64,000 bases of DNA, taken from the NCBI GenBank assembly GCA_045597365.1, contig JAZLKB010000059.1, forward strand, positions 9,217-73,216. Reading direction: 5' to 3'. This DNA comes from Bacteroidaceae bacterium. Its GTDB lineage: Bacteria; Bacteroidota; Bacteroidia; Bacteroidales; Bacteroidaceae. The notes beneath the pieces were generated by a model that was not told where the DNA came from, searched no databases, and saw nothing but the letters and a program-made list of their open reading frames with translations. Of the stretch, positions 1 through 64,000 are shown piece by piece (position 1 is the stretch's first letter; the number at the start of each line of letters is the position of its first letter). Both the position numbers and the translations under genes were made by a program.

Positions 1-240
1 ATTAAATGGAAGGATGTTTTAGGTGGGGTGATTTTCGGCACGGTTAATTTTTTCGCCACATTCCTTCTTGTTGAGGCAATGAAGACTATTGATTCGGCAA
101 TATTATTCCCGGCTCACAATGCGGGAATAGTGGCGATTGGTGCTATAGTAGGATGGACAGCGTTCAAGGAACCTCGGAATTGGATGCAGATTGCCGGTAT
201 GATACTGGCCACAGGAGCAATTGTGTGGTTGTGTATTTGA
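1..240 (+). CDS. C-terminal end of a multi-pass membrane transporter (5' end outside window)
   Basis: Frame 1 is open from base 1 to the TGA at 238-240. The translation is TM-helix-like (FFATFLLVEA, IAGMILATGAIVWL). The family cannot be assigned from about 79 aa. Confidence 0.5.
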   Translation: MKWKDVLGGVIFGTVNFFATFLLVEAMKTIDSAILFPAHNAGIVAIGAIVGWTAFKEPRNWMQIAGMILATGAIVWLCI

Positions 241-280
241 AAACTTTATATTAATTTTGCGGTGTAAAAACCGGAAGGTG

Positions 281-1054
281 ATGAAAATCAGGGAGGTTGT
301 TGATGCCCTTGAGAAGTTCGCGCCTCTGCCTCTGCAGGAAGAATACGATAATTCAGGCCTGCAGGTTGGACTGACAGAGACGGAAGTTTCAGGGGCTTTG
401 TTATGCATTGATGTGACCGAGACTACGGTCAACGAGGCTATTGCCCGTGGGTGTAATCTTATAATCTCACATCATCCATTGTTGTTTCATCCACTCAAGT
501 CGCTTTCTGACAAATCCGAGACTGAACGATGTGTATATCGGGCAGTGCAGAATGGAATAACCGTTTATTCAGCACATACGAATCTCGACAATGCCCGATA
601 TGGAGTAAATTATAAAATAGCTTCTGTACTAGGTTTGCGGCAGATAGAGTGGCTTGATTCCCATGGCGATGACTGTGGCTCGGGAATCGTCGGCCTGCTG
701 GATAAACCACTGCCCGAGGAAGCATTCCTGGACAAGTTGAAAGATTTGTTTTCTGTGAATCAACTGCGCTGTAATGGCAGATACGGCAATCCCGTATTGA
801 AGGTTGCTGTATGCGGTGGAGCAGGGGCTTTTCTGATTCCTAAGGCTGTGGCCTGTGGCGCTGATGTCTTTGTTACAGGCGAGATAGGATATCACCGGTT
901 CTTCGGCTACGACGGACAGATCCTTCTAGTTGAGATGGGGCATTATGAGAGTGAAAAATTCACCGTCTCATTGATTGAGTCAGTACTCCGCAAGGAATTT
1001 CCGGACATCCGGGTGACAGTGGCGGAATCTTCTAATCTGATAAGGTATTATTAA
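281..1054 (+). CDS. Nif3-like dinuclear metal centre protein (YbgI / GTP cyclohydrolase 1 type 2 homologue)
   Basis: The N-terminus MKIREVVDALEKFAPLPLQEEYDNSGLQVG, then ISHHPLLF and a C-terminal GHYESE, are typical of the NIF3 family. I moved the start to the ATG at 281, inside ORF 221-1054. Confidence 0.85.
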   Translation: MKIREVVDALEKFAPLPLQEEYDNSGLQVGLTETEVSGALLCIDVTETTVNEAIARGCNLIISHHPLLFHPLKSLSDKSETERCVYRAVQNGITVYSAHTNLDNARYGVNYKIASVLGLRQIEWLDSHGDDCGSGIVGLLDKPLPEEAFLDKLKDLFSVNQLRCNGRYGNPVLKVAVCGGAGAFLIPKAVACGADVFVTGEIGYHRFFGYDGQILLVEMGHYESEKFTVSLIESVLRKEFPDIRVTVAESSNLIRYY

Positions 1055-1066
1055 CATTATATTATT

Positions 1067-1897
1067 ATGGCAAAGGAAATAAAGAAAGATCCTTCGGAGT
1101 TTACAGTCGAGGAAAAACTGAAGGCATTGTATCAGCTTCAGACAATTCTGTCAAAGATTGATGAGATCAGGACATTACGCGGAGAGCTTCCCCTTGAGGT
1201 GCAGGACCTTGAGGATGAGGTTATCGGACTTACCACACGTATTGAGAATTACGAGAAGGAGATTGTTGCCCTCAACAAAAGTATATCAGAGAATGAGCAT
1301 AATATCGAGGCTAACAGGATTTCCATCAAGAAATATGAGGACAATCAGAATAACGTCCGCAACAACAGGGAGTTCGATGCCTTGAATAAGGAAATCGAGT
1401 ACTGCAATCTTGAGATAGAGCTAAGCGAGAAGAAAATACGCGATGCCAAGGCTTTGCTGTTGACCAGAAACGAGGATGTAGAGAGCAGCAAGGTTTTGCT
1501 GGCAGAGAAGCGCGATGATTTGGAGAGGAAGAAAATCGAGCTTGAAGAAATTGTTGAGGAAACCCGCAAGGATGAGGAAAGACTGCGCGATGAGGCAAAG
1601 GTTCTGGAGGGAAACATCGAGCCCCGTTTGCTTTTGTCATTCAAGAGAATCCGTAAGAACACCAGAAATGGCTTGGGTATAGTCTATGTGGAGCGTGATG
1701 CCTGTGGAGGTTGCTTTAACAAGATACCGCCTCAGAGACAGCTTGATATCCGTATGCGTAAGAAAATCATTGTCTGCGAGTATTGCGGACGAATTATGGT
1801 CGATCCGGAACTGGCTGGCGTGAAAATTGAGGTAGCCGAGCCTGTTGCTCCGAAAAAACGCTCTCTTCGTAAGAAAAGTGCCGAAGCTGAAGAATAA
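1067..1897 (+). CDS. Coiled-coil zinc-ribbon protein (COG1579/DUF164-like), usual Nif3 neighbour
   Basis: Long E/K/L-rich heptad-like region followed by CGGCFNKIPP...CEYCGRIM (two CxxC pairs). It lies 12 nt downstream of the Nif3-like gene. Confidence 0.75.
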   Translation: MAKEIKKDPSEFTVEEKLKALYQLQTILSKIDEIRTLRGELPLEVQDLEDEVIGLTTRIENYEKEIVALNKSISENEHNIEANRISIKKYEDNQNNVRNNREFDALNKEIEYCNLEIELSEKKIRDAKALLLTRNEDVESSKVLLAEKRDDLERKKIELEEIVEETRKDEERLRDEAKVLEGNIEPRLLLSFKRIRKNTRNGLGIVYVERDACGGCFNKIPPQRQLDIRMRKKIIVCEYCGRIMVDPELAGVKIEVAEPVAPKKRSLRKKSAEAEE

Positions 1898-1905
1898 CAG
1901 CTACA

Positions 1906-2355
1906 TCAGATGGTGTCGTAGGCAGGAATCTCATCGACAAAACTATAAGTGCCGGAGTCGTAGTCCATTCTGACGCAGTAATGTCTCATTCCATTGCTTA
2001 TTATCAGATAATCGACTTTCAGTACCAGGTTATATCTTGAAATCTGATCAAACACCTTCCTTGTAATATTTACTTCAGGTGCCTTGTACTCAACAATCAA
2101 TCTGGGTACAAGGCACTTGTCGTATGCGACAGTGTCACATCGCCGTGACAGGCCATTCAGATTCAATGAAACCTCGTTCATCAAATGTGTGGCAGGATAT
2201 CCCTTACATGTAATCAGATAATTCACGAACACCTGCCGTACGTGCTCCTCGGGTGTAAAAGCGACATATTTGCGGCGAACGGTATCCCATACTGTCAATT
2301 TGTTGTCCTGCTGCCCAAATTTCAACTGGCAGTCCGGTAAATTCAAGCTGAACAT
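1906..2355 (-). CDS. Stand-alone HsdR N-terminal (PD-(D/E)xK-like) domain protein
   Basis: 149 aa. RCDTVAYDK...PRLIVEYKAPEVNITRKVFDQISRY matches the D...E-x-K core of type I HsdR_N-only proteins common in Bacteroidetes. Confidence 0.6.
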   Translation of the reverse strand: MFSLNLPDCQLKFGQQDNKLTVWDTVRRKYVAFTPEEHVRQVFVNYLITCKGYPATHLMNEVSLNLNGLSRRCDTVAYDKCLVPRLIVEYKAPEVNITRKVFDQISRYNLVLKVDYLIISNGMRHYCVRMDYDSGTYSFVDEIPAYDTI

Positions 2356-2433
2356 TCGGAATCTGTTTTTGAAATAACTATATTTGTATTCCCGACCTGC
2401 GAATATAGCTATTTTAGGCGGTAATAGTAATAT

Positions 2434-3462
2434 ATGGCAACCGAAGTCTCAGTACGGCAGATTATATCCGACATAAAGGCCGGCAAATTCAGCCCTGTCT
2501 ATTATCTTATGGGCGAAGAGCCGTATTTTATAGACTTGATTTCAGATTTTATCGGGAATAACGTCATTCCCGAGGATCAGCGCGATTTCAACCAACTGGT
2601 CGTATATGGTCTTGACACTAATATGCAGACCATTCTTGAGCGTGCCAGATCGTATCCGATGATGGGCGACAGGCAGGTAATCATAGTAAAGGAGGCACAA
2701 CATCTGTCCAAAGACATTGATCTGCTGGTGTCGTATCTCTCGATGCCTCAAATTCAGACAGTGCTGGTATTATGTCATAAGAACGGCTCTCTCGATAAAA
2801 GGAAAAAGGCCGTATCTGTCATCGCTCAATCCGGAGTCTTGTTTACATCCAACAAACTGAAAGATAATCAGCTCATTCCGTTTGTGAACGAGTGTGTGTC
2901 GGAAAAGGGACTGTCAATCGATCAGAAAAGTTGCTCTATGATAGTCGAATCGGTCGGGGACAATTTAAGCCGTATTGTTACAGAACTTGATAAACTTGCT
3001 GTAGCAATGCCTGTGGGCACAAAGGATATTACTCCAAGCCTGATTGAAAAAATTGTGGGAATCAGCAAGGATTATAATGTTTTCGAACTTCGCGACGCTA
3101 TAGTGAACCGGAACATTTTGAAGTCGAATCAGATTGCCAGATATTTTGAAAAGAATACAAAAACATATCCGATTCAAATGGTTCTCGCTGTGTTATTCCA
3201 ATATTTTTCCAATTTGATGCTTGCCTGGTATGCGCCGTCAAAGACTGAACAGGCCATTGCCCAGCAACTTGGACTTAAAAGTACCTGGGGGGTAAAGGAC
3301 TATCTGACAGGTATGAAAAATTATTCGGCATTCAATGTCATAAATATCATCTCCGAGATAAGATATACAGATGCCCGCTCAAAAGGTGTAGATGCCTCGG
3401 GCAATACATCTGAAGGGCTTCTCAGTGAGCTTATCTTCAAAATATTACATCCTGAAGTCTGA
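2434..3462 (+). CDS. holA: DNA polymerase III delta subunit
   Basis: 342 aa. The N-terminus has the pattern KAGKFSPVYYLMGEEPYFIDLI, and length and helical C-terminal half fit HolA. Confidence 0.75.
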   Translation: MATEVSVRQIISDIKAGKFSPVYYLMGEEPYFIDLISDFIGNNVIPEDQRDFNQLVVYGLDTNMQTILERARSYPMMGDRQVIIVKEAQHLSKDIDLLVSYLSMPQIQTVLVLCHKNGSLDKRKKAVSVIAQSGVLFTSNKLKDNQLIPFVNECVSEKGLSIDQKSCSMIVESVGDNLSRIVTELDKLAVAMPVGTKDITPSLIEKIVGISKDYNVFELRDAIVNRNILKSNQIARYFEKNTKTYPIQMVLAVLFQYFSNLMLAWYAPSKTEQAIAQQLGLKSTWGVKDYLTGMKNYSAFNVINIISEIRYTDARSKGVDASGNTSEGLLSELIFKILHPEV

Positions 3463-3479
3463 CAATAATAAATACAGCT

Positions 3480-4964
3480 ATGACAATTAACGATTTAGAG
3501 CCAAAAAACGTATTTGGTAATTTTTACGGCATTACCCGACAGCCGCGTCCTTCAAAATGTGAGACCAAAATCAGATCCTATCTTTTGAAATGGGCTAAGG
3601 AACGTGAGATTGAAGCTTTTGCCGACGAGACTGGCAATGTGATAATGCGTGTACCTGCGACCCCGGGTCTGGAGCACCTCAAAGGAGTAGTACTTCAGGG
3701 ACACATGGATATGGTGCCTCAGAAGAATGCCGATAAGCAACATAATTTTGAGACAGATCCTATCGAGACATACGTTGATGGTGACTGGCTGAAGGCAAAA
3801 GGCACAACTTTAGGAGCGGACAATGGGCTCGGCGTTGCAATGGCGTTGTCAATACTTGAGTCGAAAGATATCAAACACGGACCTCTGGAGCTTTTGGTGA
3901 CATACGATGAAGAGACTGGAATGACAGGAGCTATGGCGCTGAAACCTGGAATCCTGAAGGGTGATATTTTGATTAATCTTGACTCTGAAGCCGAGGGCGA
4001 GTTATACGTCGGTTGTGCCGGAGGATTGAATGCCAGTGCATCGGCTACCTACAAACCCGTTCCAGAGCCGGCTAATCACACATGCTATTCATTGGAAGTC
4101 AAAGGTTTCAAGGGCGGACACTCTGGAATGGATATTATTCTGTGTCGTGCCAATGCCAACAAGGTCGCAGCGCGTATATTGTACAAACTGATCAATGATT
4201 CCGATGTGAAACTCATTGATATGGAAGGCGGCACCCTGCGTAATGCTATTCCGCGCGAGTGCTTTGCTACTGTGTATGTGCCAAATGACAAAACCGAGGA
4301 GGCTGAGAACATTGTCGCATTTACATCTGCCGAGGTTAAAGACGAGTATGCAGTTACCGATCCGGATTGTAAGATAGTATTCAAGCCATACGAATGCGCC
4401 GAAGGCGAGACTTGCAATCCAGAGGAGTGTAAATATGTCGATTCAGATACTGCCCTGCGCTTTATCAGGGCAATAATAGCCTGTCCTGATGGTGTTGAGA
4501 GAATGAGTGATCAGATGCCGGGAATGGTCGAGACTTCGAACAATATGGCTATGGTAAAGATAAGTCTCGGTGAATTTTACGTTAATTGTCTTATACGCAG
4601 CTCAGTTGAGAGCGCAAAACAATTGTTGGCGACAAAGGTTGAATCTGTGTTCTCGCTTGCAGGGGCAACGACGGAATTTTCCGGAGGTTATTCAGGGTGG
4701 GCACCAAATGCCTCATCGCAGATTTTGCATATAATGAAAGATGAATATAAAAAACTTTATGGTAATGAGCCCAAGGTGATGGCTATTCACGCTGGTCTGG
4801 AATGTGGTATTTTAAGCGGCGCTTATCCGCATTGGGATATGGTGTCTTGCGGTCCTACATTGATGAGTCCCCATTCACCCGACGAGCGTGCGTATATTCC
4901 ATCTGTTCAGAAGGTCTGGGACTTCTTGAAGGCCGTTTTGGTCGCAATTCCCGCTAATGACTGA
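3480..4964 (+). CDS. pepD: Aminoacyl-histidine dipeptidase (Xaa-His dipeptidase, M20C)
   Basis: 494 aa with LQGHMDMVPQKN, GTTLGADNG and YDEETGMTGA metal-ligand motifs typical of PepD. Confidence 0.85.
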   Translation: MTINDLEPKNVFGNFYGITRQPRPSKCETKIRSYLLKWAKEREIEAFADETGNVIMRVPATPGLEHLKGVVLQGHMDMVPQKNADKQHNFETDPIETYVDGDWLKAKGTTLGADNGLGVAMALSILESKDIKHGPLELLVTYDEETGMTGAMALKPGILKGDILINLDSEAEGELYVGCAGGLNASASATYKPVPEPANHTCYSLEVKGFKGGHSGMDIILCRANANKVAARILYKLINDSDVKLIDMEGGTLRNAIPRECFATVYVPNDKTEEAENIVAFTSAEVKDEYAVTDPDCKIVFKPYECAEGETCNPEECKYVDSDTALRFIRAIIACPDGVERMSDQMPGMVETSNNMAMVKISLGEFYVNCLIRSSVESAKQLLATKVESVFSLAGATTEFSGGYSGWAPNASSQILHIMKDEYKKLYGNEPKVMAIHAGLECGILSGAYPHWDMVSCGPTLMSPHSPDERAYIPSVQKVWDFLKAVLVAIPAND

Positions 4965-5406
4965 ATGATTCTGTAGTTCCGTCGGAATATACAACTATAA
5001 TATTCGTTATTTTTTTATCGTAATTGATTGATCCTGAGATACGTTGCGGCGTATTCCCAGGATCTTTCATCTCGTTGTGGCTGCGATTTTCCGAAACAAC
5101 CGTATTCTTGGTCGGGAATATTGTATTGTCGGAGTTTTCAGATGGAAATAATTCTGTTTGATAGGTGTTTGGCACCTGCGGTCTCTCGTTTTCCACTTGT
5201 TGTTTGGATTGACCGGTGATAAGCCATTCCAGATCCAAGTCGGGGTAGGTCGAATATATTTTGGTAACTACATCAAGACTAGGATTGTTTCTGCCTGTGA
5301 TTATGTGATGCAAAGTAGCACGTTGTATTCCAACAGCATCTGCAAACTGAGATGCTGTCATTTTTTTTTGCTCTATAATAGAAAGTAATCTTTCTTTCAT
5401 TGACAA
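4954..5406 (-). CDS. XRE-family helix-turn-helix transcriptional regulator
   Basis: N-terminal HTH: KKMTASQFADAVGIQRATLHHIITGRNNPSLDVVTKI. The C-terminal half is low-complexity. It faces a 590-bp AT-rich intergenic region. Confidence 0.7.
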   Translation of the reverse strand: MSMKERLLSIIEQKKMTASQFADAVGIQRATLHHIITGRNNPSLDVVTKIYSTYPDLDLEWLITGQSKQQVENERPQVPNTYQTELFPSENSDNTIFPTKNTVVSENRSHNEMKDPGNTPQRISGSINYDKKITNIIVVYSDGTTESFSH

Positions 5407-5886
5407 TTGATGTTTTTGTTAGTGCAAATGTAACATATTCAAATGTATATTACAAGTGTTGCACGATTACATATGTAGCGAGGCAGAACTGATATACATT
5501 TGTTTGTCCATATGGTGATACTATTGTATACTGTATAAGCCGTGAACATCTTCTGTGTTGTAATATACTTCATAAATTTTAGCTAATTCGCTGATTATAC
5601 ATAAATAGCGATATAAATTACGACACATTTCGTCACTTTGCGCGCAGTATACAATCGATTATGCCCCATGCTGGCAACCAAGTTTGGTTTATGCAGTATA
5701 AATATCAAGTAATCAAGCACTCATGCTATGTATTAATAATGTATAATCTTTAGAAGTGCATCTTGTATATGCCATTGCTGTTAAATATTACAAGTGTACA
5801 GGAGTGTAACTATTGTAAATGCATGCACTTTTTCAGTTTACAAATATATATTTGGTACAAATGCTGAATACATTCCTTGTGATTAC

Positions 5887-5903
5887 AAATGTAAATTACA
5901 TTT
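5887..5903. promoter_or_regulatory. Perfect 17-nt palindrome AAATGTAA-A-TTACATTT, candidate operator
   Basis: Read directly in the AT-rich spacer between the XRE gene and the LRR lipoprotein gene. The half-site AAATGTA/TACATTT recurs near 5425, 5442 and 5496. Confidence 0.3.
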
Positions 5904-5999
5904 CACAATTATTAGCAGTAGTGAAAAAATTTATACAATTATTTGCAATTACCATATTAATATGTAGATTTGCTACAGAAAACCTAATTTTAGACAGAT

Positions 6000-6929
6000 A
6001 TGAAAAAGATTTTATTTGTAGCAGTCATGCTGGCTTGTCTTGTTGGTTGCAAAACAAGTAAAAACGCTCAAGAGATTGGACTTGGTTCACAAGACGTGTG
6101 GCAAACAATGCTTGTAAAGCAGTTGGAGTCGAAAGTTGAGGATAATATAATCACTGTAAAATACAATAATGGCTCTACGCTCTGCTACACTATTTTGGAT
6201 AACTTCGGTCACGTTGGCTTGACCTGGGATCATAATTCCCAGAATTCATTCGACGAAGGCAAGAGCAGCTATAAAGGCCAGATTGAGATTCCTTCGTTTG
6301 TAACGACTGGTGATCACGATGAATTCGTTTTCCAGGTAATCCAGATTGATGAGAATGCATTCTATGGATGCAACAAAGTCACAAGTATCAATATTCCATA
6401 CAGCATCGGCATCATACGTAGAAATGCATTTACGGATTGCACCTCATTAAAAGAAATAAGGGTAAACGAGAACAATGTATCATATTGTGATCAGGATGGA
6501 GTACTTTTCAGCAAGGATTTGCGTATGATTGTCCTATATCCAGCAAAAAAAACCGGCTCGGAATATGAGTTGCCGCATAATGTCTCAATTGTATGCACCG
6601 AGGCCTTCAAAGGAAACGAGAATCTCACAAAAGTCACATTGGGCAATGAGGTGACAGCAATCAGTGATTATGCCTTTATGAATTGCACAAAGTTGCAGGA
6701 AATGCGCCTTGGACGCAGCGTCAGGATTATCGGTGCGCAGGCTTTCAAGAATTGCCCGAGTCTGGCTTATATTTACTCGCCAAACTTATTTGCTCCACAT
6801 AATTCACCCAAGGTTTTTGATGACTCTATCAAGGAAACCTGTAAGGTCACTGTTCCTAGAGGGCAGAAAGCAAATTATTCACGCCAGCTGGAATGGAGCG
6901 AATTCAAGAACATTCAGGAAGAGTGGTAA
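6000..6929 (+). CDS. Leucine-rich-repeat (BspA-type) surface lipoprotein
   Basis: Lipoprotein signal MKKILFVAVMLACLVGC, then repeated ~23-aa units (I..NAF..C..L..I.L). This is typical of Bacteroidales BspA-like LRR proteins. Confidence 0.8.
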   Translation: MKKILFVAVMLACLVGCKTSKNAQEIGLGSQDVWQTMLVKQLESKVEDNIITVKYNNGSTLCYTILDNFGHVGLTWDHNSQNSFDEGKSSYKGQIEIPSFVTTGDHDEFVFQVIQIDENAFYGCNKVTSINIPYSIGIIRRNAFTDCTSLKEIRVNENNVSYCDQDGVLFSKDLRMIVLYPAKKTGSEYELPHNVSIVCTEAFKGNENLTKVTLGNEVTAISDYAFMNCTKLQEMRLGRSVRIIGAQAFKNCPSLAYIYSPNLFAPHNSPKVFDDSIKETCKVTVPRGQKANYSRQLEWSEFKNIQEEW

Positions 6930-6953
6930 AAGGCTCAATAAATCGGACATAAG

Positions 6954-6981
6954 AAAAGGCTGGATGCGTTTCCAGCCTTTT
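6954..6981. terminator. Bidirectional intrinsic terminator hairpin
   Basis: AAAAGGCTGGA (6954-6964) pairs perfectly with TCCAGCCTTTT (6971-6981) across a 6-nt loop. An A-tract and a T-tract flank it. It sits between convergent genes (LRR + and pyrD -). Confidence 0.7.
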
Positions 6982-7006
6982 CCATTATATGTAATTCTAC
7001 AAATTC

Positions 7007-7918
7007 TCAGACTATCAGACCGCCGATAATATCGCTGACCGAGTCGATGTTATGCCTGTCAAGATATTCGTTTATACCATCAATGATCCTGACGGATATT
7101 GACGGATCGATGAAGTTGGCTGTTCCTATCTCAACGGCAGATGCTCCGGCAAGCAAAAACTCAATTGCATCAGAAGCGTTGCTGATGCCTCCTATTCCGA
7201 TGATAGGAATGGTTACGGCTTTTGACGTCTGCCAAACCATTCTGAGAGCTATCGGTTTGACTGCAGGACCGCTCAATCCGCCTGTTATTGTCGATAATAG
7301 AGGCCGGCGGCTTTCTGCGTCGATAGCCATGCCAAGCAATGTGTTTATCAGTGAGACGGCATCTGCACCGGCATCTTGGGCTGCTTTAGCAATCTCGGTA
7401 ATATCGGTAACATTAGGTGATAATTTGACTATCAATGTCTTATTATATACTTTACGTACTGCTGATATAACCTCGCTGGCACTTTCGGGCTTTACGCCAA
7501 AGGCCATTCCTCCTTGCTTGACATTCGGGCAGGAGATATTCAATTCAATGGCAGGTATGTCGTCCAGATTGTTGATTATCTCTGCGGCAGCAACATAATT
7601 GTCAATCGTAGAGCCTGATACATTTACAATAGCCGGGCATCCCAGTTCTTTGACGGTAGGGTAGATATTGCTGATAAAATAACCAACTCCCTTATTCTGC
7701 AGTCCAACTGCGTTCAGCATTCCCGAGGCTGTCTCGGCCATGCGGGGATACGGGTTGCCTTCGCGTGGAGCTAGTGTCGTACCTTTCACTATTATGGCAC
7801 CAAGGCGTGAGACATCAATAAAATCGGCATATTCAGTTCCATAACCAAATGTCCCAGAGGCAGTAAGGACGGGATTCCGAAGTTCAAGACTTCCTATTTC
7901 TGTATTTAATCTTGCCAT
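7007..7918 (-). CDS. pyrD: Dihydroorotate dehydrogenase B, catalytic subunit
   Basis: [25 protein letters not shown] and IGIGGI motifs. I placed the start at MARLNTEIG (ATG 7918), inside ORF 7007-7963. Confidence 0.9.
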
Positions 7919-8685
7919 AATAATTTGTCTGTTGTAAATACCGGACCTTCTTTGCAAACACAAACGTTGCCTTGCTTTGTCTGCTCAACACAACAAAGAC
8001 AAGCACCGATTCCGCAAGCCATTTTATGCTCCAGTGATACTTGGCAGGCGGTTCCTGTCGAGGCTGCATATCTGGCTACGGCCTTCATCATAGGTGTCGG
8101 ACCACAGGCAAAAATGTAGTCAAACTGTTTATCTTTTAATATTGAATGGTCTGTTACAAAGCCTTTTATACCGTGTGAGCCATCTTCGGTCGTAGTGAAG
8201 ACCTTTCCTATTTTTTCAAATTCCGGCATTCGCAGCAAATTGTCTTTTTTTCTGCCTCCGAACAGAAAGGTAGGTTCAATACCATCGGCTCTCATGGATT
8301 TGCCTAATAGAAGAAGCGGGGCGATTCCTACGCCACCTCCAACTAACAATGGGCTGGACAATCCCTTGCCGTAATCGAATCCGTTTCCTAATGGTAAAAT
8401 AACGTTTACAACACCGCCTGCCTTGATTTTTGACAGTGTCTCCGTCCCATTTCCGGCGCGACGTATAAGGAATCTGACAACATTTTCTTCTTTGTCAACA
8501 TCATGAATAGATATCGGGCGTCTGAGGAATGTGCTGGAAGAACCTTCAACAAGCAGCTCTGCAAATTGACCGGGTATAACGTCGGGTAACGGCCTGCTGC
8601 CGGTCATATCCAACATAAATGTGTCATCTGATACCGGTACGTTGGATATTACTTTTAAATCTAATTGATACTTCTTCATTATCAA
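7906..8685 (-). CDS. pyrK: Dihydroorotate dehydrogenase electron-transfer subunit (FAD/2Fe-2S)
   Basis: RRPISI FAD-binding motif and C-terminal cluster CGIGACLCC...VCKEGPVF. It overlaps the pyrD start, which is the classic pyrK-pyrD arrangement. Confidence 0.85.
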
Positions 8686-8701
8686 TAATGTACGTTTCTA
8701 A

Positions 8702-9379
8702 TCATTCTCCAAGGAGGTCGGGTCTCAGGTTGCGGGTTCTCTCAAATGACTGTTGAAGTTCCCAATCGCTGATTTTGCCCTGATCGCCGGAAAGTAGTAT
8801 TTCCGGTACTTTCCAACCGTTGTATTCAGCAGGGCGTGTATATACAGGAGGAGCCAACAGGTTATCCTGGAAGCAATCTGAAAGTGCAGACTGTTCATCG
8901 CTCAATACACCGGGAATAAGGCGTACAATGCTGTCTGTCATTGCTGCTGCCGCCAGCTCGCCGCCGGTAAGAACATAGTCGCCTATGCTTATTTCTTTCG
9001 TAATCAGATGCTCACGTATTCTGTAGTCAACACCCTTATAATGACCGCACAATATAATCAGATTGTCGAGCATGGACATGGAATTTGCCATCTTTTGATT
9101 GAAGCGTTCACCATCAGGCGATGTGAAAATAACCTCATCGTAATGTCTTTCTGCCTTTAAAGCGCTGATACATCGGTCTATAGGCTCAATTTTCATAACC
9201 AGCCCCGCGCAACCGCCGAAAGGGTAGTCATCTGTTTTATGGTGCTTGTCGGTGGTGTAGTCACGTATGTCATGAAGATGTATCTCGGCCAATCCTGCTT
9301 TTTGGGCCCTGGCCATCATTGAGCAGTTGAAAAAGCCTTCAATCATCTCCGGAAATACTGTCAGAATATCGATACGCAT
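8702..9379 (-). CDS. trmD: tRNA (guanine37-N1)-methyltransferase
   Basis: [12 protein letters not shown]..., [14 protein letters not shown] and [12 protein letters not shown] are typical TrmD. The start is at the internal ATG 9379. Confidence 0.9.
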
Positions 9380-9498
9380 ATTTTTTCGTTTGATATGCGG
9401 CAAAGTTACAAAAAATGACGATTGTTGAGAACTATGGCTATGCAATAGACTGATAATTGCCTTTATTAAAGTATTTTTGTGCAATTGCGTATTTTGGA

Positions 9499-11532
9499 AT
9501 GGCAGGTCTTTTCGATAATATAGAGGCTGACGATAAGTCGCGCATCGTAGAGCTGAGAGCTCTGTTGAATGAGTACAACAGAATGTACTATGTTCAAAAC
9601 GCTCCAGTAATATCGGATTTCGAGTTTGACAGTCTGATGCGCGAGCTTATGGATTTGGAGAGACAATATCCCGAAATGGCAGACCCGGACTCACCGACGC
9701 AACGTGTAGGCAGTGATTTGTCCAAGGGGTTCAGACAGGTGTCGCACAAATATCCTATGCTATCGCTCGACAACACGTATAATGAGCAGGAGGTTGGTGA
9801 TTTCGTACGGCGGGCTACGGCCTCACTTGGAGGTGAGAAGTTTGAGATCTGCTGCGAATTGAAGTTTGACGGATTGTCAATATCGTTAATGTATCACAAT
9901 GGCAAGTTGGTACAGGCTGTAACTCGGGGAGATGGGGTAAAAGGTGATGATGTGACTGATAATGTTCGTAAAATCAACAGCATACCTCAAATTCTTGAAG
10001 GGAGCGGATGGCCGGTCGATTTTGAGATTCGCGGAGAAATCCTGATGCCTTGGAGCTCGTTTGACCGCTTGAACCGCGAGCGGGAGCTACAGGAAGAGCC
10101 TCTGTTTGCCAATCCGCGCAATGCGGCTTCCGGTACATTGAAACTTCAGAATCCGGAAATTGTCGGGCAGAGAGGACTGGACTCATATCTATACTACCTT
10201 TTAGGCGAAGATCTGCCCTTCAACGGTCATTACGATAATATGATGGCTGCTCGCGGGTGGGGGTTCAAAGTATCGGAATATATGCGTAAATGCACTTCGA
10301 TTACCGAAGTGATGGAATTCATAAGGTATTGGGATACAGAACGAAAGAACCTTCCAGTCGCAACGGATGGTATAGTCTTGAAAATCGACTCACTTGAGCA
10401 GCAGCAGCGTCTTGGGTTTAAGGCTAAGTCCCCGAGGTGGGCCATAGCGTACAAGTTCCAGGCAGAGAAGGCATTGGCACGTCTGGAAAGTATCTCTTAC
10501 CAAGTTGGCCGTACAGGAGCAGTAACCCCTGTGGCGAATTTGTCACCGGTTCAGCTTTCAGGCACAATGGTGCGGCGCGCTACACTGCATAATCAGGATT
10601 TCGTAGAGAATCTGGACCTGCACATAGGCGATATGGTCTGGGTGGAGAAAGGTGGAGAAATCATACCGAAGATAACCGCAGTCGATATGGCTTCGCGTGA
10701 TGGGAGTACCGGTCCTAAGGCAGAGTTTGTTTGCATATGTCCGGAATGTGGCGCAAAACTCGTAAGGTATGAAGGCGAAGCGGCGAATTATTGTCCGAAC
10801 AGCAGCAGTTGTCCACCTCAAATCAAGGGCCGCATAGAGCATTTTATAAGCCGTAAGGCTATGAACATTGACGGCCTCGGCCCAGAGACAGTCGATTTGC
10901 TGTACAAACGCGGATTATTAAATGATTTTACAGACCTTTATTCGCTGAAGGTAAATGATATAGCTATACTGGATAGGTTGGGAGAAAAATCAGCCTCAAA
11001 TATGGTGTCAAGTATAGCGAATAGTAAAAATACACCTTTTGAAAGAGTACTATTCGCGTTGGGGGTACGCTTTGTTGGCGAGGTTGTGGCGCGTAATTTG
11101 GCCCGTTCGTTCAAATCACTTGAGGCATTGGAACACGCTACGGTCGAAGAACTCGTGGCAGTCGATGAGATAGGTCTGAAAATTGCACAAAGTGTGACTG
11201 AATATTTTGCCGATTCAAAGAATCAGGAAATAATACGTAAAATTTACTCAATCGGCTTGAGAACTTCGGTTTCAGAGAGTCTGATTGAAGATAACGGACT
11301 GTTGTCCGGCAAGACAATAGTTATAAGTGGTGTATTTTTGCATCATTCCCGCGAGGAATACAAGGAGATTATTGAGAAAAACGGTGGTAAGAATGCAGGA
11401 AGTATCTCATCCAAGACCACATTTGTACTCGCCGGCCGGAATATGGGGCCCGCCAAGAAAGAGAAAGCTCTTCAATCAGGAGTTCCATTAATTGATGAGG
11501 ATGAGTTTATTAATATGTTGAATAATAATTAA
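9499..11532 (+). CDS. ligA: NAD-dependent DNA ligase
   Basis: KxDG adenylation motif (CELKFDGLS), Zn-finger CPECGAKLV...CPN, HhH region and C-terminal BRCT ([10 protein letters not shown]). The start was moved to ATG 9499. Confidence 0.95.
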
Positions 11533-11543
11533 TTATAATAATA

Positions 11544-12431
11544 ATGAGAAGCAATCCATTCAAAGGATATGGGGTAGCGTTGGTTACACCATTCAACCAT
11601 GATGGTAGTGTTGATTTCGATTCACTTGCAAAACTGATTGATTTTCAGATTGATAATGGTGTGGATTTTATCTGTGCCCTAGGTACTACAGCCGAGACAC
11701 CGACTCTTGAAGATGCTGAATATCAAGATATTCTGGATTTCATAATATCTCGTACGGCAGGCCGTATTCCTGTTATGGCAGGTTGTGGAGACAATTGCAC
11801 GTCCCGTCTTGCAAAGCGTCTGTCTGCAATTCGTTTCAATGGTGTACAAGCCATATTATCTTGTGTGCCCGCTTACAATAAGCCGTCACAAGAAGGTATA
11901 TATCAGCATTTTATTGAAATAGCCAAATCTTCTCCATTGCCAATTGTCCTATATAATGTTCCCGGGAGGACAGGCGTGAATATGAGTCCGGGTACAATCT
12001 CACGGCTGATATCTGCCTCTGATAAATTCATTGCCATCAAGGAGGCTTCCGGAAACCTGCAACAGGCAAAGGAACTTATCGATATGGCAAAGGACGGTTT
12101 CGAAGTTATCTGCGGAGATGATTCTCTTACCTGCGATATGATGCGGAATGGTGCGGCAGGTATAATCTCAGTGATAGGAAATGCCATACCCCAGACTTTC
12201 AGTAAAATGGTTCATTTATGTATGGACGGAGATTTTGAGGCGGCACAAGCCATCAATAAGTCTCTCAATCCCTTATACCCACTGCTGTTCAAAGAAGGAA
12301 GTCCTTGTGGAATAAAATCGTTATTATCGCATAAAGGTATCGTTAATAATGTGTTACGCCTGCCTATGACTCCAATAAGCCCACAACTGCAAGACGAAAT
12401 CATCAACGGATTTGCCGATATTGCCAAATAA
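11544..12431 (+). CDS. dapA: 4-hydroxy-tetrahydrodipicolinate synthase
   Basis: GTTAETPTL, YNVPGRTG and IKEASGN (active-site Lys) motifs. Confidence 0.9.
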   Translation: MRSNPFKGYGVALVTPFNHDGSVDFDSLAKLIDFQIDNGVDFICALGTTAETPTLEDAEYQDILDFIISRTAGRIPVMAGCGDNCTSRLAKRLSAIRFNGVQAILSCVPAYNKPSQEGIYQHFIEIAKSSPLPIVLYNVPGRTGVNMSPGTISRLISASDKFIAIKEASGNLQQAKELIDMAKDGFEVICGDDSLTCDMMRNGAAGIISVIGNAIPQTFSKMVHLCMDGDFEAAQAINKSLNPLYPLLFKEGSPCGIKSLLSHKGIVNNVLRLPMTPISPQLQDEIINGFADIAK

Positions 12432-12453
12432 CGACATAAGCACCAGTTTTAAA

Positions 12454-13731
12454 ATGAGGATATTTAAATTAGTTTCAGTATTGTCGATGGCCGTTGTAGC
12501 CCTGTTCTTTGCCGAATGTTCGGGTAGTAAATCGTCAAATACTGATAATGAAGATATTATTACAGATTCAATAAACCGGAAATGGGGTATAAATGTCGAT
12601 GACTACGTTATCAACGACGGTATTATCAAAAACGGACAGATTCTGTCAAGCCTTCTGGAAACTTACGGCGTAGGCCCGCAGGTTGCAGGAGAACTCGAGA
12701 AAGTCTCGGCTGATGTATTCAGTGTCAGGAAGTTAAGAGCTGGGAAAAACTACCATATCCTACAAACCAAAGACTCTTTGGAACAGGCAGACTGGTTTGT
12801 TTATGAAGTTTCTCCTATCGTAAATGCTGTCTATTCACTTCGCGACAGCATATATTGTTATTTAGACACAGTTCCAACCGATACAATACAAAGACATATT
12901 TCCGGGAAGATAACCTCTTCTTTATGGAACGCTATGATTGACTGCGGCGCCTCGTACGAGCTTTCAGGACTCATTTCCGATATGTACTCTTGGACCATTG
13001 ACTTCTTCGGGGTGCAGCAGGGAGACTCATTCTCAGTATATTATCAGGATATAACAGTGAATGATACCACCCGTGTGGCTACGGATAAGATTCTTGCCTC
13101 CAACTTCATCACAGCCGGAGCTGACCATTATGCATTCTATTATGTATATAGAGAGGGGCGCGGCGAGTATTTCGATGAGAAAGGCAACAGCTTGCGGCGC
13201 GCATTTCTTAAAGCTCCTTTGAGCTATACCCGTATAAGCTCTACTTTCTCGAATGCCCGTAAACATCCCATTACCAAGGTTGTAAGAGCGCATCATGGAG
13301 TCGATTATGCCGCTCCTTCGGGCACGCCCGTCTATTCGGTAGGCGATGGTGTGGTTACAGTCAAAGGATGGGACAGCAAAGGTGGAGGAAATTATCTGAA
13401 AATAAAGCACAATGGCACATATACCACTGAGTATATGCATCTTAAGGGCTTTGCTAAAGGTATAAGCCAAGGGACTCACGTAAAGCAGGGACAGTTGATC
13501 GGGTATGTCGGTGCAACAGGAATGGCTACAGGCCCCCATTTGGATTACAGGGTGTTCAAAGATGGCACGGCCATTAATCCTTTGCGTATGGATTTGCCGG
13601 CTGTTGATCCTATTGCTGCAGCAGACATGCCGCAATATCTCAGTAGCGTGAGGCAGTATATGGAGCTTATCGGAGCTGAGATTCCAGACAGCACCCAGTT
13701 TCAAGCTAATCAAACTGACAGCATAAAGTAA
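12454..13731 (+). CDS. M23-family metallopeptidase (peptidoglycan DD-endopeptidase-like)
   Basis: Signal/lipobox-like N-terminus, HHGVDYAAPSGTPV and GATGMATGPHLDYRV motifs. The start is at ATG 12454. Confidence 0.85.
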   Translation: MRIFKLVSVLSMAVVALFFAECSGSKSSNTDNEDIITDSINRKWGINVDDYVINDGIIKNGQILSSLLETYGVGPQVAGELEKVSADVFSVRKLRAGKNYHILQTKDSLEQADWFVYEVSPIVNAVYSLRDSIYCYLDTVPTDTIQRHISGKITSSLWNAMIDCGASYELSGLISDMYSWTIDFFGVQQGDSFSVYYQDITVNDTTRVATDKILASNFITAGADHYAFYYVYREGRGEYFDEKGNSLRRAFLKAPLSYTRISSTFSNARKHPITKVVRAHHGVDYAAPSGTPVYSVGDGVVTVKGWDSKGGGNYLKIKHNGTYTTEYMHLKGFAKGISQGTHVKQGQLIGYVGATGMATGPHLDYRVFKDGTAINPLRMDLPAVDPIAAADMPQYLSSVRQYMELIGAEIPDSTQFQANQTDSIK

Positions 13732-13747
13732 ACTAAACAAATATGAT

Positions 13748-14719
13748 ATGAGAAATGTAGGAATAATAGGTTCCGGCTGGATAGCCGACAAAATGGCCGA
13801 GACGCTCACTGGTCTTGACCCATCCATGAAATATGCCATAGCGTCGCGTGACATCGCGAAAGCACGTGCTTTTGCCTCACACTGGGGATTCAAGAAAGCG
13901 TATGGCTCGTACCGCGAACTTGTCGATGACCCTGATGTTGACCTTGTATATATAGCAACGCCGCATTCTCATCATTTTGAGAATGCGTCAATGGCAATCG
14001 AGGCAGGAAAGCCGGTGCTGTGCGAGAAAGCTTTTACCGCAAATGCCCGTCAGGCATATCAATTGCTCGATCTGGCTCATAAAAAAGGTATTTTCATTAC
14101 TGAGGCCATCTGGACACGGTATATGCCGCTGTCATTGAAGATAAAGGAGTTGCTGGACAATGGCGTAATCGGCCAGCCCCGTCTGCTCAATGCCAGTCTT
14201 TGCTATTATATGGAATTCAAAGAACGTATCCTCAGGCCTGATTTGTGCGGAGGCGCGTTGCTCGACCTTGGCGTCTATAGCCTGAATTTCTGCCGTATGT
14301 ATTTTGGGGCCGACATAGCTGCTACTACATCGTCCTGCATAAAGAGTGATACCGGTATGGATATGCATAATTTCATATCATTGAGATACAACGACGGCAG
14401 AATGGCAAATCTGCAGTCAAGTACCCTTTGTCTATGCGGGCGGCTCGGACAGATATGTGGAACAGAAGGTTATCTTATTGTGAATAACATCAATTGTCCG
14501 GAGCGTGTCACCGTTTATAAAGACTACAAGCCCGTGCAGATAATAGATGCTCCTGAAACGCAGATAACCGGCTATGAGTATCAGGTCACAGCCTCGTTCG
14601 ACGCAATCGGCAAAGGTTTGCTCGAGTCACCATATATGCCTCATCAGGAGACACTTGACGTAATGCGCCAGATGGATTCGCTGCGGGCAGAGTGGGGCGT
14701 AGTCTATCCGATGGATTAA
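13748..14719 (+). CDS. Gfo/Idh/MocA-family NAD(P)-dependent oxidoreductase
   Basis: N-terminal Rossmann motif VGIIGSGWIADKMA and the EKAF motif (CEKAFTANA). Confidence 0.8.
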   Translation: MRNVGIIGSGWIADKMAETLTGLDPSMKYAIASRDIAKARAFASHWGFKKAYGSYRELVDDPDVDLVYIATPHSHHFENASMAIEAGKPVLCEKAFTANARQAYQLLDLAHKKGIFITEAIWTRYMPLSLKIKELLDNGVIGQPRLLNASLCYYMEFKERILRPDLCGGALLDLGVYSLNFCRMYFGADIAATTSSCIKSDTGMDMHNFISLRYNDGRMANLQSSTLCLCGRLGQICGTEGYLIVNNINCPERVTVYKDYKPVQIIDAPETQITGYEYQVTASFDAIGKGLLESPYMPHQETLDVMRQMDSLRAEWGVVYPMD

Positions 14720-14741
14720 GAACCTGTTTGATATTCCACAA

Positions 14742-15200
14742 ATGAAACGGATATTGTTTATATGTCACGGCAACATCTGCAGAAGTCCGATGGCCGAGTT
14801 CATTATGAAATCACTTGTCAGGGAGCGCGGTTGTGAGGAAGGATTTTATATTGAGTCGGCAGCCGTATCGGAAGAAGAGATAGGAAATACTATATATCCG
14901 CCGGCAAAACGTTGTCTTGCAGGTCACGGAATATGGTTCGACCCAGAGAAGAGGGCCAGAAGAATGACGCGCTCGGATTACGACCGGTTCGATATGATAA
15001 TATATATGGACCGCAGCAATCTGAACTGGCTGAGGCATATAATAGACGGTGATGCGGAAGGCAAGCTGAGTATGATGATGTCATATACCGGACAGCAGCG
15101 TGATGTGGCCGATCCGTGGTACACGGGCGATTTTGAGCGTACATTCAACGATATCCACGCAGGGTGCAGCGCACTTCTTGATTTTCTTGTAAAATATTAA
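14742..15200 (+). CDS. Low-molecular-weight protein-tyrosine phosphatase
   Basis: P-loop CHGNICRSPMAE (C-X5-R-S) and C-terminal DPWY. Confidence 0.85.
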   Translation: MKRILFICHGNICRSPMAEFIMKSLVRERGCEEGFYIESAAVSEEEIGNTIYPPAKRCLAGHGIWFDPEKRARRMTRSDYDRFDMIIYMDRSNLNWLRHIIDGDAEGKLSMMMSYTGQQRDVADPWYTGDFERTFNDIHAGCSALLDFLVKY

Positions 15201-15213
15201 TAATTAGGGCAAT

Positions 15214-17589
15214 ATGAGGGCTTATGTCAAGGTCGTGATTTTCTATATGCTCACCGCCGTACTGGCGGGCTGTGGCAGCAAAATCCAGAACAATGAGTAT
15301 AAAAGTGTCCAGCCGTTCCAGACCGATGAGTCAAAGGCGTTCGTTGACAGTCTGTACAACAGTATGTCGGTATATGAGCGTGCCGCGCAGCTTTACAGCA
15401 TTCAGCCTCAGGACGTTATGATTGACGGCGAGGTTTCGGTGGAGTTGTGCCGCGAGAAGATTCCGTATGGCATCGGACACGTGTGCCAGTTCACCAGTAA
15501 TCTTGATGTCCCTGCTGAGCGTCTGCGCGAGATTGCTGCGCAGATACAGGAATATCTTATAAACGAGTCGTCCGCGCATATTCCTGCCATTCTTCACGAG
15601 GAGTGCATCACCGGTCTGACGGCTAAAGACGCCACGATATATCCGCAGCAGATTGGTCTGGCCTGTTCGTGGAATCCGGAACTGGCACGTGTCAAGACCA
15701 CACAGACGGCCATTCAGATGCGTTCTGTTGGTGTGACGATGGCTCTTTCGCCTATGACTGACATTATCCGCAATCCTTCCTGGTGCCGTGGCGAGGAATC
15801 ATACGGCGAGGACGGCTATCTGTCGGCCGCAATGGCATCGGCTTTTGTAGAGGGCTTGCAGAGCGAGGGTCTGCACGACGGCATAGCAGCCTGTACAAAA
15901 CATTTCCTTGGATATGGAGGCGGTAACACATTGTCATGGAAGGAGATATGCGAGGAGGTCCTGTTCCCGCACGAAGTGTGTATACGGCAGGCTGGCAGCA
16001 AGGCTGTGATGACTTGCTACGACCGCTTCCGCAGCGAGCAGGCAGTTACAAGCGATACGCTGATAAACGTGCTTTTACGTGACGGGCTGGGATATGACGG
16101 CATTTTTGTAAGCGACTATCTGTCAATCGGATATAAGGGCAATAATCCTGACAGCCTGAAGCTGACGGCTGCGATGGCTGTCAATACAGGTAACGACCTT
16201 GAATTCTGCAATGGCGATAATTATCAGTATCTTCCGGAGCTTCTTGAGCAGGGACTGGTTGATGAACTGGCTTTTGAGAAGGCTGTAAAGCGCGCTCTTA
16301 CAATGAAATATAACGTCGGTCTGTTCGAAGAAGGCTACGGTATGAGCCAAGCCGTTGATTTGGACAATGACGAATGGAGAGCCACATCGTACCAGCTGGC
16401 CACACAGTCTATCGTACTCCTGAAGAACGACGGCGTACTGCCAATGTCGGGTACAGAGGGAGATATCGCCCTTGTAGGTCCGAACGCCAACGCTTTCTGC
16501 GCAATGCTCGGCGACTACACATATCCGTCGATGAGTTATTTCTGGCACGGCAACAAGATGGATCCCGAGAGTCCGCACATCGTTTCCTTGCGCGAGGGTC
16601 TTGAGGACAGGCTTCAAGACGCCAGACTAAACTACGCCCGCGGGTGTGAGTGGAGCGTGCCGGGCGAACTAACTTTGAATTTCGGCGGTGACCCCAGGAT
16701 AAAGGCTCTTACAACAGGTTTGATTCCCGAGGATGAAGAAACCGACTGGGACAAGGCGGTGGCCATGGCTGCGGGTTGCGACATAATAATAGCGGCGATG
16801 GGTGAGAATCCTGCTCTCTGCGGTGAGGGCCGCGAGCGTGTCGGCATACGCTTGCCGGGCCGTCAACAGGAGTTTGTATCGGACTTGATTGCTACAGGCA
16901 AGCCTGTCGTACTTGTCATATTCGGCGGTCGTCCACAATCGGTAAGCGATATAGCCGATGGCTGCGCCGCGATTGTCCAGGCCTGGTATCCGGGCGAGGA
17001 GGGCGGTCACGCCGTAGCCGATATCCTGCTTGGTAATGTGAATCCATCTGCCAGACTGTCAATCACTTATCCTAATTACGAGATAGACAGCCAGTTCAGT
17101 TACACATACGGCGAAACCAGCGATTATGTGGCATATCCGTTTGGCTACGGTCTGTCATACACTACATTCGATGTTTCCAGTTGCAATGCCATGTACGATA
17201 ACAATGTGATTGAGCTTGAGTGCAGTGTGTCGAATACCGGTAACAGGTACGGAGAGACGGTTCTGCAGTTGTACTTATCACCCGACAGCGAGAATCCGCA
17301 GAATATCAAGCCTATACAGCTTAAGGGCTTCGCACGTGTCGGAATCGAGGCTGGCGCCAGCAGGAAAGTTACATTCCATCTGACAACAGATCAGCTGGCA
17401 AGCTGCATATTGCCGTCGGGCGCTCCCGGCAAAGATGCGTTCTGGCTGGTAGAGCAGGGCACTTATCTGTTAAAGCTCGGGTTCTCATCGCAGGACATCA
17501 GGACGGTTGTCCCCGTCAGCATAAAAGAAAGCCGCAAAATCGCTTTTGACGGACGTAAAGGACTAATCGCCCCAGTGGTGGTAAAATAG
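15214..17589 (+). CDS. Glycoside hydrolase family 3 (beta-glucosidase/beta-xylosidase-like) lipoprotein
   Basis: Lipobox LAGCGS. GH3 N-terminal motifs (KHFLGYGG, GIFVSDY), a C-terminal domain and an Fn3-like tail (GYGLSYTTF). Confidence 0.85.
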   Translation: MRAYVKVVIFYMLTAVLAGCGSKIQNNEYKSVQPFQTDESKAFVDSLYNSMSVYERAAQLYSIQPQDVMIDGEVSVELCREKIPYGIGHVCQFTSNLDVPAERLREIAAQIQEYLINESSAHIPAILHEECITGLTAKDATIYPQQIGLACSWNPELARVKTTQTAIQMRSVGVTMALSPMTDIIRNPSWCRGEESYGEDGYLSAAMASAFVEGLQSEGLHDGIAACTKHFLGYGGGNTLSWKEICEEVLFPHEVCIRQAGSKAVMTCYDRFRSEQAVTSDTLINVLLRDGLGYDGIFVSDYLSIGYKGNNPDSLKLTAAMAVNTGNDLEFCNGDNYQYLPELLEQGLVDELAFEKAVKRALTMKYNVGLFEEGYGMSQAVDLDNDEWRATSYQLATQSIVLLKNDGVLPMSGTEGDIALVGPNANAFCAMLGDYTYPSMSYFWHGNKMDPESPHIVSLREGLEDRLQDARLNYARGCEWSVPGELTLNFGGDPRIKALTTGLIPEDEETDWDKAVAMAAGCDIIIAAMGENPALCGEGRERVGIRLPGRQQEFVSDLIATGKPVVLVIFGGRPQSVSDIADGCAAIVQAWYPGEEGGHAVADILLGNVNPSARLSITYPNYEIDSQFSYTYGETSDYVAYPFGYGLSYTTFDVSSCNAMYDNNVIELECSVSNTGNRYGETVLQLYLSPDSENPQNIKPIQLKGFARVGIEAGASRKVTFHLTTDQLASCILPSGAPGKDAFWLVEQGTYLLKLGFSSQDIRTVVPVSIKESRKIAFDGRKGLIAPVVVK

Positions 17590-17638
17590 CATAACGCAGG
17601 TCAAGCGGGACCAGGAATTATTATCATGTTTTAAAATA

Positions 17639-18904
17639 ATGAGAATCAAAGCTTTACTTTTTTTCGTCCTTCCAGTCCTTTTTTCATGCGCATCCGAAGA
17701 CTTTGACAAAGACAGACTTGATGCATACTTTGACGCTCTCGCGGATGTTTATCAAGGCAGCGTGGCAGTGACAAAAAACGGAAAGAACATTTACTGTAAT
17801 TCAACAGGGAAAAAATATCTGACAGGTTCCATTTCGAAAACATTCACAGCAGTCCTTGTTTATCAGGCAGAGGCGGACGGACTGCTTTCAACTTCTGATA
17901 CTTTATCGAAGTACTTTCCCCAAATCAAAGGCTCTGCCGATATTACTTTGGACAATATGCTCTGCCATCGCAGCGGAATATACGATGTCTTTGAAGACAA
18001 GGACTATTGGGAATGGTACACATTACCTCAGTCGAGAGAAGAGCTGCTGTCACGTATGTCCTGTGCCCAGCCTCTATTTCCCGCAGGCACCCAGTCATCA
18101 TACTGCAACGGTAATTATGTTCTGCTGTCTTTCATTCTGGAGGATGTCTATGGAAAAAAGTTCGGGGAACTGGTTAAAGAAAAGATTGCAGAACCGTTAG
18201 GCTTGAATGATACCTATATCTGGACTGGAGCGGACGAAGCCAAGAAGGAATGCCGTTCCTATAAATATACCGGAGATTGGGAACTGCTGCCCGAGACCGA
18301 TCCGTCCGTTCCATACGGTGCCGGTGCTATAATGTCCACCCCCGAAGACCTGTGCGTTTTTGCCAATGCATTGTTCTCAGGGAAATTCGGAGATGATATC
18401 TTGTCAAAGATAACTGATGTGGCCGGTGATTACGGGCATGGCGTCTTCCATTATTCCTTCGGGCCTTATGAGGGAATAGGACATCTTGGGGGAATCGACG
18501 GATTCACCTCAGCTATGTTTTATTTTCCTGATGGCATGGTCGTCTCTTTATGCTCGAATGCTTCTGGAATCAATCAGAACGATGTGCTCCTAACCGTCCT
18601 TCAGTGCCTTCATGGACAGGAATTTGAGATTCCTGATTACGATTTCGCGACAATGACGGAAAAAGAGCTGTCAGACTATTGCGGAGTCTATTCATCAGCA
18701 GAGCTTGGCATGGACATTGAAGTCAGTTCGAACGGAAGGGTACTGCTTGCCCAGCCTTCAGGCCAGAATGCCCTGGTTCTGAATCTACAGAAAGATGGAG
18801 TTTTTGTCAATCTGCCAGGAGGACTTCTTTTCCGGATAGAGCCATCCTCAAACAAACTGACACTTATCCAAAATAGTCAAGAGTATCTTTTTGTCCGTGG
18901 TTGA
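17639..18904 (+). CDS. Serine hydrolase, class C beta-lactamase / PBP4*-like family
   Basis: Signal peptide, S-x-x-K motif (GSISKTF) and YCNGNY (Y-x-N). Confidence 0.8.
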   Translation: MRIKALLFFVLPVLFSCASEDFDKDRLDAYFDALADVYQGSVAVTKNGKNIYCNSTGKKYLTGSISKTFTAVLVYQAEADGLLSTSDTLSKYFPQIKGSADITLDNMLCHRSGIYDVFEDKDYWEWYTLPQSREELLSRMSCAQPLFPAGTQSSYCNGNYVLLSFILEDVYGKKFGELVKEKIAEPLGLNDTYIWTGADEAKKECRSYKYTGDWELLPETDPSVPYGAGAIMSTPEDLCVFANALFSGKFGDDILSKITDVAGDYGHGVFHYSFGPYEGIGHLGGIDGFTSAMFYFPDGMVVSLCSNASGINQNDVLLTVLQCLHGQEFEIPDYDFATMTEKELSDYCGVYSSAELGMDIEVSSNGRVLLAQPSGQNALVLNLQKDGVFVNLPGGLLFRIEPSSNKLTLIQNSQEYLFVRG

Positions 18905-19185
18905 AAATCAAGAAAAAGTGCAATTCTTCTATGCTGCCTTACAGAAATCAGCACAGATATTGAGGCACATCTGCGCTCTGGCAACGACAAGCTAATGGTT
19001 GTGTAAGATTTCCTATGCGGATGCTGTAGACGTTGTCATAGTTCCAACCAGTTCTCAAAGTCCTTGGTCTCTTCTTCGGAAAGTTCGACGTCGCCGTCGG
19101 GACGGACATTGCACGGATTATCCGAACACGCTCCATCGTTTCTCCTTCCGCCTTGCCTTCGGCAATACAATACCGGCGGCTCTGC

Positions 19186-19238
19186 ATTGATTCTTCTGCT
19201 CACCAGATCATCCCAACTTTGCTCTAGCGAATACCCAT
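19186..19238. repeat. 53-bp direct repeat, copy 1 (partner at 21031-21083)
   Basis: ATTGATTCTTCTGCTCACCAGATCATCCCAACTTTGCTCTAGCGAATACCCAT. It differs from copy 2 at 2 positions. The two copies bracket the ATPase gene. Confidence 0.85.
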
Positions 19239-19387
19239 GTAAAAGTTGTTATTTTATGATTATCATTTAATGGTAATGAGATAATCTTTTATATTTTTGC
19301 ATGTGCAGTAAGAGGCCAAAGAATACTTGCTTTTTAAGTTTCGCATGTTCCAAATTGCAGTCATCAAGGGGCTGTTAAGGAGGATAA

Positions 19388-19453
19388 AAAATTTGTAACT
19401 ACAAAGTTGAAAAAATGTAGTTACAACTTTTCAACTTTGTAGTTACAAATTTT
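19388..19453. terminator. 26-bp perfect inverted repeat hairpin (bidirectional terminator candidate)
   Basis: AAAATTTGTAACTACAAAGTTGAAAA (19388-19413) is the exact reverse complement of 19428-19453. The 14-nt loop carries a third TGTAGTTACAA copy. A- and T-tracts flank it, between convergent genes. Confidence 0.65.
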
Positions 19454-19541
19454 TATCAGCCCAATAGGGCACTAAAAGCAGACTCCCGAGGTGCGCTCCA
19501 AGGCGCAGGGCACGTCACGTCCTTGAGTGTTGCCCTGAAAT

Positions 19542-20924
19542 CTATCTGTGCAAAGCAATGACTTCTTGCGGCAGGATGGAATTACCCACATCTTCTTTGG
19601 GAGTCACCTTATTAAATAGGACAATCTCGACCTGCTTTCCTTTGGTAAAAGGTAAGGCTTCTGCTATCTTCTGTATCTCATTGGTGAGCAGACGCCCGTT
19701 CTCGCCGGAAGTCCATTTGCATTCACCAATCAGAATATGCTGTCTGTCCAATGATTCAGCCACGACATCCAACTCCACATCCTTGAATTCTCCATCGATA
19801 CAGACCTGCCCCCACCACCTTCTTGCTTCAGAGTATGTGATTCCGTTTATTGTATTGCCGGTCACAGCATCACGACAAAGCCTTTCCCACCAATATCCGG
19901 TCAATTCAGGCAACCGTTCGTCAAGCAGTCTGTCAATAAGTGAGGTTCTGCCCAACACAATGAATGAACGGTTTGCAGGCACAAAACTGTAATGGAAACT
20001 GAGAAACGGGTCTGCAATGCGATACAGGCTCTTCTTGTTATCTTTTACTGAAACTCCGAATGGAATGTCTTTTTCAAGATACCCCAAATCTATCAGCTTC
20101 GCCAACGGCCTTGAAAGATTGGTGGCCGGTTCACTGCATTTTGATGCAATTTCCTTCAGTCTTGTAGCTCCACCTCCGACTATTGTCATAATGGTTGCCG
20201 TCTTGACAATATCCTTGAGATCATCCCGGAAGAGATGCTGAGGTTCTTCGTACAATGCTCCGAAAGTAGATAGAATATGCTCGTCTATTGCCTCTCTGAG
20301 CGAAACAGAATTTTCCCTGAGTTTCCAGTATCTCGGAATACCACCCCAGATGGCGTAATTTTCGATAGTTTCGATATCATTGAGACCCAAAGCTTCCTGC
20401 AGATAAGGAAGTTTGATGGGGCCTATGTTGAAATCAGCCTCCTTTCTTCCAAACAACGGCGATGCCTCATCATGAGTGAGATTGTACATCATAGTCTGCG
20501 ATGACCCGCAAAGTACAATGTTGTATTTGAGTTCTCCTGAATCCAGAAGTGTCTGAACCACGGACGGAAGCGAGGTATCGCTTTCCACCAGATACGGAAA
20601 TTCGTCAAGACATAGGGTTATTTTCTCTGTAACCCTGTGGTTCAATGCAGTAAGCAACGCCCGCCAATTCTTGTACTGCGCATCGCCAAAGCCTTCATAA
20701 CGATGGGATATCACGTAACTCAGATTGGACATTTGAGTCGAAGCATCCGTCTTGTCTGCTTCGAAATAAATATCATTTTCCGTCAACACCCTTTTTATCA
20801 GCGTTGACTTTCCGACACGTCTTCGTCCCCGGATAATCGCGAACACGGGCTGCTCACTTGAAATCAACTTGGACAGTTTTTTCTGTTCAATGATTCTATC
20901 TACAAATTCCATATTTCGGCGCAT
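19542..20924 (-). CDS. AAA-type ATPase with C-terminal DUF234-like nuclease-fold domain (archaeal-ATPase family)
   Basis: Walker A GRRRVGKST, Walker B LCLDEFPYL, and the C-terminal motif VELDVVAESLD...ILIGECKW typical of DUF234. The start may be MEFVDR (20912). Confidence 0.8.
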   Translation of the reverse strand: MRRNMEFVDRIIEQKKLSKLISSEQPVFAIIRGRRRVGKSTLIKRVLTENDIYFEADKTDASTQMSNLSYVISHRYEGFGDAQYKNWRALLTALNHRVTEKITLCLDEFPYLVESDTSLPSVVQTLLDSGELKYNIVLCGSSQTMMYNLTHDEASPLFGRKEADFNIGPIKLPYLQEALGLNDIETIENYAIWGGIPRYWKLRENSVSLREAIDEHILSTFGALYEEPQHLFRDDLKDIVKTATIMTIVGGGATRLKEIASKCSEPATNLSRPLAKLIDLGYLEKDIPFGVSVKDNKKSLYRIADPFLSFHYSFVPANRSFIVLGRTSLIDRLLDERLPELTGYWWERLCRDAVTGNTINGITYSEARRWWGQVCIDGEFKDVELDVVAESLDRQHILIGECKWTSGENGRLLTNEIQKIAEALPFTKGKQVEIVLFNKVTPKEDVGNSILPQEVIALHR

Positions 20925-21030
20925 CTATTATTATGCGCTGCAAACATAATGTTTTTGGAGCATAACTGCAAATCAATAATTCGGATTTCGCAATGGCCTG
21001 ACTCTGAATTTCGTGTTTGATAGTATAGAG

Positions 21031-21083
21031 ATTGATTCTTCTGCTCACCAGATCATCCCAACTCAGCTCTAGCGAATACCCAT
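21031..21083. repeat. 53-bp direct repeat, copy 2 (partner at 19186-19238)
   Basis: ATTGATTCTTCTGCTCACCAGATCATCCCAACTCAGCTCTAGCGAATACCCAT. Confidence 0.85.
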
Positions 21084-21218
21084 TCCATCTTCGTTGGCCG
21101 AGAAACGAAGAGTGCCGATAGCCTCACAAAAGACGCTGTGCGAAACATTATCATTAAAGATGAAACTTATGCAAATCATCACTAACTTTGAATCGATATT
21201 TGCGCAGGAGTAGATAAT

Positions 21219-22706
21219 ATGCAACCATTCAGGATATTTTCATCGTTAATCATACTTTTTACCGTTCTGGCCTGCACCGGGAACGAGGAGATATTTCAGC
21301 CGCAGTCGTTTGACGAGCTGCCAGGTCATACAATGGCTCTTTTGGAAGGCTCCGCACAAGCAGACTTTGCCGAGCAGCATTTCAGAGACAGAGGAGTCAA
21401 TCTGGTTTATTTCCCCGGGTTCACTGACGGAATGATTGCAGTGCGGCAAGGGCGTGCCGACGTTCTGTTCGCCAATCAGCTGATGACTTTCAACGATGCA
21501 TTCAAGGATCAGCACCTGAAAATCTGCATGTTGGTCAATGAGCTTGTAGCAGAGACCGGATACGGAATCAAAAAAGGCAATGACGGGCTCAGGAATGAGC
21601 TGGATTACTTTCTTGACAGCCTCATAACAGCAGGAGCATTGAAAGAAAAGGAAGACAGATGGCTCTCGGACCCGGACGCAGATCCTCACCAATTACTCCG
21701 TTTCGATCCCATTCCTGCAAACCCGACAGAAGAAGGGAAACTGCTGAGAGTGGGAGTCTCAGATAGCCAGCCTCCCGCCACAATGCTGGTGGACAATAAA
21801 TGGACAGGATTCGAGATAGAAATCCTTCAGGAGTTCGCTGCCACCAGAGGCTATCAGCTTCAGATACAAGTCTATGATTTCCATAATCTGATACCTGCCT
21901 TGTCTTCCGGTACCATTGATATAATCGCCTCCACCCTCATCATTAACGAGGAAAGGAAACAGAAGATAGATTTCTCCATTGCCACCTTCAGGCTCAAGAC
22001 CGCCTTCATTTCAAAAGACCCTGACTACACTGGAAACGCAGGCCTCTGGCAATCAATAAAGAAAAGCGCATACGCATCACTGGTAAAGGACAGCAGATGG
22101 AAGCTCATCATGAATGGACTTCTGCTCACCATCATCATTACGCTATGTTCGCTGATTCTTGGCGCGATTCTGGGCGGCGTGGTATGCAGCTTCAGAATGA
22201 GTACAAGAAAATGGAAGGTGTCACTGGCCAGAGGATACATATACATTATGCGCAACACCCCAATTCTTGTGTTCCTGATGATAATGTACTACGTGGTGCT
22301 CGCCCAGTCCGGCCTGAGTGCCATCACTGTGGCGATAATTGCCTTCTCAATGAACAGTGCTGCATTTATAGCTGAAATCTACAGATCCGGAATCCAGTCA
22401 GTCTCGAAAGGACAGATCGAAGCCGGAAGAGCGACGGGATGCTCCGCATTCAAGACCTTTCTGTACATAGTTGCCCCACAGGCTGCAAAAACAGCGATGC
22501 CCGTCATCACCAGCGAATGCATCACGCTGCTCAAAGGAACGTCAATAGTCGGTTACATTTCAATAATTGATCTCACAAAAGCATCAGACCTTATCAGAAG
22601 CACAAGTTTCGAGGCCTTCTTCCCCCTGCTGACAATCACATTGCTGTATTTCATTCTGGCCTCCCTGCTGACACATATTCTGAACCTGGTGCTGAAAAAA
22701 CTCTAA
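21219..22706 (+). CDS. Fused amino-acid ABC transporter: two substrate-binding lobes plus permease
   Basis: Lipoprotein-like N-terminus, two SBP_bac_3-like segments (LRVGVSDSQPP...), then about 5 TM helices with the EAA loop IEAGRATGCSAFKTFLYIVAPQA. Confidence 0.8.
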   Translation: MQPFRIFSSLIILFTVLACTGNEEIFQPQSFDELPGHTMALLEGSAQADFAEQHFRDRGVNLVYFPGFTDGMIAVRQGRADVLFANQLMTFNDAFKDQHLKICMLVNELVAETGYGIKKGNDGLRNELDYFLDSLITAGALKEKEDRWLSDPDADPHQLLRFDPIPANPTEEGKLLRVGVSDSQPPATMLVDNKWTGFEIEILQEFAATRGYQLQIQVYDFHNLIPALSSGTIDIIASTLIINEERKQKIDFSIATFRLKTAFISKDPDYTGNAGLWQSIKKSAYASLVKDSRWKLIMNGLLLTIIITLCSLILGAILGGVVCSFRMSTRKWKVSLARGYIYIMRNTPILVFLMIMYYVVLAQSGLSAITVAIIAFSMNSAAFIAEIYRSGIQSVSKGQIEAGRATGCSAFKTFLYIVAPQAAKTAMPVITSECITLLKGTSIVGYISIIDLTKASDLIRSTSFEAFFPLLTITLLYFILASLLTHILNLVLKKL

Positions 22707-22711
22707 CCGTT

Positions 22712-22801
22712 ATGCTGCGAATCAAGAATCTATCATTGTCATACCCTCAAAGTGACGGCAGCACTCTTGACGTTCTGAAAAACGTCAGCTTCAACGTTGA
22801 A
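22712..22801 (+). pseudogene. 5' remnant (about 30 codons) of the cognate ABC ATP-binding subunit
   Basis: MLRIKNLSLSYPQSDGSTLDVLKNVSFNVE is a canonical ABC ATPase N-terminus. The Walker A that should follow is absent. The reading frame runs into the 3' end of a convergent esterase gene. Confidence 0.6.
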
Positions 22802-22818
22802 ATATGCCAATCCGATAA

Positions 22819-23706
22819 TCAGTCGGATATCAGCTTCAGAAAGTTGCAGAACGATTTTTCCCAGTTGTACCAATCGTGTCCACCCGGGTATTCGAAATAC
22901 TGGAATCCGTATCCCTGCCGTGTCAGGTAGCGGCGGTAGTTTGCAATATGCGGATAGAAAAGGTCTGCCCGTCCGATTTCTATGTCGTACGTCTGTGGCG
23001 GGTCTTCGAACTGGCGCTTTTGATTGTCTTTGAGGTGTCCGTAGAACCAGGCATATCTGCCATGTCTTGGAGGAGCCTTGTAAAAGGGCGAGAACAATCC
23101 GATATGGTCAAAGACATCAGGATTCCATGCGGAGATATAGATGCTCTGCAGCGCCCCGATTGACATACCTGCTATGGCCCTGTGTTCCTTGTCAGGTACA
23201 GTTCTGAAGCAGCTGTCAATATGTTCCACTACGTCACGGACAAATGCAGACTCTGCACGGCCGTCTGTCTCGTAGAACGATTCCATGGCTCCTTGCGAGC
23301 GGGAATTGCCATAATCCTCATCATTCCTGTAGTGATTCATATTGGGGAGTACTATGATGCAGGGCTTTGCTGCGCCGCAGTCAAAAAGGCTGTCGGCATA
23401 ATGCAGTATGTTTCCTTTTGTAATCCAGGCGGCTTCGTTGCCACGAGCCCCGTGTATCAGATATAATACCGGATAGCGCAGGTCCGAATCCTGATAACCT
23501 TGGGGAAGATATACCAACAACCTCCGGCGTGTCGGACCGGGTACACTGCATTCGTGATAGGTCTCGACAACCGTTCCTTCGGGATGGTATGCGGTCTCTA
23601 TCTCCAGAGTTGTCAGCAATGAAGCATTTGAGGCGACCCTTGTCTTGTAAACACTGCAGGAACTGAGAATCAGGACGAATGATATCAGAATCAGCGCTCT
23701 CTTCAT
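22819..23706 (-). CDS. Esterase-family (PF00756-like, CE1-type) alpha/beta hydrolase lipoprotein
   Basis: Lipobox LILSSCS, HGARGNE and nucleophile elbow AGMSIGA. The start is at MKRALIL (23706). A 4-nt overlap with the upstream GT gene suggests one operon. Confidence 0.8.
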   Translation of the reverse strand: MKRALILISFVLILSSCSVYKTRVASNASLLTTLEIETAYHPEGTVVETYHECSVPGPTRRRLLVYLPQGYQDSDLRYPVLYLIHGARGNEAAWITKGNILHYADSLFDCGAAKPCIIVLPNMNHYRNDEDYGNSRSQGAMESFYETDGRAESAFVRDVVEHIDSCFRTVPDKEHRAIAGMSIGALQSIYISAWNPDVFDHIGLFSPFYKAPPRHGRYAWFYGHLKDNQKRQFEDPPQTYDIEIGRADLFYPHIANYRRYLTRQGYGFQYFEYPGGHDWYNWEKSFCNFLKLISD

Positions 23707-24872
23707 CTGGCCAGGGCTTCTTGATACATTCCAATGAGCGATGTGATTGACTTTCCGATGTCGAACTTCCGTGAGAAGTCCGCATATTCCTGTCCCATAA
23801 TCTCCCTTTCCCGGGGATGCTCTATCCACCAGTCAATCCTGTCAGCCAGTGCCTTTGCATCGCCGGTAGGGAAGAGGCTTCGTCCATCGAGCGCGAAATC
23901 GGTCGTACCCACAAGCTCTGCCTGTGCAATTATCGGCACCGTTCCCTCTCTGATTGCTTCGAGGCATCCCAATCCTTCGACCTCCATCTTGGCACAGTGT
24001 ACATAAAGATATGCTTTCCTGTTGAGTTCCACCAACTCGGCCGACGTCAGGAATTTTATGACAGGCGGATACCGTAAAATCCCTTCGGACACCAGTTTTG
24101 AGCCGGCTTTCATAATCTTGTCACGGTTGACGCCGTTACCGGCAAAGAACAATTGTATCTCACCGCTATGACGCGAATAACGCATGGCATCAACAAGTGT
24201 CATCTGTTTCTTGACTTCACAGAGTCGGCCTGTTGTGAGTATTGTATAAGGTTTCGTTGACGGCATGCTTGCCGTAACCTGTTCTGCCGGGATTGCAGTG
24301 CCGTTTGAAATCAACTTGAGGTTACTTTTGCAGTTGTGTTTTTCAAGCAATTGCCTTACAGCCTGTGTAGGGCACTGGACATACGAACAGTGATTGAAGA
24401 ACGCGTTTATCCAGTTTCTCATCAGCAGGTCGTTGGACCATTTCCATGATGCCAGAGGTATTTCGTTCAGGATGTTCTGCGTATAGAGATGGAAGGTGCC
24501 GACAATCGGTTTTCCCATCTTTTCGGCCATTCTGATTGCATCCTTCTGAAGGAACAGCGGTTCTGTGATATGGATGATGTCTGCCCATTCCACGGCCTTG
24601 CGTATGACCCGGCGGTTTCGTTTGGCATAGCTGAATCCGTTGGCATCGATAATAGGCTGGAATATCGGGAAATGCAGTCTGTCCAACGGGAAATCCGGCT
24701 GAGGTACTCCGGAATCCTTGGATATTCCTGAAAGAAATCTGGCATCGACACCTCTGTCCCTAAGATGTTGTACTGTTGTATTTACTGAAGTGCAGATGCC
24801 GTTCCCTGGTACATTTATGTTGTTTGTGACAAAAAGAATATTCATCTCCATCGCCTCCGTTCTCTTCTGCAA
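23703..24872 (-). CDS. Family 4 (GT-B) glycosyltransferase
   Basis: MNILFVTNN... N-terminus and C-terminal E(x7)E-type region VEGLGCLEAIREGTVPI. The true start is probably M8 or M10. Confidence 0.8.
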   Translation of the reverse strand: MQKRTEAMEMNILFVTNNINVPGNGICTSVNTTVQHLRDRGVDARFLSGISKDSGVPQPDFPLDRLHFPIFQPIIDANGFSYAKRNRRVIRKAVEWADIIHITEPLFLQKDAIRMAEKMGKPIVGTFHLYTQNILNEIPLASWKWSNDLLMRNWINAFFNHCSYVQCPTQAVRQLLEKHNCKSNLKLISNGTAIPAEQVTASMPSTKPYTILTTGRLCEVKKQMTLVDAMRYSRHSGEIQLFFAGNGVNRDKIMKAGSKLVSEGILRYPPVIKFLTSAELVELNRKAYLYVHCAKMEVEGLGCLEAIREGTVPIIAQAELVGTTDFALDGRSLFPTGDAKALADRIDWWIEHPREREIMGQEYADFSRKFDIGKSITSLIGMYQEALAR

Positions 24873-25177
24873 AAATAGCCTATTTTTCTCTATTTGTAAA
24901 ATTATTTCTTCCAGGCTGTCCGTAAAAGCGGGCAGTGGTATTCCGTTGTGAAGATTGGAATTGTCAGGTCAAAACGGCCTGTATGCAAAAAACAGTATAT
25001 TTGAATGAAGAGGAAGAGAATATAAAGACGGATATCTTGGGTATGTGGAAAACATATTCCCTGGAAGGGGATGAAACGACCTATGCATTGATAAGTATTT
25101 ATGCATTTTGTATAGTACATTTCTTAAGATTTGTGCACTTTGCCTGCTGGAATTCGTAATTTTGTGCACTTAAAGTT

Positions 25178-25519
25178 TTGTCTATGGCACTTATAGAATT
25201 GCTGAGACGGATCGACAGGAATTACCAGAGCATTTTCTACATCAAGAAGGAAAACAGATACGAAGTCGATTTTGTTGTTTGCGAGAAAAGCAGGGCTATG
25301 GAATTGATACAGGTCGCCCACCATATTGATGAACCGGAATCCAAGCTTTATAAGAGAGAAGTCGGAGGGCTTGTAAAAGGCTCAAGAGATACTGGATGTC
25401 CAAAACTCACGCTGATAGTGATGGAAGGGGAGCGCCTGACCATCACGGAGGATAGCAAAACCATAAATGTCATTCCTGCATCCGAATGGCTTTGTGACGA
25501 AGGAACCTACAGGAAATGA
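25178..25519 (+). pseudogene. C-terminal remnant of an AAA_14/DUF4143-family ATPase
   Basis: YEVDFVV...MELIQV...REVGGL...IPASEWL matches only the last ~110 aa of DUF4143 ATPases. No Walker motifs lie upstream. Confidence 0.55.
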
Positions 25520-25709
25520 TAGAGTTGCAAGATAGACACATCACATTCTGTCGTGGTGCGTTTGAGGAACTGCCCGTGCGCCTCAAGCATTGAACCCGGC
25601 AAGTTCATAAAGGAGGAAACCAAAACGAATGCCAAGAATGACCTCCCATTCATGAAACTAATGCAAATCATTGCTACCTTTGGAATCACGAGACTAAGTG
25701 AAAATCACG

Positions 25710-26291
25710 ATGGAAGTCAGTAATCTTTTGGACATAGGTGCCCGTTCGGGGCTATATCGGTGGTTCGTGGACAATCACGGCAAAGTCAGTGATTTCTGGC
25801 TTCGTGTCAATCGGGCGAATGCCGAGTTCCCAGGGGTGATACGGTATGTGGATGCAGTTGAGGTATGTCTGTGTTTCGGGTGGATAGACAGCACTATGAA
25901 GCGCATTGATGACGGAAAACCGATTCAGCATTTTACTCCAAGACGAAAGGGTTCCAACTGGTGTGAGCAGAATCTGGAACGTTGCCGCAGGCTGATAAAA
26001 CTTGGCGAAATGACGCCTGCAGGATTGGCAGTCATCCCAGACATCGATCCGTCGCATTTCGTATTTGAAGACTGGGCGATTGATGCAATCAGGGAGGATA
26101 GGGTAGCGTGGATGAATTATCTGTCATTCCCTGAGAATTACCGCAGAATCAAGCTGGACCGCATCCAACATTACAAGAACACAGCCCGTCCGGAGCAGGC
26201 AGAAACTGCATTGCGGAACTTCATCCGAGATTGCCGCAACGGAAAGATGTCGCCAAACTGGAGCGATTTCGGCCGACTGGAAAACTACTGA
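25710..26291 (+). CDS. YdeI/OmpD-associated family protein
   Basis: WFVDNHGK...FWLRV..., AVEVCLCFGWIDS, FTPRRKGSNWCEQN and GEMTPAGL match the YdeI/OmdA pattern. ATG 25710 is preferred over GTG 25698. Confidence 0.65.
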   Translation: MEVSNLLDIGARSGLYRWFVDNHGKVSDFWLRVNRANAEFPGVIRYVDAVEVCLCFGWIDSTMKRIDDGKPIQHFTPRRKGSNWCEQNLERCRRLIKLGEMTPAGLAVIPDIDPSHFVFEDWAIDAIREDRVAWMNYLSFPENYRRIKLDRIQHYKNTARPEQAETALRNFIRDCRNGKMSPNWSDFGRLENY

Positions 26292-26302
26292 TATTTGCGT
26301 AG

Positions 26303-26812
26303 GTGTCGGGAATATCATACTTTTTACCGTCTTGGCCTGCTGAGGAGTCAAAGAAGAAAGTAGCCACAGCTGTCAATGTAGCAGAGGTATATACCAAATA
26401 CGAGATAGGCCGCTACATTGTGGAGGATGAGCAGGAAGGAAACTCCGATACAGCGTGTCGGAAATTCAAAACGCCACTGCCGAGCCGCACAAGTTCGTTT
26501 TGAGTTGGTCTCACTATCTTGTACTGATGCGCATGGACAATGCTGATGAAGATTGACAAACTGACGCATCAGGACCTCGGTCAGATGATGATGTATGTGA
26601 ACTATTACGACCGTTATGTCAAACAGGATTTTGAAAAACCGATTGTAGGCATTCTGCTCTGCGGAAAGAAGAATAATGCAGTTGCTGAACTGACTATCCC
26701 GAAAGATTCCAACATCTACGCGGCACAGTACGAACTCTATCTGCCGAACAAAAATGAACTGCAGAATAAACTCAAGTCCTGGATAGAGGAATTTGAAGAT
26801 ATGGATAAATAG
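26303..26812 (+). pseudogene. Disrupted DUF1016 / YhcG-type PDDEXK nuclease gene
   Basis: Two short ORFs carry the family's N-terminus (YEIGRYIVEDEQEG) and C-terminus (LTHQDLGQMMMYVNYYD...PIVGILLC...YELYLP). The middle of the protein is missing. Confidence 0.6.
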
Positions 26813-26836
26813 ACTGCATCTAAACAGAATGGATGA

Positions 26837-27544
26837 CGGCATCTGACCGATATTTGAAGTATCTTCGCAGATATGATTACTGAACGCTTTCACGGGCTTG
26901 AACTGGCTCTTACCGGTGACTCCCGCAGTTCCATCTGCTATCTGCTTATGCCTACGGAATTGCCTGATGCTGAATTGCAGGCATTGGATGCTGTTGCTCA
27001 TCGGTATTCCGTCAGGATTGCCGTCATCAGAGGGATGGACTGGAATAATGATCTTACTCCCTGGACAGCAAAGGGCCTCAGGAAAAAGGAGCCAGACTTT
27101 GGCGGTGGTGCAAGGATATTCCTCGATGAACTGAAGGAAGAGGTGTTTCCATACATTGAGAACGGAATGTCTGCCAACGGTTTGCACAGATATATGATTG
27201 GCGTTTCTCTGTCGGGTCTGTTCGCTGTCTGGGGGCTTTGCTCAGGCTTTGACTTGGATGGTATTTGCTCCATATCGGGCTCATTCTGGTATGACGGATT
27301 CTGCGAATGGTTGACACGGAACAGCATTGATGTAGCCGGAAAGCGTATTTGCCTGCTGCTTGGTGACCGGGAGAAGATGGCGCGTGATACAAGACTTTCG
27401 TCTGTCGAACTGTGTACTCAGGCGGTCTGTGATACATTGACATCGGCAGGAGCAGACTGCACCTTCGAACTGGTACCCGGTACACATTTCTCGGCCATCG
27501 GTCCAAGGTTGGAGCGGGCATTTGAACTGATCTTATAAAAATTG
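26837..27544 (+). repeat. 708-bp direct repeat, copy A (partner 46073-46777)
   Basis: Near-identical by direct alignment, with scattered substitutions and one 3-bp indel. It contains a whole esterase ORF plus 36 bp upstream and 6 bp downstream. Confidence 0.9.
26873..27538 (+). CDS. Alpha/beta hydrolase (putative esterase), paralogue A
   Basis: 221 aa with nucleophile elbow GVSLSG, and later LLLGDRE and PGTHF. It is nearly identical to ORF 46109-46771. Confidence 0.75.
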   Translation: MITERFHGLELALTGDSRSSICYLLMPTELPDAELQALDAVAHRYSVRIAVIRGMDWNNDLTPWTAKGLRKKEPDFGGGARIFLDELKEEVFPYIENGMSANGLHRYMIGVSLSGLFAVWGLCSGFDLDGICSISGSFWYDGFCEWLTRNSIDVAGKRICLLLGDREKMARDTRLSSVELCTQAVCDTLTSAGADCTFELVPGTHFSAIGPRLERAFELIL

Positions 27545-27548
27545 GCAG

Positions 27549-27610
27549 GGGTTGCGTAAAGAATCAATCGTGATGAGATTGACAACCTACTTGAAATAGA
27601 CTGGAACAGG
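27549..27610. repeat. 62-bp conserved block 1, copy A (partner 61484-61545)
   Basis: GGGTTGCG...ATGAGATTGACAACCT.CTTGAAATAGACTGGAACAGG. I counted 6 mismatches in 62 by eye. Confidence 0.8.
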
Positions 27611-27770
27611 AAATGGCTTCGGGCAAGTCGGGTGAGCCGAAGACATCCGGCGTGGCTACAGATGACGCATTGCCTATGTTGCTTTTCCGAGACGAGTCTA
27701 GGAACCGGTTGGGACAACCTTATGCAGTTTTGTGTGTGTTATGCTTATCTCAAAAACTAATCTGCTTATT

Positions 27771-28037
27771 ATGAAAACAACCGTATTTGTGCTGACTGGC
27801 ACAACTGATGATGGTGAACCGGTATTCAACAGACTGTTCCTGGAACGTGAGAAATGTGTTGCTGCCATGAAAGAGATTGTGTCTTTCTGCGATACGCTGA
27901 TCAATGATGGTGTGGGGAAAGAGTATATCAAAGCCTACCTGTATGAAAAGGATGAGAAGGCGTTGGTCAGCTGTATTGAATGGGGTAGGACGAAGACGTA
28001 CTACTATGTGGCGGATGTGGAGGAAATGGAGATGTAG
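27771..28037 (+). CDS. Small hypothetical protein (88 aa)
   Basis: ORF beginning MKTTVFVLTGTTDDGEPVF. No motif recognised. It lies between the two conserved leader blocks. Coding status is uncertain. Confidence 0.4.
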   Translation: MKTTVFVLTGTTDDGEPVFNRLFLEREKCVAAMKEIVSFCDTLINDGVGKEYIKAYLYEKDEKALVSCIEWGRTKTYYYVADVEEMEM

Positions 28038-28050
28038 TCGATACGGATGT

Positions 28051-28191
28051 CCCTACAGGTATTGCGAGACAATCTCGTTTGGATGAGAACAGCGGGGACT
28101 TGGGGTGCTGTGGTGTTTTGACAGATTGTGTCAATGAAAATGGCACTATGGAATTATATTGTAGCATACTGTATTTGATTTGAAAATATAT
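28051..28191. repeat. ~140-bp conserved block 2, copy A (partner 61731-61871)
   Basis: CCTACAG...GCGAGACAA...TTGGATGAGA...GTTTTGACAGATTGTGTCA.TGAAAATGGCACTATGGAATTATAT.GTAGCATACTGTA. It is shared with the partner apart from scattered mismatches and a 1-nt indel. Confidence 0.8.
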
Positions 28192-28194
28192 ATT

Positions 28195-28202
28195 TACTTT
28201 TG
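28195..28202 (+). promoter_or_regulatory. Bacteroidetes-type -7 promoter element (TAnnTTTG)
   Basis: TACTTTTG lies 37 nt upstream of the mod ATG. TTTG elements sit at 28174-28177 and 28179-28182. This is a consensus match only. Confidence 0.3.
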
Positions 28203-28238
28203 TGAAATTGCGTTTGGGAAGTATTAATCTTTTGAGCT

Positions 28239-30347
28239 ATGTCTGCCATCAATGATCTCATAAGTCAAATAGAAAATGTCGATTTGCGACAGCGCATTCA
28301 AAAGGAAGTAGAGCGAATGAGCAAGCAGAAGAAGTTCGGCTTAGTATTCGAAGAACATCTTCCGGAATGCACACCGCTTTATGATATACCTGTAAAGCGC
28401 GGTGCTACCGTCGCTTTGAAGACAGGAAAGGTAAACGATAACTTCAAGGTGCTCAAGATTAGTGATGGAAAGGCGTTGTGTGAAAAAATGGACAATCACG
28501 TTCAGAGCGAGATTCCCGTTGAGGACCTTGTGACAGTCGCCCAGTTCGGTGAGCCTATATATCCCTACTTAAAACTTATTGATTCCATTTGCAATGCTCC
28601 TGACAGCGAATTGTGGCACACTCTTATTGAGGCTGATAATTACCATGCCCTACAACTCCTTGAATACCTTTATGCCGGTAAAGTAGATTGCATATACATA
28701 GACCCTCCATACAATACGGGGGCGCGAGATTGGAAGTACAATAACGACTATGTAGACACTGCTGACACATACAGGCATAGCAAGTGGCTGAGCATGATGC
28801 AAAAGCGCTTGAAACTCGCAAAACGCCTGCTGAATCCGAATGACTCGGTTCTTATCGTCACCATTGATGAGAAGGAGTATCTCCATTTAGGGTGCCTTCT
28901 TGAGGAGTTGTTCCCAGATGCGAGGATTCAAATGATTTCGAGCATTATTAACCCGGGGGGCGTACCAAGGGCTGGTCAGTTTTATCGAACGAATGAATTC
29001 ATTTTCTTTATTATGCTTGGAGAGAGCCAACCCTGTGCTTTACCTTTATCCGAGGATTGGTTCCCTGGTAAAGGGAAAGGATATGCAGCTCAAGGGAAAG
29101 TACGTTGGCGCACATTGAGAAGGGATGGTGCTCATAATTCCAGGGAAGATAGGCCCAAGTCTTTTTTTCCGATATATTTCAATAAAGAGTGCACAAAGCT
29201 GATTGGGACGGGGGATTTTATTCCACTTGATGTTGACTGGAGAACTATTCCTGAACGAGAAAATTGTTATACAGTTTGGCCAATAAAACCAGATGGAACC
29301 GATGGGCGTTGGAGTATCTCAGCTGAGAATATGATTGAATTATTTGACCAAGGATATATTAACCTTGGTCATATGACTTCCGAACACACATCCAATACTA
29401 CATATTTAGCCTCAGGAGAAAGAGAGAAAGTTATTGAAGGTAAATATTCTATTGTTGGTAGGAGAAAAGACGGTTCCATTATCCTTAGCGATTCAGACGC
29501 GCCAACCTCTTTTGTGCCTGGAACTCAATGGAAGATATCATCCCACGATGCGACTCAATTAGGGACAAAAATTCTCCGAAATATAATAGGGAAAAGATTT
29601 GAATTTCCGAAATCATTATATGCAGTACATGACACTATCCGTTTCTTTGTCGCAGAAAAAAAGAACGCAATTATCATCGACTTCTTTGCTGGCTCCGGCA
29701 CAACTCTTCACGCTGTAAATCTTCTCAACGCGGAGGATGGAGGGCATCGCCGCTGTATAATGGTTACTAATAACGAAGTATCTGATGATGAAAGCAAGGC
29801 ACTGAGCTTACAAGGATTCAAACCCGGAGACAAAGAATGGGAGGATCTAGGTATTGCTAGATATGTCAATTGGCCAAGAACTATCTGTAGTATAAAGGGC
29901 AATGATGTTAATGGCAATCCTTTGAAGGGTGAATACATTTCCTCTCTAGAAGATTTCCATATGTCTGATGGCTTTAAAGCAAATGCGATTTTCTTCAAAC
30001 TTGGGTTTATTGACAAAAACGCTGTAGCCCTGGGCCGTCAATTCAAAGAACTGCTCCCTATCCTTTGGATGAAAGGAGGTGCAATTGGCCCATGTCCTCA
30101 ATTGAATTCAAAAGAAATTCCTGACATGATGATTCTTCCAGAGAATCGTATGGCCATTCTCATTGATGCAAACAAATATGCATCCTTTGAACGGGCATGC
30201 CAAGATATCACAAATCTTAAAACGATATTCATAGTCACCGATTCCGAAAATGGATATAGAGAAATGATTTCGCCATTTAAAGAATTGGACACATACCAGA
30301 TATACAGAGACTATCTTGATAACTTCAGGATTAACCACGGAAGATAA
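28239..30347 (+). CDS. mod: Type III-like N6-adenine DNA methyltransferase (Mod, beta class)
   Basis: Motif IV CIYIDPPYNTG precedes motif I IIDFFAGSGTTLHA (beta permutation). The N-terminal KKFGLVFEEHLPE is typical of Type III Mod. Confidence 0.85.
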   Translation: MSAINDLISQIENVDLRQRIQKEVERMSKQKKFGLVFEEHLPECTPLYDIPVKRGATVALKTGKVNDNFKVLKISDGKALCEKMDNHVQSEIPVEDLVTVAQFGEPIYPYLKLIDSICNAPDSELWHTLIEADNYHALQLLEYLYAGKVDCIYIDPPYNTGARDWKYNNDYVDTADTYRHSKWLSMMQKRLKLAKRLLNPNDSVLIVTIDEKEYLHLGCLLEELFPDARIQMISSIINPGGVPRAGQFYRTNEFIFFIMLGESQPCALPLSEDWFPGKGKGYAAQGKVRWRTLRRDGAHNSREDRPKSFFPIYFNKECTKLIGTGDFIPLDVDWRTIPERENCYTVWPIKPDGTDGRWSISAENMIELFDQGYINLGHMTSEHTSNTTYLASGEREKVIEGKYSIVGRRKDGSIILSDSDAPTSFVPGTQWKISSHDATQLGTKILRNIIGKRFEFPKSLYAVHDTIRFFVAEKKNAIIIDFFAGSGTTLHAVNLLNAEDGGHRRCIMVTNNEVSDDESKALSLQGFKPGDKEWEDLGIARYVNWPRTICSIKGNDVNGNPLKGEYISSLEDFHMSDGFKANAIFFKLGFIDKNAVALGRQFKELLPILWMKGGAIGPCPQLNSKEIPDMMILPENRMAILIDANKYASFERACQDITNLKTIFIVTDSENGYREMISPFKELDTYQIYRDYLDNFRINHGR

Positions 30348-30355
30348 TTCAGAAT

Positions 30356-33217
30356 ATGAAAGTTGAACTATTCCCCTTCCAGCAAAGAGCACTTGCATCT
30401 CTCCGCGAAAAATGTGATGAAGCTTGCAGAAGTTATGAACGCAGGCACGCGCCACAAGTGATATCCTTTACGACTCCTACAGGTGCCGGAAAAACTATCA
30501 TAATGGCGTCCCTCATTGAAAGCATTTATTTCGGAGAAGAATTCTATGTCGAAGATATCAACTACTCAGGAACGATGAGTTATCCTGAGGAGCCAGATGC
30601 CATATTTGTCTGGCTCTCTGATTCTCCGGAACTCAATGCGCAATCAAGAAAGAAAATTGATTTCAAAGCTGATAAAATCCGACTTGACCAGTGCGTGACA
30701 ATTGAGGATGAGAGCTTCGACAGAGAAATGCTTGAAGACGGCCATATCTATTTTCTTAACACCCAGAAACTTGGCGTTAATAGCAACCTTACTAAGCGTT
30801 CAGACTCCCGTCAATATACTATTTGGGAGACCATTGCCAACACGGTGCGCGAGAAATCAGATCACTTATACTTCATTATTGATGAAGCACACCGTGGAAT
30901 GCAAGGCAATGCTGCAGGTCGAGCAACAACCATCATGCAGAAGTTCATTCTCGGAAGCCGAGAAGAGTATGCCACCCTGCCTCCTATGCCTGTTGTTATA
31001 GGAATGTCAGCAACTATTGACCGATTTAACAAGCTTGTCGGCAATACGACCAGCACAATTCACAAAGTACCGGTTACTCCAGAAGAAGTTCGAGCATCTG
31101 GGCTCCTCAAGGATAAGATTGTTATCCGCTATCCGGAGAGCCAGAGTGGCAATCATGCTATGGCCGTCCTTCATGCTGCTGCTGATGAGTGGAAAAACAA
31201 ATGGGACCACTGGTATCAATACTGTCAGGAGCAGCATTATGCCTATGTGAATCCCGTGTTTGTAATTCAGGTAGAGAATGGGACTGGAAGCCATATTTCG
31301 GAAACAGATCTTGATGAATGCATACGGAAGATTGAGGAGCGTACAGGATTCTCATTCGATGATGGCGAGATCGTTCACACCTTTGGGCAAACGACATCGA
31401 CTCTTCAAGTAAACGGTATTGATGTCCCTTATGTTGAGCCGTCGAATATTTCTGAGGACAAGCATATCAAGATTGTATTCTTTAAGGAGAATCTCTCCAC
31501 AGGATGGGATTGCCCAAGAGCAGAAACGATGATGTCTTTCAGACACGCAAACGACTCTACCTACATAGCGCAACTTCTTGGCCGAATGGTGAGAACACCT
31601 ATGCAAATGCATATTCTGGTTGACGATTCACTTAACGATGTCCACCTCTACCTGCCATTCTTTAATTCTGATACAGTCAATGAGGTCGTTGAGTATCTGA
31701 GCAAGGCTGAAGGCGGTGATATTCCTACAGACATTGCCGGTGAGGAGATTGGCAACGAAGGATCAGAGATGCTGACGATTCGTCCCCAAAGGCCTTTGCC
31801 TCCGCCTAAACCAATGCCAAGACCTACCTACCCAGTCTCGGCAGATACAACAAGGGCATTGCATGATATAGCGTCACAATCATCACAAGATACGCCAGAA
31901 ATCGGACTCTTTGCTCAGCATAATGAAGAATCAAAAAGTACAAGTCCACAGCCTCAGTCAGAAACTGAGCCAACGCAGACACTAAGTCCAGCGACAACCG
32001 AATCGGAACCTGAATCAATACCGGATCAGGCTATCCCAGAAGCTTCTCCTGAAACATTCCCGGATGGGTTGCCACGCGATGAAATTATGGATTTCATAAA
32101 CACGTCCGCTATTCTCTCGTATGACGTCCGCCGCGTCAGGACCAGCAATTATCTGACATCTCTTTTCAAGATGGCCAGGCTCCTTAGCCAGACTGGTAGA
32201 GACCAATACGCTTCTCGTAATATTGTCGATGAAATCGTTGACATGATTCATCTCTACATTGAAAGGCTGAAAGAGGAAAACGTTTACGATGAGATGGTAA
32301 AAAAGGTGCTCGAATTCCGTATAAGGAGTCAGGTTATTGATGTGTACGGTGAATCCATCCATGACAACTTGAATGGCACTCTGTTTTCAACTACAGATAC
32401 AGATGTTGACCGTCAGCTAAGAGCAGCAGAGTCAAAGCTTGGGAAGGAAGGAGTCAGCAATGCATACGGCAATTTATATTATAATGACGAGGATCCTAAC
32501 TCGTATAAGATTGATGTTATTATTTTTGCCGGCGATGAGGACTGCCTTGATCTGTTGAACGCTTACGCCAAGAGAAAGTTCCATAACCTGGTTGATCAAA
32601 ACAGACGTCAAATGGTGCGCCTTGATGAACGGTATCAAAAGCAATACAACGATATTGTTTCAAGTGCCGATATTGTCAGCGAACACAACTTCCGCCTTCC
32701 GGAAGCGATAAATGCGACCGTAGAATCGGATGGGCAGGTTTACACTGATCATCTCTTTGTAAATAAAGACGGCATAGCCAAGTACAATCTCAATAATTGG
32801 GAACGTGGCGTGCTCAAGGAAGAGCAGGCCCGGGAAGATTTTGTCAGTTGGTTGCGAAATCCGCCGCGTAAACCTTGGGCATTGTGTATCCCATATGAGA
32901 TGGATAGAGAGAAAAGACCTTTCTATCCGGATTTTATAATAATCAGAAAGGACCCGGACACAAAGTATGTTCTTGATATTTTGGAGCCCCATGACCCAAC
33001 GAGGACAGACAATCTCGGAAAAGCACAAGGCTTTGCTTCTTATGCCCGGAACAATCAAGAGATTGGCCGTCTGCAGTTGATACGTCTTAAGAAAGATGGC
33101 ATTGGTAGAGATAAGTTTATCCGGCTTGACATGTCTAGAAGTCTTGTGCAAGAAAAGGTGCTGGCTACGAGAACTAATGAAGAACTCGACCACATATTTG
33201 ATGAATTTGCAAATTAA
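30356..33217 (+). CDS. res: Type III-like restriction subunit (Res): SF2 helicase plus C-terminal PD-(D/E)xK-like region
   Basis: Walker A TPTGAGKT, DEAH box IIDEAHRG, GMSATI and TGWDCPRA. The C-terminus YPDFIII...LDILEPH looks nuclease-like. It starts 8 nt after mod. Confidence 0.8.
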   Translation: MKVELFPFQQRALASLREKCDEACRSYERRHAPQVISFTTPTGAGKTIIMASLIESIYFGEEFYVEDINYSGTMSYPEEPDAIFVWLSDSPELNAQSRKKIDFKADKIRLDQCVTIEDESFDREMLEDGHIYFLNTQKLGVNSNLTKRSDSRQYTIWETIANTVREKSDHLYFIIDEAHRGMQGNAAGRATTIMQKFILGSREEYATLPPMPVVIGMSATIDRFNKLVGNTTSTIHKVPVTPEEVRASGLLKDKIVIRYPESQSGNHAMAVLHAAADEWKNKWDHWYQYCQEQHYAYVNPVFVIQVENGTGSHISETDLDECIRKIEERTGFSFDDGEIVHTFGQTTSTLQVNGIDVPYVEPSNISEDKHIKIVFFKENLSTGWDCPRAETMMSFRHANDSTYIAQLLGRMVRTPMQMHILVDDSLNDVHLYLPFFNSDTVNEVVEYLSKAEGGDIPTDIAGEEIGNEGSEMLTIRPQRPLPPPKPMPRPTYPVSADTTRALHDIASQSSQDTPEIGLFAQHNEESKSTSPQPQSETEPTQTLSPATTESEPESIPDQAIPEASPETFPDGLPRDEIMDFINTSAILSYDVRRVRTSNYLTSLFKMARLLSQTGRDQYASRNIVDEIVDMIHLYIERLKEENVYDEMVKKVLEFRIRSQVIDVYGESIHDNLNGTLFSTTDTDVDRQLRAAESKLGKEGVSNAYGNLYYNDEDPNSYKIDVIIFAGDEDCLDLLNAYAKRKFHNLVDQNRRQMVRLDERYQKQYNDIVSSADIVSEHNFRLPEAINATVESDGQVYTDHLFVNKDGIAKYNLNNWERGVLKEEQAREDFVSWLRNPPRKPWALCIPYEMDREKRPFYPDFIIIRKDPDTKYVLDILEPHDPTRTDNLGKAQGFASYARNNQEIGRLQLIRLKKDGIGRDKFIRLDMSRSLVQEKVLATRTNEELDHIFDEFAN

Positions 33218-33247
33218 TACTGAACTATTATTGCTTCGATCTACATT

Positions 33248-34855
33248 ATGAATACAAGCCTTACGCTGTCAAGCATTACTTGGACTATCTGTGGAACTTG
33301 CGTTTTGCTTTTCACTGTAGCCACAATCAGGTTGTTATCAAAAAAAAGGAGAATCAAAATTGACATTGATGCTATGAAGAATGGCAAGGATAAGAATTCT
33401 AACCTTGCAAAAAGCGTTTATGAGGATTATCTCTCCATTTTGAAGGGACAAAATTTCACAAGCGAATACGCATCGGACTATGTCAACATAGATTCTATTG
33501 CTGTTGCCTATAGATTGAATCTCAAGAGGATGAATGTTGTTCCGAATATTCTCACTAGTCTTGGTATTCTTGGCACATTTCTCGGTCTATCAATTGCAGT
33601 TATTGGTTTTGATTCCGAGACTTCTGATGGAATAAAAGACAGTATTCAGACTCTTTTGTCAGGCATGAGTACGGCATTCATCACATCAGTTGTTGGAATG
33701 TTTTTCTCGATGATTTTTCTGCTAATAGAAAGAGGAAACATTAATAGACTGGGGAGTATAATCGATGAGTTTTGTACGACATTGGACAAGAAGTATCATT
33801 GTTCTATTGACAGTGCAGTAATCCGTGCTTTCAGCTATGAAGATGAAGAAGGGCAATTGTATCAGCCGGTAGAAACTCTTCAATTCGTCTGCGAGGATGT
33901 AAAAAACATGAGGAAACAGCTCGAGACTTTTGGTACAGATATTTGTGACAACATCGGTAATGCTTTAGATAATTCGTTCCAGGAGAAACTTGTTCCTATC
34001 ATAAATGACCTTTCACAGAAACTGGAGAATCCTGCACAAGCAGTTACAGATGGCTTAGTAAAAGAACTCAAGAAAGTATGCGACGATTTTAGCAACAATG
34101 TTACGCAAGGTGTGAATGACAAGATGGATGAACTCCTTGAGCGTTTTATTGATGCATCCAATTCAATATACACACTTCCAGACACAATAGATAGTGTTAA
34201 TAAGTCCCTCAGCGCATCGACAAAAGATACCATACTTGCCACGCAGGCGGTATCTGAGGCTCTTGACAATCAAATACTGAGGCTCAATGATTTAGTTGAT
34301 TCGTTCGGTAATGCCCTCGAGAAACTTTGCGGTGTTTCTGCGAATATTACTGAGTTGCATGAAAAGCTCGAATCTCTGCCCAATTCTATTTCAGAAGCAA
34401 CGACTGCTGTTGCATTGGCAGCTAACGGCATTTCGGAATCACAGAAGAGGGTCAACGAGACTATTGAAGGAATTAAGAATGTCAATGAAGTGACTTCAAA
34501 AGTCGTTGAAGAATATACAGTCAACATCAAAGATATTCAAAATGGTCTGTCTGACATATTTGATGAGATTAATAATGGACTAAACCAGTATTCTGACTCT
34601 GTCAAAACTTCTCTTCAGAGTATGCTTGAACCATTTACGTCATCAGTTACAGATGCCACAGCAAAGGTTGCTAATGCTATCGCACCACTTAATGACGCAG
34701 TTACAGATCTCGGTGGGTTCAGCGATAAAGTGCGTGCAGTACTTATCGATGTAGAATCATCCTTTAAGCCTGTTGAAGCTGTCTTGAAGCAACTTGCAGA
34801 AGTAAAAAAGAATGCTTCTGAAGAAACAGCAAAGGAAACAGAACAGCAAGCATAG
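33248..34855 (+). CDS. zorA: ZorA (MotA/ExbB-like channel subunit with long helical tail)
   Basis: TM helices with the MotA_ExbB signature (LTSLGILGTFLGL...GMSTAFITSVVGMFFS), then a ~350-aa coiled-coil-like tail. Followed by zorB, zorC and zorD. Confidence 0.8.
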   Translation: MNTSLTLSSITWTICGTCVLLFTVATIRLLSKKRRIKIDIDAMKNGKDKNSNLAKSVYEDYLSILKGQNFTSEYASDYVNIDSIAVAYRLNLKRMNVVPNILTSLGILGTFLGLSIAVIGFDSETSDGIKDSIQTLLSGMSTAFITSVVGMFFSMIFLLIERGNINRLGSIIDEFCTTLDKKYHCSIDSAVIRAFSYEDEEGQLYQPVETLQFVCEDVKNMRKQLETFGTDICDNIGNALDNSFQEKLVPIINDLSQKLENPAQAVTDGLVKELKKVCDDFSNNVTQGVNDKMDELLERFIDASNSIYTLPDTIDSVNKSLSASTKDTILATQAVSEALDNQILRLNDLVDSFGNALEKLCGVSANITELHEKLESLPNSISEATTAVALAANGISESQKRVNETIEGIKNVNEVTSKVVEEYTVNIKDIQNGLSDIFDEINNGLNQYSDSVKTSLQSMLEPFTSSVTDATAKVANAIAPLNDAVTDLGGFSDKVRAVLIDVESSFKPVEAVLKQLAEVKKNASEETAKETEQQA

Positions 34856-34860
34856 CATAA

Positions 34861-35577
34861 ATGAGGAAACGCAATAATAAGTCCGACGGTTCGGAGAATC
34901 CTTTTTCGCTGTCAATTGGAGATCTGATGGCGGGAATCCTTTTTATTTTCGTCTTGTTGCTTGCTTCATCAATGCTGGAAATTCAGAAAAAAGCAGAAGC
35001 CGATGCGGAGATAACAAGCTTGTACAACAACATCAAGACGAACATTTATTTCGACATTGCCAAGGAATTCCGTGATGACTTAGCTGCATGGAACGCTGTA
35101 GTTGACTCCACCGATTTGGCAGTAAGGTTTTCAACAAACGAGGAATTGAATACAAAAGTTTCATATTTTGAATCCGGGAGTTCTATTCCTAGCGATACAT
35201 ACAAGCTAATACTTAATGATTTTTTCCCTCGGTTCCTTAAAGTAGTGACAAATCCCAAATATAGGGAGTCAATAGAGGAAATTAGAATAGAGGGACATAC
35301 GGATAGTGATGGAGAGTATTTGTTCAACATAAAGTTGTCTCAGGATAGAGCACGTGAAGTCCTTGATTATTGCTTAAAAATAGCAGATTCCGACCCTGAA
35401 TTAAAAACAGCTACAGACTGGGCAAAGTATAAAATAACAGCTAATGGACTCTCTTATAGTCATCCTATTCTTAATGCTGATGGTTCTGAAAACAAAGGAC
35501 TATCTAGAAGAGTGGAATTCAAGGTGAGAACAAATGCGGAAAAACAGTTGGAAGAAATCGCGAAAATAAGGCACTGA
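34861..35577 (+). CDS. zorB: ZorB (MotB/OmpA-like peptidoglycan-binding subunit)
   Basis: N-terminal plug/TM SIGDLMAGILFIFVLLL and an OmpA-like C-terminus (IRIEGHTDSDG...LSQDRA...SRRVEFKV). Confidence 0.85.
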   Translation: MRKRNNKSDGSENPFSLSIGDLMAGILFIFVLLLASSMLEIQKKAEADAEITSLYNNIKTNIYFDIAKEFRDDLAAWNAVVDSTDLAVRFSTNEELNTKVSYFESGSSIPSDTYKLILNDFFPRFLKVVTNPKYRESIEEIRIEGHTDSDGEYLFNIKLSQDRAREVLDYCLKIADSDPELKTATDWAKYKITANGLSYSHPILNADGSENKGLSRRVEFKVRTNAEKQLEEIAKIRH

Positions 35578-35584
35578 TATAAGA

Positions 35585-36949
35585 ATGGGTAACGGCAGGA
35601 TACAAGAACTATTGAACTTTAGATTCAATGCGAAATACTTCAAGGAGAAAGGTATAGATCTTCTTGACGGGAAAACCGTGACCCGTAATATTCAAAGGCT
35701 TGAACAGACAACAGAAGACTTAGTAGATCTTCAGTCCAGAGCTTGTGCCTTTGATTTGCAAAAAACAAGAGAAATTATAGAGAAAGCTTTTAGAGATGAT
35801 GTTAGTCCAGAGAAAGTGTTGATTGATGGCCGTTCATTGCGTGGATACAGTTATAATATAGTTCCCGGCAGCTATGCCTACAATAAATATGTTTTAGCGG
35901 TATTTAAATCTAACTGGTCAGCATCATTTATCAGTGGATTGATTCACAGCATTCTTAATAGCTGGATAGAATATGATGAAGACGAGAGGAAACTTCTCGT
36001 TGATTTCCTGACAAAGCAAATTATATCCAGTAAATCATATACGGCAGATGTAATCAAAAATGCACTACCGTACCTTTCAGACAATGGAGCTTATAAACTT
36101 GGGCATAACATCAAGAAACAAGAGAAAAATATATATGAATGTTGTAATGTGTTCTTCTTGCCATGTAACAGATTCGTATATAGCTATTTCTCGGACGTAA
36201 TTGCCGGATATTATGGTGATAATCCATCCGTTGATTTTGAGGAACTAAAAAAAGTTCTAAAAAGCCACAATAATATTGCTGCAACCAAAAAGGTTCTACC
36301 GCTCGAAATCATCACATACGATAAGAAGAAGCAAGTCTCGAAGGAACTTGTGAAAATCGCCGTTGAAATGATTGGTGACCCATTTGTCCAATCAAAATGG
36401 GCTTCATTCAAAGGTGCGAATAGAGAAGACGAACAGAATCTGCAAAAAGCTCGTGAGATTCTAGTCAGTGTAATTTCTGCTGAATTTATTAATGTGTTCT
36501 TCAAGACGTTGACCGATGATCCGCGCCGTCTCAATTTCTGGCTTAATAGAACAAAATATATATCAGACTTCAGAGTCTATGGTTCCTCGTACTCTCGTAG
36601 TTTAATGGGCGGGAAAGTGGAATCCAATATTCTGATCAAGCATTATTCGACAACAACTAACAATCAAGACACATGCGCACTTGTTATGGTTATAAGAGAA
36701 TATGCAATTATAGAGTTTACTGATGTGGGTGCCTTGTATGTATACAAGAACACAAACAATATGTACAAATCAATCATGGAGTACCGATGTAGGGTTGACA
36801 GGATGGATGATTTGAAAATTCCTGAAATTGGAAAGCTGGTTGACGATACTGCCGGGTATTTTAATTATTATCCAGAGGGTAAAATGGTCCATAGAGGAAA
36901 CTGGGAAAGAAGAATGGATAACTGGCTTAATAGAATTGCTCTCAAATGA
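35585..36949 (+). CDS. zorC: ZorC (EH-signature domain protein)
   Basis: The position between zorB and zorD, the size, and the C-terminal AIIEFTDVGALYVY...HRGNWE pattern are consistent with the EH signature. The assignment rests mostly on synteny. Confidence 0.65.
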   Translation: MGNGRIQELLNFRFNAKYFKEKGIDLLDGKTVTRNIQRLEQTTEDLVDLQSRACAFDLQKTREIIEKAFRDDVSPEKVLIDGRSLRGYSYNIVPGSYAYNKYVLAVFKSNWSASFISGLIHSILNSWIEYDEDERKLLVDFLTKQIISSKSYTADVIKNALPYLSDNGAYKLGHNIKKQEKNIYECCNVFFLPCNRFVYSYFSDVIAGYYGDNPSVDFEELKKVLKSHNNIAATKKVLPLEIITYDKKKQVSKELVKIAVEMIGDPFVQSKWASFKGANREDEQNLQKAREILVSVISAEFINVFFKTLTDDPRRLNFWLNRTKYISDFRVYGSSYSRSLMGGKVESNILIKHYSTTTNNQDTCALVMVIREYAIIEFTDVGALYVYKNTNNMYKSIMEYRCRVDRMDDLKIPEIGKLVDDTAGYFNYYPEGKMVHRGNWERRMDNWLNRIALK

Positions 36950-39738
36950 TTAATTGGGATTTTCATAATAACGATTTTGTCTTTACTCTTCCGGATGGTC
37001 CTGATGGTGACGAACTTCAGGCAGTTCTCTGTGCTTTAACAGATAATGGTATTGGACTCCAAAGCGGTAACGTTTTTTCTATTCCAGGCGAATCCATATA
37101 CCAATTATCTACTGGCCAAAGAGCATTATTGGATTTACCCAGGGAATGTCCATACTATTTAAAAATTGATTCTGAGGGGTTTATAAATAGACCTGGGTTT
37201 AAATATGTTCCCCAGTTCTATATGACTAAAGGACACGGGCGTTTGCGTACAAAGTCAATGCATCTGCCAATTGTCAATCTGTTGTCAGCAAATGGGGAAA
37301 ACCTTGAGTATATTTTACCTGAAGTTCAATTTGCCGTACTCAGAAAGATTGAAGAAGTGAATAATCATGATTTTGTAGATTCGACCACAAGCTATCATTC
37401 GCTTGCAAAAATCAAGAATTTAGCGAAAAATGATTCATACATTTTCTTTACAGACTCCCTTCAAGATTATAATGTAATCCCTTTGGAGCAGTTGCATTTG
37501 CACATTGATTATTATGATGAACAATTGACAATTGTTCCGGACATCCCTGAGAATATCAGAAAAGATAATCAAATAGCAGCAGGCGAATTTTCAAAAAAAT
37601 TCGAACAAAGGAATCAGGTTGTTCCGGTATATACATTAAGGGCAGATGGTAGAGAGCAGGAACAAAAAGTCGTTATTCCAGAACATTCAGCGCCAAAGTT
37701 ATCTGAAGTCAAGAAGACTTTTAAGGCCATTAGAAATCCAGAGGAAGTTCGCAAAGTTATTGAATCCCCCCAGACTTATTTTGATGAGGAACTATTTGAT
37801 CTTAAAGAATTTTATAGCGACCGTGTAATTGAAATCGGACTATATAAACCTAAATTTTATGGCTTTATTTGCCCGTATAAGTCTGAATGGATTCCGGGAT
37901 TTACTATTGAGGATAAGTATAATGGTAACACAAATGTAATTCTCAAAGAAGAAAAAGATATCCAAGAGTTCGAGGATGCAATTAAAGATGCCGAAATCGA
38001 GACATCGCCTGATATTGATTTTCGTGGATATAAGCTTGATTACGAAGAGGCAAAAGGGATTCTAAAGATTGCGAAAAAGCAAAATGCGAACCCAAAGCAA
38101 AAGGTCGAGTTGGATGATAATAAGAAACAGGTCCTGATAATTGAGGAGAACGCAGAGAGTTTGGGATATAGGGTTGATAGTATTGATACTTCTGCTCCGA
38201 TGGTGTATAAATTCCACGAAGTCGATGTACTGAAAGAAGGATTTGCACTAAAAAATCACCAGCGTGAAGGAGTCGCTTGGCTTCAATATCTTACACAAAG
38301 TAAAGACAAAGGGTGTTTACTTGCTGATGATATGGGACTTGGAAAAACCCTCCAAATATTGTATTTTATCCAGTGGCACAAGAAATTCTATAATAAATGG
38401 AAAAAACCATACCTCATAGTAGCTCCCGTGTCACTTCTTGACAATTGGAATAATGAGATCAAGAAATTCTTGAAGGATTCTTCCATAGAGCCAGTTATTC
38501 TTCACGGTGACATTATCAGTAAGAAGAGGAATGATAATGATATTGATTGGCTAAAGACGAGAGATATTATATTGACAAACTATGAGACAGTCAGAAGTTG
38601 TCAGTTTAATATCTGTGCAATAGATTATGCCGTAATCATTCTTGATGAGGCTCAGAAAATAAAAACTCCAGGGACTTATGTAACATGTGCCAGCAAAGCA
38701 CTTAAGGGGGATTTCAAAATTGCAATGACTGGAACACCTGTCGAAAACACATTTGTGGACTTATGGTGCATAATGGATTTTGCAATCCCAGGTCTTTTAG
38801 GAAATGCCAAAGACTTTGCTTCAAATTATCAGCATCCTTTAAAAAAAGGTGACACCGATGTTGTCGATCTTGGAAAAGAACTTAGGGAAAGAATGGGAGT
38901 TTTCTTTATGCGGCGTTGCAAGACGGATATCCTCAAGGACCTGCCTAAAAAGACAGAGAGAAAGCAAGAGGTCATAATGAGCTATATCCAAGAAGAACGA
39001 TATCTAAAAGCTATACGGCTGGCTCAGAACGTACTGGAAGACGGGAATGGAACAGAAATGTTGGAACTTCTCTATAAGCTGCGCAGAATTTCCGAGAGTC
39101 CTTATGTGGCCGATGATATGGCAGACATAGAAACTATACCTATTAATGACCTTATTGATTCTTCTGCTAAGGTTCAAGTTACTATTGACATTTTGCATTC
39201 CATTCATAAGAAAGGTGAAAAGGTTATCATTTTCTGCGTATATAAGGAAAGCCAACGAATGCTGCAGAGAATCATATCCAATCGTTTCGGCGTAATGCCA
39301 AAGATTATCAATGGCGACACCAAAGTAATTAGTTCGTCAAAAAACCGAAACATTGAGTCAAACTATAGCCGCCAACAGGCTATTGATATATTTGAAGCAC
39401 AAAAGGGCTTTAATGTTATAATAATGTCTCCGATAGCTGCTGGTATGGGACTTAATGTTACAGCGGCCAATCATGTTATTCATTTCGGGCGTCATTGGAA
39501 CCCAGCTAAAGAATCACAGGCGACTGATAGAGCCTACCGCATTGGCCAACAAAAGCCGGTGACCGTTTATTATCCTATTACAACGCTTTCTCCTGAAAGG
39601 AAATTCAAATCGTTTGATCAAACGCTTGATGATCTCCTCAGTAGAAAATCAAAGCTTGCCGATGCTACGTTATTTCCATCAGAAGCGACGGAAGTTAGAT
39701 TGGATGATTTCAAGGAGCTCCTCTCTCAAACATTGTAA
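36946..39738 (+). CDS. zorD: ZorD (SNF2-family helicase)
   Basis: LLADDMGLGKTLQ, ILDEAQKIKT, MTGTPVEN and HWNPAKESQATDRAYRIGQ. ATGA start/stop overlap with zorC. Confidence 0.85.
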   Translation: MINWDFHNNDFVFTLPDGPDGDELQAVLCALTDNGIGLQSGNVFSIPGESIYQLSTGQRALLDLPRECPYYLKIDSEGFINRPGFKYVPQFYMTKGHGRLRTKSMHLPIVNLLSANGENLEYILPEVQFAVLRKIEEVNNHDFVDSTTSYHSLAKIKNLAKNDSYIFFTDSLQDYNVIPLEQLHLHIDYYDEQLTIVPDIPENIRKDNQIAAGEFSKKFEQRNQVVPVYTLRADGREQEQKVVIPEHSAPKLSEVKKTFKAIRNPEEVRKVIESPQTYFDEELFDLKEFYSDRVIEIGLYKPKFYGFICPYKSEWIPGFTIEDKYNGNTNVILKEEKDIQEFEDAIKDAEIETSPDIDFRGYKLDYEEAKGILKIAKKQNANPKQKVELDDNKKQVLIIEENAESLGYRVDSIDTSAPMVYKFHEVDVLKEGFALKNHQREGVAWLQYLTQSKDKGCLLADDMGLGKTLQILYFIQWHKKFYNKWKKPYLIVAPVSLLDNWNNEIKKFLKDSSIEPVILHGDIISKKRNDNDIDWLKTRDIILTNYETVRSCQFNICAIDYAVIILDEAQKIKTPGTYVTCASKALKGDFKIAMTGTPVENTFVDLWCIMDFAIPGLLGNAKDFASNYQHPLKKGDTDVVDLGKELRERMGVFFMRRCKTDILKDLPKKTERKQEVIMSYIQEERYLKAIRLAQNVLEDGNGTEMLELLYKLRRISESPYVADDMADIETIPINDLIDSSAKVQVTIDILHSIHKKGEKVIIFCVYKESQRMLQRIISNRFGVMPKIINGDTKVISSSKNRNIESNYSRQQAIDIFEAQKGFNVIIMSPIAAGMGLNVTAANHVIHFGRHWNPAKESQATDRAYRIGQQKPVTVYYPITTLSPERKFKSFDQTLDDLLSRKSKLADATLFPSEATEVRLDDFKELLSQTL

Positions 39739-39740
39739 AT

Positions 39741-40652
39741 ATGAGTAATTTAATAAATAGGGCATTCTATTCTGAACCATTGACGTCTACTCCTGGCAGG
39801 TTACACATTACTGCTGAGAAGATTTGCGTTGAAGTGGTTGTTAAAGAAAATGGGTCGCGTAAATTCCGCTCCTTTACTCTGGATGAGTTTGAAGAATTGA
39901 AATGTATTCTTACGAAACAAGATTTCTATAAAGAAGGATTAGAAGATGTATATGCGAGTGAATTGTCAGAAGTTCGCAAAAGAGCAAAACATATACAAGA
40001 GTTTTTATTTCATGATGAGGAACATATTACCAAACTGTTTTCACATAATCACTTTTTACCAAGCCCTAACTCATCCGATGTGTTAGAGGAACTGAATGTT
40101 GATAGTACTAATCCTACTACATCAAATGTATTAGAAGAGCATGCGGATGTAAGTGATTTGATTGGATGCATAATCAATGGACTTAATCAACCGCTTGCAA
40201 TGTTAATCAACGGACTTCAAAACTATGCCTACAACAGGAAATCTGATGCAATATCGGCACTATCTGATTCGATAAGAAAAATTGTGATTAAAAATGACTC
40301 CAGATTTTGTAATCTATTAGATGAGTCTGGTAAAATTATATATCATTCAGTCGGGAAGATTTTGAAATTTGATGAAAACTTCTACAAAATAGATTATGCT
40401 TACTCCAGATTGTGGATATATCTGCTGAAACAAAATCGAGATGGTACTTTCACTCAAAAATCAAAAGTTGTTGATGCATCAATGTACACGCCTCTATTCA
40501 ATGCTCTCTCGCCCAATGGCTTCTGCGAAGAAATTGATGATATAATATTAGATGAATCTGAGCATTCTGCAATAGTTCGTGTTGGTAAAAAGTATTATTA
40601 CCCGCATGGCTTAGTCAGAATATCAACGAGTAATAAGGGACTATTCAAATAA
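39741..40652 (+). CDS. Hypothetical protein, 303 aa, tightly coupled to zorD
   Basis: Starts 2 nt after the zorD stop with the same AT-rich composition. No recognisable motif. It has an internal short repeat SDVLEE / SNVLEE. Confidence 0.5.
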   Translation: MSNLINRAFYSEPLTSTPGRLHITAEKICVEVVVKENGSRKFRSFTLDEFEELKCILTKQDFYKEGLEDVYASELSEVRKRAKHIQEFLFHDEEHITKLFSHNHFLPSPNSSDVLEELNVDSTNPTTSNVLEEHADVSDLIGCIINGLNQPLAMLINGLQNYAYNRKSDAISALSDSIRKIVIKNDSRFCNLLDESGKIIYHSVGKILKFDENFYKIDYAYSRLWIYLLKQNRDGTFTQKSKVVDASMYTPLFNALSPNGFCEEIDDIILDESEHSAIVRVGKKYYYPHGLVRISTSNKGLFK

Positions 40653-40658
40653 TAATCT

Positions 40659-41582
40659 ATGGACCAACCCAAGATAGAACGCATGCTGCGCCTGATGAGG
40701 CTGCTGGCGGGGAATACCAATTACTCGATTGACGAGCTGGCCGTGAAGCTGGATATGTCGTACAGGACCATTTACCGGTACATTGACACGTTCAAGGAGT
40801 CTGGCTTCGCTGTGGTGAAACTGTACGGCAATGTGTATAAGCTGGGTAAGTTGCCGAAGAAGGCAACGGACTTTGAGAAGCTGATTTACTTCAGCCCGGA
40901 GGAGGCGTATATCGTGAACAGTCTGATAGACAGTCTGGACCAGACCAACAGCCTGAAGGTGGGGCTGAAACGGAAGCTGGCAGCGATATATGACAGCACG
41001 AATATGGTGGAGTATGTGTCCAAGGGCGGCAACTCGGGCAATGTGCGGGCACTGTCGGAGGCCATCAGGAACAAGCAGAAGGTGCGGCTGCTGAATTATG
41101 AATCGGCGCACAGTGATACTGTAAAGGATAGGGTGGTGGAGCCGTTCGCTTTCTCTACTAATCTGATTGATGTGTGGGCATACGATTTGCACGACCTGCA
41201 CAACAAGGTGTTCAAGATAGCGAGAATTGGCAGTGTGGAGACTCTGGACGAGGACTGGGAATTTGAGGGCAGCCATAGGCGGCAGAGTACTGACGTGTTC
41301 CGTATGTCGGGCAAGTCGGCGAAGATGGTGAAGCTGAGGCTGAGCATCCGGGCGAAGAACATTCTGATAGAGGAGTATCCGCTTGCGGCCAAGGACATAA
41401 GGAAGGAAAACGGGTACTGGATTCTGGAAACCGGAGTGTATGACTATGCGGGAGTATGCCGGTTCTATCTTGGCCTGGCGGACGAAATACGGATTCTGGA
41501 ATCGGAGGAGTTCAGGGAGTATGTGCGGGAATATTTACGGAGGTATGTTATCAAGGACATGAAGGATAAAAGCAATGAATAA
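40659..41582 (+). CDS. HTH-WYL transcriptional regulator (BrxR/CapW-like architecture)
   Basis: N-terminal wHTH (YSIDELAVKLDMSYRTIYRYIDTF) and a central WYL-like core (VEPFAFSTNLIDVWAYDL...VFKIARI). It is visibly more G+C-rich than its neighbours. Confidence 0.8.
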   Translation: MDQPKIERMLRLMRLLAGNTNYSIDELAVKLDMSYRTIYRYIDTFKESGFAVVKLYGNVYKLGKLPKKATDFEKLIYFSPEEAYIVNSLIDSLDQTNSLKVGLKRKLAAIYDSTNMVEYVSKGGNSGNVRALSEAIRNKQKVRLLNYESAHSDTVKDRVVEPFAFSTNLIDVWAYDLHDLHNKVFKIARIGSVETLDEDWEFEGSHRRQSTDVFRMSGKSAKMVKLRLSIRAKNILIEEYPLAAKDIRKENGYWILETGVYDYAGVCRFYLGLADEIRILESEEFREYVREYLRRYVIKDMKDKSNE

Positions 41583-43098
41583 CCTGATTTTATCAATAAC
41601 TACTATTGGTGATTTGCTGCTTGAAGGTAGAATCACCAGACAGATGGACGGAAATCCTGTCAATGATGTAAAGCTGTCTGTCCCTGAGTATCAGCGTCCG
41701 TATAAATGGACTGCCAGACATGCTATTCAGCTGCTTGATGATATTCTTGAAGCGATGAACGGCAATAAAGAGTTGTATAGGGTTGGTACCTTGATTCTGC
41801 ATAAGGATCGTGATGATGAGGGATGTACACGGTACAATATTGTAGATGGCCAACAGAGAACCATCACGTTTGCGTTGCTACTCTATGCGTTGTATGAATT
41901 GGAGGTGCAGAATGACAGGAAAACGATAGAATTCCTGAATCAGCAGGTTTATGACAATCCTTTTAATCGTCACAATATTCCCAACAATCTGAATGCGTTC
42001 AGGCGAAGGACTCATAAGAGTTGTGATGACGAGGATAACTGGGAGCACTTAAGAGACATGAGACGCCTGCGAGATTTCATAGAAAGGCAATGTGAACTGA
42101 TTGTGGTGATTACTGATGACGTTTCGGAAGCGTTCCAGTTTTTTGATTCACAGAATGCAAGAGGAAAAACGTTATATCCTCACGATTTGTTGAAGGCCTA
42201 TCATCTGCGCGAGATGGCTGACATTGACAATAATGAGACGGAACGGATAGTCAAAGAATGGGAAAGGATTCCACAAGGTGAGCTGGCCTCGTTCTTTGGC
42301 GATTATCTGTATAGGATTAAGGAATGGATCAATGGAAATTGGGCATATAAGCTCAGTGAACAGAATATATACAAGTTTAAGGGAATCAGCAAACTGGCCC
42401 GGAATCCATATGCGCAGTTCTACAAGAGTGCGTTTTCTTACGCCGAGATGATTAATTCGTCCTATATGCCGTTTGTGTCGGGGATGAGGGAGGTGAATGC
42501 GTTTCAATTGAACACGCCCATCATTGCCGGTAAACCGTTTTTTGAATATACGAAACACTATTACGGCATACTGAAGGATATTCAGGATAACAGCCAGTAT
42601 GAAGGCTTCTATGTGAAAGGTGATACCATAGTCAAAACTTTGGACAAGCATTACAGCACCGGAGTGGGTAACAGGATTGCGCGTTTGCTGTTTGACACAG
42701 CACTGCTGCTGTATGTGGATCGTTTCTGCCCGGCTACTTATCCTACTAAGGGTGATATTGAACTGTTTGAGGAGTTTGTGACTTACGCTTTTATTTGGGC
42801 ATATTCACTGCGTGCCCAATACTATCATCTGGGGTGGCAATCTGCTCAGAACTATGTGCTGGAACGAAGTGAAAAGATTAACTCGTTTAATATCTATAAG
42901 ATGATTTCAGACTCAGATACTCCTGTGTCGTTGTTGAGCGGTCTGGCTGACAGACTGAATCCACTGTCGTATGATGATATCAATGACAATGTGTATTCAG
43001 GTATTGATAATGAAACCGTAGATGATAAGAATCCGGAAGATGGTGTGTACAGTAACTATCTGCATTTCTTTAAAGTAAACACTTTTTACACTGAGTGA
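41575..43098 (+). CDS. DUF262 (ParB-like NTPase, GmrS-like) protein without nuclease domain
   Basis: VPEYQRPYKW, IVDGQQRTITF and FQFFDSQNARGKTLYPHDLLK motifs. No DUF1524-type His-Me motif. It overlaps the WYL gene by 8 nt. Confidence 0.8.
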   Translation: MNNLILSITTIGDLLLEGRITRQMDGNPVNDVKLSVPEYQRPYKWTARHAIQLLDDILEAMNGNKELYRVGTLILHKDRDDEGCTRYNIVDGQQRTITFALLLYALYELEVQNDRKTIEFLNQQVYDNPFNRHNIPNNLNAFRRRTHKSCDDEDNWEHLRDMRRLRDFIERQCELIVVITDDVSEAFQFFDSQNARGKTLYPHDLLKAYHLREMADIDNNETERIVKEWERIPQGELASFFGDYLYRIKEWINGNWAYKLSEQNIYKFKGISKLARNPYAQFYKSAFSYAEMINSSYMPFVSGMREVNAFQLNTPIIAGKPFFEYTKHYYGILKDIQDNSQYEGFYVKGDTIVKTLDKHYSTGVGNRIARLLFDTALLLYVDRFCPATYPTKGDIELFEEFVTYAFIWAYSLRAQYYHLGWQSAQNYVLERSEKINSFNIYKMISDSDTPVSLLSGLADRLNPLSYDDINDNVYSGIDNETVDDKNPEDGVYSNYLHFFKVNTFYTE

Positions 43099-43102
43099 CA
43101 AT

Positions 43103-45139
43103 ATGGAAAAGACATTACCGTTGGAAGAGTGCTCCATATACAGGGTTTATTTTGAAAGTAAGGAGACAAAGACGTATATGATTCCCGTGTATCAGCGCAA
43201 CTATGCATGGGAGGAAGATGAGATAACCGCGTTGGTTAAGGATGTGCATGATTCGTTTGTAAAGGATTGCAACAAGCCGTATTATATTGGTACTCTTGTG
43301 ACTTATAAGCGTGGGGACAGTCTGTATGAGGTTATTGACGGCCAGCAAAGGCTGACCACCATTTATATTATCTTGAAGGCGCTTGGTTTCAAGGATATCC
43401 GCAACAAACTCACCTATGGTGCCCGTAAGGTGTCTGCTTCTACCATTGATCATCTGGACAGTTATCCTAATCTGGGAGATGAGGTGGATGGTGGCATAAG
43501 AAACGGCTATCAGTATGCGGAAAAGGCCATAAGCGCTATTGTGATGGAATGTGAAAAGAAGAGGTTCGAACAGTATTTTCTCCACTTTGTGCATATCATA
43601 CATTACAATGTTCCTAAAGACGTTGACCTGAATCATTATTTTGAGGTGATGAACTCAAGGGGGGAACAACTGGAGAAGCACGAAATTGTTAAGTCAACAC
43701 TCTGCCAGGAACTGACTAAGTCGGAAATTGCAACATTCAGCCGAGTGTGGGAGGCTTGTAGTGAGATGAATATCTATATACAGCAGGCTTTTCCGGACAA
43801 GACCATCTTTGGAAATAATTGTGAGGATTTCGTCATTATGAAATTTGGGGATATACCTCAGCAGGACGAATCTGATGGAAAGAAGTCAATCCTGAGCCTT
43901 TTGGATAAACCGGCTAAAGATATTAAGAAGAGTGTAAATATTGAACAGAGTGACAGGTTTCAGCCAATCATTGACTTTCCTAATTTCTTGCTTATTGTAC
44001 TGAAAGTGACATTGATGGGTAGGGATGGATTTGAACCTGCAAAATTTGTATTGGATGATAAGGAGTTGCTTAACGAATTTTTGATGGCTTTGGGCGCAAC
44101 TTCGGATAAGGCTGAGTTTGCAAGACAATTTGCGTATAACCTATTGAGAGCCAGATATTGCTTGGACAATTATGTTATTCATCATTCGATGAATGATAAA
44201 GAGATGACTGGTGATAATCCGTGGAAACTGCAATATTATCATTTTGAAAAGAAAAAGGGATATCCGGAGAATTTGGCGGAAGGGAATGTGCAGGATGAAC
44301 TGGTGCATCTGATGTCGATGTTTGAGGTGGCATTTACCGCAAGACAAAGGAAGAACTATCTGTTCTATTGTATGATGTATTTGTTTGAGAATCATGAGCC
44401 ATCTGGAGGTGATTATCTCCAGTTCCTGCAATTCTTGGCTGACAAGTATTTTTATGATGTTTACTTGAATCCCGATAGTCTGAACGAGAGGAACCAACCT
44501 GTTCCAAATGCATTTGACAGTGCTATGTTGGCAAACGGCAAGTTGAATATGGATGTATGCAGCTATGGGACGACAGACTACAGAAAGAGGTTTAAAGAGA
44601 TATACAGGCAGGGCTGTTCGGACATTCCTTTGTTCGTGTTCAATTATACTGATTATAAACTGTGGCAAAAATATGTCAAGGAATTGCGCGGCTATAAATA
44701 TAAGAAAGGTTCGAAGGAGAGGACTGATTTCTTTTCAGAATTGGGATGTAGTGACTTTGAACTTGATTTGTTCAAAAGCTTTTACTTTTCGCGTACCAGA
44801 AAGAGTCTGGAGCATTTTTATCCGCGTGCCAAGGCTGGTGATGATAAATCTCTGAATCTGACCGAGATAAACTGTTTCGGTAACTTCGCAATGATTGGTG
44901 CTGAAGCGAACAGCTCCGGAAGCGATTGGGATCCGAAGACGAAACTTGATCATTATTGCGATGGCAAATCTAATCAAGTGAGTGTGGCATCACTGAAGTT
45001 CAGGATTATGATGCAAGTGTGCCAGGACAATTACTTGAAGATGCTGAATGGTAAACTTCATAGGATTCCAGGCATGGAGTGGGATGCAGATGATATGCAG
45101 ACTCATCAACAAAGGATGTTGGATGTTATTATCAGGTAA
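43103..45139 (+). CDS. DUF262-DUF1524 fusion (GmrSD/BrxU-type nuclease)
   Basis: IPVYQRNYAW, VIDGQQRLTTIY and FEVMNSRGEQL, plus the C-terminal SLEHFYPRA...FGNFAMIGAEANSSGSDW (His-Me finger of DUF1524). Confidence 0.85.
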   Translation: MEKTLPLEECSIYRVYFESKETKTYMIPVYQRNYAWEEDEITALVKDVHDSFVKDCNKPYYIGTLVTYKRGDSLYEVIDGQQRLTTIYIILKALGFKDIRNKLTYGARKVSASTIDHLDSYPNLGDEVDGGIRNGYQYAEKAISAIVMECEKKRFEQYFLHFVHIIHYNVPKDVDLNHYFEVMNSRGEQLEKHEIVKSTLCQELTKSEIATFSRVWEACSEMNIYIQQAFPDKTIFGNNCEDFVIMKFGDIPQQDESDGKKSILSLLDKPAKDIKKSVNIEQSDRFQPIIDFPNFLLIVLKVTLMGRDGFEPAKFVLDDKELLNEFLMALGATSDKAEFARQFAYNLLRARYCLDNYVIHHSMNDKEMTGDNPWKLQYYHFEKKKGYPENLAEGNVQDELVHLMSMFEVAFTARQRKNYLFYCMMYLFENHEPSGGDYLQFLQFLADKYFYDVYLNPDSLNERNQPVPNAFDSAMLANGKLNMDVCSYGTTDYRKRFKEIYRQGCSDIPLFVFNYTDYKLWQKYVKELRGYKYKKGSKERTDFFSELGCSDFELDLFKSFYFSRTRKSLEHFYPRAKAGDDKSLNLTEINCFGNFAMIGAEANSSGSDWDPKTKLDHYCDGKSNQVSVASLKFRIMMQVCQDNYLKMLNGKLHRIPGMEWDADDMQTHQQRMLDVIIR

Positions 45140-45236
45140 CTATGGACATCAGGAATGATAACTGGTCATTTAGCGAAAATTTAAACCGAAAAAGCCATTG
45201 TTTTCGTAGAGCAGGAATCGTTGACAAAAACTGTCA

Positions 45237-45605
45237 ATGTCGCATAGTACCTTTGCCGGTGTAATTAATGATAGTAGAGCTATGGAAGAAAAACATCGGC
45301 ATTTTATGAACTTTGACATTGCAGGGTTCACTTATTGGGATGGAGCTATGGTGCTTTGTGAACTGAAGCCTGGCAACAAGGTGCATTTGGAGAGGGAGAA
45401 AGACAATGGATTTGATCCGGAGGCGGTTGCTGTCTGGTATGGTGAGAATAAGCTCGGATTCATTCCGCGCAGCATGAACAGCGACATTGCCACATTCCTG
45501 GATATGGGATATGAGGATATCTTCGACGCGAGAATTCAGAGGGTGGCACCCGAGGAACATCCGGAGCATCAGGTTGGCGTGATTGTTTATCTGAATCGCA
45601 GATGA
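45237..45605 (+). CDS. Stand-alone HIRAN-domain protein
   Basis: FDIAGFTYWDG...LKPGNKVHLEREKDNGFDPEAVAVWYGENKLGFIPRS matches the HIRAN consensus closely. Confidence 0.75.
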   Translation: MSHSTFAGVINDSRAMEEKHRHFMNFDIAGFTYWDGAMVLCELKPGNKVHLEREKDNGFDPEAVAVWYGENKLGFIPRSMNSDIATFLDMGYEDIFDARIQRVAPEEHPEHQVGVIVYLNRR

Positions 45606-46029
45606 ATACATACATTATGCGCTGGAATCCCAGCATAAGCAGCAGTAAGATTGAGGCGTTTCGTAAGGCTATGGCCAAGTGGCCGGGAGGCTTTTGCTAC
45701 AACTGGAGCATTTACGAATGGGAGCAGGCCAAGGGGGGGATGAGTATGTGATGGTACGTGTGGGGGACGGTCCCGTAGGTGTGGTGTATCACGGCACCTT
45801 TCTGAACGATCCGTACGAAGGTGTCGATTGGGGCGGAACGGCTAAGAAACGCCATTATGTGGATATAACAGTGGATGATGCTTGCGACCCTGACAGGCCT
45901 TGTATCACGATGGAACAGCTTGAAGCAGCCATTCCAGAAATCGAATGGCGCAGAGGGCATTCCGGCCAGCTGATTACGCCTGAGCAGGCCTATAGACTTG
46001 GAGAGCTGCTGGATCAGGCGTTGGATTAA
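45602..46029 (+). pseudogene. Hypothetical ~142-aa gene interrupted by a frameshift at a G7 tract
   Basis: The ATG overlaps the HIRAN stop (ATGA). Frame 1 gives MNTYIMRWNPSISS...EQAKGG, then a stop at 45749. Frame 2 continues GGDEYVMVRVGDG... to 46029. A G8 or G5 tract at 45733-45739 would fuse the two frames. Confidence 0.6.
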
Positions 46030-46072
46030 ATACGGTCCATCGAAGATATCGGAGTAGCAACAAAGGTTTTTT

Positions 46073-46777
46073 CGGCATCTGACCGATATTTGAAGTATCT
46101 TCGCAGATATGATTACTGAACGCTTTCACGGACTTGAACTGACTCTTACCGGTAACTCCCGCAGTTCCATCTGCTATCTGCTTATGCCTACGGAATTGCC
46201 TGATGCTGAATTGCAGGCATTGGATGCTGTTGCTCATCGGTATTCCGTCAGGATTGCAGTCATCAGCGGGATGAACTGGAATAATGACCTTACTCCCTGG
46301 ACTGCAAAGGGCATCAGGAAAAAGGAGCCAGACTTTGGCGGTAGTGCAAGGATATTCCTCGATGAACTGAAGGAAGAGGTGTTTCCATACATTGAGAACG
46401 GAATGTCTGCCAGTTTGCACAGATATATGATTGGCGTTTCACTGTCGGGTCTGTTCGCTGTCTGGGGGCTTTGCTCAGGCTTTGACTTGAACGGCGTTTG
46501 CTCCATATCGGGCTCATTCTGGTATGACGGATTCTGCGAATGGTTGACACGGAACAGCATTGACTTGTCCGGAAAGCGTATTTGCCTGCTGCTGGGTGAC
46601 CGGGAGAAGATGGCGCGTGATACAAGACTTTCGTCTGTCGAGTTGTGTACTCAGGCGGTCTGTGATACGTTGACATCGGCAGGAGCGGACTGCACCTTCG
46701 AACTGGTACCAGGTACACATTTCTCGGCCATCGGTCCAAGGTTGGAGCGGGCATTTGAACTGATCTTATAAAAATTG
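46073..46777 (+). repeat. 705-bp direct repeat, copy B (partner 26837-27544)
   Basis: Direct alignment with copy A. Confidence 0.9.
46109..46771 (+). CDS. Alpha/beta hydrolase (putative esterase), paralogue B
   Basis: 220 aa, near-identical to 26873-27538 (ASLHRY instead of ANGLHRY). Confidence 0.75.
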   Translation: MITERFHGLELTLTGNSRSSICYLLMPTELPDAELQALDAVAHRYSVRIAVISGMNWNNDLTPWTAKGIRKKEPDFGGSARIFLDELKEEVFPYIENGMSASLHRYMIGVSLSGLFAVWGLCSGFDLNGVCSISGSFWYDGFCEWLTRNSIDLSGKRICLLLGDREKMARDTRLSSVELCTQAVCDTLTSAGADCTFELVPGTHFSAIGPRLERAFELIL

Positions 46778-46885
46778 CCTAAGCCTGATTGTCATTCTTT
46801 CACCAGCAGAAGACCGGGCGTTTCGTGGAGATTCCCTGCAATTCGAAGCTGAGGGCCATACCAAATCTGCACGTTGCAGGGCTTG

Positions 46886-48574
46886 CTAATTCTGCTTTAG
46901 TGTGCGTATTGTCTTTGCAACGTTGATGAGGTGGTCACCGACACGCTCGGCATTCGAACTTAGAGAGAGGTACTGGGCGCCGACTGCAGGAGAGCAGACT
47001 TTCTCATTGAGCCTCGAAATGTGATTGTCCTCCATTTTCTTGGTGAAGTCGTCGATCTCTTCCTCCACGATATTGGCCTTTCCTAGGGCGCTGAAGTCCT
47101 CGTCGTTGTATGCTTTGAGTGCGTATTCATACAACTCGCCCAACAGACTGCGGAGCTCGCGTATCTCGCCAAGGGGCTTTTCGGAGAATGACGACTCTGT
47201 GTCCTTCAGATACTGTGCATACTCGGTTATGTTCTCGGCATAGTCACCGATACGCTCGATATCCCTCACGGTGCGGTAGGTACCGGAAAGGAAGATATGG
47301 TCCTTTTCACCGAGTCCGCTCTTTCCGGACAGGCTGACTACAAAGGCGATGATCTCATTGTTCAACCAGTCAATTTCTACCTCGGTGCGTCTGAATTCTT
47401 CAAGCCGTCCCAGATCGAGGCTTGACACCATGTCCAGTGACAGATTGAAGTTGCGCATCGCAAGAGCGGCCATGTTCACAATCTCGTTCTTTGTCTGAAG
47501 CACTGCGATAGGCGGAGTCGTGAGCATGTTCCAGTCTATGTAATAGAACTTCGACCTATCCTTCTCGTCCGACTGTGCTTCATCGGGGATGATTCTGGCG
47601 ACAAGTTTCACCAGTGCATCGGTAAGTGGAAGGATCAAGATGACAGTGATGACGTTGAAGATGGTATGGAACATTGCCAATTGTTCCTGAGGAGCATCAG
47701 GGAATATGGACTGGAAAATGGACCCGAACGTCACGCCTCCGGTTATAAGTTTTATGACAAACCCGACCAGCAGGAACATCACGACACCGCTGACGTTGAA
47801 GAATAGGTGGATGAGTGATGTACGCTTGGCGTTCCTCCCCGAAGTCATACCAGCTATGATGGCTACGATGCAGGAGCCTATGTTTGAGCCCATGGTGATG
47901 AATATGCCCTGGTCCAACGAAATGAGTCCTACGCAGAGCATGGCTATGGCCACGGAGGTCATCACAGACGAGCTCTGTATGATTGCAGTGAACACTGCGC
48001 CGATGAGAACCAGAAGAATTGGATTGCTTATTCCCGCGAGGAACACCTTAACGCCTTCAAGCTGTGCGAAATCGCTCATCGATCCACTCATCATACTGAG
48101 GCCCACGAAAAGCATTCCGAATCCGGCGAGCGTGCCGCCTATCTTCTTGCCCATATCCTTTTTCGCGAACAGGGCGAGGAACGCACCGATACCTGCAAAT
48201 GCTGAGAATATAATTGTCGTGGATATGGCGCTGGCGCTACCGAACATACCGAGTGCCACAATCTGTGCCGTGATGGTCGTTCCAATATTCGCGCCGTAGA
48301 TGATGGTTGCAGCTTGGGTGAGAGACATTATCCCTGCGTTCACGAAGCCTATGATCATCACCGTTGTTGCTCCGGAACTCTGGATGGCTGCGGTGCCGAC
48401 CGTACCGATACCGACTCCCAGAAGCCGGCTTCGGGCAGCCTTCGAAAATAGAGACTTGAGTCTTGTGGAACTCGCTGATTCAAGATTGGAGCTCATCGTT
48501 TGGCAGGCTATGAGAAAGATTCCGATGCCTGCAATAAGCGTACGAACAGCTGAAATGATAACGCCAGTAGCCAT
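46886..48574 (-). CDS. Na+/phosphate cotransporter family protein with C-terminal PhoU-like domains
   Basis: Multi-TM N-terminal half with duplicated GANIGTT / GSNIGSC motifs. The C-terminal helical repeats (ERIGDYAENI, ERVGDHLINV) are typical of PhoU. Confidence 0.85.
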   Translation of the reverse strand: MATGVIISAVRTLIAGIGIFLIACQTMSSNLESASSTRLKSLFSKAARSRLLGVGIGTVGTAAIQSSGATTVMIIGFVNAGIMSLTQAATIIYGANIGTTITAQIVALGMFGSASAISTTIIFSAFAGIGAFLALFAKKDMGKKIGGTLAGFGMLFVGLSMMSGSMSDFAQLEGVKVFLAGISNPILLVLIGAVFTAIIQSSSVMTSVAIAMLCVGLISLDQGIFITMGSNIGSCIVAIIAGMTSGRNAKRTSLIHLFFNVSGVVMFLLVGFVIKLITGGVTFGSIFQSIFPDAPQEQLAMFHTIFNVITVILILPLTDALVKLVARIIPDEAQSDEKDRSKFYYIDWNMLTTPPIAVLQTKNEIVNMAALAMRNFNLSLDMVSSLDLGRLEEFRRTEVEIDWLNNEIIAFVVSLSGKSGLGEKDHIFLSGTYRTVRDIERIGDYAENITEYAQYLKDTESSFSEKPLGEIRELRSLLGELYEYALKAYNDEDFSALGKANIVEEEIDDFTKKMEDNHISRLNEKVCSPAVGAQYLSLSSNAERVGDHLINVAKTIRTLKQN

Positions 48575-48681
48575 AGCCTATTGAATTTCTGATGCAAAAG
48601 TGATGTAAAAAGGCAAGCCTTCAAACCGTTGCCTGCCGATTTAACCGAATCTTAACAATTATCGCATATCTTTGTAACAAT

Positions 48682-49329
48682 ATGCAGACAATCCTTATAG
48701 TTGATGTCGATGCAGATATCCGCGAGATACTCTCATTCAATGTGGAGAACGCCGGATATGCCGTTCTGAGTGCTGACTCAGCAGAGGCTGCTGAACAGTT
48801 CGTGGGTGAAGCGTCACTGATTCTTCTGGATGTCATGCTTCCCGGGATGTCCGGTTATCAGTTTGCCAAGAAACTACGTTCGGATGGGGATGATATCCCT
48901 GTAATCTTCCTTACTGCGAGGGCTGCTGAGAACGACCTCCTGACCGGTTTCAGTGCAGGAGCGGATGACTACATCTCCAAACCTTTTTCCATCAACGAGG
49001 TGCTGGCGCGTATCAAGGCAGTTCTCGGCAGGTCGATAAAATCCGACATCGTGGCTGCTGGAGGTATCGTTGTGAACAGGATGCTGAAGACTGCTTCTGC
49101 AAACGGGCAGGCGCTGGAACTCTCACGCAAGGAATATGAGATCCTCGAGCTGCTGGTTTCCAACAAGGGGCAGTGCTTCTCGCGCGCAGACATCATTTCC
49201 AGACTTTGGAAGGATGCTCCGTATGTGTTGGAAAGGACGGTTGATGTCCATATCGCCAGGCTACGCTCGAAACTCGGGGATGAAAGAAACATAATACAGA
49301 ACAAATCAGGCTTCGGATATTACGTATGA
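48682..49329 (+). CDS. OmpR/PhoB-family response regulator
   Basis: Receiver domain (ILLDVMLPGMSG, DDYISKPF) plus a winged-helix output (LSRKEYEILELL...VDVHIARLRSKL). Confidence 0.85.
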   Translation: MQTILIVDVDADIREILSFNVENAGYAVLSADSAEAAEQFVGEASLILLDVMLPGMSGYQFAKKLRSDGDDIPVIFLTARAAENDLLTGFSAGADDYISKPFSINEVLARIKAVLGRSIKSDIVAAGGIVVNRMLKTASANGQALELSRKEYEILELLVSNKGQCFSRADIISRLWKDAPYVLERTVDVHIARLRSKLGDERNIIQNKSGFGYYV

Positions 49330-50558
49330 GCTACAAGTTCAAACTTCTGGGTAGCCTTGCAGCAATCTTCTGCATAGGGGCCGCCGTGCTGGTTGCCGTG
49401 GAGACAGGCAGTGAGCGTAACTGGAAACGATCCGTGCTTCAGTCCCGGCTGGAGTCATATACTGACATCATAAACGCTTCCGGCAATTCGGCTGCCAACA
49501 TAGAAGAACTTCTTCCAAATGACATCCGTATCACGATTCTCACGCAGGAGGGAAACGTCACATACGATTCGTACGAGCCATTATCTGCTCTTGACAACCA
49601 TTTGGAGAGACCCGAGATCAAGGATGCTCTGACTAATGGTGATGGCTATGCCATACGGCAGTCTGAAACGGCCAATCAGAAATATCTGTATTTCGCAAAG
49701 AACTATGATGGGCGCATCATACGTGCCGCTCTGCCTTTTGAGGTAAGTCTTGAGAAGTACTTCAGACCCGACTGGGTGCTTATGGCCGGCATCATTCTAC
49801 TCTTCGCCGTTCTTATGCTGCTGGCTATCATCTTTTCCCGCAGATATGAGAACGGACTCCGCACAGCATCTGAAAACGCCGCCAAAGAATTGAAGCATTC
49901 GCTTACCAGCAACATAGCTCACGAGCTGAAGACTCCGGTAACCAGCATACGGGGGTATCTGGAGACCATCATTGAGAATCCCGAGATATCCGATGATAGA
50001 AAGAGCCTCTTCTTAGACCGCTCATACGCTCAGTCCATACGATTATCTGAGCTTATCCGTGATGTGGCTCTCATTACCAAGATGGAAGAGGCCCCGGAGC
50101 AGTTCCGAATCGAGCCGGTCGACCTCTGCAGCATTGTCACGGAGGTAAGTGATGAATTCGAGGCCGCACTCAATAAGGAGGGAATGAAGATTGTCAGTCT
50201 TGTTCCGGGCCAGACAATGATGAACGGCAACCGAAGTCTTTTGTATGCCGTAATCCGCAATCTCGTGGAGAATTCAGTCAAATATGCTGGGAAAGGTGCG
50301 GAAATACACATTGAGGCAAACCGTCATGTTGACCATATGGAACTGTGCTATTATGACAACGGGGCAGGTGTCAGCGAATCGCAGCTCGGGCGGATATTCG
50401 AACGGTTCTACAGCATACCCGGCAAGCCTGGCAGCACGGAAGGGTCAGGCCTAGGTCTTTCGATAGTGAAGAATGCTGTCGCGTTCCACAAGGGAACAAT
50501 AGCCGCATCCATCAGAAAAGAAGGAGGATTGCGCTTCGATATGAAGTTTTACAGGTAA
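49326..50558 (+). CDS. Sensor histidine kinase (PhoR-like)
   Basis: TM segments, H-box AHELKTPVTSIRGY, N-box NLVENSVKY and G-box GSGLGLSIVK. 4-nt overlap with the regulator gene. Confidence 0.85.
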   Translation: MSYKFKLLGSLAAIFCIGAAVLVAVETGSERNWKRSVLQSRLESYTDIINASGNSAANIEELLPNDIRITILTQEGNVTYDSYEPLSALDNHLERPEIKDALTNGDGYAIRQSETANQKYLYFAKNYDGRIIRAALPFEVSLEKYFRPDWVLMAGIILLFAVLMLLAIIFSRRYENGLRTASENAAKELKHSLTSNIAHELKTPVTSIRGYLETIIENPEISDDRKSLFLDRSYAQSIRLSELIRDVALITKMEEAPEQFRIEPVDLCSIVTEVSDEFEAALNKEGMKIVSLVPGQTMMNGNRSLLYAVIRNLVENSVKYAGKGAEIHIEANRHVDHMELCYYDNGAGVSESQLGRIFERFYSIPGKPGSTEGSGLGLSIVKNAVAFHKGTIAASIRKEGGLRFDMKFYR

Positions 50559-50577
50559 AATACTTATTGACAAACCC

Positions 50578-50665
50578 GGACAGCACCTACGAACTGGTAC
50601 CCGGTACACATTTTTCAGCCATTGCTCCGAGGTTGGAACGGGCATTTGAATTGCTCTTTGGATAA
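50578..50665 (+). pseudogene. Third, divergent remnant of the esterase 3' end (last ~27 codons)
   Basis: ...TYELVPGTHFSAIAPRLERAFELLFG* aligns with CTFELVPGTHFSAIGPRLERAFELIL* of both full copies. Nucleotide similarity is clear but lower than between the two full copies. Confidence 0.6.
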
Positions 50666-50788
50666 TCCCATTTACTATTTGGCTTGTGCGGAGACTATCG
50701 GAGGTGGCCCCGTCTGCCCATAGAAATTTATGTTGACAGGTTTGTTACGATATGGAAGGTAGATTTCTGGGCTAAGAATAATGTAAAA

Positions 50789-51460
50789 TCAATATTTATC
50801 TGTGATAGGGAAAAGGTTTGCCAATGCCAATAATTTGCGATTTCTGGCATAGCTCGCTTGGCTTGGATGATTAATACCTACAACTTCAATCGGTTCAAGT
50901 TTATCAAATTCTAAAACACACCTCCTATCATCGATTATTTCTTTTGCCATTGAAACAACATATGGATAACAATTCATTCCCCATACAATAATAATATTGG
51001 GTTGAGGTTGCAATTCGTATAAATATTCTTTGAATGTCAGTTTGGCAGCATCGTATCTGTATGTCTTATCCTTACCTACTTTTCCTCCACCCAAGTCAAC
51101 ATCCGGAACTTGAAGGAAATTGCAAAATGCGATTCTCTTCCAAAACAGTTTGAATGAAGTCGCATCTGATGATAAGTAATCGTCACCTAAAATTGTACGT
51201 GCAAATTTCAAATGAGTATTCTTCTTTCTATTGTCGTCCCATTCTTTACCTTCCGTATTTTTAAATCCTCTTGCGACATCACCCATTAAATCGTTGTTTT
51301 GATCACAAAAATCGTGGATGAAGTGAATATCCCAGTCCAGCATATTCGTATATTTTTCTAATTCGTCTGCTGTTGCATGTATCTGATGACCAACAATTAG
51401 AAGATGTTGTCCATTTATACCCTTATCATATTGAGTACCTCTGTAAATTTTCTGTTTCAT
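50789..51460 (-). CDS. Hypothetical protein with uracil-DNA-glycosylase-superfamily-like motif pattern
   Basis: 223 aa. LLIVGHQIH, IAFCNFLQVPD, IIIVWGMNCYPYV and GINHPSQASY occur in the same order as UDG family motifs (GExPG / xxN..kc.P / vI.LG / HPS). Pattern match only. Confidence 0.35.
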   Translation of the reverse strand: MKQKIYRGTQYDKGINGQHLLIVGHQIHATADELEKYTNMLDWDIHFIHDFCDQNNDLMGDVARGFKNTEGKEWDDNRKKNTHLKFARTILGDDYLSSDATSFKLFWKRIAFCNFLQVPDVDLGGGKVGKDKTYRYDAAKLTFKEYLYELQPQPNIIIVWGMNCYPYVVSMAKEIIDDRRCVLEFDKLEPIEVVGINHPSQASYARNRKLLALANLFPITDKY

Positions 51461-51499
51461 AGCACTTCATATTTTGTATTAATAATCACAAAAGATTTT

Positions 51500-51811
51500 T
51501 CATTTGCAGATAATCGGATCTCCGCAATATTGCTTTCGTTGACACTTATTGCACATCTCTCCACGCCAAACTTTGTCAAAGTCTTCCCGGAATGCCTGCC
51601 CTGGTTCCTTCGCATGAATCAGCATAACATCGACACCGCGCTTCAGCAAAGTCGCCATAATCATCAGGAACGGCTCCTGTTTGTCCCCAACTTTTACATA
51701 CAGGTCTTTGATGTCGGCAGTACCGATACATAGCGACTCTTTACATGTTGATGCCAATGATAGCACCTCGTTGTAATGCTGCTCGTTGGATATGTACTTG
51801 ATGAACGGCAT
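51500..51811 (-). CDS. Small hypothetical protein with Cys-rich tail
   Basis: 103 aa. The LLKRGVDVMLIHAKEPG segment vaguely recalls PLD-family N-lobes. The C-terminus is CNKCQRKQYCGDPIIC. Function unknown. Confidence 0.3.
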   Translation of the reverse strand: MPFIKYISNEQHYNEVLSLASTCKESLCIGTADIKDLYVKVGDKQEPFLMIMATLLKRGVDVMLIHAKEPGQAFREDFDKVWRGEMCNKCQRKQYCGDPIICK

Positions 51812-51824
51812 AATCGTCTTCCTC

Positions 51825-52058
51825 CTATCTTTTTCTGAGTATCCAGGTCAGACCTTTGTTCTTTGAAAAATACAGGCCTTTCTGAGTAGTAGCGAGTATC
51901 TCAGAACCATTATCCATGAGATCTACGAATCCTCCGACTGAACTGTTGGTGCAGCGCAGAATCCAGGTCAGTCCATTGTTTTTTGAAAACTCAATCTTCT
52001 TGTTGTCCTTCGGCGATATTCTTATCAGTTCATCGCCGCACTTGATCATTGTTGGCAT
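51825..52058 (-). CDS. 77-aa protein made of two Asp-box/BNR-like repeats
   Basis: SKNNGLTWILR and SKNKGLTWILR lie 40 aa apart. The DNA shows the same 120-nt periodicity (ATCCAGGTCAG at 51841 and 51961). Confidence 0.5.
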   Translation of the reverse strand: MPTMIKCGDELIRISPKDNKKIEFSKNNGLTWILRCTNSSVGGFVDLMDNGSEILATTQKGLYFSKNKGLTWILRKR

Positions 52059-52240
52059 AACGTATCGCTTTTAATTGTTAAACTTTACGCTGCAAAGATT
52101 CTACATGGGGGTGTCATAATTTGGCAGTAGCTTATTAATATGACGTTTTGACATCATTTTTTGAAGACAAAAGCAAATTGAGTGAGAATAGCACATGTGC
52201 AAGTACTTATTGTAATGCGACAAATCTGCTACAAAACCAA

Positions 52241-54577
52241 TCATTGTATTGGTTGATATGATTGAAGTTCATGTAAAGCATCAAGTAACGATTGTATGCT
52301 GTTTGGCTGTTGAAGTTGATGCTCTGGAACATCTTGTTTATAAATAACTCCGTTAGAGTGCCAATTATATTCATTGCCTAGGTATAGGAATTCAATATCC
52401 TTGGCATTGAACAAACCGCAAGGCTTCCGTATTTGGGGATTACATAGCGTAATTATACTTGCATCTAAAGCCTCGTTGACAACTTTGTCGCGAATTTCAT
52501 TGAACAACACATAAGGATTATTGCTTGTAGGATAGTATCTTAATACATCATAGCCATTGGTGTCACTATGAGACGTGTACACACCCTTTTCAAATGTAAC
52601 TTCCTGCAAAAGTGCTGTTTGAATAAGCGATTTTTTTGCATAAGAGGGCTCATCTGCAACAGCCGTAGTGAGTTGCTCGTTATCCATGGGAGATGCTATC
52701 AGCCATTTGTGAACCGTTTCGGTTTCATACGGCAGCAGCCCTCTCCAATATGCATCTCGACGTGCACCCTTTGGGAACCACCATCTCCATCTAAGGTTAT
52801 AATCCTGTATGAGAATATTACGGAATGCAATACTATTAAGGTCTGAGTAATTTGACAAATACCACATAACATGGCGGTATTTCGTATCAAAGAGTGACCA
52901 GTCGTAATTACCCTTTTCATCAGTAAACAATGCACGTACTGAACCACAGAATACCTGGTTTCCTTCAATAGAAGTAATCACTTCCTCCCAACTTTTATCT
53001 TGCAGCTCGGCTATTGATCCATCATAGAGTCCCTTGTTAAACTGACGTATTTTCTCCTGCTCCTCAATAATGTGTAATGAAACCTTGTCGTTATCCCCAT
53101 CTGAAGGAGATTGGAATGTTTCCACGTTATACACATCCCACTTGTATGGGAAAGATTTGTGCAAAGAGAGAATAGTGGAACGTAGTACGGTTTTACTTCT
53201 TATCTCGTTTCGTACATTATTACCATCTATAACTTTATAATTGCAAACATTCCAAACAATACGCATCCATCGGGTCAACAGTTCTTTGGTGCAGTAGCAA
53301 GATGGAGATTCCATAAACTGACAAACTGCCCAAAAAGAGATAGTTTCAGGAATGGTTTGTCTGTAAAGATCGTTTTTTCCAGAGGTATAGACGACCTCGA
53401 AAGTTTCGTTGGATGTTTCGTATGGATCTTTGACACATGATGATAGCATCTTCCTGTCAAATCTCCGTAAATTCTCCAGGACAGTACGTAAATCATAAAG
53501 CACACTGAATCCTCCTAAGAGGTCAAAGATGGTCTGATAGACACCAAATCCTGTCAGATTGTAGCTTGCTCGGGAATTATTATCATCAGTAAAGCTATAA
53601 AGGTATTTGAAAGCTTTGTCTACATCCGATGAACCTAAATCCTTATCTTCTATTGTCTGAGGTTTCTGGGCCATCATCATGCGAACAAGAAGATAACGGT
53701 TGATGAATCCAAACATCATATCGTCTAGCGTAATCCCTTTATTACGATAATTCCAGAAAAAGTCAAGCCATTTGGTATCTAATAAGATAGGCAGACCATT
53801 TTGAGCATCAAGCAAGGATTTCCATTCATTATCTGTGATATATTTGATGAGGTCAGCTTTGAAGTTTTCAAAATCAGATAAGGGCTTGCCTCGCCCGTTC
53901 ATTTTGACGTATAAGTCGTCAGATTGGCCAAGATTCTCCAAATTGAGCTCATAAAACACCACAGGACATATGGCTGCCGGTGAAACAAGTCTGTTCCAAT
54001 AATAATCCAATCTGTCCTCTGTAAGGCCATTGAAAAGTTCCTCAATGCCATCAATTTTGTCATTTATTTCACCGCTCAACATTCTCATCATGGCCTGGAC
54101 TGTTGGATCCTGACGCCATGCTGAAGGAACCCATGTCTGACGAATAATTGCATCGGCGATATTCTCCTTCTCGGCTATCTTTATTTCCGCTCCCCGTTTT
54201 ACAAGTTGAAAGCAGAACTGGGTGCTGCTTGATCTTGTTTCATAACTAAAGTTTCTTAGATGCTTGCTGACAGTTTCATCAGACAATTTGCCCAAACGAA
54301 AAGCCAGATACCAATATAGAAGCCACAATGTAGTCAGACGCTGTTGTCCGTCAAGAGGATTAAATCTACCTTCCTGATCTGATGAGCCATAAACAAAATC
54401 AAGTTTCAGCTGCTCCTTCGGATCATCAAGAGCTTTCTTTATGGAAAGAAGGAAATTTTCGCGCAAATTTTCAAAACCGATGCGTCCTTGGGCATAATCT
54501 CTTTGGAGAATTGGAATGACGATGCATGAATTGTCCAGCAATTGCCACAGTGATGTCTTGTTTGCGATATTGTTCAT
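52241..54577 (-). CDS. DUF262 (ParB-like NTPase) protein with long uncharacterised C-terminal region
   Basis: IPILQRDYAQG, LDGQQRLTTLWLL and YVKMNGRGKPLSDFENFK. No DUF1524 motif in the remaining ~540 aa. Confidence 0.8.
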   Translation of the reverse strand: MNNIANKTSLWQLLDNSCIVIPILQRDYAQGRIGFENLRENFLLSIKKALDDPKEQLKLDFVYGSSDQEGRFNPLDGQQRLTTLWLLYWYLAFRLGKLSDETVSKHLRNFSYETRSSSTQFCFQLVKRGAEIKIAEKENIADAIIRQTWVPSAWRQDPTVQAMMRMLSGEINDKIDGIEELFNGLTEDRLDYYWNRLVSPAAICPVVFYELNLENLGQSDDLYVKMNGRGKPLSDFENFKADLIKYITDNEWKSLLDAQNGLPILLDTKWLDFFWNYRNKGITLDDMMFGFINRYLLVRMMMAQKPQTIEDKDLGSSDVDKAFKYLYSFTDDNNSRASYNLTGFGVYQTIFDLLGGFSVLYDLRTVLENLRRFDRKMLSSCVKDPYETSNETFEVVYTSGKNDLYRQTIPETISFWAVCQFMESPSCYCTKELLTRWMRIVWNVCNYKVIDGNNVRNEIRSKTVLRSTILSLHKSFPYKWDVYNVETFQSPSDGDNDKVSLHIIEEQEKIRQFNKGLYDGSIAELQDKSWEEVITSIEGNQVFCGSVRALFTDEKGNYDWSLFDTKYRHVMWYLSNYSDLNSIAFRNILIQDYNLRWRWWFPKGARRDAYWRGLLPYETETVHKWLIASPMDNEQLTTAVADEPSYAKKSLIQTALLQEVTFEKGVYTSHSDTNGYDVLRYYPTSNNPYVLFNEIRDKVVNEALDASIITLCNPQIRKPCGLFNAKDIEFLYLGNEYNWHSNGVIYKQDVPEHQLQQPNSIQSLLDALHELQSYQPIQ

Positions 54578-56556
54578 ATTAAGAAGTCGTTAATCTGCTT
54601 TTTTATGTCTTTCAAATAAGCTTCAGCGTCAGGTCTGGTCCAAGCCATCAGAGCATTCACATCAGCTGTATAGTATTTCATGAATGCCTGTTTGGTGCAT
54701 ATTGGTACAAATGCAACGGACTTGCCAGCAATACTCACAACACCATCATCACCGAGTGTGCAGCGTATTCCCTGTTCTTTATATATAACGAATGATCTCT
54801 TGACACTGAAAATGGAATTATGATAGCTCTTGTTTGTTTTCTCATCTAAGAGTGCCAGATTCCATATATGCATCCTTTCATTGTCATCATCTCCATCTTC
54901 GCATTTGACACTCACTGACAGCAAATTGTCTGTCGGGAACTGGGACATCACATTGTTGTAGACAGTTTCAAAGTCAACAATGCTGTCCTTGTCGTGGGTC
55001 TTAAGCATTTTCTTCACATCATCATCCAATGTCAGTTTTCCTGAAGCAATTGCTGCTCTGATCCATGATTTCTGCTCCTTTCCTTTTGTAAGTTCATTTG
55101 TGGTTGCGGAATCTATGTGCTCAACGTTCCACACTTCACGCTTGAACAAGTGGAACGGAAACTTGTAGAATGTAGCCAGTTTGTACTTGTCGGCCTGGAT
55201 TTCCTTCTGGTTTACAATGGTCTGGACATTATGCAGAAGTAGAATTTTCCTGATCAATGGTTTGTGCTTATCAAAATGAAGCTTGTTCAGTTCTTCCTTT
55301 TCACAGTGAATGATTTTATCACGGATTTCCGCCTTTATTTTTGTTACAAATTGCAGTTTGTCATTCTCTTCTGAAATCCAAAGATTATACCACGCATTGA
55401 TTCTTTTCCGTTTTTCAGTTATTCCATCCCTGTCATCTTCAATTGTCCAAATTACATATCCCATATAGTGATAAAGGATAGGGTCATCAAACCATTCCTT
55501 GAGAGCATCAAACAATGTTGTGACTTCTGCCCATACTGAATCAAGATGCTGTGAAACAGTTTCATTCGTGTCAATTCGCTCTATCTGTTTTGCAAAATAG
55601 CGATATACGCTATACCGGTCATTACCTATCAATCTGTCATATTCAGATTTACCAAGTGTATTTTTCAAACCGAACCGGTCATTCACATAAATCAGTTTGA
55701 AAAGGAAATCGATTCTAGTAAACTCCTTCTGTTCTGCATCATTGAGGAACAGCCAGAACTCGTCATTCTGAAGTGCATATTCAATCTCATCCCATTTAGT
55801 GGAAATCTGAAGTTGTTTGTTGCGGATATATTCAGAATGAAGGCCAGAATAATTTGAGCTGTTAAGCAAGGCGGCTTTGATCAGTTCTGCATTTGTAAGT
55901 GATATCTTGCCTATATTCAACCTTGTAAAAACCTCTTTTGGATCCTCCCCAATAGACTCATACCAGATGAATTTCACCTTTTCTAGAATTGTGTTGTACA
56001 AGAGAGATTTAACGTTTTCATCCTTATCAGACAGAAAAGACATGATTTCATTTCTGGCCGTTACCATGTGCTGATAGTCAATGTTGGCCTCACCGTCTTT
56101 ATCTGTTTTGTTCAAAATGTCCATAAGAAAATTCCGACTGTTAACCCTTGTCTGATAAGTGATTGTGTATGGACAATTTTCCCCTAATACCATAAGAATA
56201 ATGAACAAGGTGGTAAGACGTTGCTGGCCGTCAATTACTTCCCACCTGGTCAAATTCTGAAGTTCCTGTTCAAGATAACCTACCGGATCAGGCTCATTTT
56301 CTATACTGCCGACCAAATTATTAATGTCGTTCATAAAAGTCTTCTGGTCTATCATACTGCGTTTTACGACCAACGGCTGCATGCAATAGAATCCTGAATT
56401 TTGATGCCTCATAAAATTTAACAGGTCATTCATCAATTCCGTAACCTGCAATTTTTCCCATCTGTATCCGCGCTGATAATCCGGAATGAAAAAGTCCATT
56501 CCAAGAATATCATTTACGGCTACTATACCAATCTTGTTATTATAGTAAGGTCCCAT
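54574..56556 (-). CDS. DUF262-DUF1524 fusion (GmrSD/BrxU-type nuclease)
   Basis: IPDYQRGYRW, VIDGQQRLTTLFII and FTRLNIGKISLTNAELIK, plus the C-terminal WNVEHIDS...HIWNLALLDEKTNKS. ATGA overlap with the downstream DUF262 gene. Confidence 0.85.
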   Translation of the reverse strand: MGPYYNNKIGIVAVNDILGMDFFIPDYQRGYRWEKLQVTELMNDLLNFMRHQNSGFYCMQPLVVKRSMIDQKTFMNDINNLVGSIENEPDPVGYLEQELQNLTRWEVIDGQQRLTTLFIILMVLGENCPYTITYQTRVNSRNFLMDILNKTDKDGEANIDYQHMVTARNEIMSFLSDKDENVKSLLYNTILEKVKFIWYESIGEDPKEVFTRLNIGKISLTNAELIKAALLNSSNYSGLHSEYIRNKQLQISTKWDEIEYALQNDEFWLFLNDAEQKEFTRIDFLFKLIYVNDRFGLKNTLGKSEYDRLIGNDRYSVYRYFAKQIERIDTNETVSQHLDSVWAEVTTLFDALKEWFDDPILYHYMGYVIWTIEDDRDGITEKRKRINAWYNLWISEENDKLQFVTKIKAEIRDKIIHCEKEELNKLHFDKHKPLIRKILLLHNVQTIVNQKEIQADKYKLATFYKFPFHLFKREVWNVEHIDSATTNELTKGKEQKSWIRAAIASGKLTLDDDVKKMLKTHDKDSIVDFETVYNNVMSQFPTDNLLSVSVKCEDGDDDNERMHIWNLALLDEKTNKSYHNSIFSVKRSFVIYKEQGIRCTLGDDGVVSIAGKSVAFVPICTKQAFMKYYTADVNALMAWTRPDAEAYLKDIKKQINDFLI

Positions 56557-56583
56557 AAGTTTATTTTTACTAAAGATTTGGAA

Positions 56584-57090
56584 TTACATTATTTTCAATG
56601 CGATTGCCGCGCAAGCCTCGGCATCAGCCAGGGCGTGGTGGTGCTGTGTGAGGTCGTAGCCGCAGGCGGCGGCGACGGTGTGGAGCTGGTGATTCTCCAG
56701 AGAGTGACCGAAATGGGCACGTGATGCGGCCAGGGTGTCGTAGAAGGTGTAGTCAGGATAGTCCATCTGATATACCTGAAAAGCAGCCTTCAGACAGCTT
56801 TCGTCAAAGCAGGCGTTGTGTGCCACGAGTGGCAGGCCTTCTATCTTTGGGACAATCTGTTTCCATACTTCTGAGAAAACCGGGGCGTTGCAGGTGTCTG
56901 CCTCGCAGAGGCCATGCACCTGGCTGCAGAACCATTTGTAGTAGCTGGGTTCCGGATTGATTAGGGAATAGAACTTATCTACGATCTTGCCTTTCTTCAC
57001 AATGACAACACCGACGCTGCACACACTGCTGCGGCACTCATTAGCCGTTTCAAAGTCAATCGCCGCGAAGTTCATTTCTGATTTTTTCAT
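56584..57090 (-). CDS. DEDDh (DnaQ/RNase T-like) 3'-5' exonuclease
   Basis: ExoI FAAIDFETA, ExoII LVAHNACFDESCL, ExoIII HHHALADAEA. I chose the start at ATG 57090, which forms an ATGA overlap with the WYL gene stop. 57123 and 57075 are alternatives. Confidence 0.8.
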   Translation of the reverse strand: MKKSEMNFAAIDFETANECRSSVCSVGVVIVKKGKIVDKFYSLINPEPSYYKWFCSQVHGLCEADTCNAPVFSEVWKQIVPKIEGLPLVAHNACFDESCLKAAFQVYQMDYPDYTFYDTLAASRAHFGHSLENHQLHTVAAACGYDLTQHHHALADAEACAAIALKIM

Positions 57091-58022
57091 ATCTGGCTTT
57101 CTTCCTTTCTGTAATACTTGCACATGTTGTAAACCCTGCGCGAAATCTCATCGCACAACCACTTGGGCTCCAGAACTTCAAAATCATCGGCATGGGAGAA
57201 TATCTCCTGCATGAAATCAAAAGTCGGCTTCAGACGATAGCGGAAAATTGTGCAACTATCGCTGCCGCCTTCCTCTTCCGTCTGGCTGGAGTGGAGGGGA
57301 ACAGAACGGACGTATTTCGCCTGATTGCCAGTGACCTTGATACGCACTGTCTCCACCTGGTAGTCATCACCATGAATAATGCCATAACAGTCCTCAAAGA
57401 ACTCGTCAGCATGGAAATCTTCCGGCATCCTGAAAATCCGGTCATTTTGTACTTCCATATTCTGAATCCTATCAAGCGCATATACACGTATCTGGTCGTC
57501 ACCTATACTGTGAGCAATCAGATACCATCTCTGCTTGAATACCTTTACGAAATATGGCTCTACAGGAAAAGTATGTCTGCCACGTCCCCAATATCCTTCA
57601 TAGGTTATGTCGATGGGATGATCATCCCGCATGGCCTTTATAATAGATGTGAGCCATTGCTGCCCGGAAGGGATGTTCTCGTACTGGATACGGCCACGAA
57701 GATTAGAACATTCATTTACAACATTGCTTACTGAAATCGTGTCTATCAGCCAACGCTTTATGTCCGAATGCTCATCCAGATTGTTCTCATTCTCAATGTA
57801 ATAGGTCTTGTCTCCGTATTTGTTGCACTTGATGTGCAGACCGAATATATTGTTGATGGCATTGATGTGATTGTGGAAGGTCTTGTCCGCCATTTCTTCA
57901 TGGTTGTCGTTGAGACTCGAATGACGCCATTTGCGCATAAGGTCTTCTTTCGTCCAATGCCCGGTCTGTATTGTATCAATCAACCAGGCATATCGTTTGA
58001 ACAATGTTCCTGCTTCGCTCAT
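57087..58022 (-). CDS. WYL-domain protein
   Basis: VEPYFVKVFKQRWYLIAHSIGDDQIRVYALDRIQ is a textbook WYL core. The N-terminal ~100 aa are plausibly winged-helix. Confidence 0.75.
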   Translation of the reverse strand: MSEAGTLFKRYAWLIDTIQTGHWTKEDLMRKWRHSSLNDNHEEMADKTFHNHINAINNIFGLHIKCNKYGDKTYYIENENNLDEHSDIKRWLIDTISVSNVVNECSNLRGRIQYENIPSGQQWLTSIIKAMRDDHPIDITYEGYWGRGRHTFPVEPYFVKVFKQRWYLIAHSIGDDQIRVYALDRIQNMEVQNDRIFRMPEDFHADEFFEDCYGIIHGDDYQVETVRIKVTGNQAKYVRSVPLHSSQTEEEGGSDSCTIFRYRLKPTFDFMQEIFSHADDFEVLEPKWLCDEISRRVYNMCKYYRKEESQI

Positions 58023-58058
58023 CTTGAATAGTTTTCAAATATTGACGTAAAGATAATA

Positions 58059-58089
58059 AGCGCTAATGTAATATTATGGCATTAGCGCT
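58059..58089 (-). terminator. Hairpin between the AAA+ and WYL genes (possible terminator)
   Basis: AGCGCTAATG (58059-58068) pairs with CATTAGCGCT (58080-58089) across an 11-nt loop. On the minus strand it is followed by the U-rich UAUUAUCUUUA. Confidence 0.4.
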
Positions 58090-58104
58090 CATAATCATGT
58101 GGTC

Positions 58105-60186
58105 TCATCTGCTAAATCCGATATTTCCACACTTTTTAGAGAGATGTTCCTGCGAACAGAGCTCGCGAAGATAGTCAAGTGAATATCCATCGCCGGTCAG
58201 CACCTCGTTCATTGTCGCTTTACGGACAATGTTGTCTATCTCACCTCCAGAGAAATCGTATTCAGCGGCCAGAGCATCTGCATCCGATTCTGTCAACAGA
58301 GGGAGCTTATCCTGCCAAATCATCCTCTTTGCCTCAATGTCAGGCTTTTCAAACTTGACCTTGAAGAGGAACCTGCGCTCAAAAGCCGCATCCAGATTCC
58401 CTTCCAGATTGGTGGTGGCTATCAGTATGCCCTGCAACTTTTCCATCTGCTCAAGAATGATGTTCTGAATGGCATTCTCAGTCTGATCAACGCTACTGGA
58501 TGTGTTCTCCATCCGTTTGCTGAAAATGGCATCTGCTTCGTTGAAGAGCAGGATAGGGGCTTTCACGGATTTCCGGCACAAACGCTCGTACTTTTTGAAA
58601 ACACCCTTCACCAGTTTCTGGCTCTCTCCATACCAGCATGTCTTCATTTCAGAGATGTCCACCTGCATAACGTCGCGGCCGGAAGCTTTGGCTAGCTGAT
58701 AAACACTCTCCGTCTTTCCTGTACCCGGCGTTCCGTAGAATATGGCAGCAACACCCGTGGGAAGTTCCTTCTCCTTCAAACGGTTCTGCAGATTCTCAAA
58801 GGCTGCTGGCTGTATGCTGTCGGACAGGAAATCCAGCTGTTTCCTGAGGGCAGGGGAGAAGTACAGGTTCTTGGCCTTGATTTTGTCAACGTCCAGAACA
58901 TCATTTGTCTTCTCTTTCCTTTTGAACTTTTCTGCGTCTTTCTGTAAGAACAACTCACGCCCATCATCGGTCAGCTCAACCTTCGTACTTCCGAAGAAAC
59001 TCTCCTCGCCAAGTTCTGCCAAACCGAGAGTCTGAAGGGGATGCTCCTCATTTCTCCACCTTGTACTCTCTTCCAAAATGTGTTGCTGTTTGTCATAAAT
59101 ATCATCTAGAGTGGTCTCCAGACACGTGCGGCCGTGCAGACTGTCAGCGCACATCTCGTAGAAAAACATTCTGTCCGGAATATTTTTCATGTTTTTTTTC
59201 GTCCCTTTGACCAGAGATAGAGACTTGTTGTCCGATTCCAGATCACAGACCATCCTTTCAAGCTTAAGTGTATTGTAGTTGTTCCTCTTCCTTTCATCAA
59301 TCAAATCCGAGACAGCCTTCACAAATTCAAATTTGTCAAGTCCGGTTGTCTTCTTCATTTTAACTTCTGCATATTCACCCAAGAGGAGTTCGTATCCGCT
59401 TTTTGTGGGTTTCAGTTTGTAGTCGTCATAGTCCTGCCAGCATTCCACAAGACCGCATTTTTGGAGGGCTGATTTCTCTCTGATGAAGTCCTTCATTTCA
59501 CTGAGGACCTGACTGCGATGGTCGAAAAGGTCTTTGAGGGTACTCTCCAAATCAGATTCATTCCCATCAATGAAGTTGTCCTTGCAGATATCGTAAAACA
59601 GAACCCTATCTTCGATACCCGGCAACATATGTCTGACTTTCTTTACAAAAGCACAGGATGAGAAGGACTCTTCCAGTTCATTGGCCTGTGCCAGAAATGT
59701 GGCCGCCGACACCTCATCACTGTCCCTGTTCTCCAACCATTCTCCAATCTCTTTCACGAGATCAAAGTAATCAGGCTCACCCTGTGATGACTTTGCCTTC
59801 GAGAGAGGCTCATCGCACAAGATGGCTTCAAAAACGACTGACGGAACTCTGAAGCTTGCACTCGTAAAGCTGGCAGTACACTCCCTGTGTCTTCTCACCT
59901 TTTCTATGAGACCGCTGAAAAGGAGCTTGTCGAAGTCCTTTTTATGCTCCACAATGTCCAGTGACGAACACTCGAAATATCGTGATATTTCATCTACATC
60001 ACTGTTTGAACCGCTTGACGTTTTGTCAAAGATTGCGACGAAGATGATGGTTTGCATCAGGTCCGTACCCAGATACTCACCTAGGACAGCAATCTCTTTT
60101 TCCACCGAAGTAATATTCTCCAACTTTTCGTCACGAAGCTTGTTGGCTATTGTCTTGATGATACCTACTGCATTGAGAGTTTCCAT
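58105..60186 (-). CDS. Classical AAA+ ATPase with ~450-aa repeat-containing N-terminal region
   Basis: Walker A GTPGTGKT, Walker B LLFNEAD, sensor ATTN and Arg-finger region AFERRF. The N-terminal part has about three copies of a ~55-aa module (see findings). Confidence 0.85.
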   Translation of the reverse strand: METLNAVGIIKTIANKLRDEKLENITSVEKEIAVLGEYLGTDLMQTIIFVAIFDKTSSGSNSDVDEISRYFECSSLDIVEHKKDFDKLLFSGLIEKVRRHRECTASFTSASFRVPSVVFEAILCDEPLSKAKSSQGEPDYFDLVKEIGEWLENRDSDEVSAATFLAQANELEESFSSCAFVKKVRHMLPGIEDRVLFYDICKDNFIDGNESDLESTLKDLFDHRSQVLSEMKDFIREKSALQKCGLVECWQDYDDYKLKPTKSGYELLLGEYAEVKMKKTTGLDKFEFVKAVSDLIDERKRNNYNTLKLERMVCDLESDNKSLSLVKGTKKNMKNIPDRMFFYEMCADSLHGRTCLETTLDDIYDKQQHILEESTRWRNEEHPLQTLGLAELGEESFFGSTKVELTDDGRELFLQKDAEKFKRKEKTNDVLDVDKIKAKNLYFSPALRKQLDFLSDSIQPAAFENLQNRLKEKELPTGVAAIFYGTPGTGKTESVYQLAKASGRDVMQVDISEMKTCWYGESQKLVKGVFKKYERLCRKSVKAPILLFNEADAIFSKRMENTSSSVDQTENAIQNIILEQMEKLQGILIATTNLEGNLDAAFERRFLFKVKFEKPDIEAKRMIWQDKLPLLTESDADALAAEYDFSGGEIDNIVRKATMNEVLTGDGYSLDYLRELCSQEHLSKKCGNIGFSR

Positions 60187-60352
60187 AGTTCCTATTATTT
60201 AATGATTTTTTGAATCATGGTACAAAATTCATTCGGTCTAATGTAAAAAAATGGCAGCAGCAGAGAATTCTGCTTTGTTTTATGAATTGAATTGCCAAAC
60301 TGGCAGAAGAACGGGCGTAGAGAACATCTGACTGCAGGATTGGCAGCCGTAA

Positions 60353-60505
60353 GCGACGCTGATGTATCTGGACGGTATGCCGATATATGACATCATGAAG
60401 GTGACGGGGCACAAGAGCGTCACTACTCTGGAGAAGAACATCAGAGCGGACAAGCTGGAGGTTGCGCAGAAGCTGGCGCGGAAGAGCTACCAGTATTTCA
60501 AGTGA
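60353..60505 (+). pseudogene. C-terminal remnant (~50 codons) of a tyrosine recombinase/integrase
   Basis: ...LMYLDGMPIYDIMKVTGHKSVTTLEKNIRADKLEVAQKLA... resembles the GH.S..TT tail of Bacteroidales integrases. The frame opens just after a TAA at 60350-60352. The usual catalytic Tyr context is not evident. Confidence 0.45.
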
Positions 60506-60837
60506 TGTGCCGGGGGCACGGCAATTCTTATTTGAGAATTGTCATCTTCGCGAAGACTTTCCAAACGTGATAATGTTTTGCCGTCTTCAACTGAAAATAT
60601 GCCGGTCTTTACATAGTGCAGTCCGAAAATGGCAATAAGTCCGCCATGAGTGGATGTCTTATGGCCATCGTTCACCAATAATGCGAGTATTGCATGGAAC
60701 AGAGAATAATAAAGTCTGTTCGCTACAATGTCCCACATGCCATTGTTGGCCAAAGTCGGAATCATGGCATACGTTTTTGAGGCTTTGTCAAACTCCAAAG
60801 TGACTATTGATTTCCTTTCTTCCGGATCAAGGCTCAT
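60487..60837 (-). CDS. HEPN-domain protein (toxin-like partner of MNT)
   Basis: NRLYYSLFHAILALL...HGGLIAIF matches the PF05168-type HEPN pattern. 4-nt overlap with the upstream nucleotidyltransferase gene. Confidence 0.7.
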   Translation of the reverse strand: MSLDPEERKSIVTLEFDKASKTYAMIPTLANNGMWDIVANRLYYSLFHAILALLVNDGHKTSTHGGLIAIFGLHYVKTGIFSVEDGKTLSRLESLREDDNSQIRIAVPPAHHLKYW

Positions 60838-61154
60838 AGGATGTTTATTTTGTCCTGTTCGACATTTTTATAGAACGGCGTGAAAGAGTAGGATTCCCAC
60901 TGCTTCCTGCTATACAGAATTGGTGAAATGCTCTCGCCAAAATCCCAGCCTAATGCCACGAACGGATATGCGTAGCTGTCATGATCGGCATTTGCTATTC
61001 TGTCCTTATCTATCAGCAACAGCAAATCCCAGTCGGAACCGTCATGGTAGTCACCTCTGGCACGGGAGCCGTACAGCCAGACATTGCTGCCCGCTGGAAG
61101 GCATTTTTCTGCCAGCTGATGAATACAATCCAGTATTATCTGTTCCTTTGACAT
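60834..61154 (-). CDS. Minimal nucleotidyltransferase (MNT, antitoxin-like)
   Basis: LYGSRARGDYHDGSDWDLLLL is the G-S-x(n)-D-x-D Pol-beta NTase signature. Confidence 0.8.
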   Translation of the reverse strand: MSKEQIILDCIHQLAEKCLPAGSNVWLYGSRARGDYHDGSDWDLLLLIDKDRIANADHDSYAYPFVALGWDFGESISPILYSRKQWESYSFTPFYKNVEQDKINIL

Positions 61155-61483
61155 AATCGGGATTGGTAAATTTCTGTGCTAAGGTAAGGTTATATTTTGA
61201 ATTGAATACCTTTTTGCTCAAAAGTTTCTTAGTGAACTGCGTTTTCTGATGTGGATGAATATGCAGGGATTATACTTTTTGACAGCGAACGGCGAAAAAT
61301 TGTTTGGAGTGTGTTGTGATTTTTGCCAAAGATTGGCAAAGGTTTTCTGATTGGTGGAATTTGCTATTGGTACCTTTGAGACCTTTTTTTCAGCTCGGAA
61401 AAGCTTACTGTCATGGAAGGTTTTATTATTAATCGCTATTGGTACTGTTATGAAGGAAGAGAATTTCATGACAGCATTGTCGG

Positions 61484-61545
61484 GGGTTGCGGAACGGATT
61501 AATCGTAATGAGATTGACAACCTCCTTGAAATAGACTGGAACAGG
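61484..61545. repeat. 62-bp conserved block 1, copy B (partner 27549-27610)
   Basis: Direct alignment. Confidence 0.8.
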
Positions 61546-61730
61546 ATTACGGATGGGTTCCGGGAGTGCTGTTTGAAGATGTTGCTTAGGCTTATTGATA
61601 CTAGGGTGGCGCGGGTTCTGGCTGTCAGGTCGTGCCTGGCATTCTATGAGGCTTATCTGGTGGAATGCAGGTATAACTAGGTGTGAATTGTTGCTTTGCG
61701 TGATGTTGGTCTTTGGACAGTACTTCGGTT

Positions 61731-61871
61731 CCTACAGAGTGAATGCGAGACAACTTAGGTTGGATGAGAGCGGCGGGAACCTGGGGTCTGTCCGTTTTGA
61801 CAGATTGTGTCAGTGAAAATGGCACTATGGGAATTATATCGTAGCATACTGTAGTTGATTCAGAAATATAT
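61731..61871. repeat. ~140-bp conserved block 2, copy B (partner 28051-28191)
   Basis: Direct alignment. Like copy A, it ends just upstream of the first gene of a cargo cassette. Confidence 0.8.
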
Positions 61872-62203
61872 TGCTATTTTTGAAGAATTATAGTATTTGC
61901 AAGCGCTTGTTACAATATGCAATTGCCGGTATTAGTCTCATTTATTGGTTATGGCAGGAAGGGAAAAATTGTAAATGGTATTTTGCAGATCAGCCGAATG
62001 TGCAGGAAGTCGGTCCAAATAATGCCATGGAGCAAAATTTCAAGGCATATCCATACGCTTCACTCGTACGTGAAAGTATTCAGAATTCGCTGGATGGGTT
62101 GGCACATGGTTGTTGTATGAGAGTGTCAGCTGAAACTGGCTATTCAATGGCTTTGTCCTTGGTGATTGTGTCACCTTTGCGGACGTTACTGGTGTGGCCG
62201 TAG
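61871..62203 (+). pseudogene. 5' remnant of a GHKL (HATPase_c-like) ATPase gene
   Basis: ...AMEQNFKAYPYASLVRESIQNSLDG carries the N-box (E..QNS.DA-like) of GHKL ATPases. The frame degenerates afterwards and collides with a convergent lysozyme remnant. Confidence 0.4.
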
Positions 62204-62298
62204 CCGATGGTCCAGATGCCGGAGGAACAGCGGTAGGCGGTGAGACGGAGGCCTTCGAATTCGCGTATAATAAGGAGGGCGTATGGTAAGGCAGTCAT
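62140..62298 (-). pseudogene. 5' remnant (52 codons) of a GH24-type lysozyme gene
   Basis: My translation of the minus strand is MTALPYALLIIREFEGLRLTAYRCSSGIWTIGYGHTSNVRKGDTITKDKAIE*. EFEG.RL.AY....G.WTIGYGH is the phage/ICE lysozyme N-terminus. The ORF is below the 60-aa cut-off of the track. Confidence 0.55.
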
Positions 62299-62582
62299 AA
62301 AGAGTTTATTCTAATTAATATATCTTATACAAAGAGAATCAATTATTTACACTTATGCGCCAGATAGTTTGACTAATATCATTGGTATGGTGAGAGACTC
62401 TGATATGAGCGAAAGTGCTATATTCGATGTTATAGATGGATATAAAAAATGAGACCCATTTTAGGTCTCACTTCAACTGGATTTTTCCTGTATTTAGAAC
62501 AATCCATCACTTAATGCACTTGCAATTGAAAGCAGCAAGAATACTGGCACCCAAATAGAGCGTCCTTTATGTTGTTCATTCT

Positions 62583-63062
62583 CTAGTCTTGAAGATTTGC
62601 AAATGGTCTTTCACCATAATAGCCAATGAATTCCTGAATTAATGAGTATTCCTCTGCCCGTGGATCTTCGGGTGAAGGCTTCCAACAGACTATGAGGTCT
62701 TTGCAATCGGCAAGTTGCCAGATAAGGCGTCCACCAAAATGCCCGACATTCTTTCCGTGGCCAAATCGAATATATTGAGAAATGCGTTTTCTCAGACTTG
62801 TAGCCTTGCCGATATACATTACGCAGGTACCCTCAATCCAGTTTGCCTTGAGTATATCAATGCTTACATTCGGGTTTTTCCCCTCATGGTAACCCCCAGT
62901 TCCTACAGAAACAAATGCAGGCTTTAATGATGTTTTTCGAAGAATCATATAAACGCCCCCTGCATCAGGGATGTTGGAGTATCCAGCGCTATTAAGCTCT
63001 TCGACAGTGGCAAAGCCGTAGAAACCGGCCTCTTTGATTTGTAAAATAGATTGAAATTCCAT
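62583..63062 (-). CDS. GIY-YIG-family nuclease-like protein
   Basis: GVYMIL...MYIGKATSLRKRISQY...EEYSLIQEF...FANL reproduces the GIY / YIG / R / E / N spacing. Confidence 0.6.
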   Translation of the reverse strand: MEFQSILQIKEAGFYGFATVEELNSAGYSNIPDAGGVYMILRKTSLKPAFVSVGTGGYHEGKNPNVSIDILKANWIEGTCVMYIGKATSLRKRISQYIRFGHGKNVGHFGGRLIWQLADCKDLIVCWKPSPEDPRAEEYSLIQEFIGYYGERPFANLQD

Positions 63063-63064
63063 AC

Positions 63065-63796
63065 TTATTTGATATTTACAGTTATAGGTGACACATCAGT
63101 ATTGACAGTAAACAACTGCGGATAGTTCTTTACCCTCGCAGAAATCTGACTGGCCGGAACAGGTTGGCCATCTTTGCGGATATAGAGTTCCTGGGCGTTT
63201 ATTTGCTTTGCAATCTCGGTGAATGTGAGAGGGTGTCCACTCTGGTGAATCACCTCCCTGATAGCTTCGTGCAGCTTTAAAGTGCTCTTGGGGATGGCAG
63301 GTTTCTCTATGTCATCTTCGGGGTTATCCTCGTCCCAGCCTGCATTTAGCAGATCGACAAGAGAACATCCGGACTTTGCCTTGTTGATACGGAGTCTTTC
63401 CAGATGCTTTTTTGATTGCTCGCGTTCTTCTGGTGACATACTGTCATACTTGCGTTCCAATTCCTCACGGGCCTTGTCTTCATCCCGAACCGCGTAATAG
63501 AATTCAGTTGCGGCTTCCAGCAACATATTGTAATCGTGTTCAGGACTGAGAACGGGCAGTTCTCCCTTCGTACAATAATCAATGTTCAAATCGAAGTCCG
63601 CACTGAAACGGACAGCGGAGAACAATGACAGATATTCCTTTCCGTTAAGCAAGGCGTATAACTGTGACGGTGTGAGACGTCTTTCCTGTGCATACGCATT
63701 CAGATTGCCATATTTTTGTTTGATGATGTCCTTGATGGAGTTCGCTACTTGTTCCGGTGTGTGCATAATTGCTGTTATTTTTCTGCAAATATGCAT
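63065..63796 (-). CDS. HTH protein with C-terminal winged-helix (HARE-HTH-like) domain
   Basis: XRE-like N-terminus (NLNAYAQERRLTPSQLYALLNG), an acidic coiled-coil middle, and the C-terminal LHEAIREVIHQSGHPLTFTEIAKQINAQELY. It ends 2 nt before the GIY-YIG gene start. The start may be at 63766. Confidence 0.5.
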   Translation of the reverse strand: MHICRKITAIMHTPEQVANSIKDIIKQKYGNLNAYAQERRLTPSQLYALLNGKEYLSLFSAVRFSADFDLNIDYCTKGELPVLSPEHDYNMLLEAATEFYYAVRDEDKAREELERKYDSMSPEEREQSKKHLERLRINKAKSGCSLVDLLNAGWDEDNPEDDIEKPAIPKSTLKLHEAIREVIHQSGHPLTFTEIAKQINAQELYIRKDGQPVPASQISARVKNYPQLFTVNTDVSPITVNIK

Positions 63797-64000
63797 AGAA
63801 ATTTTGATATTTCAACACAAACAATATATTTTTTTATCCTTTGTGTAATATTTTTAAATTTCGATATAGTATCCCTTGTTAAATCCTATTATCCCATGCT
63901 CTTTTTAGGGTGTGCCGAGAATGCACTACAATGCAATCATATGGGCTCACCCGAAAACCCGTGGGGAGGCATATAACCCTGCAATGAAAAGCACCATACT

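What the first reader, a model, noticed from the sequence alone, without database searches (positions are those of the whole stretch)
52241..60186. Candidate undescribed defence module: (AAA+) / WYL / DEDDh exonuclease / DUF262-DUF1524 / DUF262
Seen in sequence: five minus-strand genes lie in a row. The WYL stop and the exonuclease start share an ATGA (57087-57090). The exonuclease is 27 nt from the DUF262-DUF1524 gene. That gene shares another ATGA (54574-57577 region, exactly 54574-54577) with a second, nuclease-less DUF262 gene. This packing suggests the four genes are translated as one unit. The AAA+ gene lies 82 nt upstream behind a weak hairpin, so its membership is uncertain.

Established knowledge: DUF262 (DGQQR NTPase) fused to DUF1524 (His-Me nuclease) defines GmrSD/BrxU type IV restriction enzymes, which act as single polypeptides. 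WYL proteins (BrxR, CapW) are sensors and repressors of defence operons.

Inference: I know of no named system that combines a GmrSD-type nuclease with an obligate second DUF262 paralogue and an in-operon DnaQ-like 3'-5' exonuclease. The exonuclease could process or amplify nicks and ends made by the His-Me nuclease. Alternatively it could degrade a WYL ligand.
Basis: partly seen in the sequence, partly recalled or inferred. Interest (0 to 1): 0.8.

Follow-up and report, generated by a model that had tools for sequence, protein, structure and literature searches.

The report
WYL-regulated two-subunit GmrSD nuclease with exonuclease
This is a Bacteroidales anti-phage locus whose core is a two-protein relative of the known GmrSD/TgvAB restriction enzymes under a WYL regulator, and its only unusual part is a small proofreading-type exonuclease that turns up repeatedly beside such nucleases and that I found named in no system.

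Summary
The five minus-strand genes, both ATGA overlaps and the 27-nt and 82-nt gaps are real.

**Domain calls.** All hold, with one caveat. The DUF1524 nuclease domain of the 660-aa protein is below Pfam's threshold. It is supported by family-level hits, invariant E479/H480/N566/N575 and a predicted ββα element.

**The "second DUF262 paralogue" is not new.** V. cholerae TgvAB (2024) has this architecture. This pair has the reverse gene order (nuclease subunit first). That order held in 75 of 80 species-level loci across many phyla. WYL regulators beside type IV restriction enzymes are also published.

**The DEDDh exonuclease link is unnamed.**
- It lies within 10 kb of the pair in 14 of 80 loci.
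- It sits directly upstream of the nuclease gene in Bacteroidales, Flavobacterium and Verrucomicrobiota.
- It precedes three different GmrSD architectures.
- A 2015 supplementary table already records RNase_T and WYL enrichment near GmrSD genes, without discussing it.

**Caveats.** An 82%-identical exonuclease sits in a housekeeping context next to HrpB. The AAA+/WYL/exonuclease genes also occur without a DUF262 pair.

**Verdict.** A new variant of a known kind, of moderate interest. The same window carries a second WYL plus DUF262 pair, in TgvAB order and without an exonuclease.

The parts
58105..60186 (-). AAA+ ATPase of the classic Cdc48/VCP/Vps4 clade, with a 440-aa N-terminal region of unknown fold. 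It is a recurrent neighbour and probably a separate transcription unit.
   Evidence: PF00004 at 2e-22 over residues 482-613. PADLOC IetA 6e-20, but NCBIfam IteA scores 70 bits against a cut-off of 510. Closest PDB relatives are VCP-like ATPases. Full-length homologues lie next to WYL/exonuclease or the pair in L001, L003, L007, L015, L018, L022, L046, L081, L176-L179, L190, L193 and L194. A ClpP gene precedes it in L001 and L176 and is cleanly absent here.
58052..58096 (-). Strong hairpin in the AAA+/WYL gap. It is a likely intrinsic terminator of the AAA+ gene, and an operator role is not excluded.
   Evidence: 13-bp core stem, -24.1 kcal/mol, z = -5.3, and none of 200 shuffles folded as well. 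An inverted repeat at the same place in L001 keeps pairing through changed bases: GAGCGCTAATG/CATTAGCGCT against GCGTACTAATG/CATTAGCACGC.
57087..58022 (-). WYL-WCX protein, presumed ligand-sensing transcription regulator of the downstream genes.
   Evidence: PF13280 WYL 2.8e-15 and PF25583 WCX 4.3e-10. A profile of 18 homologues hits PafBC 6e-27, DriD about 1e-18, CapW 6.5e-7 and BrxR 8e-6. The N-terminal 115 aa have no Pfam HTH hit. The conserved pattern LxRYxWLIDTI...RTFHN...YYIEN looks like a winged helix, by inference only.
56584..57090 (-). DEDDh (DnaQ-like) 3'-5' exonuclease, 168 aa, with its start overlapping the WYL stop.
   Evidence: RNase_T 6e-16 and Rv2179c-like 7e-16. PRK06195 epsilon-like N-domain 6e-44. 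D12, E14, D96, H151 and D156 are invariant in 17 context-linked homologues. Closest PDB relatives are the PolC exonuclease domain, the DinG exonuclease and Pol III epsilon.
54574..56556 (-). Subunit B: DUF262 (DGQQR NTPase/sensor) plus a divergent DUF1524 His-Me nuclease. This is the effector.
   Evidence: GmrSD_N 1e-28. GmrSD_C scores only 19.2 bits here, but 6 of 26 family members pass (best 6e-7). D109-R113, E479, H480, N566, N575 and N580 are invariant. The AF2 model has pLDDT 83.7, with strand 476-480 ending at H480, strand 567-571 and helix 572-578. Foldseek top hits are DndI 9jfl 4e-8 and SspE 7drs/6jiv.
52241..54577 (-). Subunit A: DUF262-only paralogue with a fast-evolving 480-aa C-terminal region and no nuclease motif. 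It is the presumed specificity or regulatory partner.
   Evidence: GmrSD_N 3.5e-18. D76-R80 (DGQQR) is invariant and there is no invariant His in the C-terminal part. AF2 pLDDT is 86.5. Foldseek hits are SspE 6jiv 3.6e-5 and DndI. Against L001, the first 450 nt are 100% identical and the rest is about 57% identical, while B is 99.6% identical. The C-terminal region alone finds only 132 clusters at E <= 1e-3 among 1.84 billion representatives.
51825..52058 (-). 77-aa protein with two SxNxGxTW (BNR/Asp-box-like) repeats. It is a recurrent small neighbour of this gene community, and its membership is uncertain.
   Evidence: Weak BNR hit at 0.002. Homologues lie between the exonuclease and B in L176-L179, after A in L023, next to the AAA+ gene in L015, L022 and L046, and upstream of the exonuclease in L090 and L091. 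No PHROG hit.
51500..51811 (-). Truncated PLD-like gene: 103 aa, where relatives have about 170 aa. It is a remnant of a gene that often follows the pair.
   Evidence: It matches residues 1-101 of PLDc_2 proteins that follow A in L001/L002 (8e-51) and that occur in L008, L012, L053, L066 and L081. It has no Pfam hit itself.

Best explanation
The locus is a modification-dependent (type IV-like) restriction module of the GmrSD family, built from two subunits.

- **B (660 aa)** carries a DGQQR NTPase/sensor domain and a divergent His-Me (DUF1524) nuclease. It is the effector.
- **A (778 aa)** is a nuclease-less DUF262 paralogue. Its rapidly diversifying C-terminal region most likely sets target or trigger specificity, or gates B, as TgvA does for TgvB.
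- **WYL gene.** Immediately upstream and co-transcribed, it encodes a PafBC/DriD/BrxR-type ligand-sensing regulator, most likely controlling its own operon.
- **DEDDh exonuclease.** This small 3'-5' exonuclease is a functional accessory of the nuclease. It either enlarges the nicks or ends made by B so that foreign DNA is destroyed, or produces or removes the single-stranded DNA that WYL domains of this type sense.
- **AAA+ gene.** It is a frequently co-located but separately terminated neighbour, paired with ClpP in relatives. It is not an obligate part.

**Shown:** gene order, overlaps, domains, catalytic residues, conservation of the B-then-A pair, and recurrence of the exonuclease and WYL genes next to GmrSD-family genes.

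**Inferred:** heteromer formation, modification dependence, the ligand of WYL, and the exonuclease's substrate and role.
For: **Core pair**
- B lies directly upstream of A in 75 of 80 species-level loci from Bacteroidota, Firmicutes, Actinobacteria, Proteobacteria, Campylobacterota, Verrucomicrobiota and Spirochaetota. Four of the other five loci start at a contig end and the fifth fails only on the choice of ORF start.
- The commonest junction is a 4-nt overlap.
- Both subunits keep DGQQR, and B keeps E479/H480/N566/N575.
- Both models hit SspE and DndI.
- The TgvAB precedent shows a DUF262-only partner can be essential.

**Exonuclease**
- The catalytic DEDDh residues are invariant.
- The gene is within 10 kb of the pair in 14 of 80 loci.
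- It lies directly upstream of B in the window, L001, L007, L012, L022/L023 (Flavobacterium), L058/L075 (Verrucomicrobiota) and L144.
- In exonuclease-selected contexts, a DUF262 gene is within 10 kb in 7 of 15.
- The exonuclease precedes three GmrSD architectures: single chain in L090/L091, B then A in L096, and DUF262-DUF7834 then DUF262-DUF1524 in L081.
- A published background-corrected enrichment gives RNase_T P = 1e-25 and WYL P = 2e-16 near GmrSD homologues.

**WYL**
- WYL plus WCX domains are present, and the profile is closest to the ssDNA-sensing PafBC and DriD.
- The WYL stop overlaps the exonuclease start here and in L007, L067, L087, L088, L096 and L193.
- The association of WYL regulators with type IV restriction is published.

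**Mosaic against L001**
- B is 99.6% identical while the C-terminal two-thirds of A are about 57% identical. This fits a swappable specificity region.
Against: - The exonuclease and WYL genes are absent from about 80% of pair loci, so they are not required by the core.
- An exonuclease 82% identical to this one overlaps an HrpB helicase gene in a conserved housekeeping context. In an NJ tree that copy nests inside the island-associated clade.
- WYL-exonuclease pairs, often with the AAA+ gene, occur with no DUF262 pair nearby or beside other effectors (L086, L190, L193, L180).
- In several loci unrelated genes sit between the exonuclease and the pair (L066, L067, L019, L010).
- DUF1524 is sub-threshold in this protein.
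- No experiment exists for this B-then-A family. The target modification is unknown, and the closest folds (SspE, DndI) sense phosphorothioate rather than glucosyl-hmC.
- The promoter could not be located.
Confidence: 0.6

Rival explanations
1. The locus is a defence island made of independent modules: (i) AAA+ (with or without ClpP), (ii) a self-contained WYL-exonuclease or AAA+-WYL-exonuclease sensor/effector or regulatory cassette, and (iii) the B-A restriction pair. The three sit together because Bacteroidota islands shuffle the same cassettes, not because they act on one pathway.
For: - In exonuclease-selected contexts WYL is adjacent in 10 of 15 and a PF00004 AAA+ gene lies within 6 kb in 5 of 15, often without a DUF262 pair. 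Examples are L193, L194, L180 and L190, where WYL-AAA-exo precedes a DUF4011 helicase-nuclease.
- Order and orientation vary between loci (L003, L008, L010, L076).
- Other genes are inserted between cassettes: AbiE, a KAP NTPase and FtsZ-like genes.
- The identity mosaic against L001 shows the parts have separate histories.
- A strong hairpin separates the AAA+ gene from the rest.
Against: - The exonuclease is glued to the nuclease gene (0-30 nt or overlapping) in distant phyla that lack WYL and AAA+ (L058, L075).
- It is also glued to single-chain GmrSD genes (L090, L091).
- It associates with three GmrSD architectures, which is hard to explain by island shuffling alone.
- Here the ATGA overlaps and the 27-nt gap couple WYL, exonuclease, B and A.
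Confidence: 0.28
2. The exonuclease has no defence role. It is a duplicated housekeeping gene of the HrpB-linked type. Because it is highly conserved, it acts as a recombination anchor or hitch-hiker at island insertion points.
For: - P0132 is 82% identical, overlaps hrpB and sits among metabolic genes in at least 10 samples.
- More than 100 clusters at 77-86% identity exist in Bacteroidales.
- L006 keeps a 3' exonuclease remnant in frame upstream of B, plus a complete exonuclease 350 nt upstream. This shows recombination within the gene.
- Decayed WYL-exonuclease remnants exist (L180, L187).
Against: - All five catalytic residues are invariant in island copies.
- Only distantly related exonucleases (32-40% identity) occupy the same position upstream of B in Flavobacterium, Verrucomicrobiota and Treponema. 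In the NJ tree they fall in separate deep lineages, which suggests repeated recruitment.
- Translational coupling to both neighbours argues for a shared role.
Confidence: 0.1

Closest known systems
TgvAB (V. cholerae VPI-2; PMC11411939; bioRxiv 10.1101/2024.04.05.588314)
   Same: - Two adjacent, overlapping genes both encode DUF262 with DGQQR.
- Only one carries the DUF1524 His-Me nuclease.
- The nuclease-less partner resembles GmrSD only in its N-terminal domain.
- Homologous operons are reported as widespread, including in Bacteroidales.
   Different: - Gene order is reversed here (nuclease subunit first) with a 4-nt rather than an 8-nt overlap.
- The pair is not embedded in a type I RM operon.
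- It is preceded by WYL and DEDDh exonuclease genes.
- Orthology to V. cholerae TgvA/TgvB could not be tested because no sequences were available.
- The window's other pair (41575-45139) is in TgvA-then-TgvB order, and its nuclease His is residue 571, as in TgvB H571. That pair is probably the closer TgvAB relative.
Single-chain GmrSD-family enzymes (Eco94GmrSD, BrxU, HEC-06, SspE, DndI)
   Same: - The DUF262 NTPase/sensor is joined by a helical linker to a DUF1524 His-Me nuclease.
- The E-H catalytic dyad is present (VEHID here, EHICP in HEC-06).
- The best fold matches are DndI and SspE.
   Different: - Those enzymes act as single polypeptides (homodimers). Here a second DUF262 protein is conserved next to the nuclease in 75 of 80 loci.
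- DUF1524 is divergent, with about 85 residues between the catalytic His and the Asn motif.
- Sequence similarity to the solved members is confined to the DGQQR region.
BrxR/CapW and PafBC/DriD WYL regulators
   Same: - The WYL plus WCX architecture is shared.
- The gene sits at the head of a defence operon.
- BrxR-family regulators are reported most often with BREX and type IV restriction (PMC9122601).
   Different: - The profile is closer to PafBC and DriD (6e-27, 1e-18) than to CapW and BrxR (6.5e-7, 8e-6).
- The N-terminal DNA-binding domain is not recognised by Pfam.
- The stop overlaps the start of an exonuclease gene, which is not described for BrxR, CapW, PafBC or DriD.
Cas-associated DEDDh exonucleases, PADLOC candidate PDC-S48, IetAS
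   Same: - The exonuclease hits PDC-S48 (4e-31) and the Cas-associated DEDDh model (3e-25).
- The AAA+ protein hits IetA (6e-20).
   Different: - PDC-S48 models are 411-512 aa, and only their N-terminal 160 residues match.
- There is no CRISPR-Cas here.
- The IetA match is far below the NCBIfam cut-off (70 against 510 bits), and the partner in relatives is ClpP, not the IetS subtilase.

Membership tests
GmrSD family (type IV restriction) | N-terminal DUF262 with the DGQQR NTPase motif | tested here: met
   PF03235 at 1e-28 (B) and 3.5e-18 (A). DGQQR is invariant in both family alignments.
GmrSD family (type IV restriction) | C-terminal DUF1524 His-Me nuclease (H...N...H/N on a beta-beta-alpha element) | tested here: met
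   This holds for B only, and with a caveat. PF07510 scores 19.2 bits in this protein, below the gathering score of 23. Six of 26 homologues pass, best 6e-7. E479, H480, N566, N575 and N580 are invariant. The predicted strand 476-480, strand 567-571 and helix 572-578 place them as in TgvB and BrxU. A has no such motif.
GmrSD family (type IV restriction) | Acts as a single polypeptide | tested here: not met
   A nuclease-less DUF262 gene follows B in 75 of 80 loci, usually overlapping it. This is genomic evidence only.
GmrSD family (type IV restriction) | Cleaves only modified DNA (glc-hmC, hmC or phosphorothioate) | not testable with these tools
   Needs phage challenge or biochemistry.
TgvAB two-protein system | Adjacent DUF262-only and DUF262-DUF1524 genes, both with DGQQR | tested here: met
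TgvAB two-protein system | Order tgvA (nuclease-less) then tgvB, with overlapping ORFs | tested here: not met
   The order here, and in 75 of 80 relatives, is nuclease subunit first. An overlap is present (4 nt). In TgvAB, tgvA is upstream and the overlap is 8 bp.
TgvAB two-protein system | Sequence orthology to V. cholerae VC1767/VC1766 | not tested
The paper's Table S5 is held truncated. The window's second pair matches the TgvB numbering H571/N602 (His571, Asn603).
TgvAB two-protein system | Both proteins required for defence | not testable with these tools
   Needs genetics.
BrxR-type WYL defence regulators | N-terminal winged HTH, then WYL, then WCX | tested here: inconclusive
   WYL and WCX are met. 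Residues 1-122 have no HTH hit, and the profile search aligns only positions 105-302. A conserved helix-like pattern was seen by eye.
BrxR-type WYL defence regulators | Binds inverted repeats at its own promoter and represses the island | not testable with these tools
   A 13-bp inverted repeat lies 30-74 nt upstream of the start. Its arms change in a compensatory way in L001, which favours a terminator.
DEDDh (DnaQ-like) 3'-5' exonucleases | Exo I DxE, Exo II D, Exo III H-x4-D | tested here: met
   D12, E14, D96, H151 and D156 are invariant in 17 sequences. PF00929 at 6e-16.
IetAS | IetA ATPase with IetS subtilase partner | tested here: not met
   IteA scores 70 bits against a cut-off of 510. 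No S8 protease is present. Relatives carry ClpP upstream instead.

The most novel reading that the evidence does not exclude
A small DEDDh exonuclease, repeatedly recruited (in Bacteroidales from a housekeeping HrpB-linked lineage), is a general accessory of GmrSD-family nucleases of three architectures. Together with an ssDNA-sensing PafBC/DriD-like WYL regulator it would form a feed-forward circuit: basal nicking of modified DNA, then 3'-5' resection, then single-stranded DNA, then WYL-dependent induction of the nuclease operon. That would be the first defined ligand-generating enzyme for a defence-island WYL regulator.
Probability: 0.2. Interest if true: 0.75.

Novelty: new variant of a known kind. 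Interest (0 to 1): 0.5.

Why it matters
- Two-subunit GmrSD-type enzymes were recognised only in 2024, and why the nuclease-less partner is needed is still open.
- This family is very common. About 7,000 homologues were scored for each subunit, and the pair was found across many phyla.
- It offers a natural experiment. In two contigs the nuclease subunit is 99.6% identical while the partner's C-terminal region is swapped, which points to the partner as the specificity determinant.
- The recurrent exonuclease gives a concrete, testable handle on two open questions. One is how nicking or cutting by GmrSD-family enzymes is turned into phage DNA destruction. The other is what ligand WYL regulators of defence islands sense.
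- If the exonuclease proves irrelevant, the locus is simply another WYL-regulated type IV restriction module in a gut Bacteroidales defence island.

Tried and rejected
- **Metagenome scan.** I replaced it with a viral-contig scan and nine exact-protein look-ups.
- **Promoters.** The sigma-70 promoter scan is uninformative for Bacteroidota. The Bacteroides -7 motif TAnnTTTG has no exact minus-strand match upstream of the WYL or AAA+ genes and is not enriched in the window. Promoters were therefore not placed.
- **Solved structures for A.** Sequence search found nothing, so I used fold search instead.
- **Small neighbours.** PHROGs and Pfam gave nothing for the 77-aa, 223-aa and 103-aa proteins.
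- **Phosphorothioate link considered and rejected.** Because SspE and DndI are the best folds, I asked whether the pair is tied to a phosphorothioate modification system. The only large neighbouring cluster is type III RM plus Zorya plus a second DUF262 pair, with no dnd or ssp genes.
- **IetAS membership for the AAA+ protein considered and rejected**.
- **Literature.** Searches for DUF262 or GmrSD together with DEDDh or DnaQ found no paper.

Full report
**1. Observation.**

The five minus-strand ORFs are present as described. Reading the junctions directly shows four things:
- The 660-aa gene ends ...TTA ATA TGA, and the 778-aa gene starts at the ATG inside it (54574-54577).
- The WYL gene ends ...CAG ATA TGA over the ATG of the exonuclease (57087-57090).
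- 27 nt separate the exonuclease stop from the next start.
- 82 nt separate the AAA+ stop from the WYL start.

Pfam confirms AAA, WYL plus WCX, RNase_T and GmrSD_N (DUF262) in both large proteins.

Four details need correcting:
- The hairpin in the 82-nt gap is strong: 13-bp stem, -24.1 kcal/mol, z = -5.3. In L001 its arms differ in sequence but still pair. That fits a terminator better than an operator.
- DUF1524 is not called at threshold (see section 2).
- Homologues suggest the exonuclease could also start at 57075.
- The terminator scan finds no minus-strand terminator-like site between 58022 and 52241. The region after the last gene does not fold better than shuffles.

**2. The two DUF262 proteins.**

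*B (660 aa).*
- DGQQR is at residues 109-113.
- Scanned alone, its C-terminus gives GmrSD_C at 19.2 bits against a cut-off of 23.
- Six of 26 diverse homologues pass, best 6e-7.
- E479, H480, N566, N575 and N580 are invariant.
- The AlphaFold2 model (pLDDT 83.7) puts H480 at the end of a strand, N566 before the next strand and N575 in the following helix. This is the His-Me layout described for TgvB and for HEC-06 with its EHICP motif.
- Foldseek returns DndI (4e-8) and SspE (3e-7).

*A (778 aa).*
- It keeps DGQQR (residues 76-80) but has no invariant histidine beyond the N-terminal domain.
- Its model (pLDDT 86.5) again hits SspE and DndI.

The nuclease domain is a divergent one.

**3. The pair is a conserved two-gene unit of a known kind.**

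An alignment of A homologues was used to scan one genome per GTDB species. This returned 80 loci.
- B lies directly upstream of A in 75 of them. Four of the remaining five loci start at a contig end, and the fifth fails only on the choice of ORF start.
- The commonest junction is a 4-nt overlap.
- The loci come from Bacteroidota, Firmicutes, Actinobacteria, Proteobacteria, Campylobacterota, Verrucomicrobiota, Chlorobi and Spirochaetota.

This is the architecture of TgvAB: TgvA DUF262-only and TgvB DUF262-DUF1524, both required, both DGQQR motifs required, overlapping ORFs, and 1,341 homologous operons including in Bacteroidales.

There are two differences from TgvAB. The gene order is reversed, and orthology to the V. 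cholerae proteins could not be tested.

The same window carries a second cluster on the plus strand:
- WYL (HTH_11 plus WYL plus WCX), 40659-41582.
- DUF262-DUF7834 (507 aa), 41575-43098.
- DUF262 (678 aa), 43103-45139, with a C-terminal LEHFYP...NCFGN...EANS motif.

This cluster is in TgvA-then-TgvB order. Its catalytic His is residue 571 and an Asn is residue 603, matching the mutated TgvB residues H571 and N602. It is probably the closer TgvAB relative. The pair in the finding is a separate, uncharacterised B-then-A family.

**4. A looks like the variable subunit.**

Nucleotide identity against contig L001:

| Gene or region | Identity |
|---|---|
| AAA+ | 84% |
| WYL | 85% |
| Exonuclease | 90% |
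| B | 99.6% |
| A, first 450 nt | 100% |
| A, remainder | about 57% |

- On another contig B is 90% identical while A is 64% identical.
- The C-terminal 478 residues of A alone find only 132 clusters at E <= 1e-3 among 1.84 billion representatives.
- The whole protein finds about 7,000.

This mosaic fits a recombining specificity region. That reading is an inference.

**5. WYL.**

- A profile of 18 context-linked homologues matches PafBC (6e-27), DriD (about 1e-18), CapW (6.5e-7) and BrxR (8e-6).
- PafBC and DriD are activators that sense single-stranded DNA (PMC10853764 and PMC9186387, listed).
- BrxR-family regulators are reported most often with BREX and type IV restriction enzymes.
- The N-terminal DNA-binding domain is inferred, not detected.

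**6. The exonuclease is the only unnamed element.**

All DEDDh residues are invariant.

*Seen from the pair*:
- The exonuclease lies within 10 kb in 14 of 80 loci, WYL in 16, and both in 12.
- About 11 of roughly 40 Bacteroidota loci have the exonuclease, against 3 of roughly 40 others.
- It is directly upstream of B in the window, L001, L007, L012, Flavobacterium (L022, L023), Verrucomicrobiota (L058, L075) and L144.

*Seen from the exonuclease*, in 15 distinct contexts from a viral-contig scan and exact-protein look-ups:
- WYL is adjacent in 10.
- A DUF262 gene is within 10 kb in 7.
- A PF00004 AAA+ gene is within 6 kb in 5.
- None of these is present in 3.

The exonuclease precedes three GmrSD architectures:
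- Single-chain DUF262-DUF1524 (L090, L091).
- A B-then-A pair with canonical DUF1524 (L096).
- A DUF262-DUF7834 then DUF262-DUF1524 pair (L081 15146-19596). L087 has the same kind of pair, divergently oriented.

Machnicka et al. 2015 list RNase_T in Additional file 8. It accounts for 35 of 9,385 neighbourhood domains against 631 of 885,796 in the background (P = 1.2e-25). WYL is also listed (P = 2e-16). Both are enriched near GmrSD homologues, and the main text does not discuss them. Full-text searches for DUF262 or GmrSD with DEDDh or DnaQ found no paper.

The association is real and statistically prefigured. I found no system that names it and no experiment that tests it.

**7. Evidence that tempers this.**

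- An exonuclease 82% identical to the window's overlaps an HrpB helicase gene among metabolic genes in at least 10 samples. In an NJ tree it nests inside the island-associated Bacteroidales clade.
- In that tree the Flavobacterium, Verrucomicrobiota and Treponema copies are deep, separate lineages interleaved with phage exonucleases. The tree is a short-protein NJ tree without support values. It is compatible with repeated recruitment but does not prove it.
- WYL-exonuclease pairs, often with this AAA+ gene, occur without a DUF262 pair (L086, L193, L194). In L190, WYL-AAA-exo sits beside a DUF4011 helicase-nuclease.
- Decayed copies exist (L180, L187).
- Unrelated genes can lie between the exonuclease and the pair.
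- L006 retains a 3' exonuclease remnant in frame before B, plus a complete exonuclease upstream. This shows recombination inside the gene.

**8. AAA+ and small neighbours.**

- The AAA+ protein belongs to the classic Cdc48/VCP/Vps4 clade. It is far below the IteA cut-off.
- In L001 and L176-L179 a ClpP gene precedes it. In the window that gene is cleanly missing.
- Its full-length homologues recur in this gene community in varying positions.
- With the strong hairpin, I treat it as a frequent neighbour rather than an operon member.
- The 77-aa BNR-like protein (51825-52058) and the truncated PLD gene (51500-51811) belong to the same recurrent community.

**9. Mechanism.**

*Shown:* the anatomy, the catalytic motifs, the conserved pairing and the recurrent accessory genes.

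*Inferred:*
- B and A form a heteromeric, NTP-gated, modification-sensing nuclease, as in TgvAB.
- A's variable region sets specificity.
- WYL controls the operon in response to a nucleic-acid ligand.
- The exonuclease either extends B's nicks or ends, or makes or removes the ssDNA ligand.

I put 0.6 on this picture. I put 0.28 on the independent-cassettes view and 0.1 on the exonuclease being a hitch-hiking housekeeping paralogue.

**10. Verdict.**

The core and its regulator are known kinds. The reversed-order pair family and the recurrent DEDDh exonuclease make this a new variant of a known kind, and interest is about 0.5. The most novel reading still open is an exonuclease-driven ssDNA signal feeding an ssDNA-sensing WYL regulator of GmrSD-family nucleases. 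I give that reading a probability of about 0.2.

Noticed in passing
window 40659-45139 (+): A second WYL plus DUF262 pair sits in the same window. It comprises WYL (HTH_11/WYL/WCX, 307 aa), overlapping DUF262-DUF7834 (507 aa), then DUF262 (678 aa) with LEHFYP...EANS at the C-terminus. His571 and Asn603 match the TgvB residues H571 and N602. The order is nuclease-less subunit first, and there is no exonuclease. The two WYL proteins of the window show no BLASTP similarity.
   Followed up: partly
window 28239-39738 (+): A type III RM pair (Mod 28239-30347, Res 30356-33217) is followed by a complete Zorya type I set: ZorA 33248-34855, ZorB 34861-35577, ZorC/EH_Signature 35585-36949, ZorD/SNF2 36946-39738. 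An unassigned 303-aa gene follows (39741-40652). GC drops to 0.36-0.40 here.
   Followed up: partly
window 52241-54577 against L001 6811-9186: There is a sharp recombination breakpoint inside gene A. The first 450 nt are 100% identical to L001 and the rest is about 57% identical, while the upstream gene B is 99.6% identical and the genes further upstream are 84-90% identical.
   Followed up: partly
L166-L175 (gene at 7001-7495): A 164-aa exonuclease, 82% identical to the window's, overlaps the start of an 819-aa HrpB-type helicase gene in a conserved metabolic context in at least 10 samples. This may be the housekeeping source of the island copies.
   Followed up: partly
window 51825-52058 (-); L176 8648-8881; L023 12241-12471; L022 13943-14173; L046 10031-10309: A 77-aa protein with two SxNxGxTW repeats recurs next to the AAA+ gene, the exonuclease or the DUF262 pair in Bacteroidales and Flavobacterium. 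It has no family assignment.
   Followed up: partly
L001 657-1196; L176 4362-4904; window 60207-60267: A ClpP-family gene directly precedes the AAA+ gene in close relatives and is cleanly absent in the window. This suggests an AAA+/ClpP proteolytic module that can lose its protease.
   Followed up: no
L006 7864-8010: A 3' fragment of an exonuclease gene (…CGYDLSNHHHALVDAEACTAIAL…) is fused in frame upstream of the B start, with a complete exonuclease gene 350 nt further upstream.
   Followed up: no
window ~60345-60487 (+), 60487-61154 (-): The plus strand reads ...ATLMYLDGMPIYDIMKVTGHKSVTTLEKNIRADKLEVAQKLARKSYQYFK*. This is the C-terminal remnant of a tyrosine recombinase, with Asn where the catalytic Tyr is expected. 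It abuts a HEPN/nucleotidyltransferase (MNT) pair and marks an island edge.
   Followed up: no
L008 12472-12888; L067 5180-5575: Small Cys-rich proteins with three repeats of CxxCG...RTPSTLxC...GSHQW lie between the pair or exonuclease and neighbouring genes in two loci. They are unassigned.
   Followed up: no
L003/L004 13825-15224: An AbiEi-like/AbiEii pair is inserted between the WYL and exonuclease genes. Other loci carry FtsZ-like GTPases (L066), a KAP NTPase (L067) or an ADP-ribosylglycohydrolase (L010) between the exonuclease and the pair.
   Followed up: no
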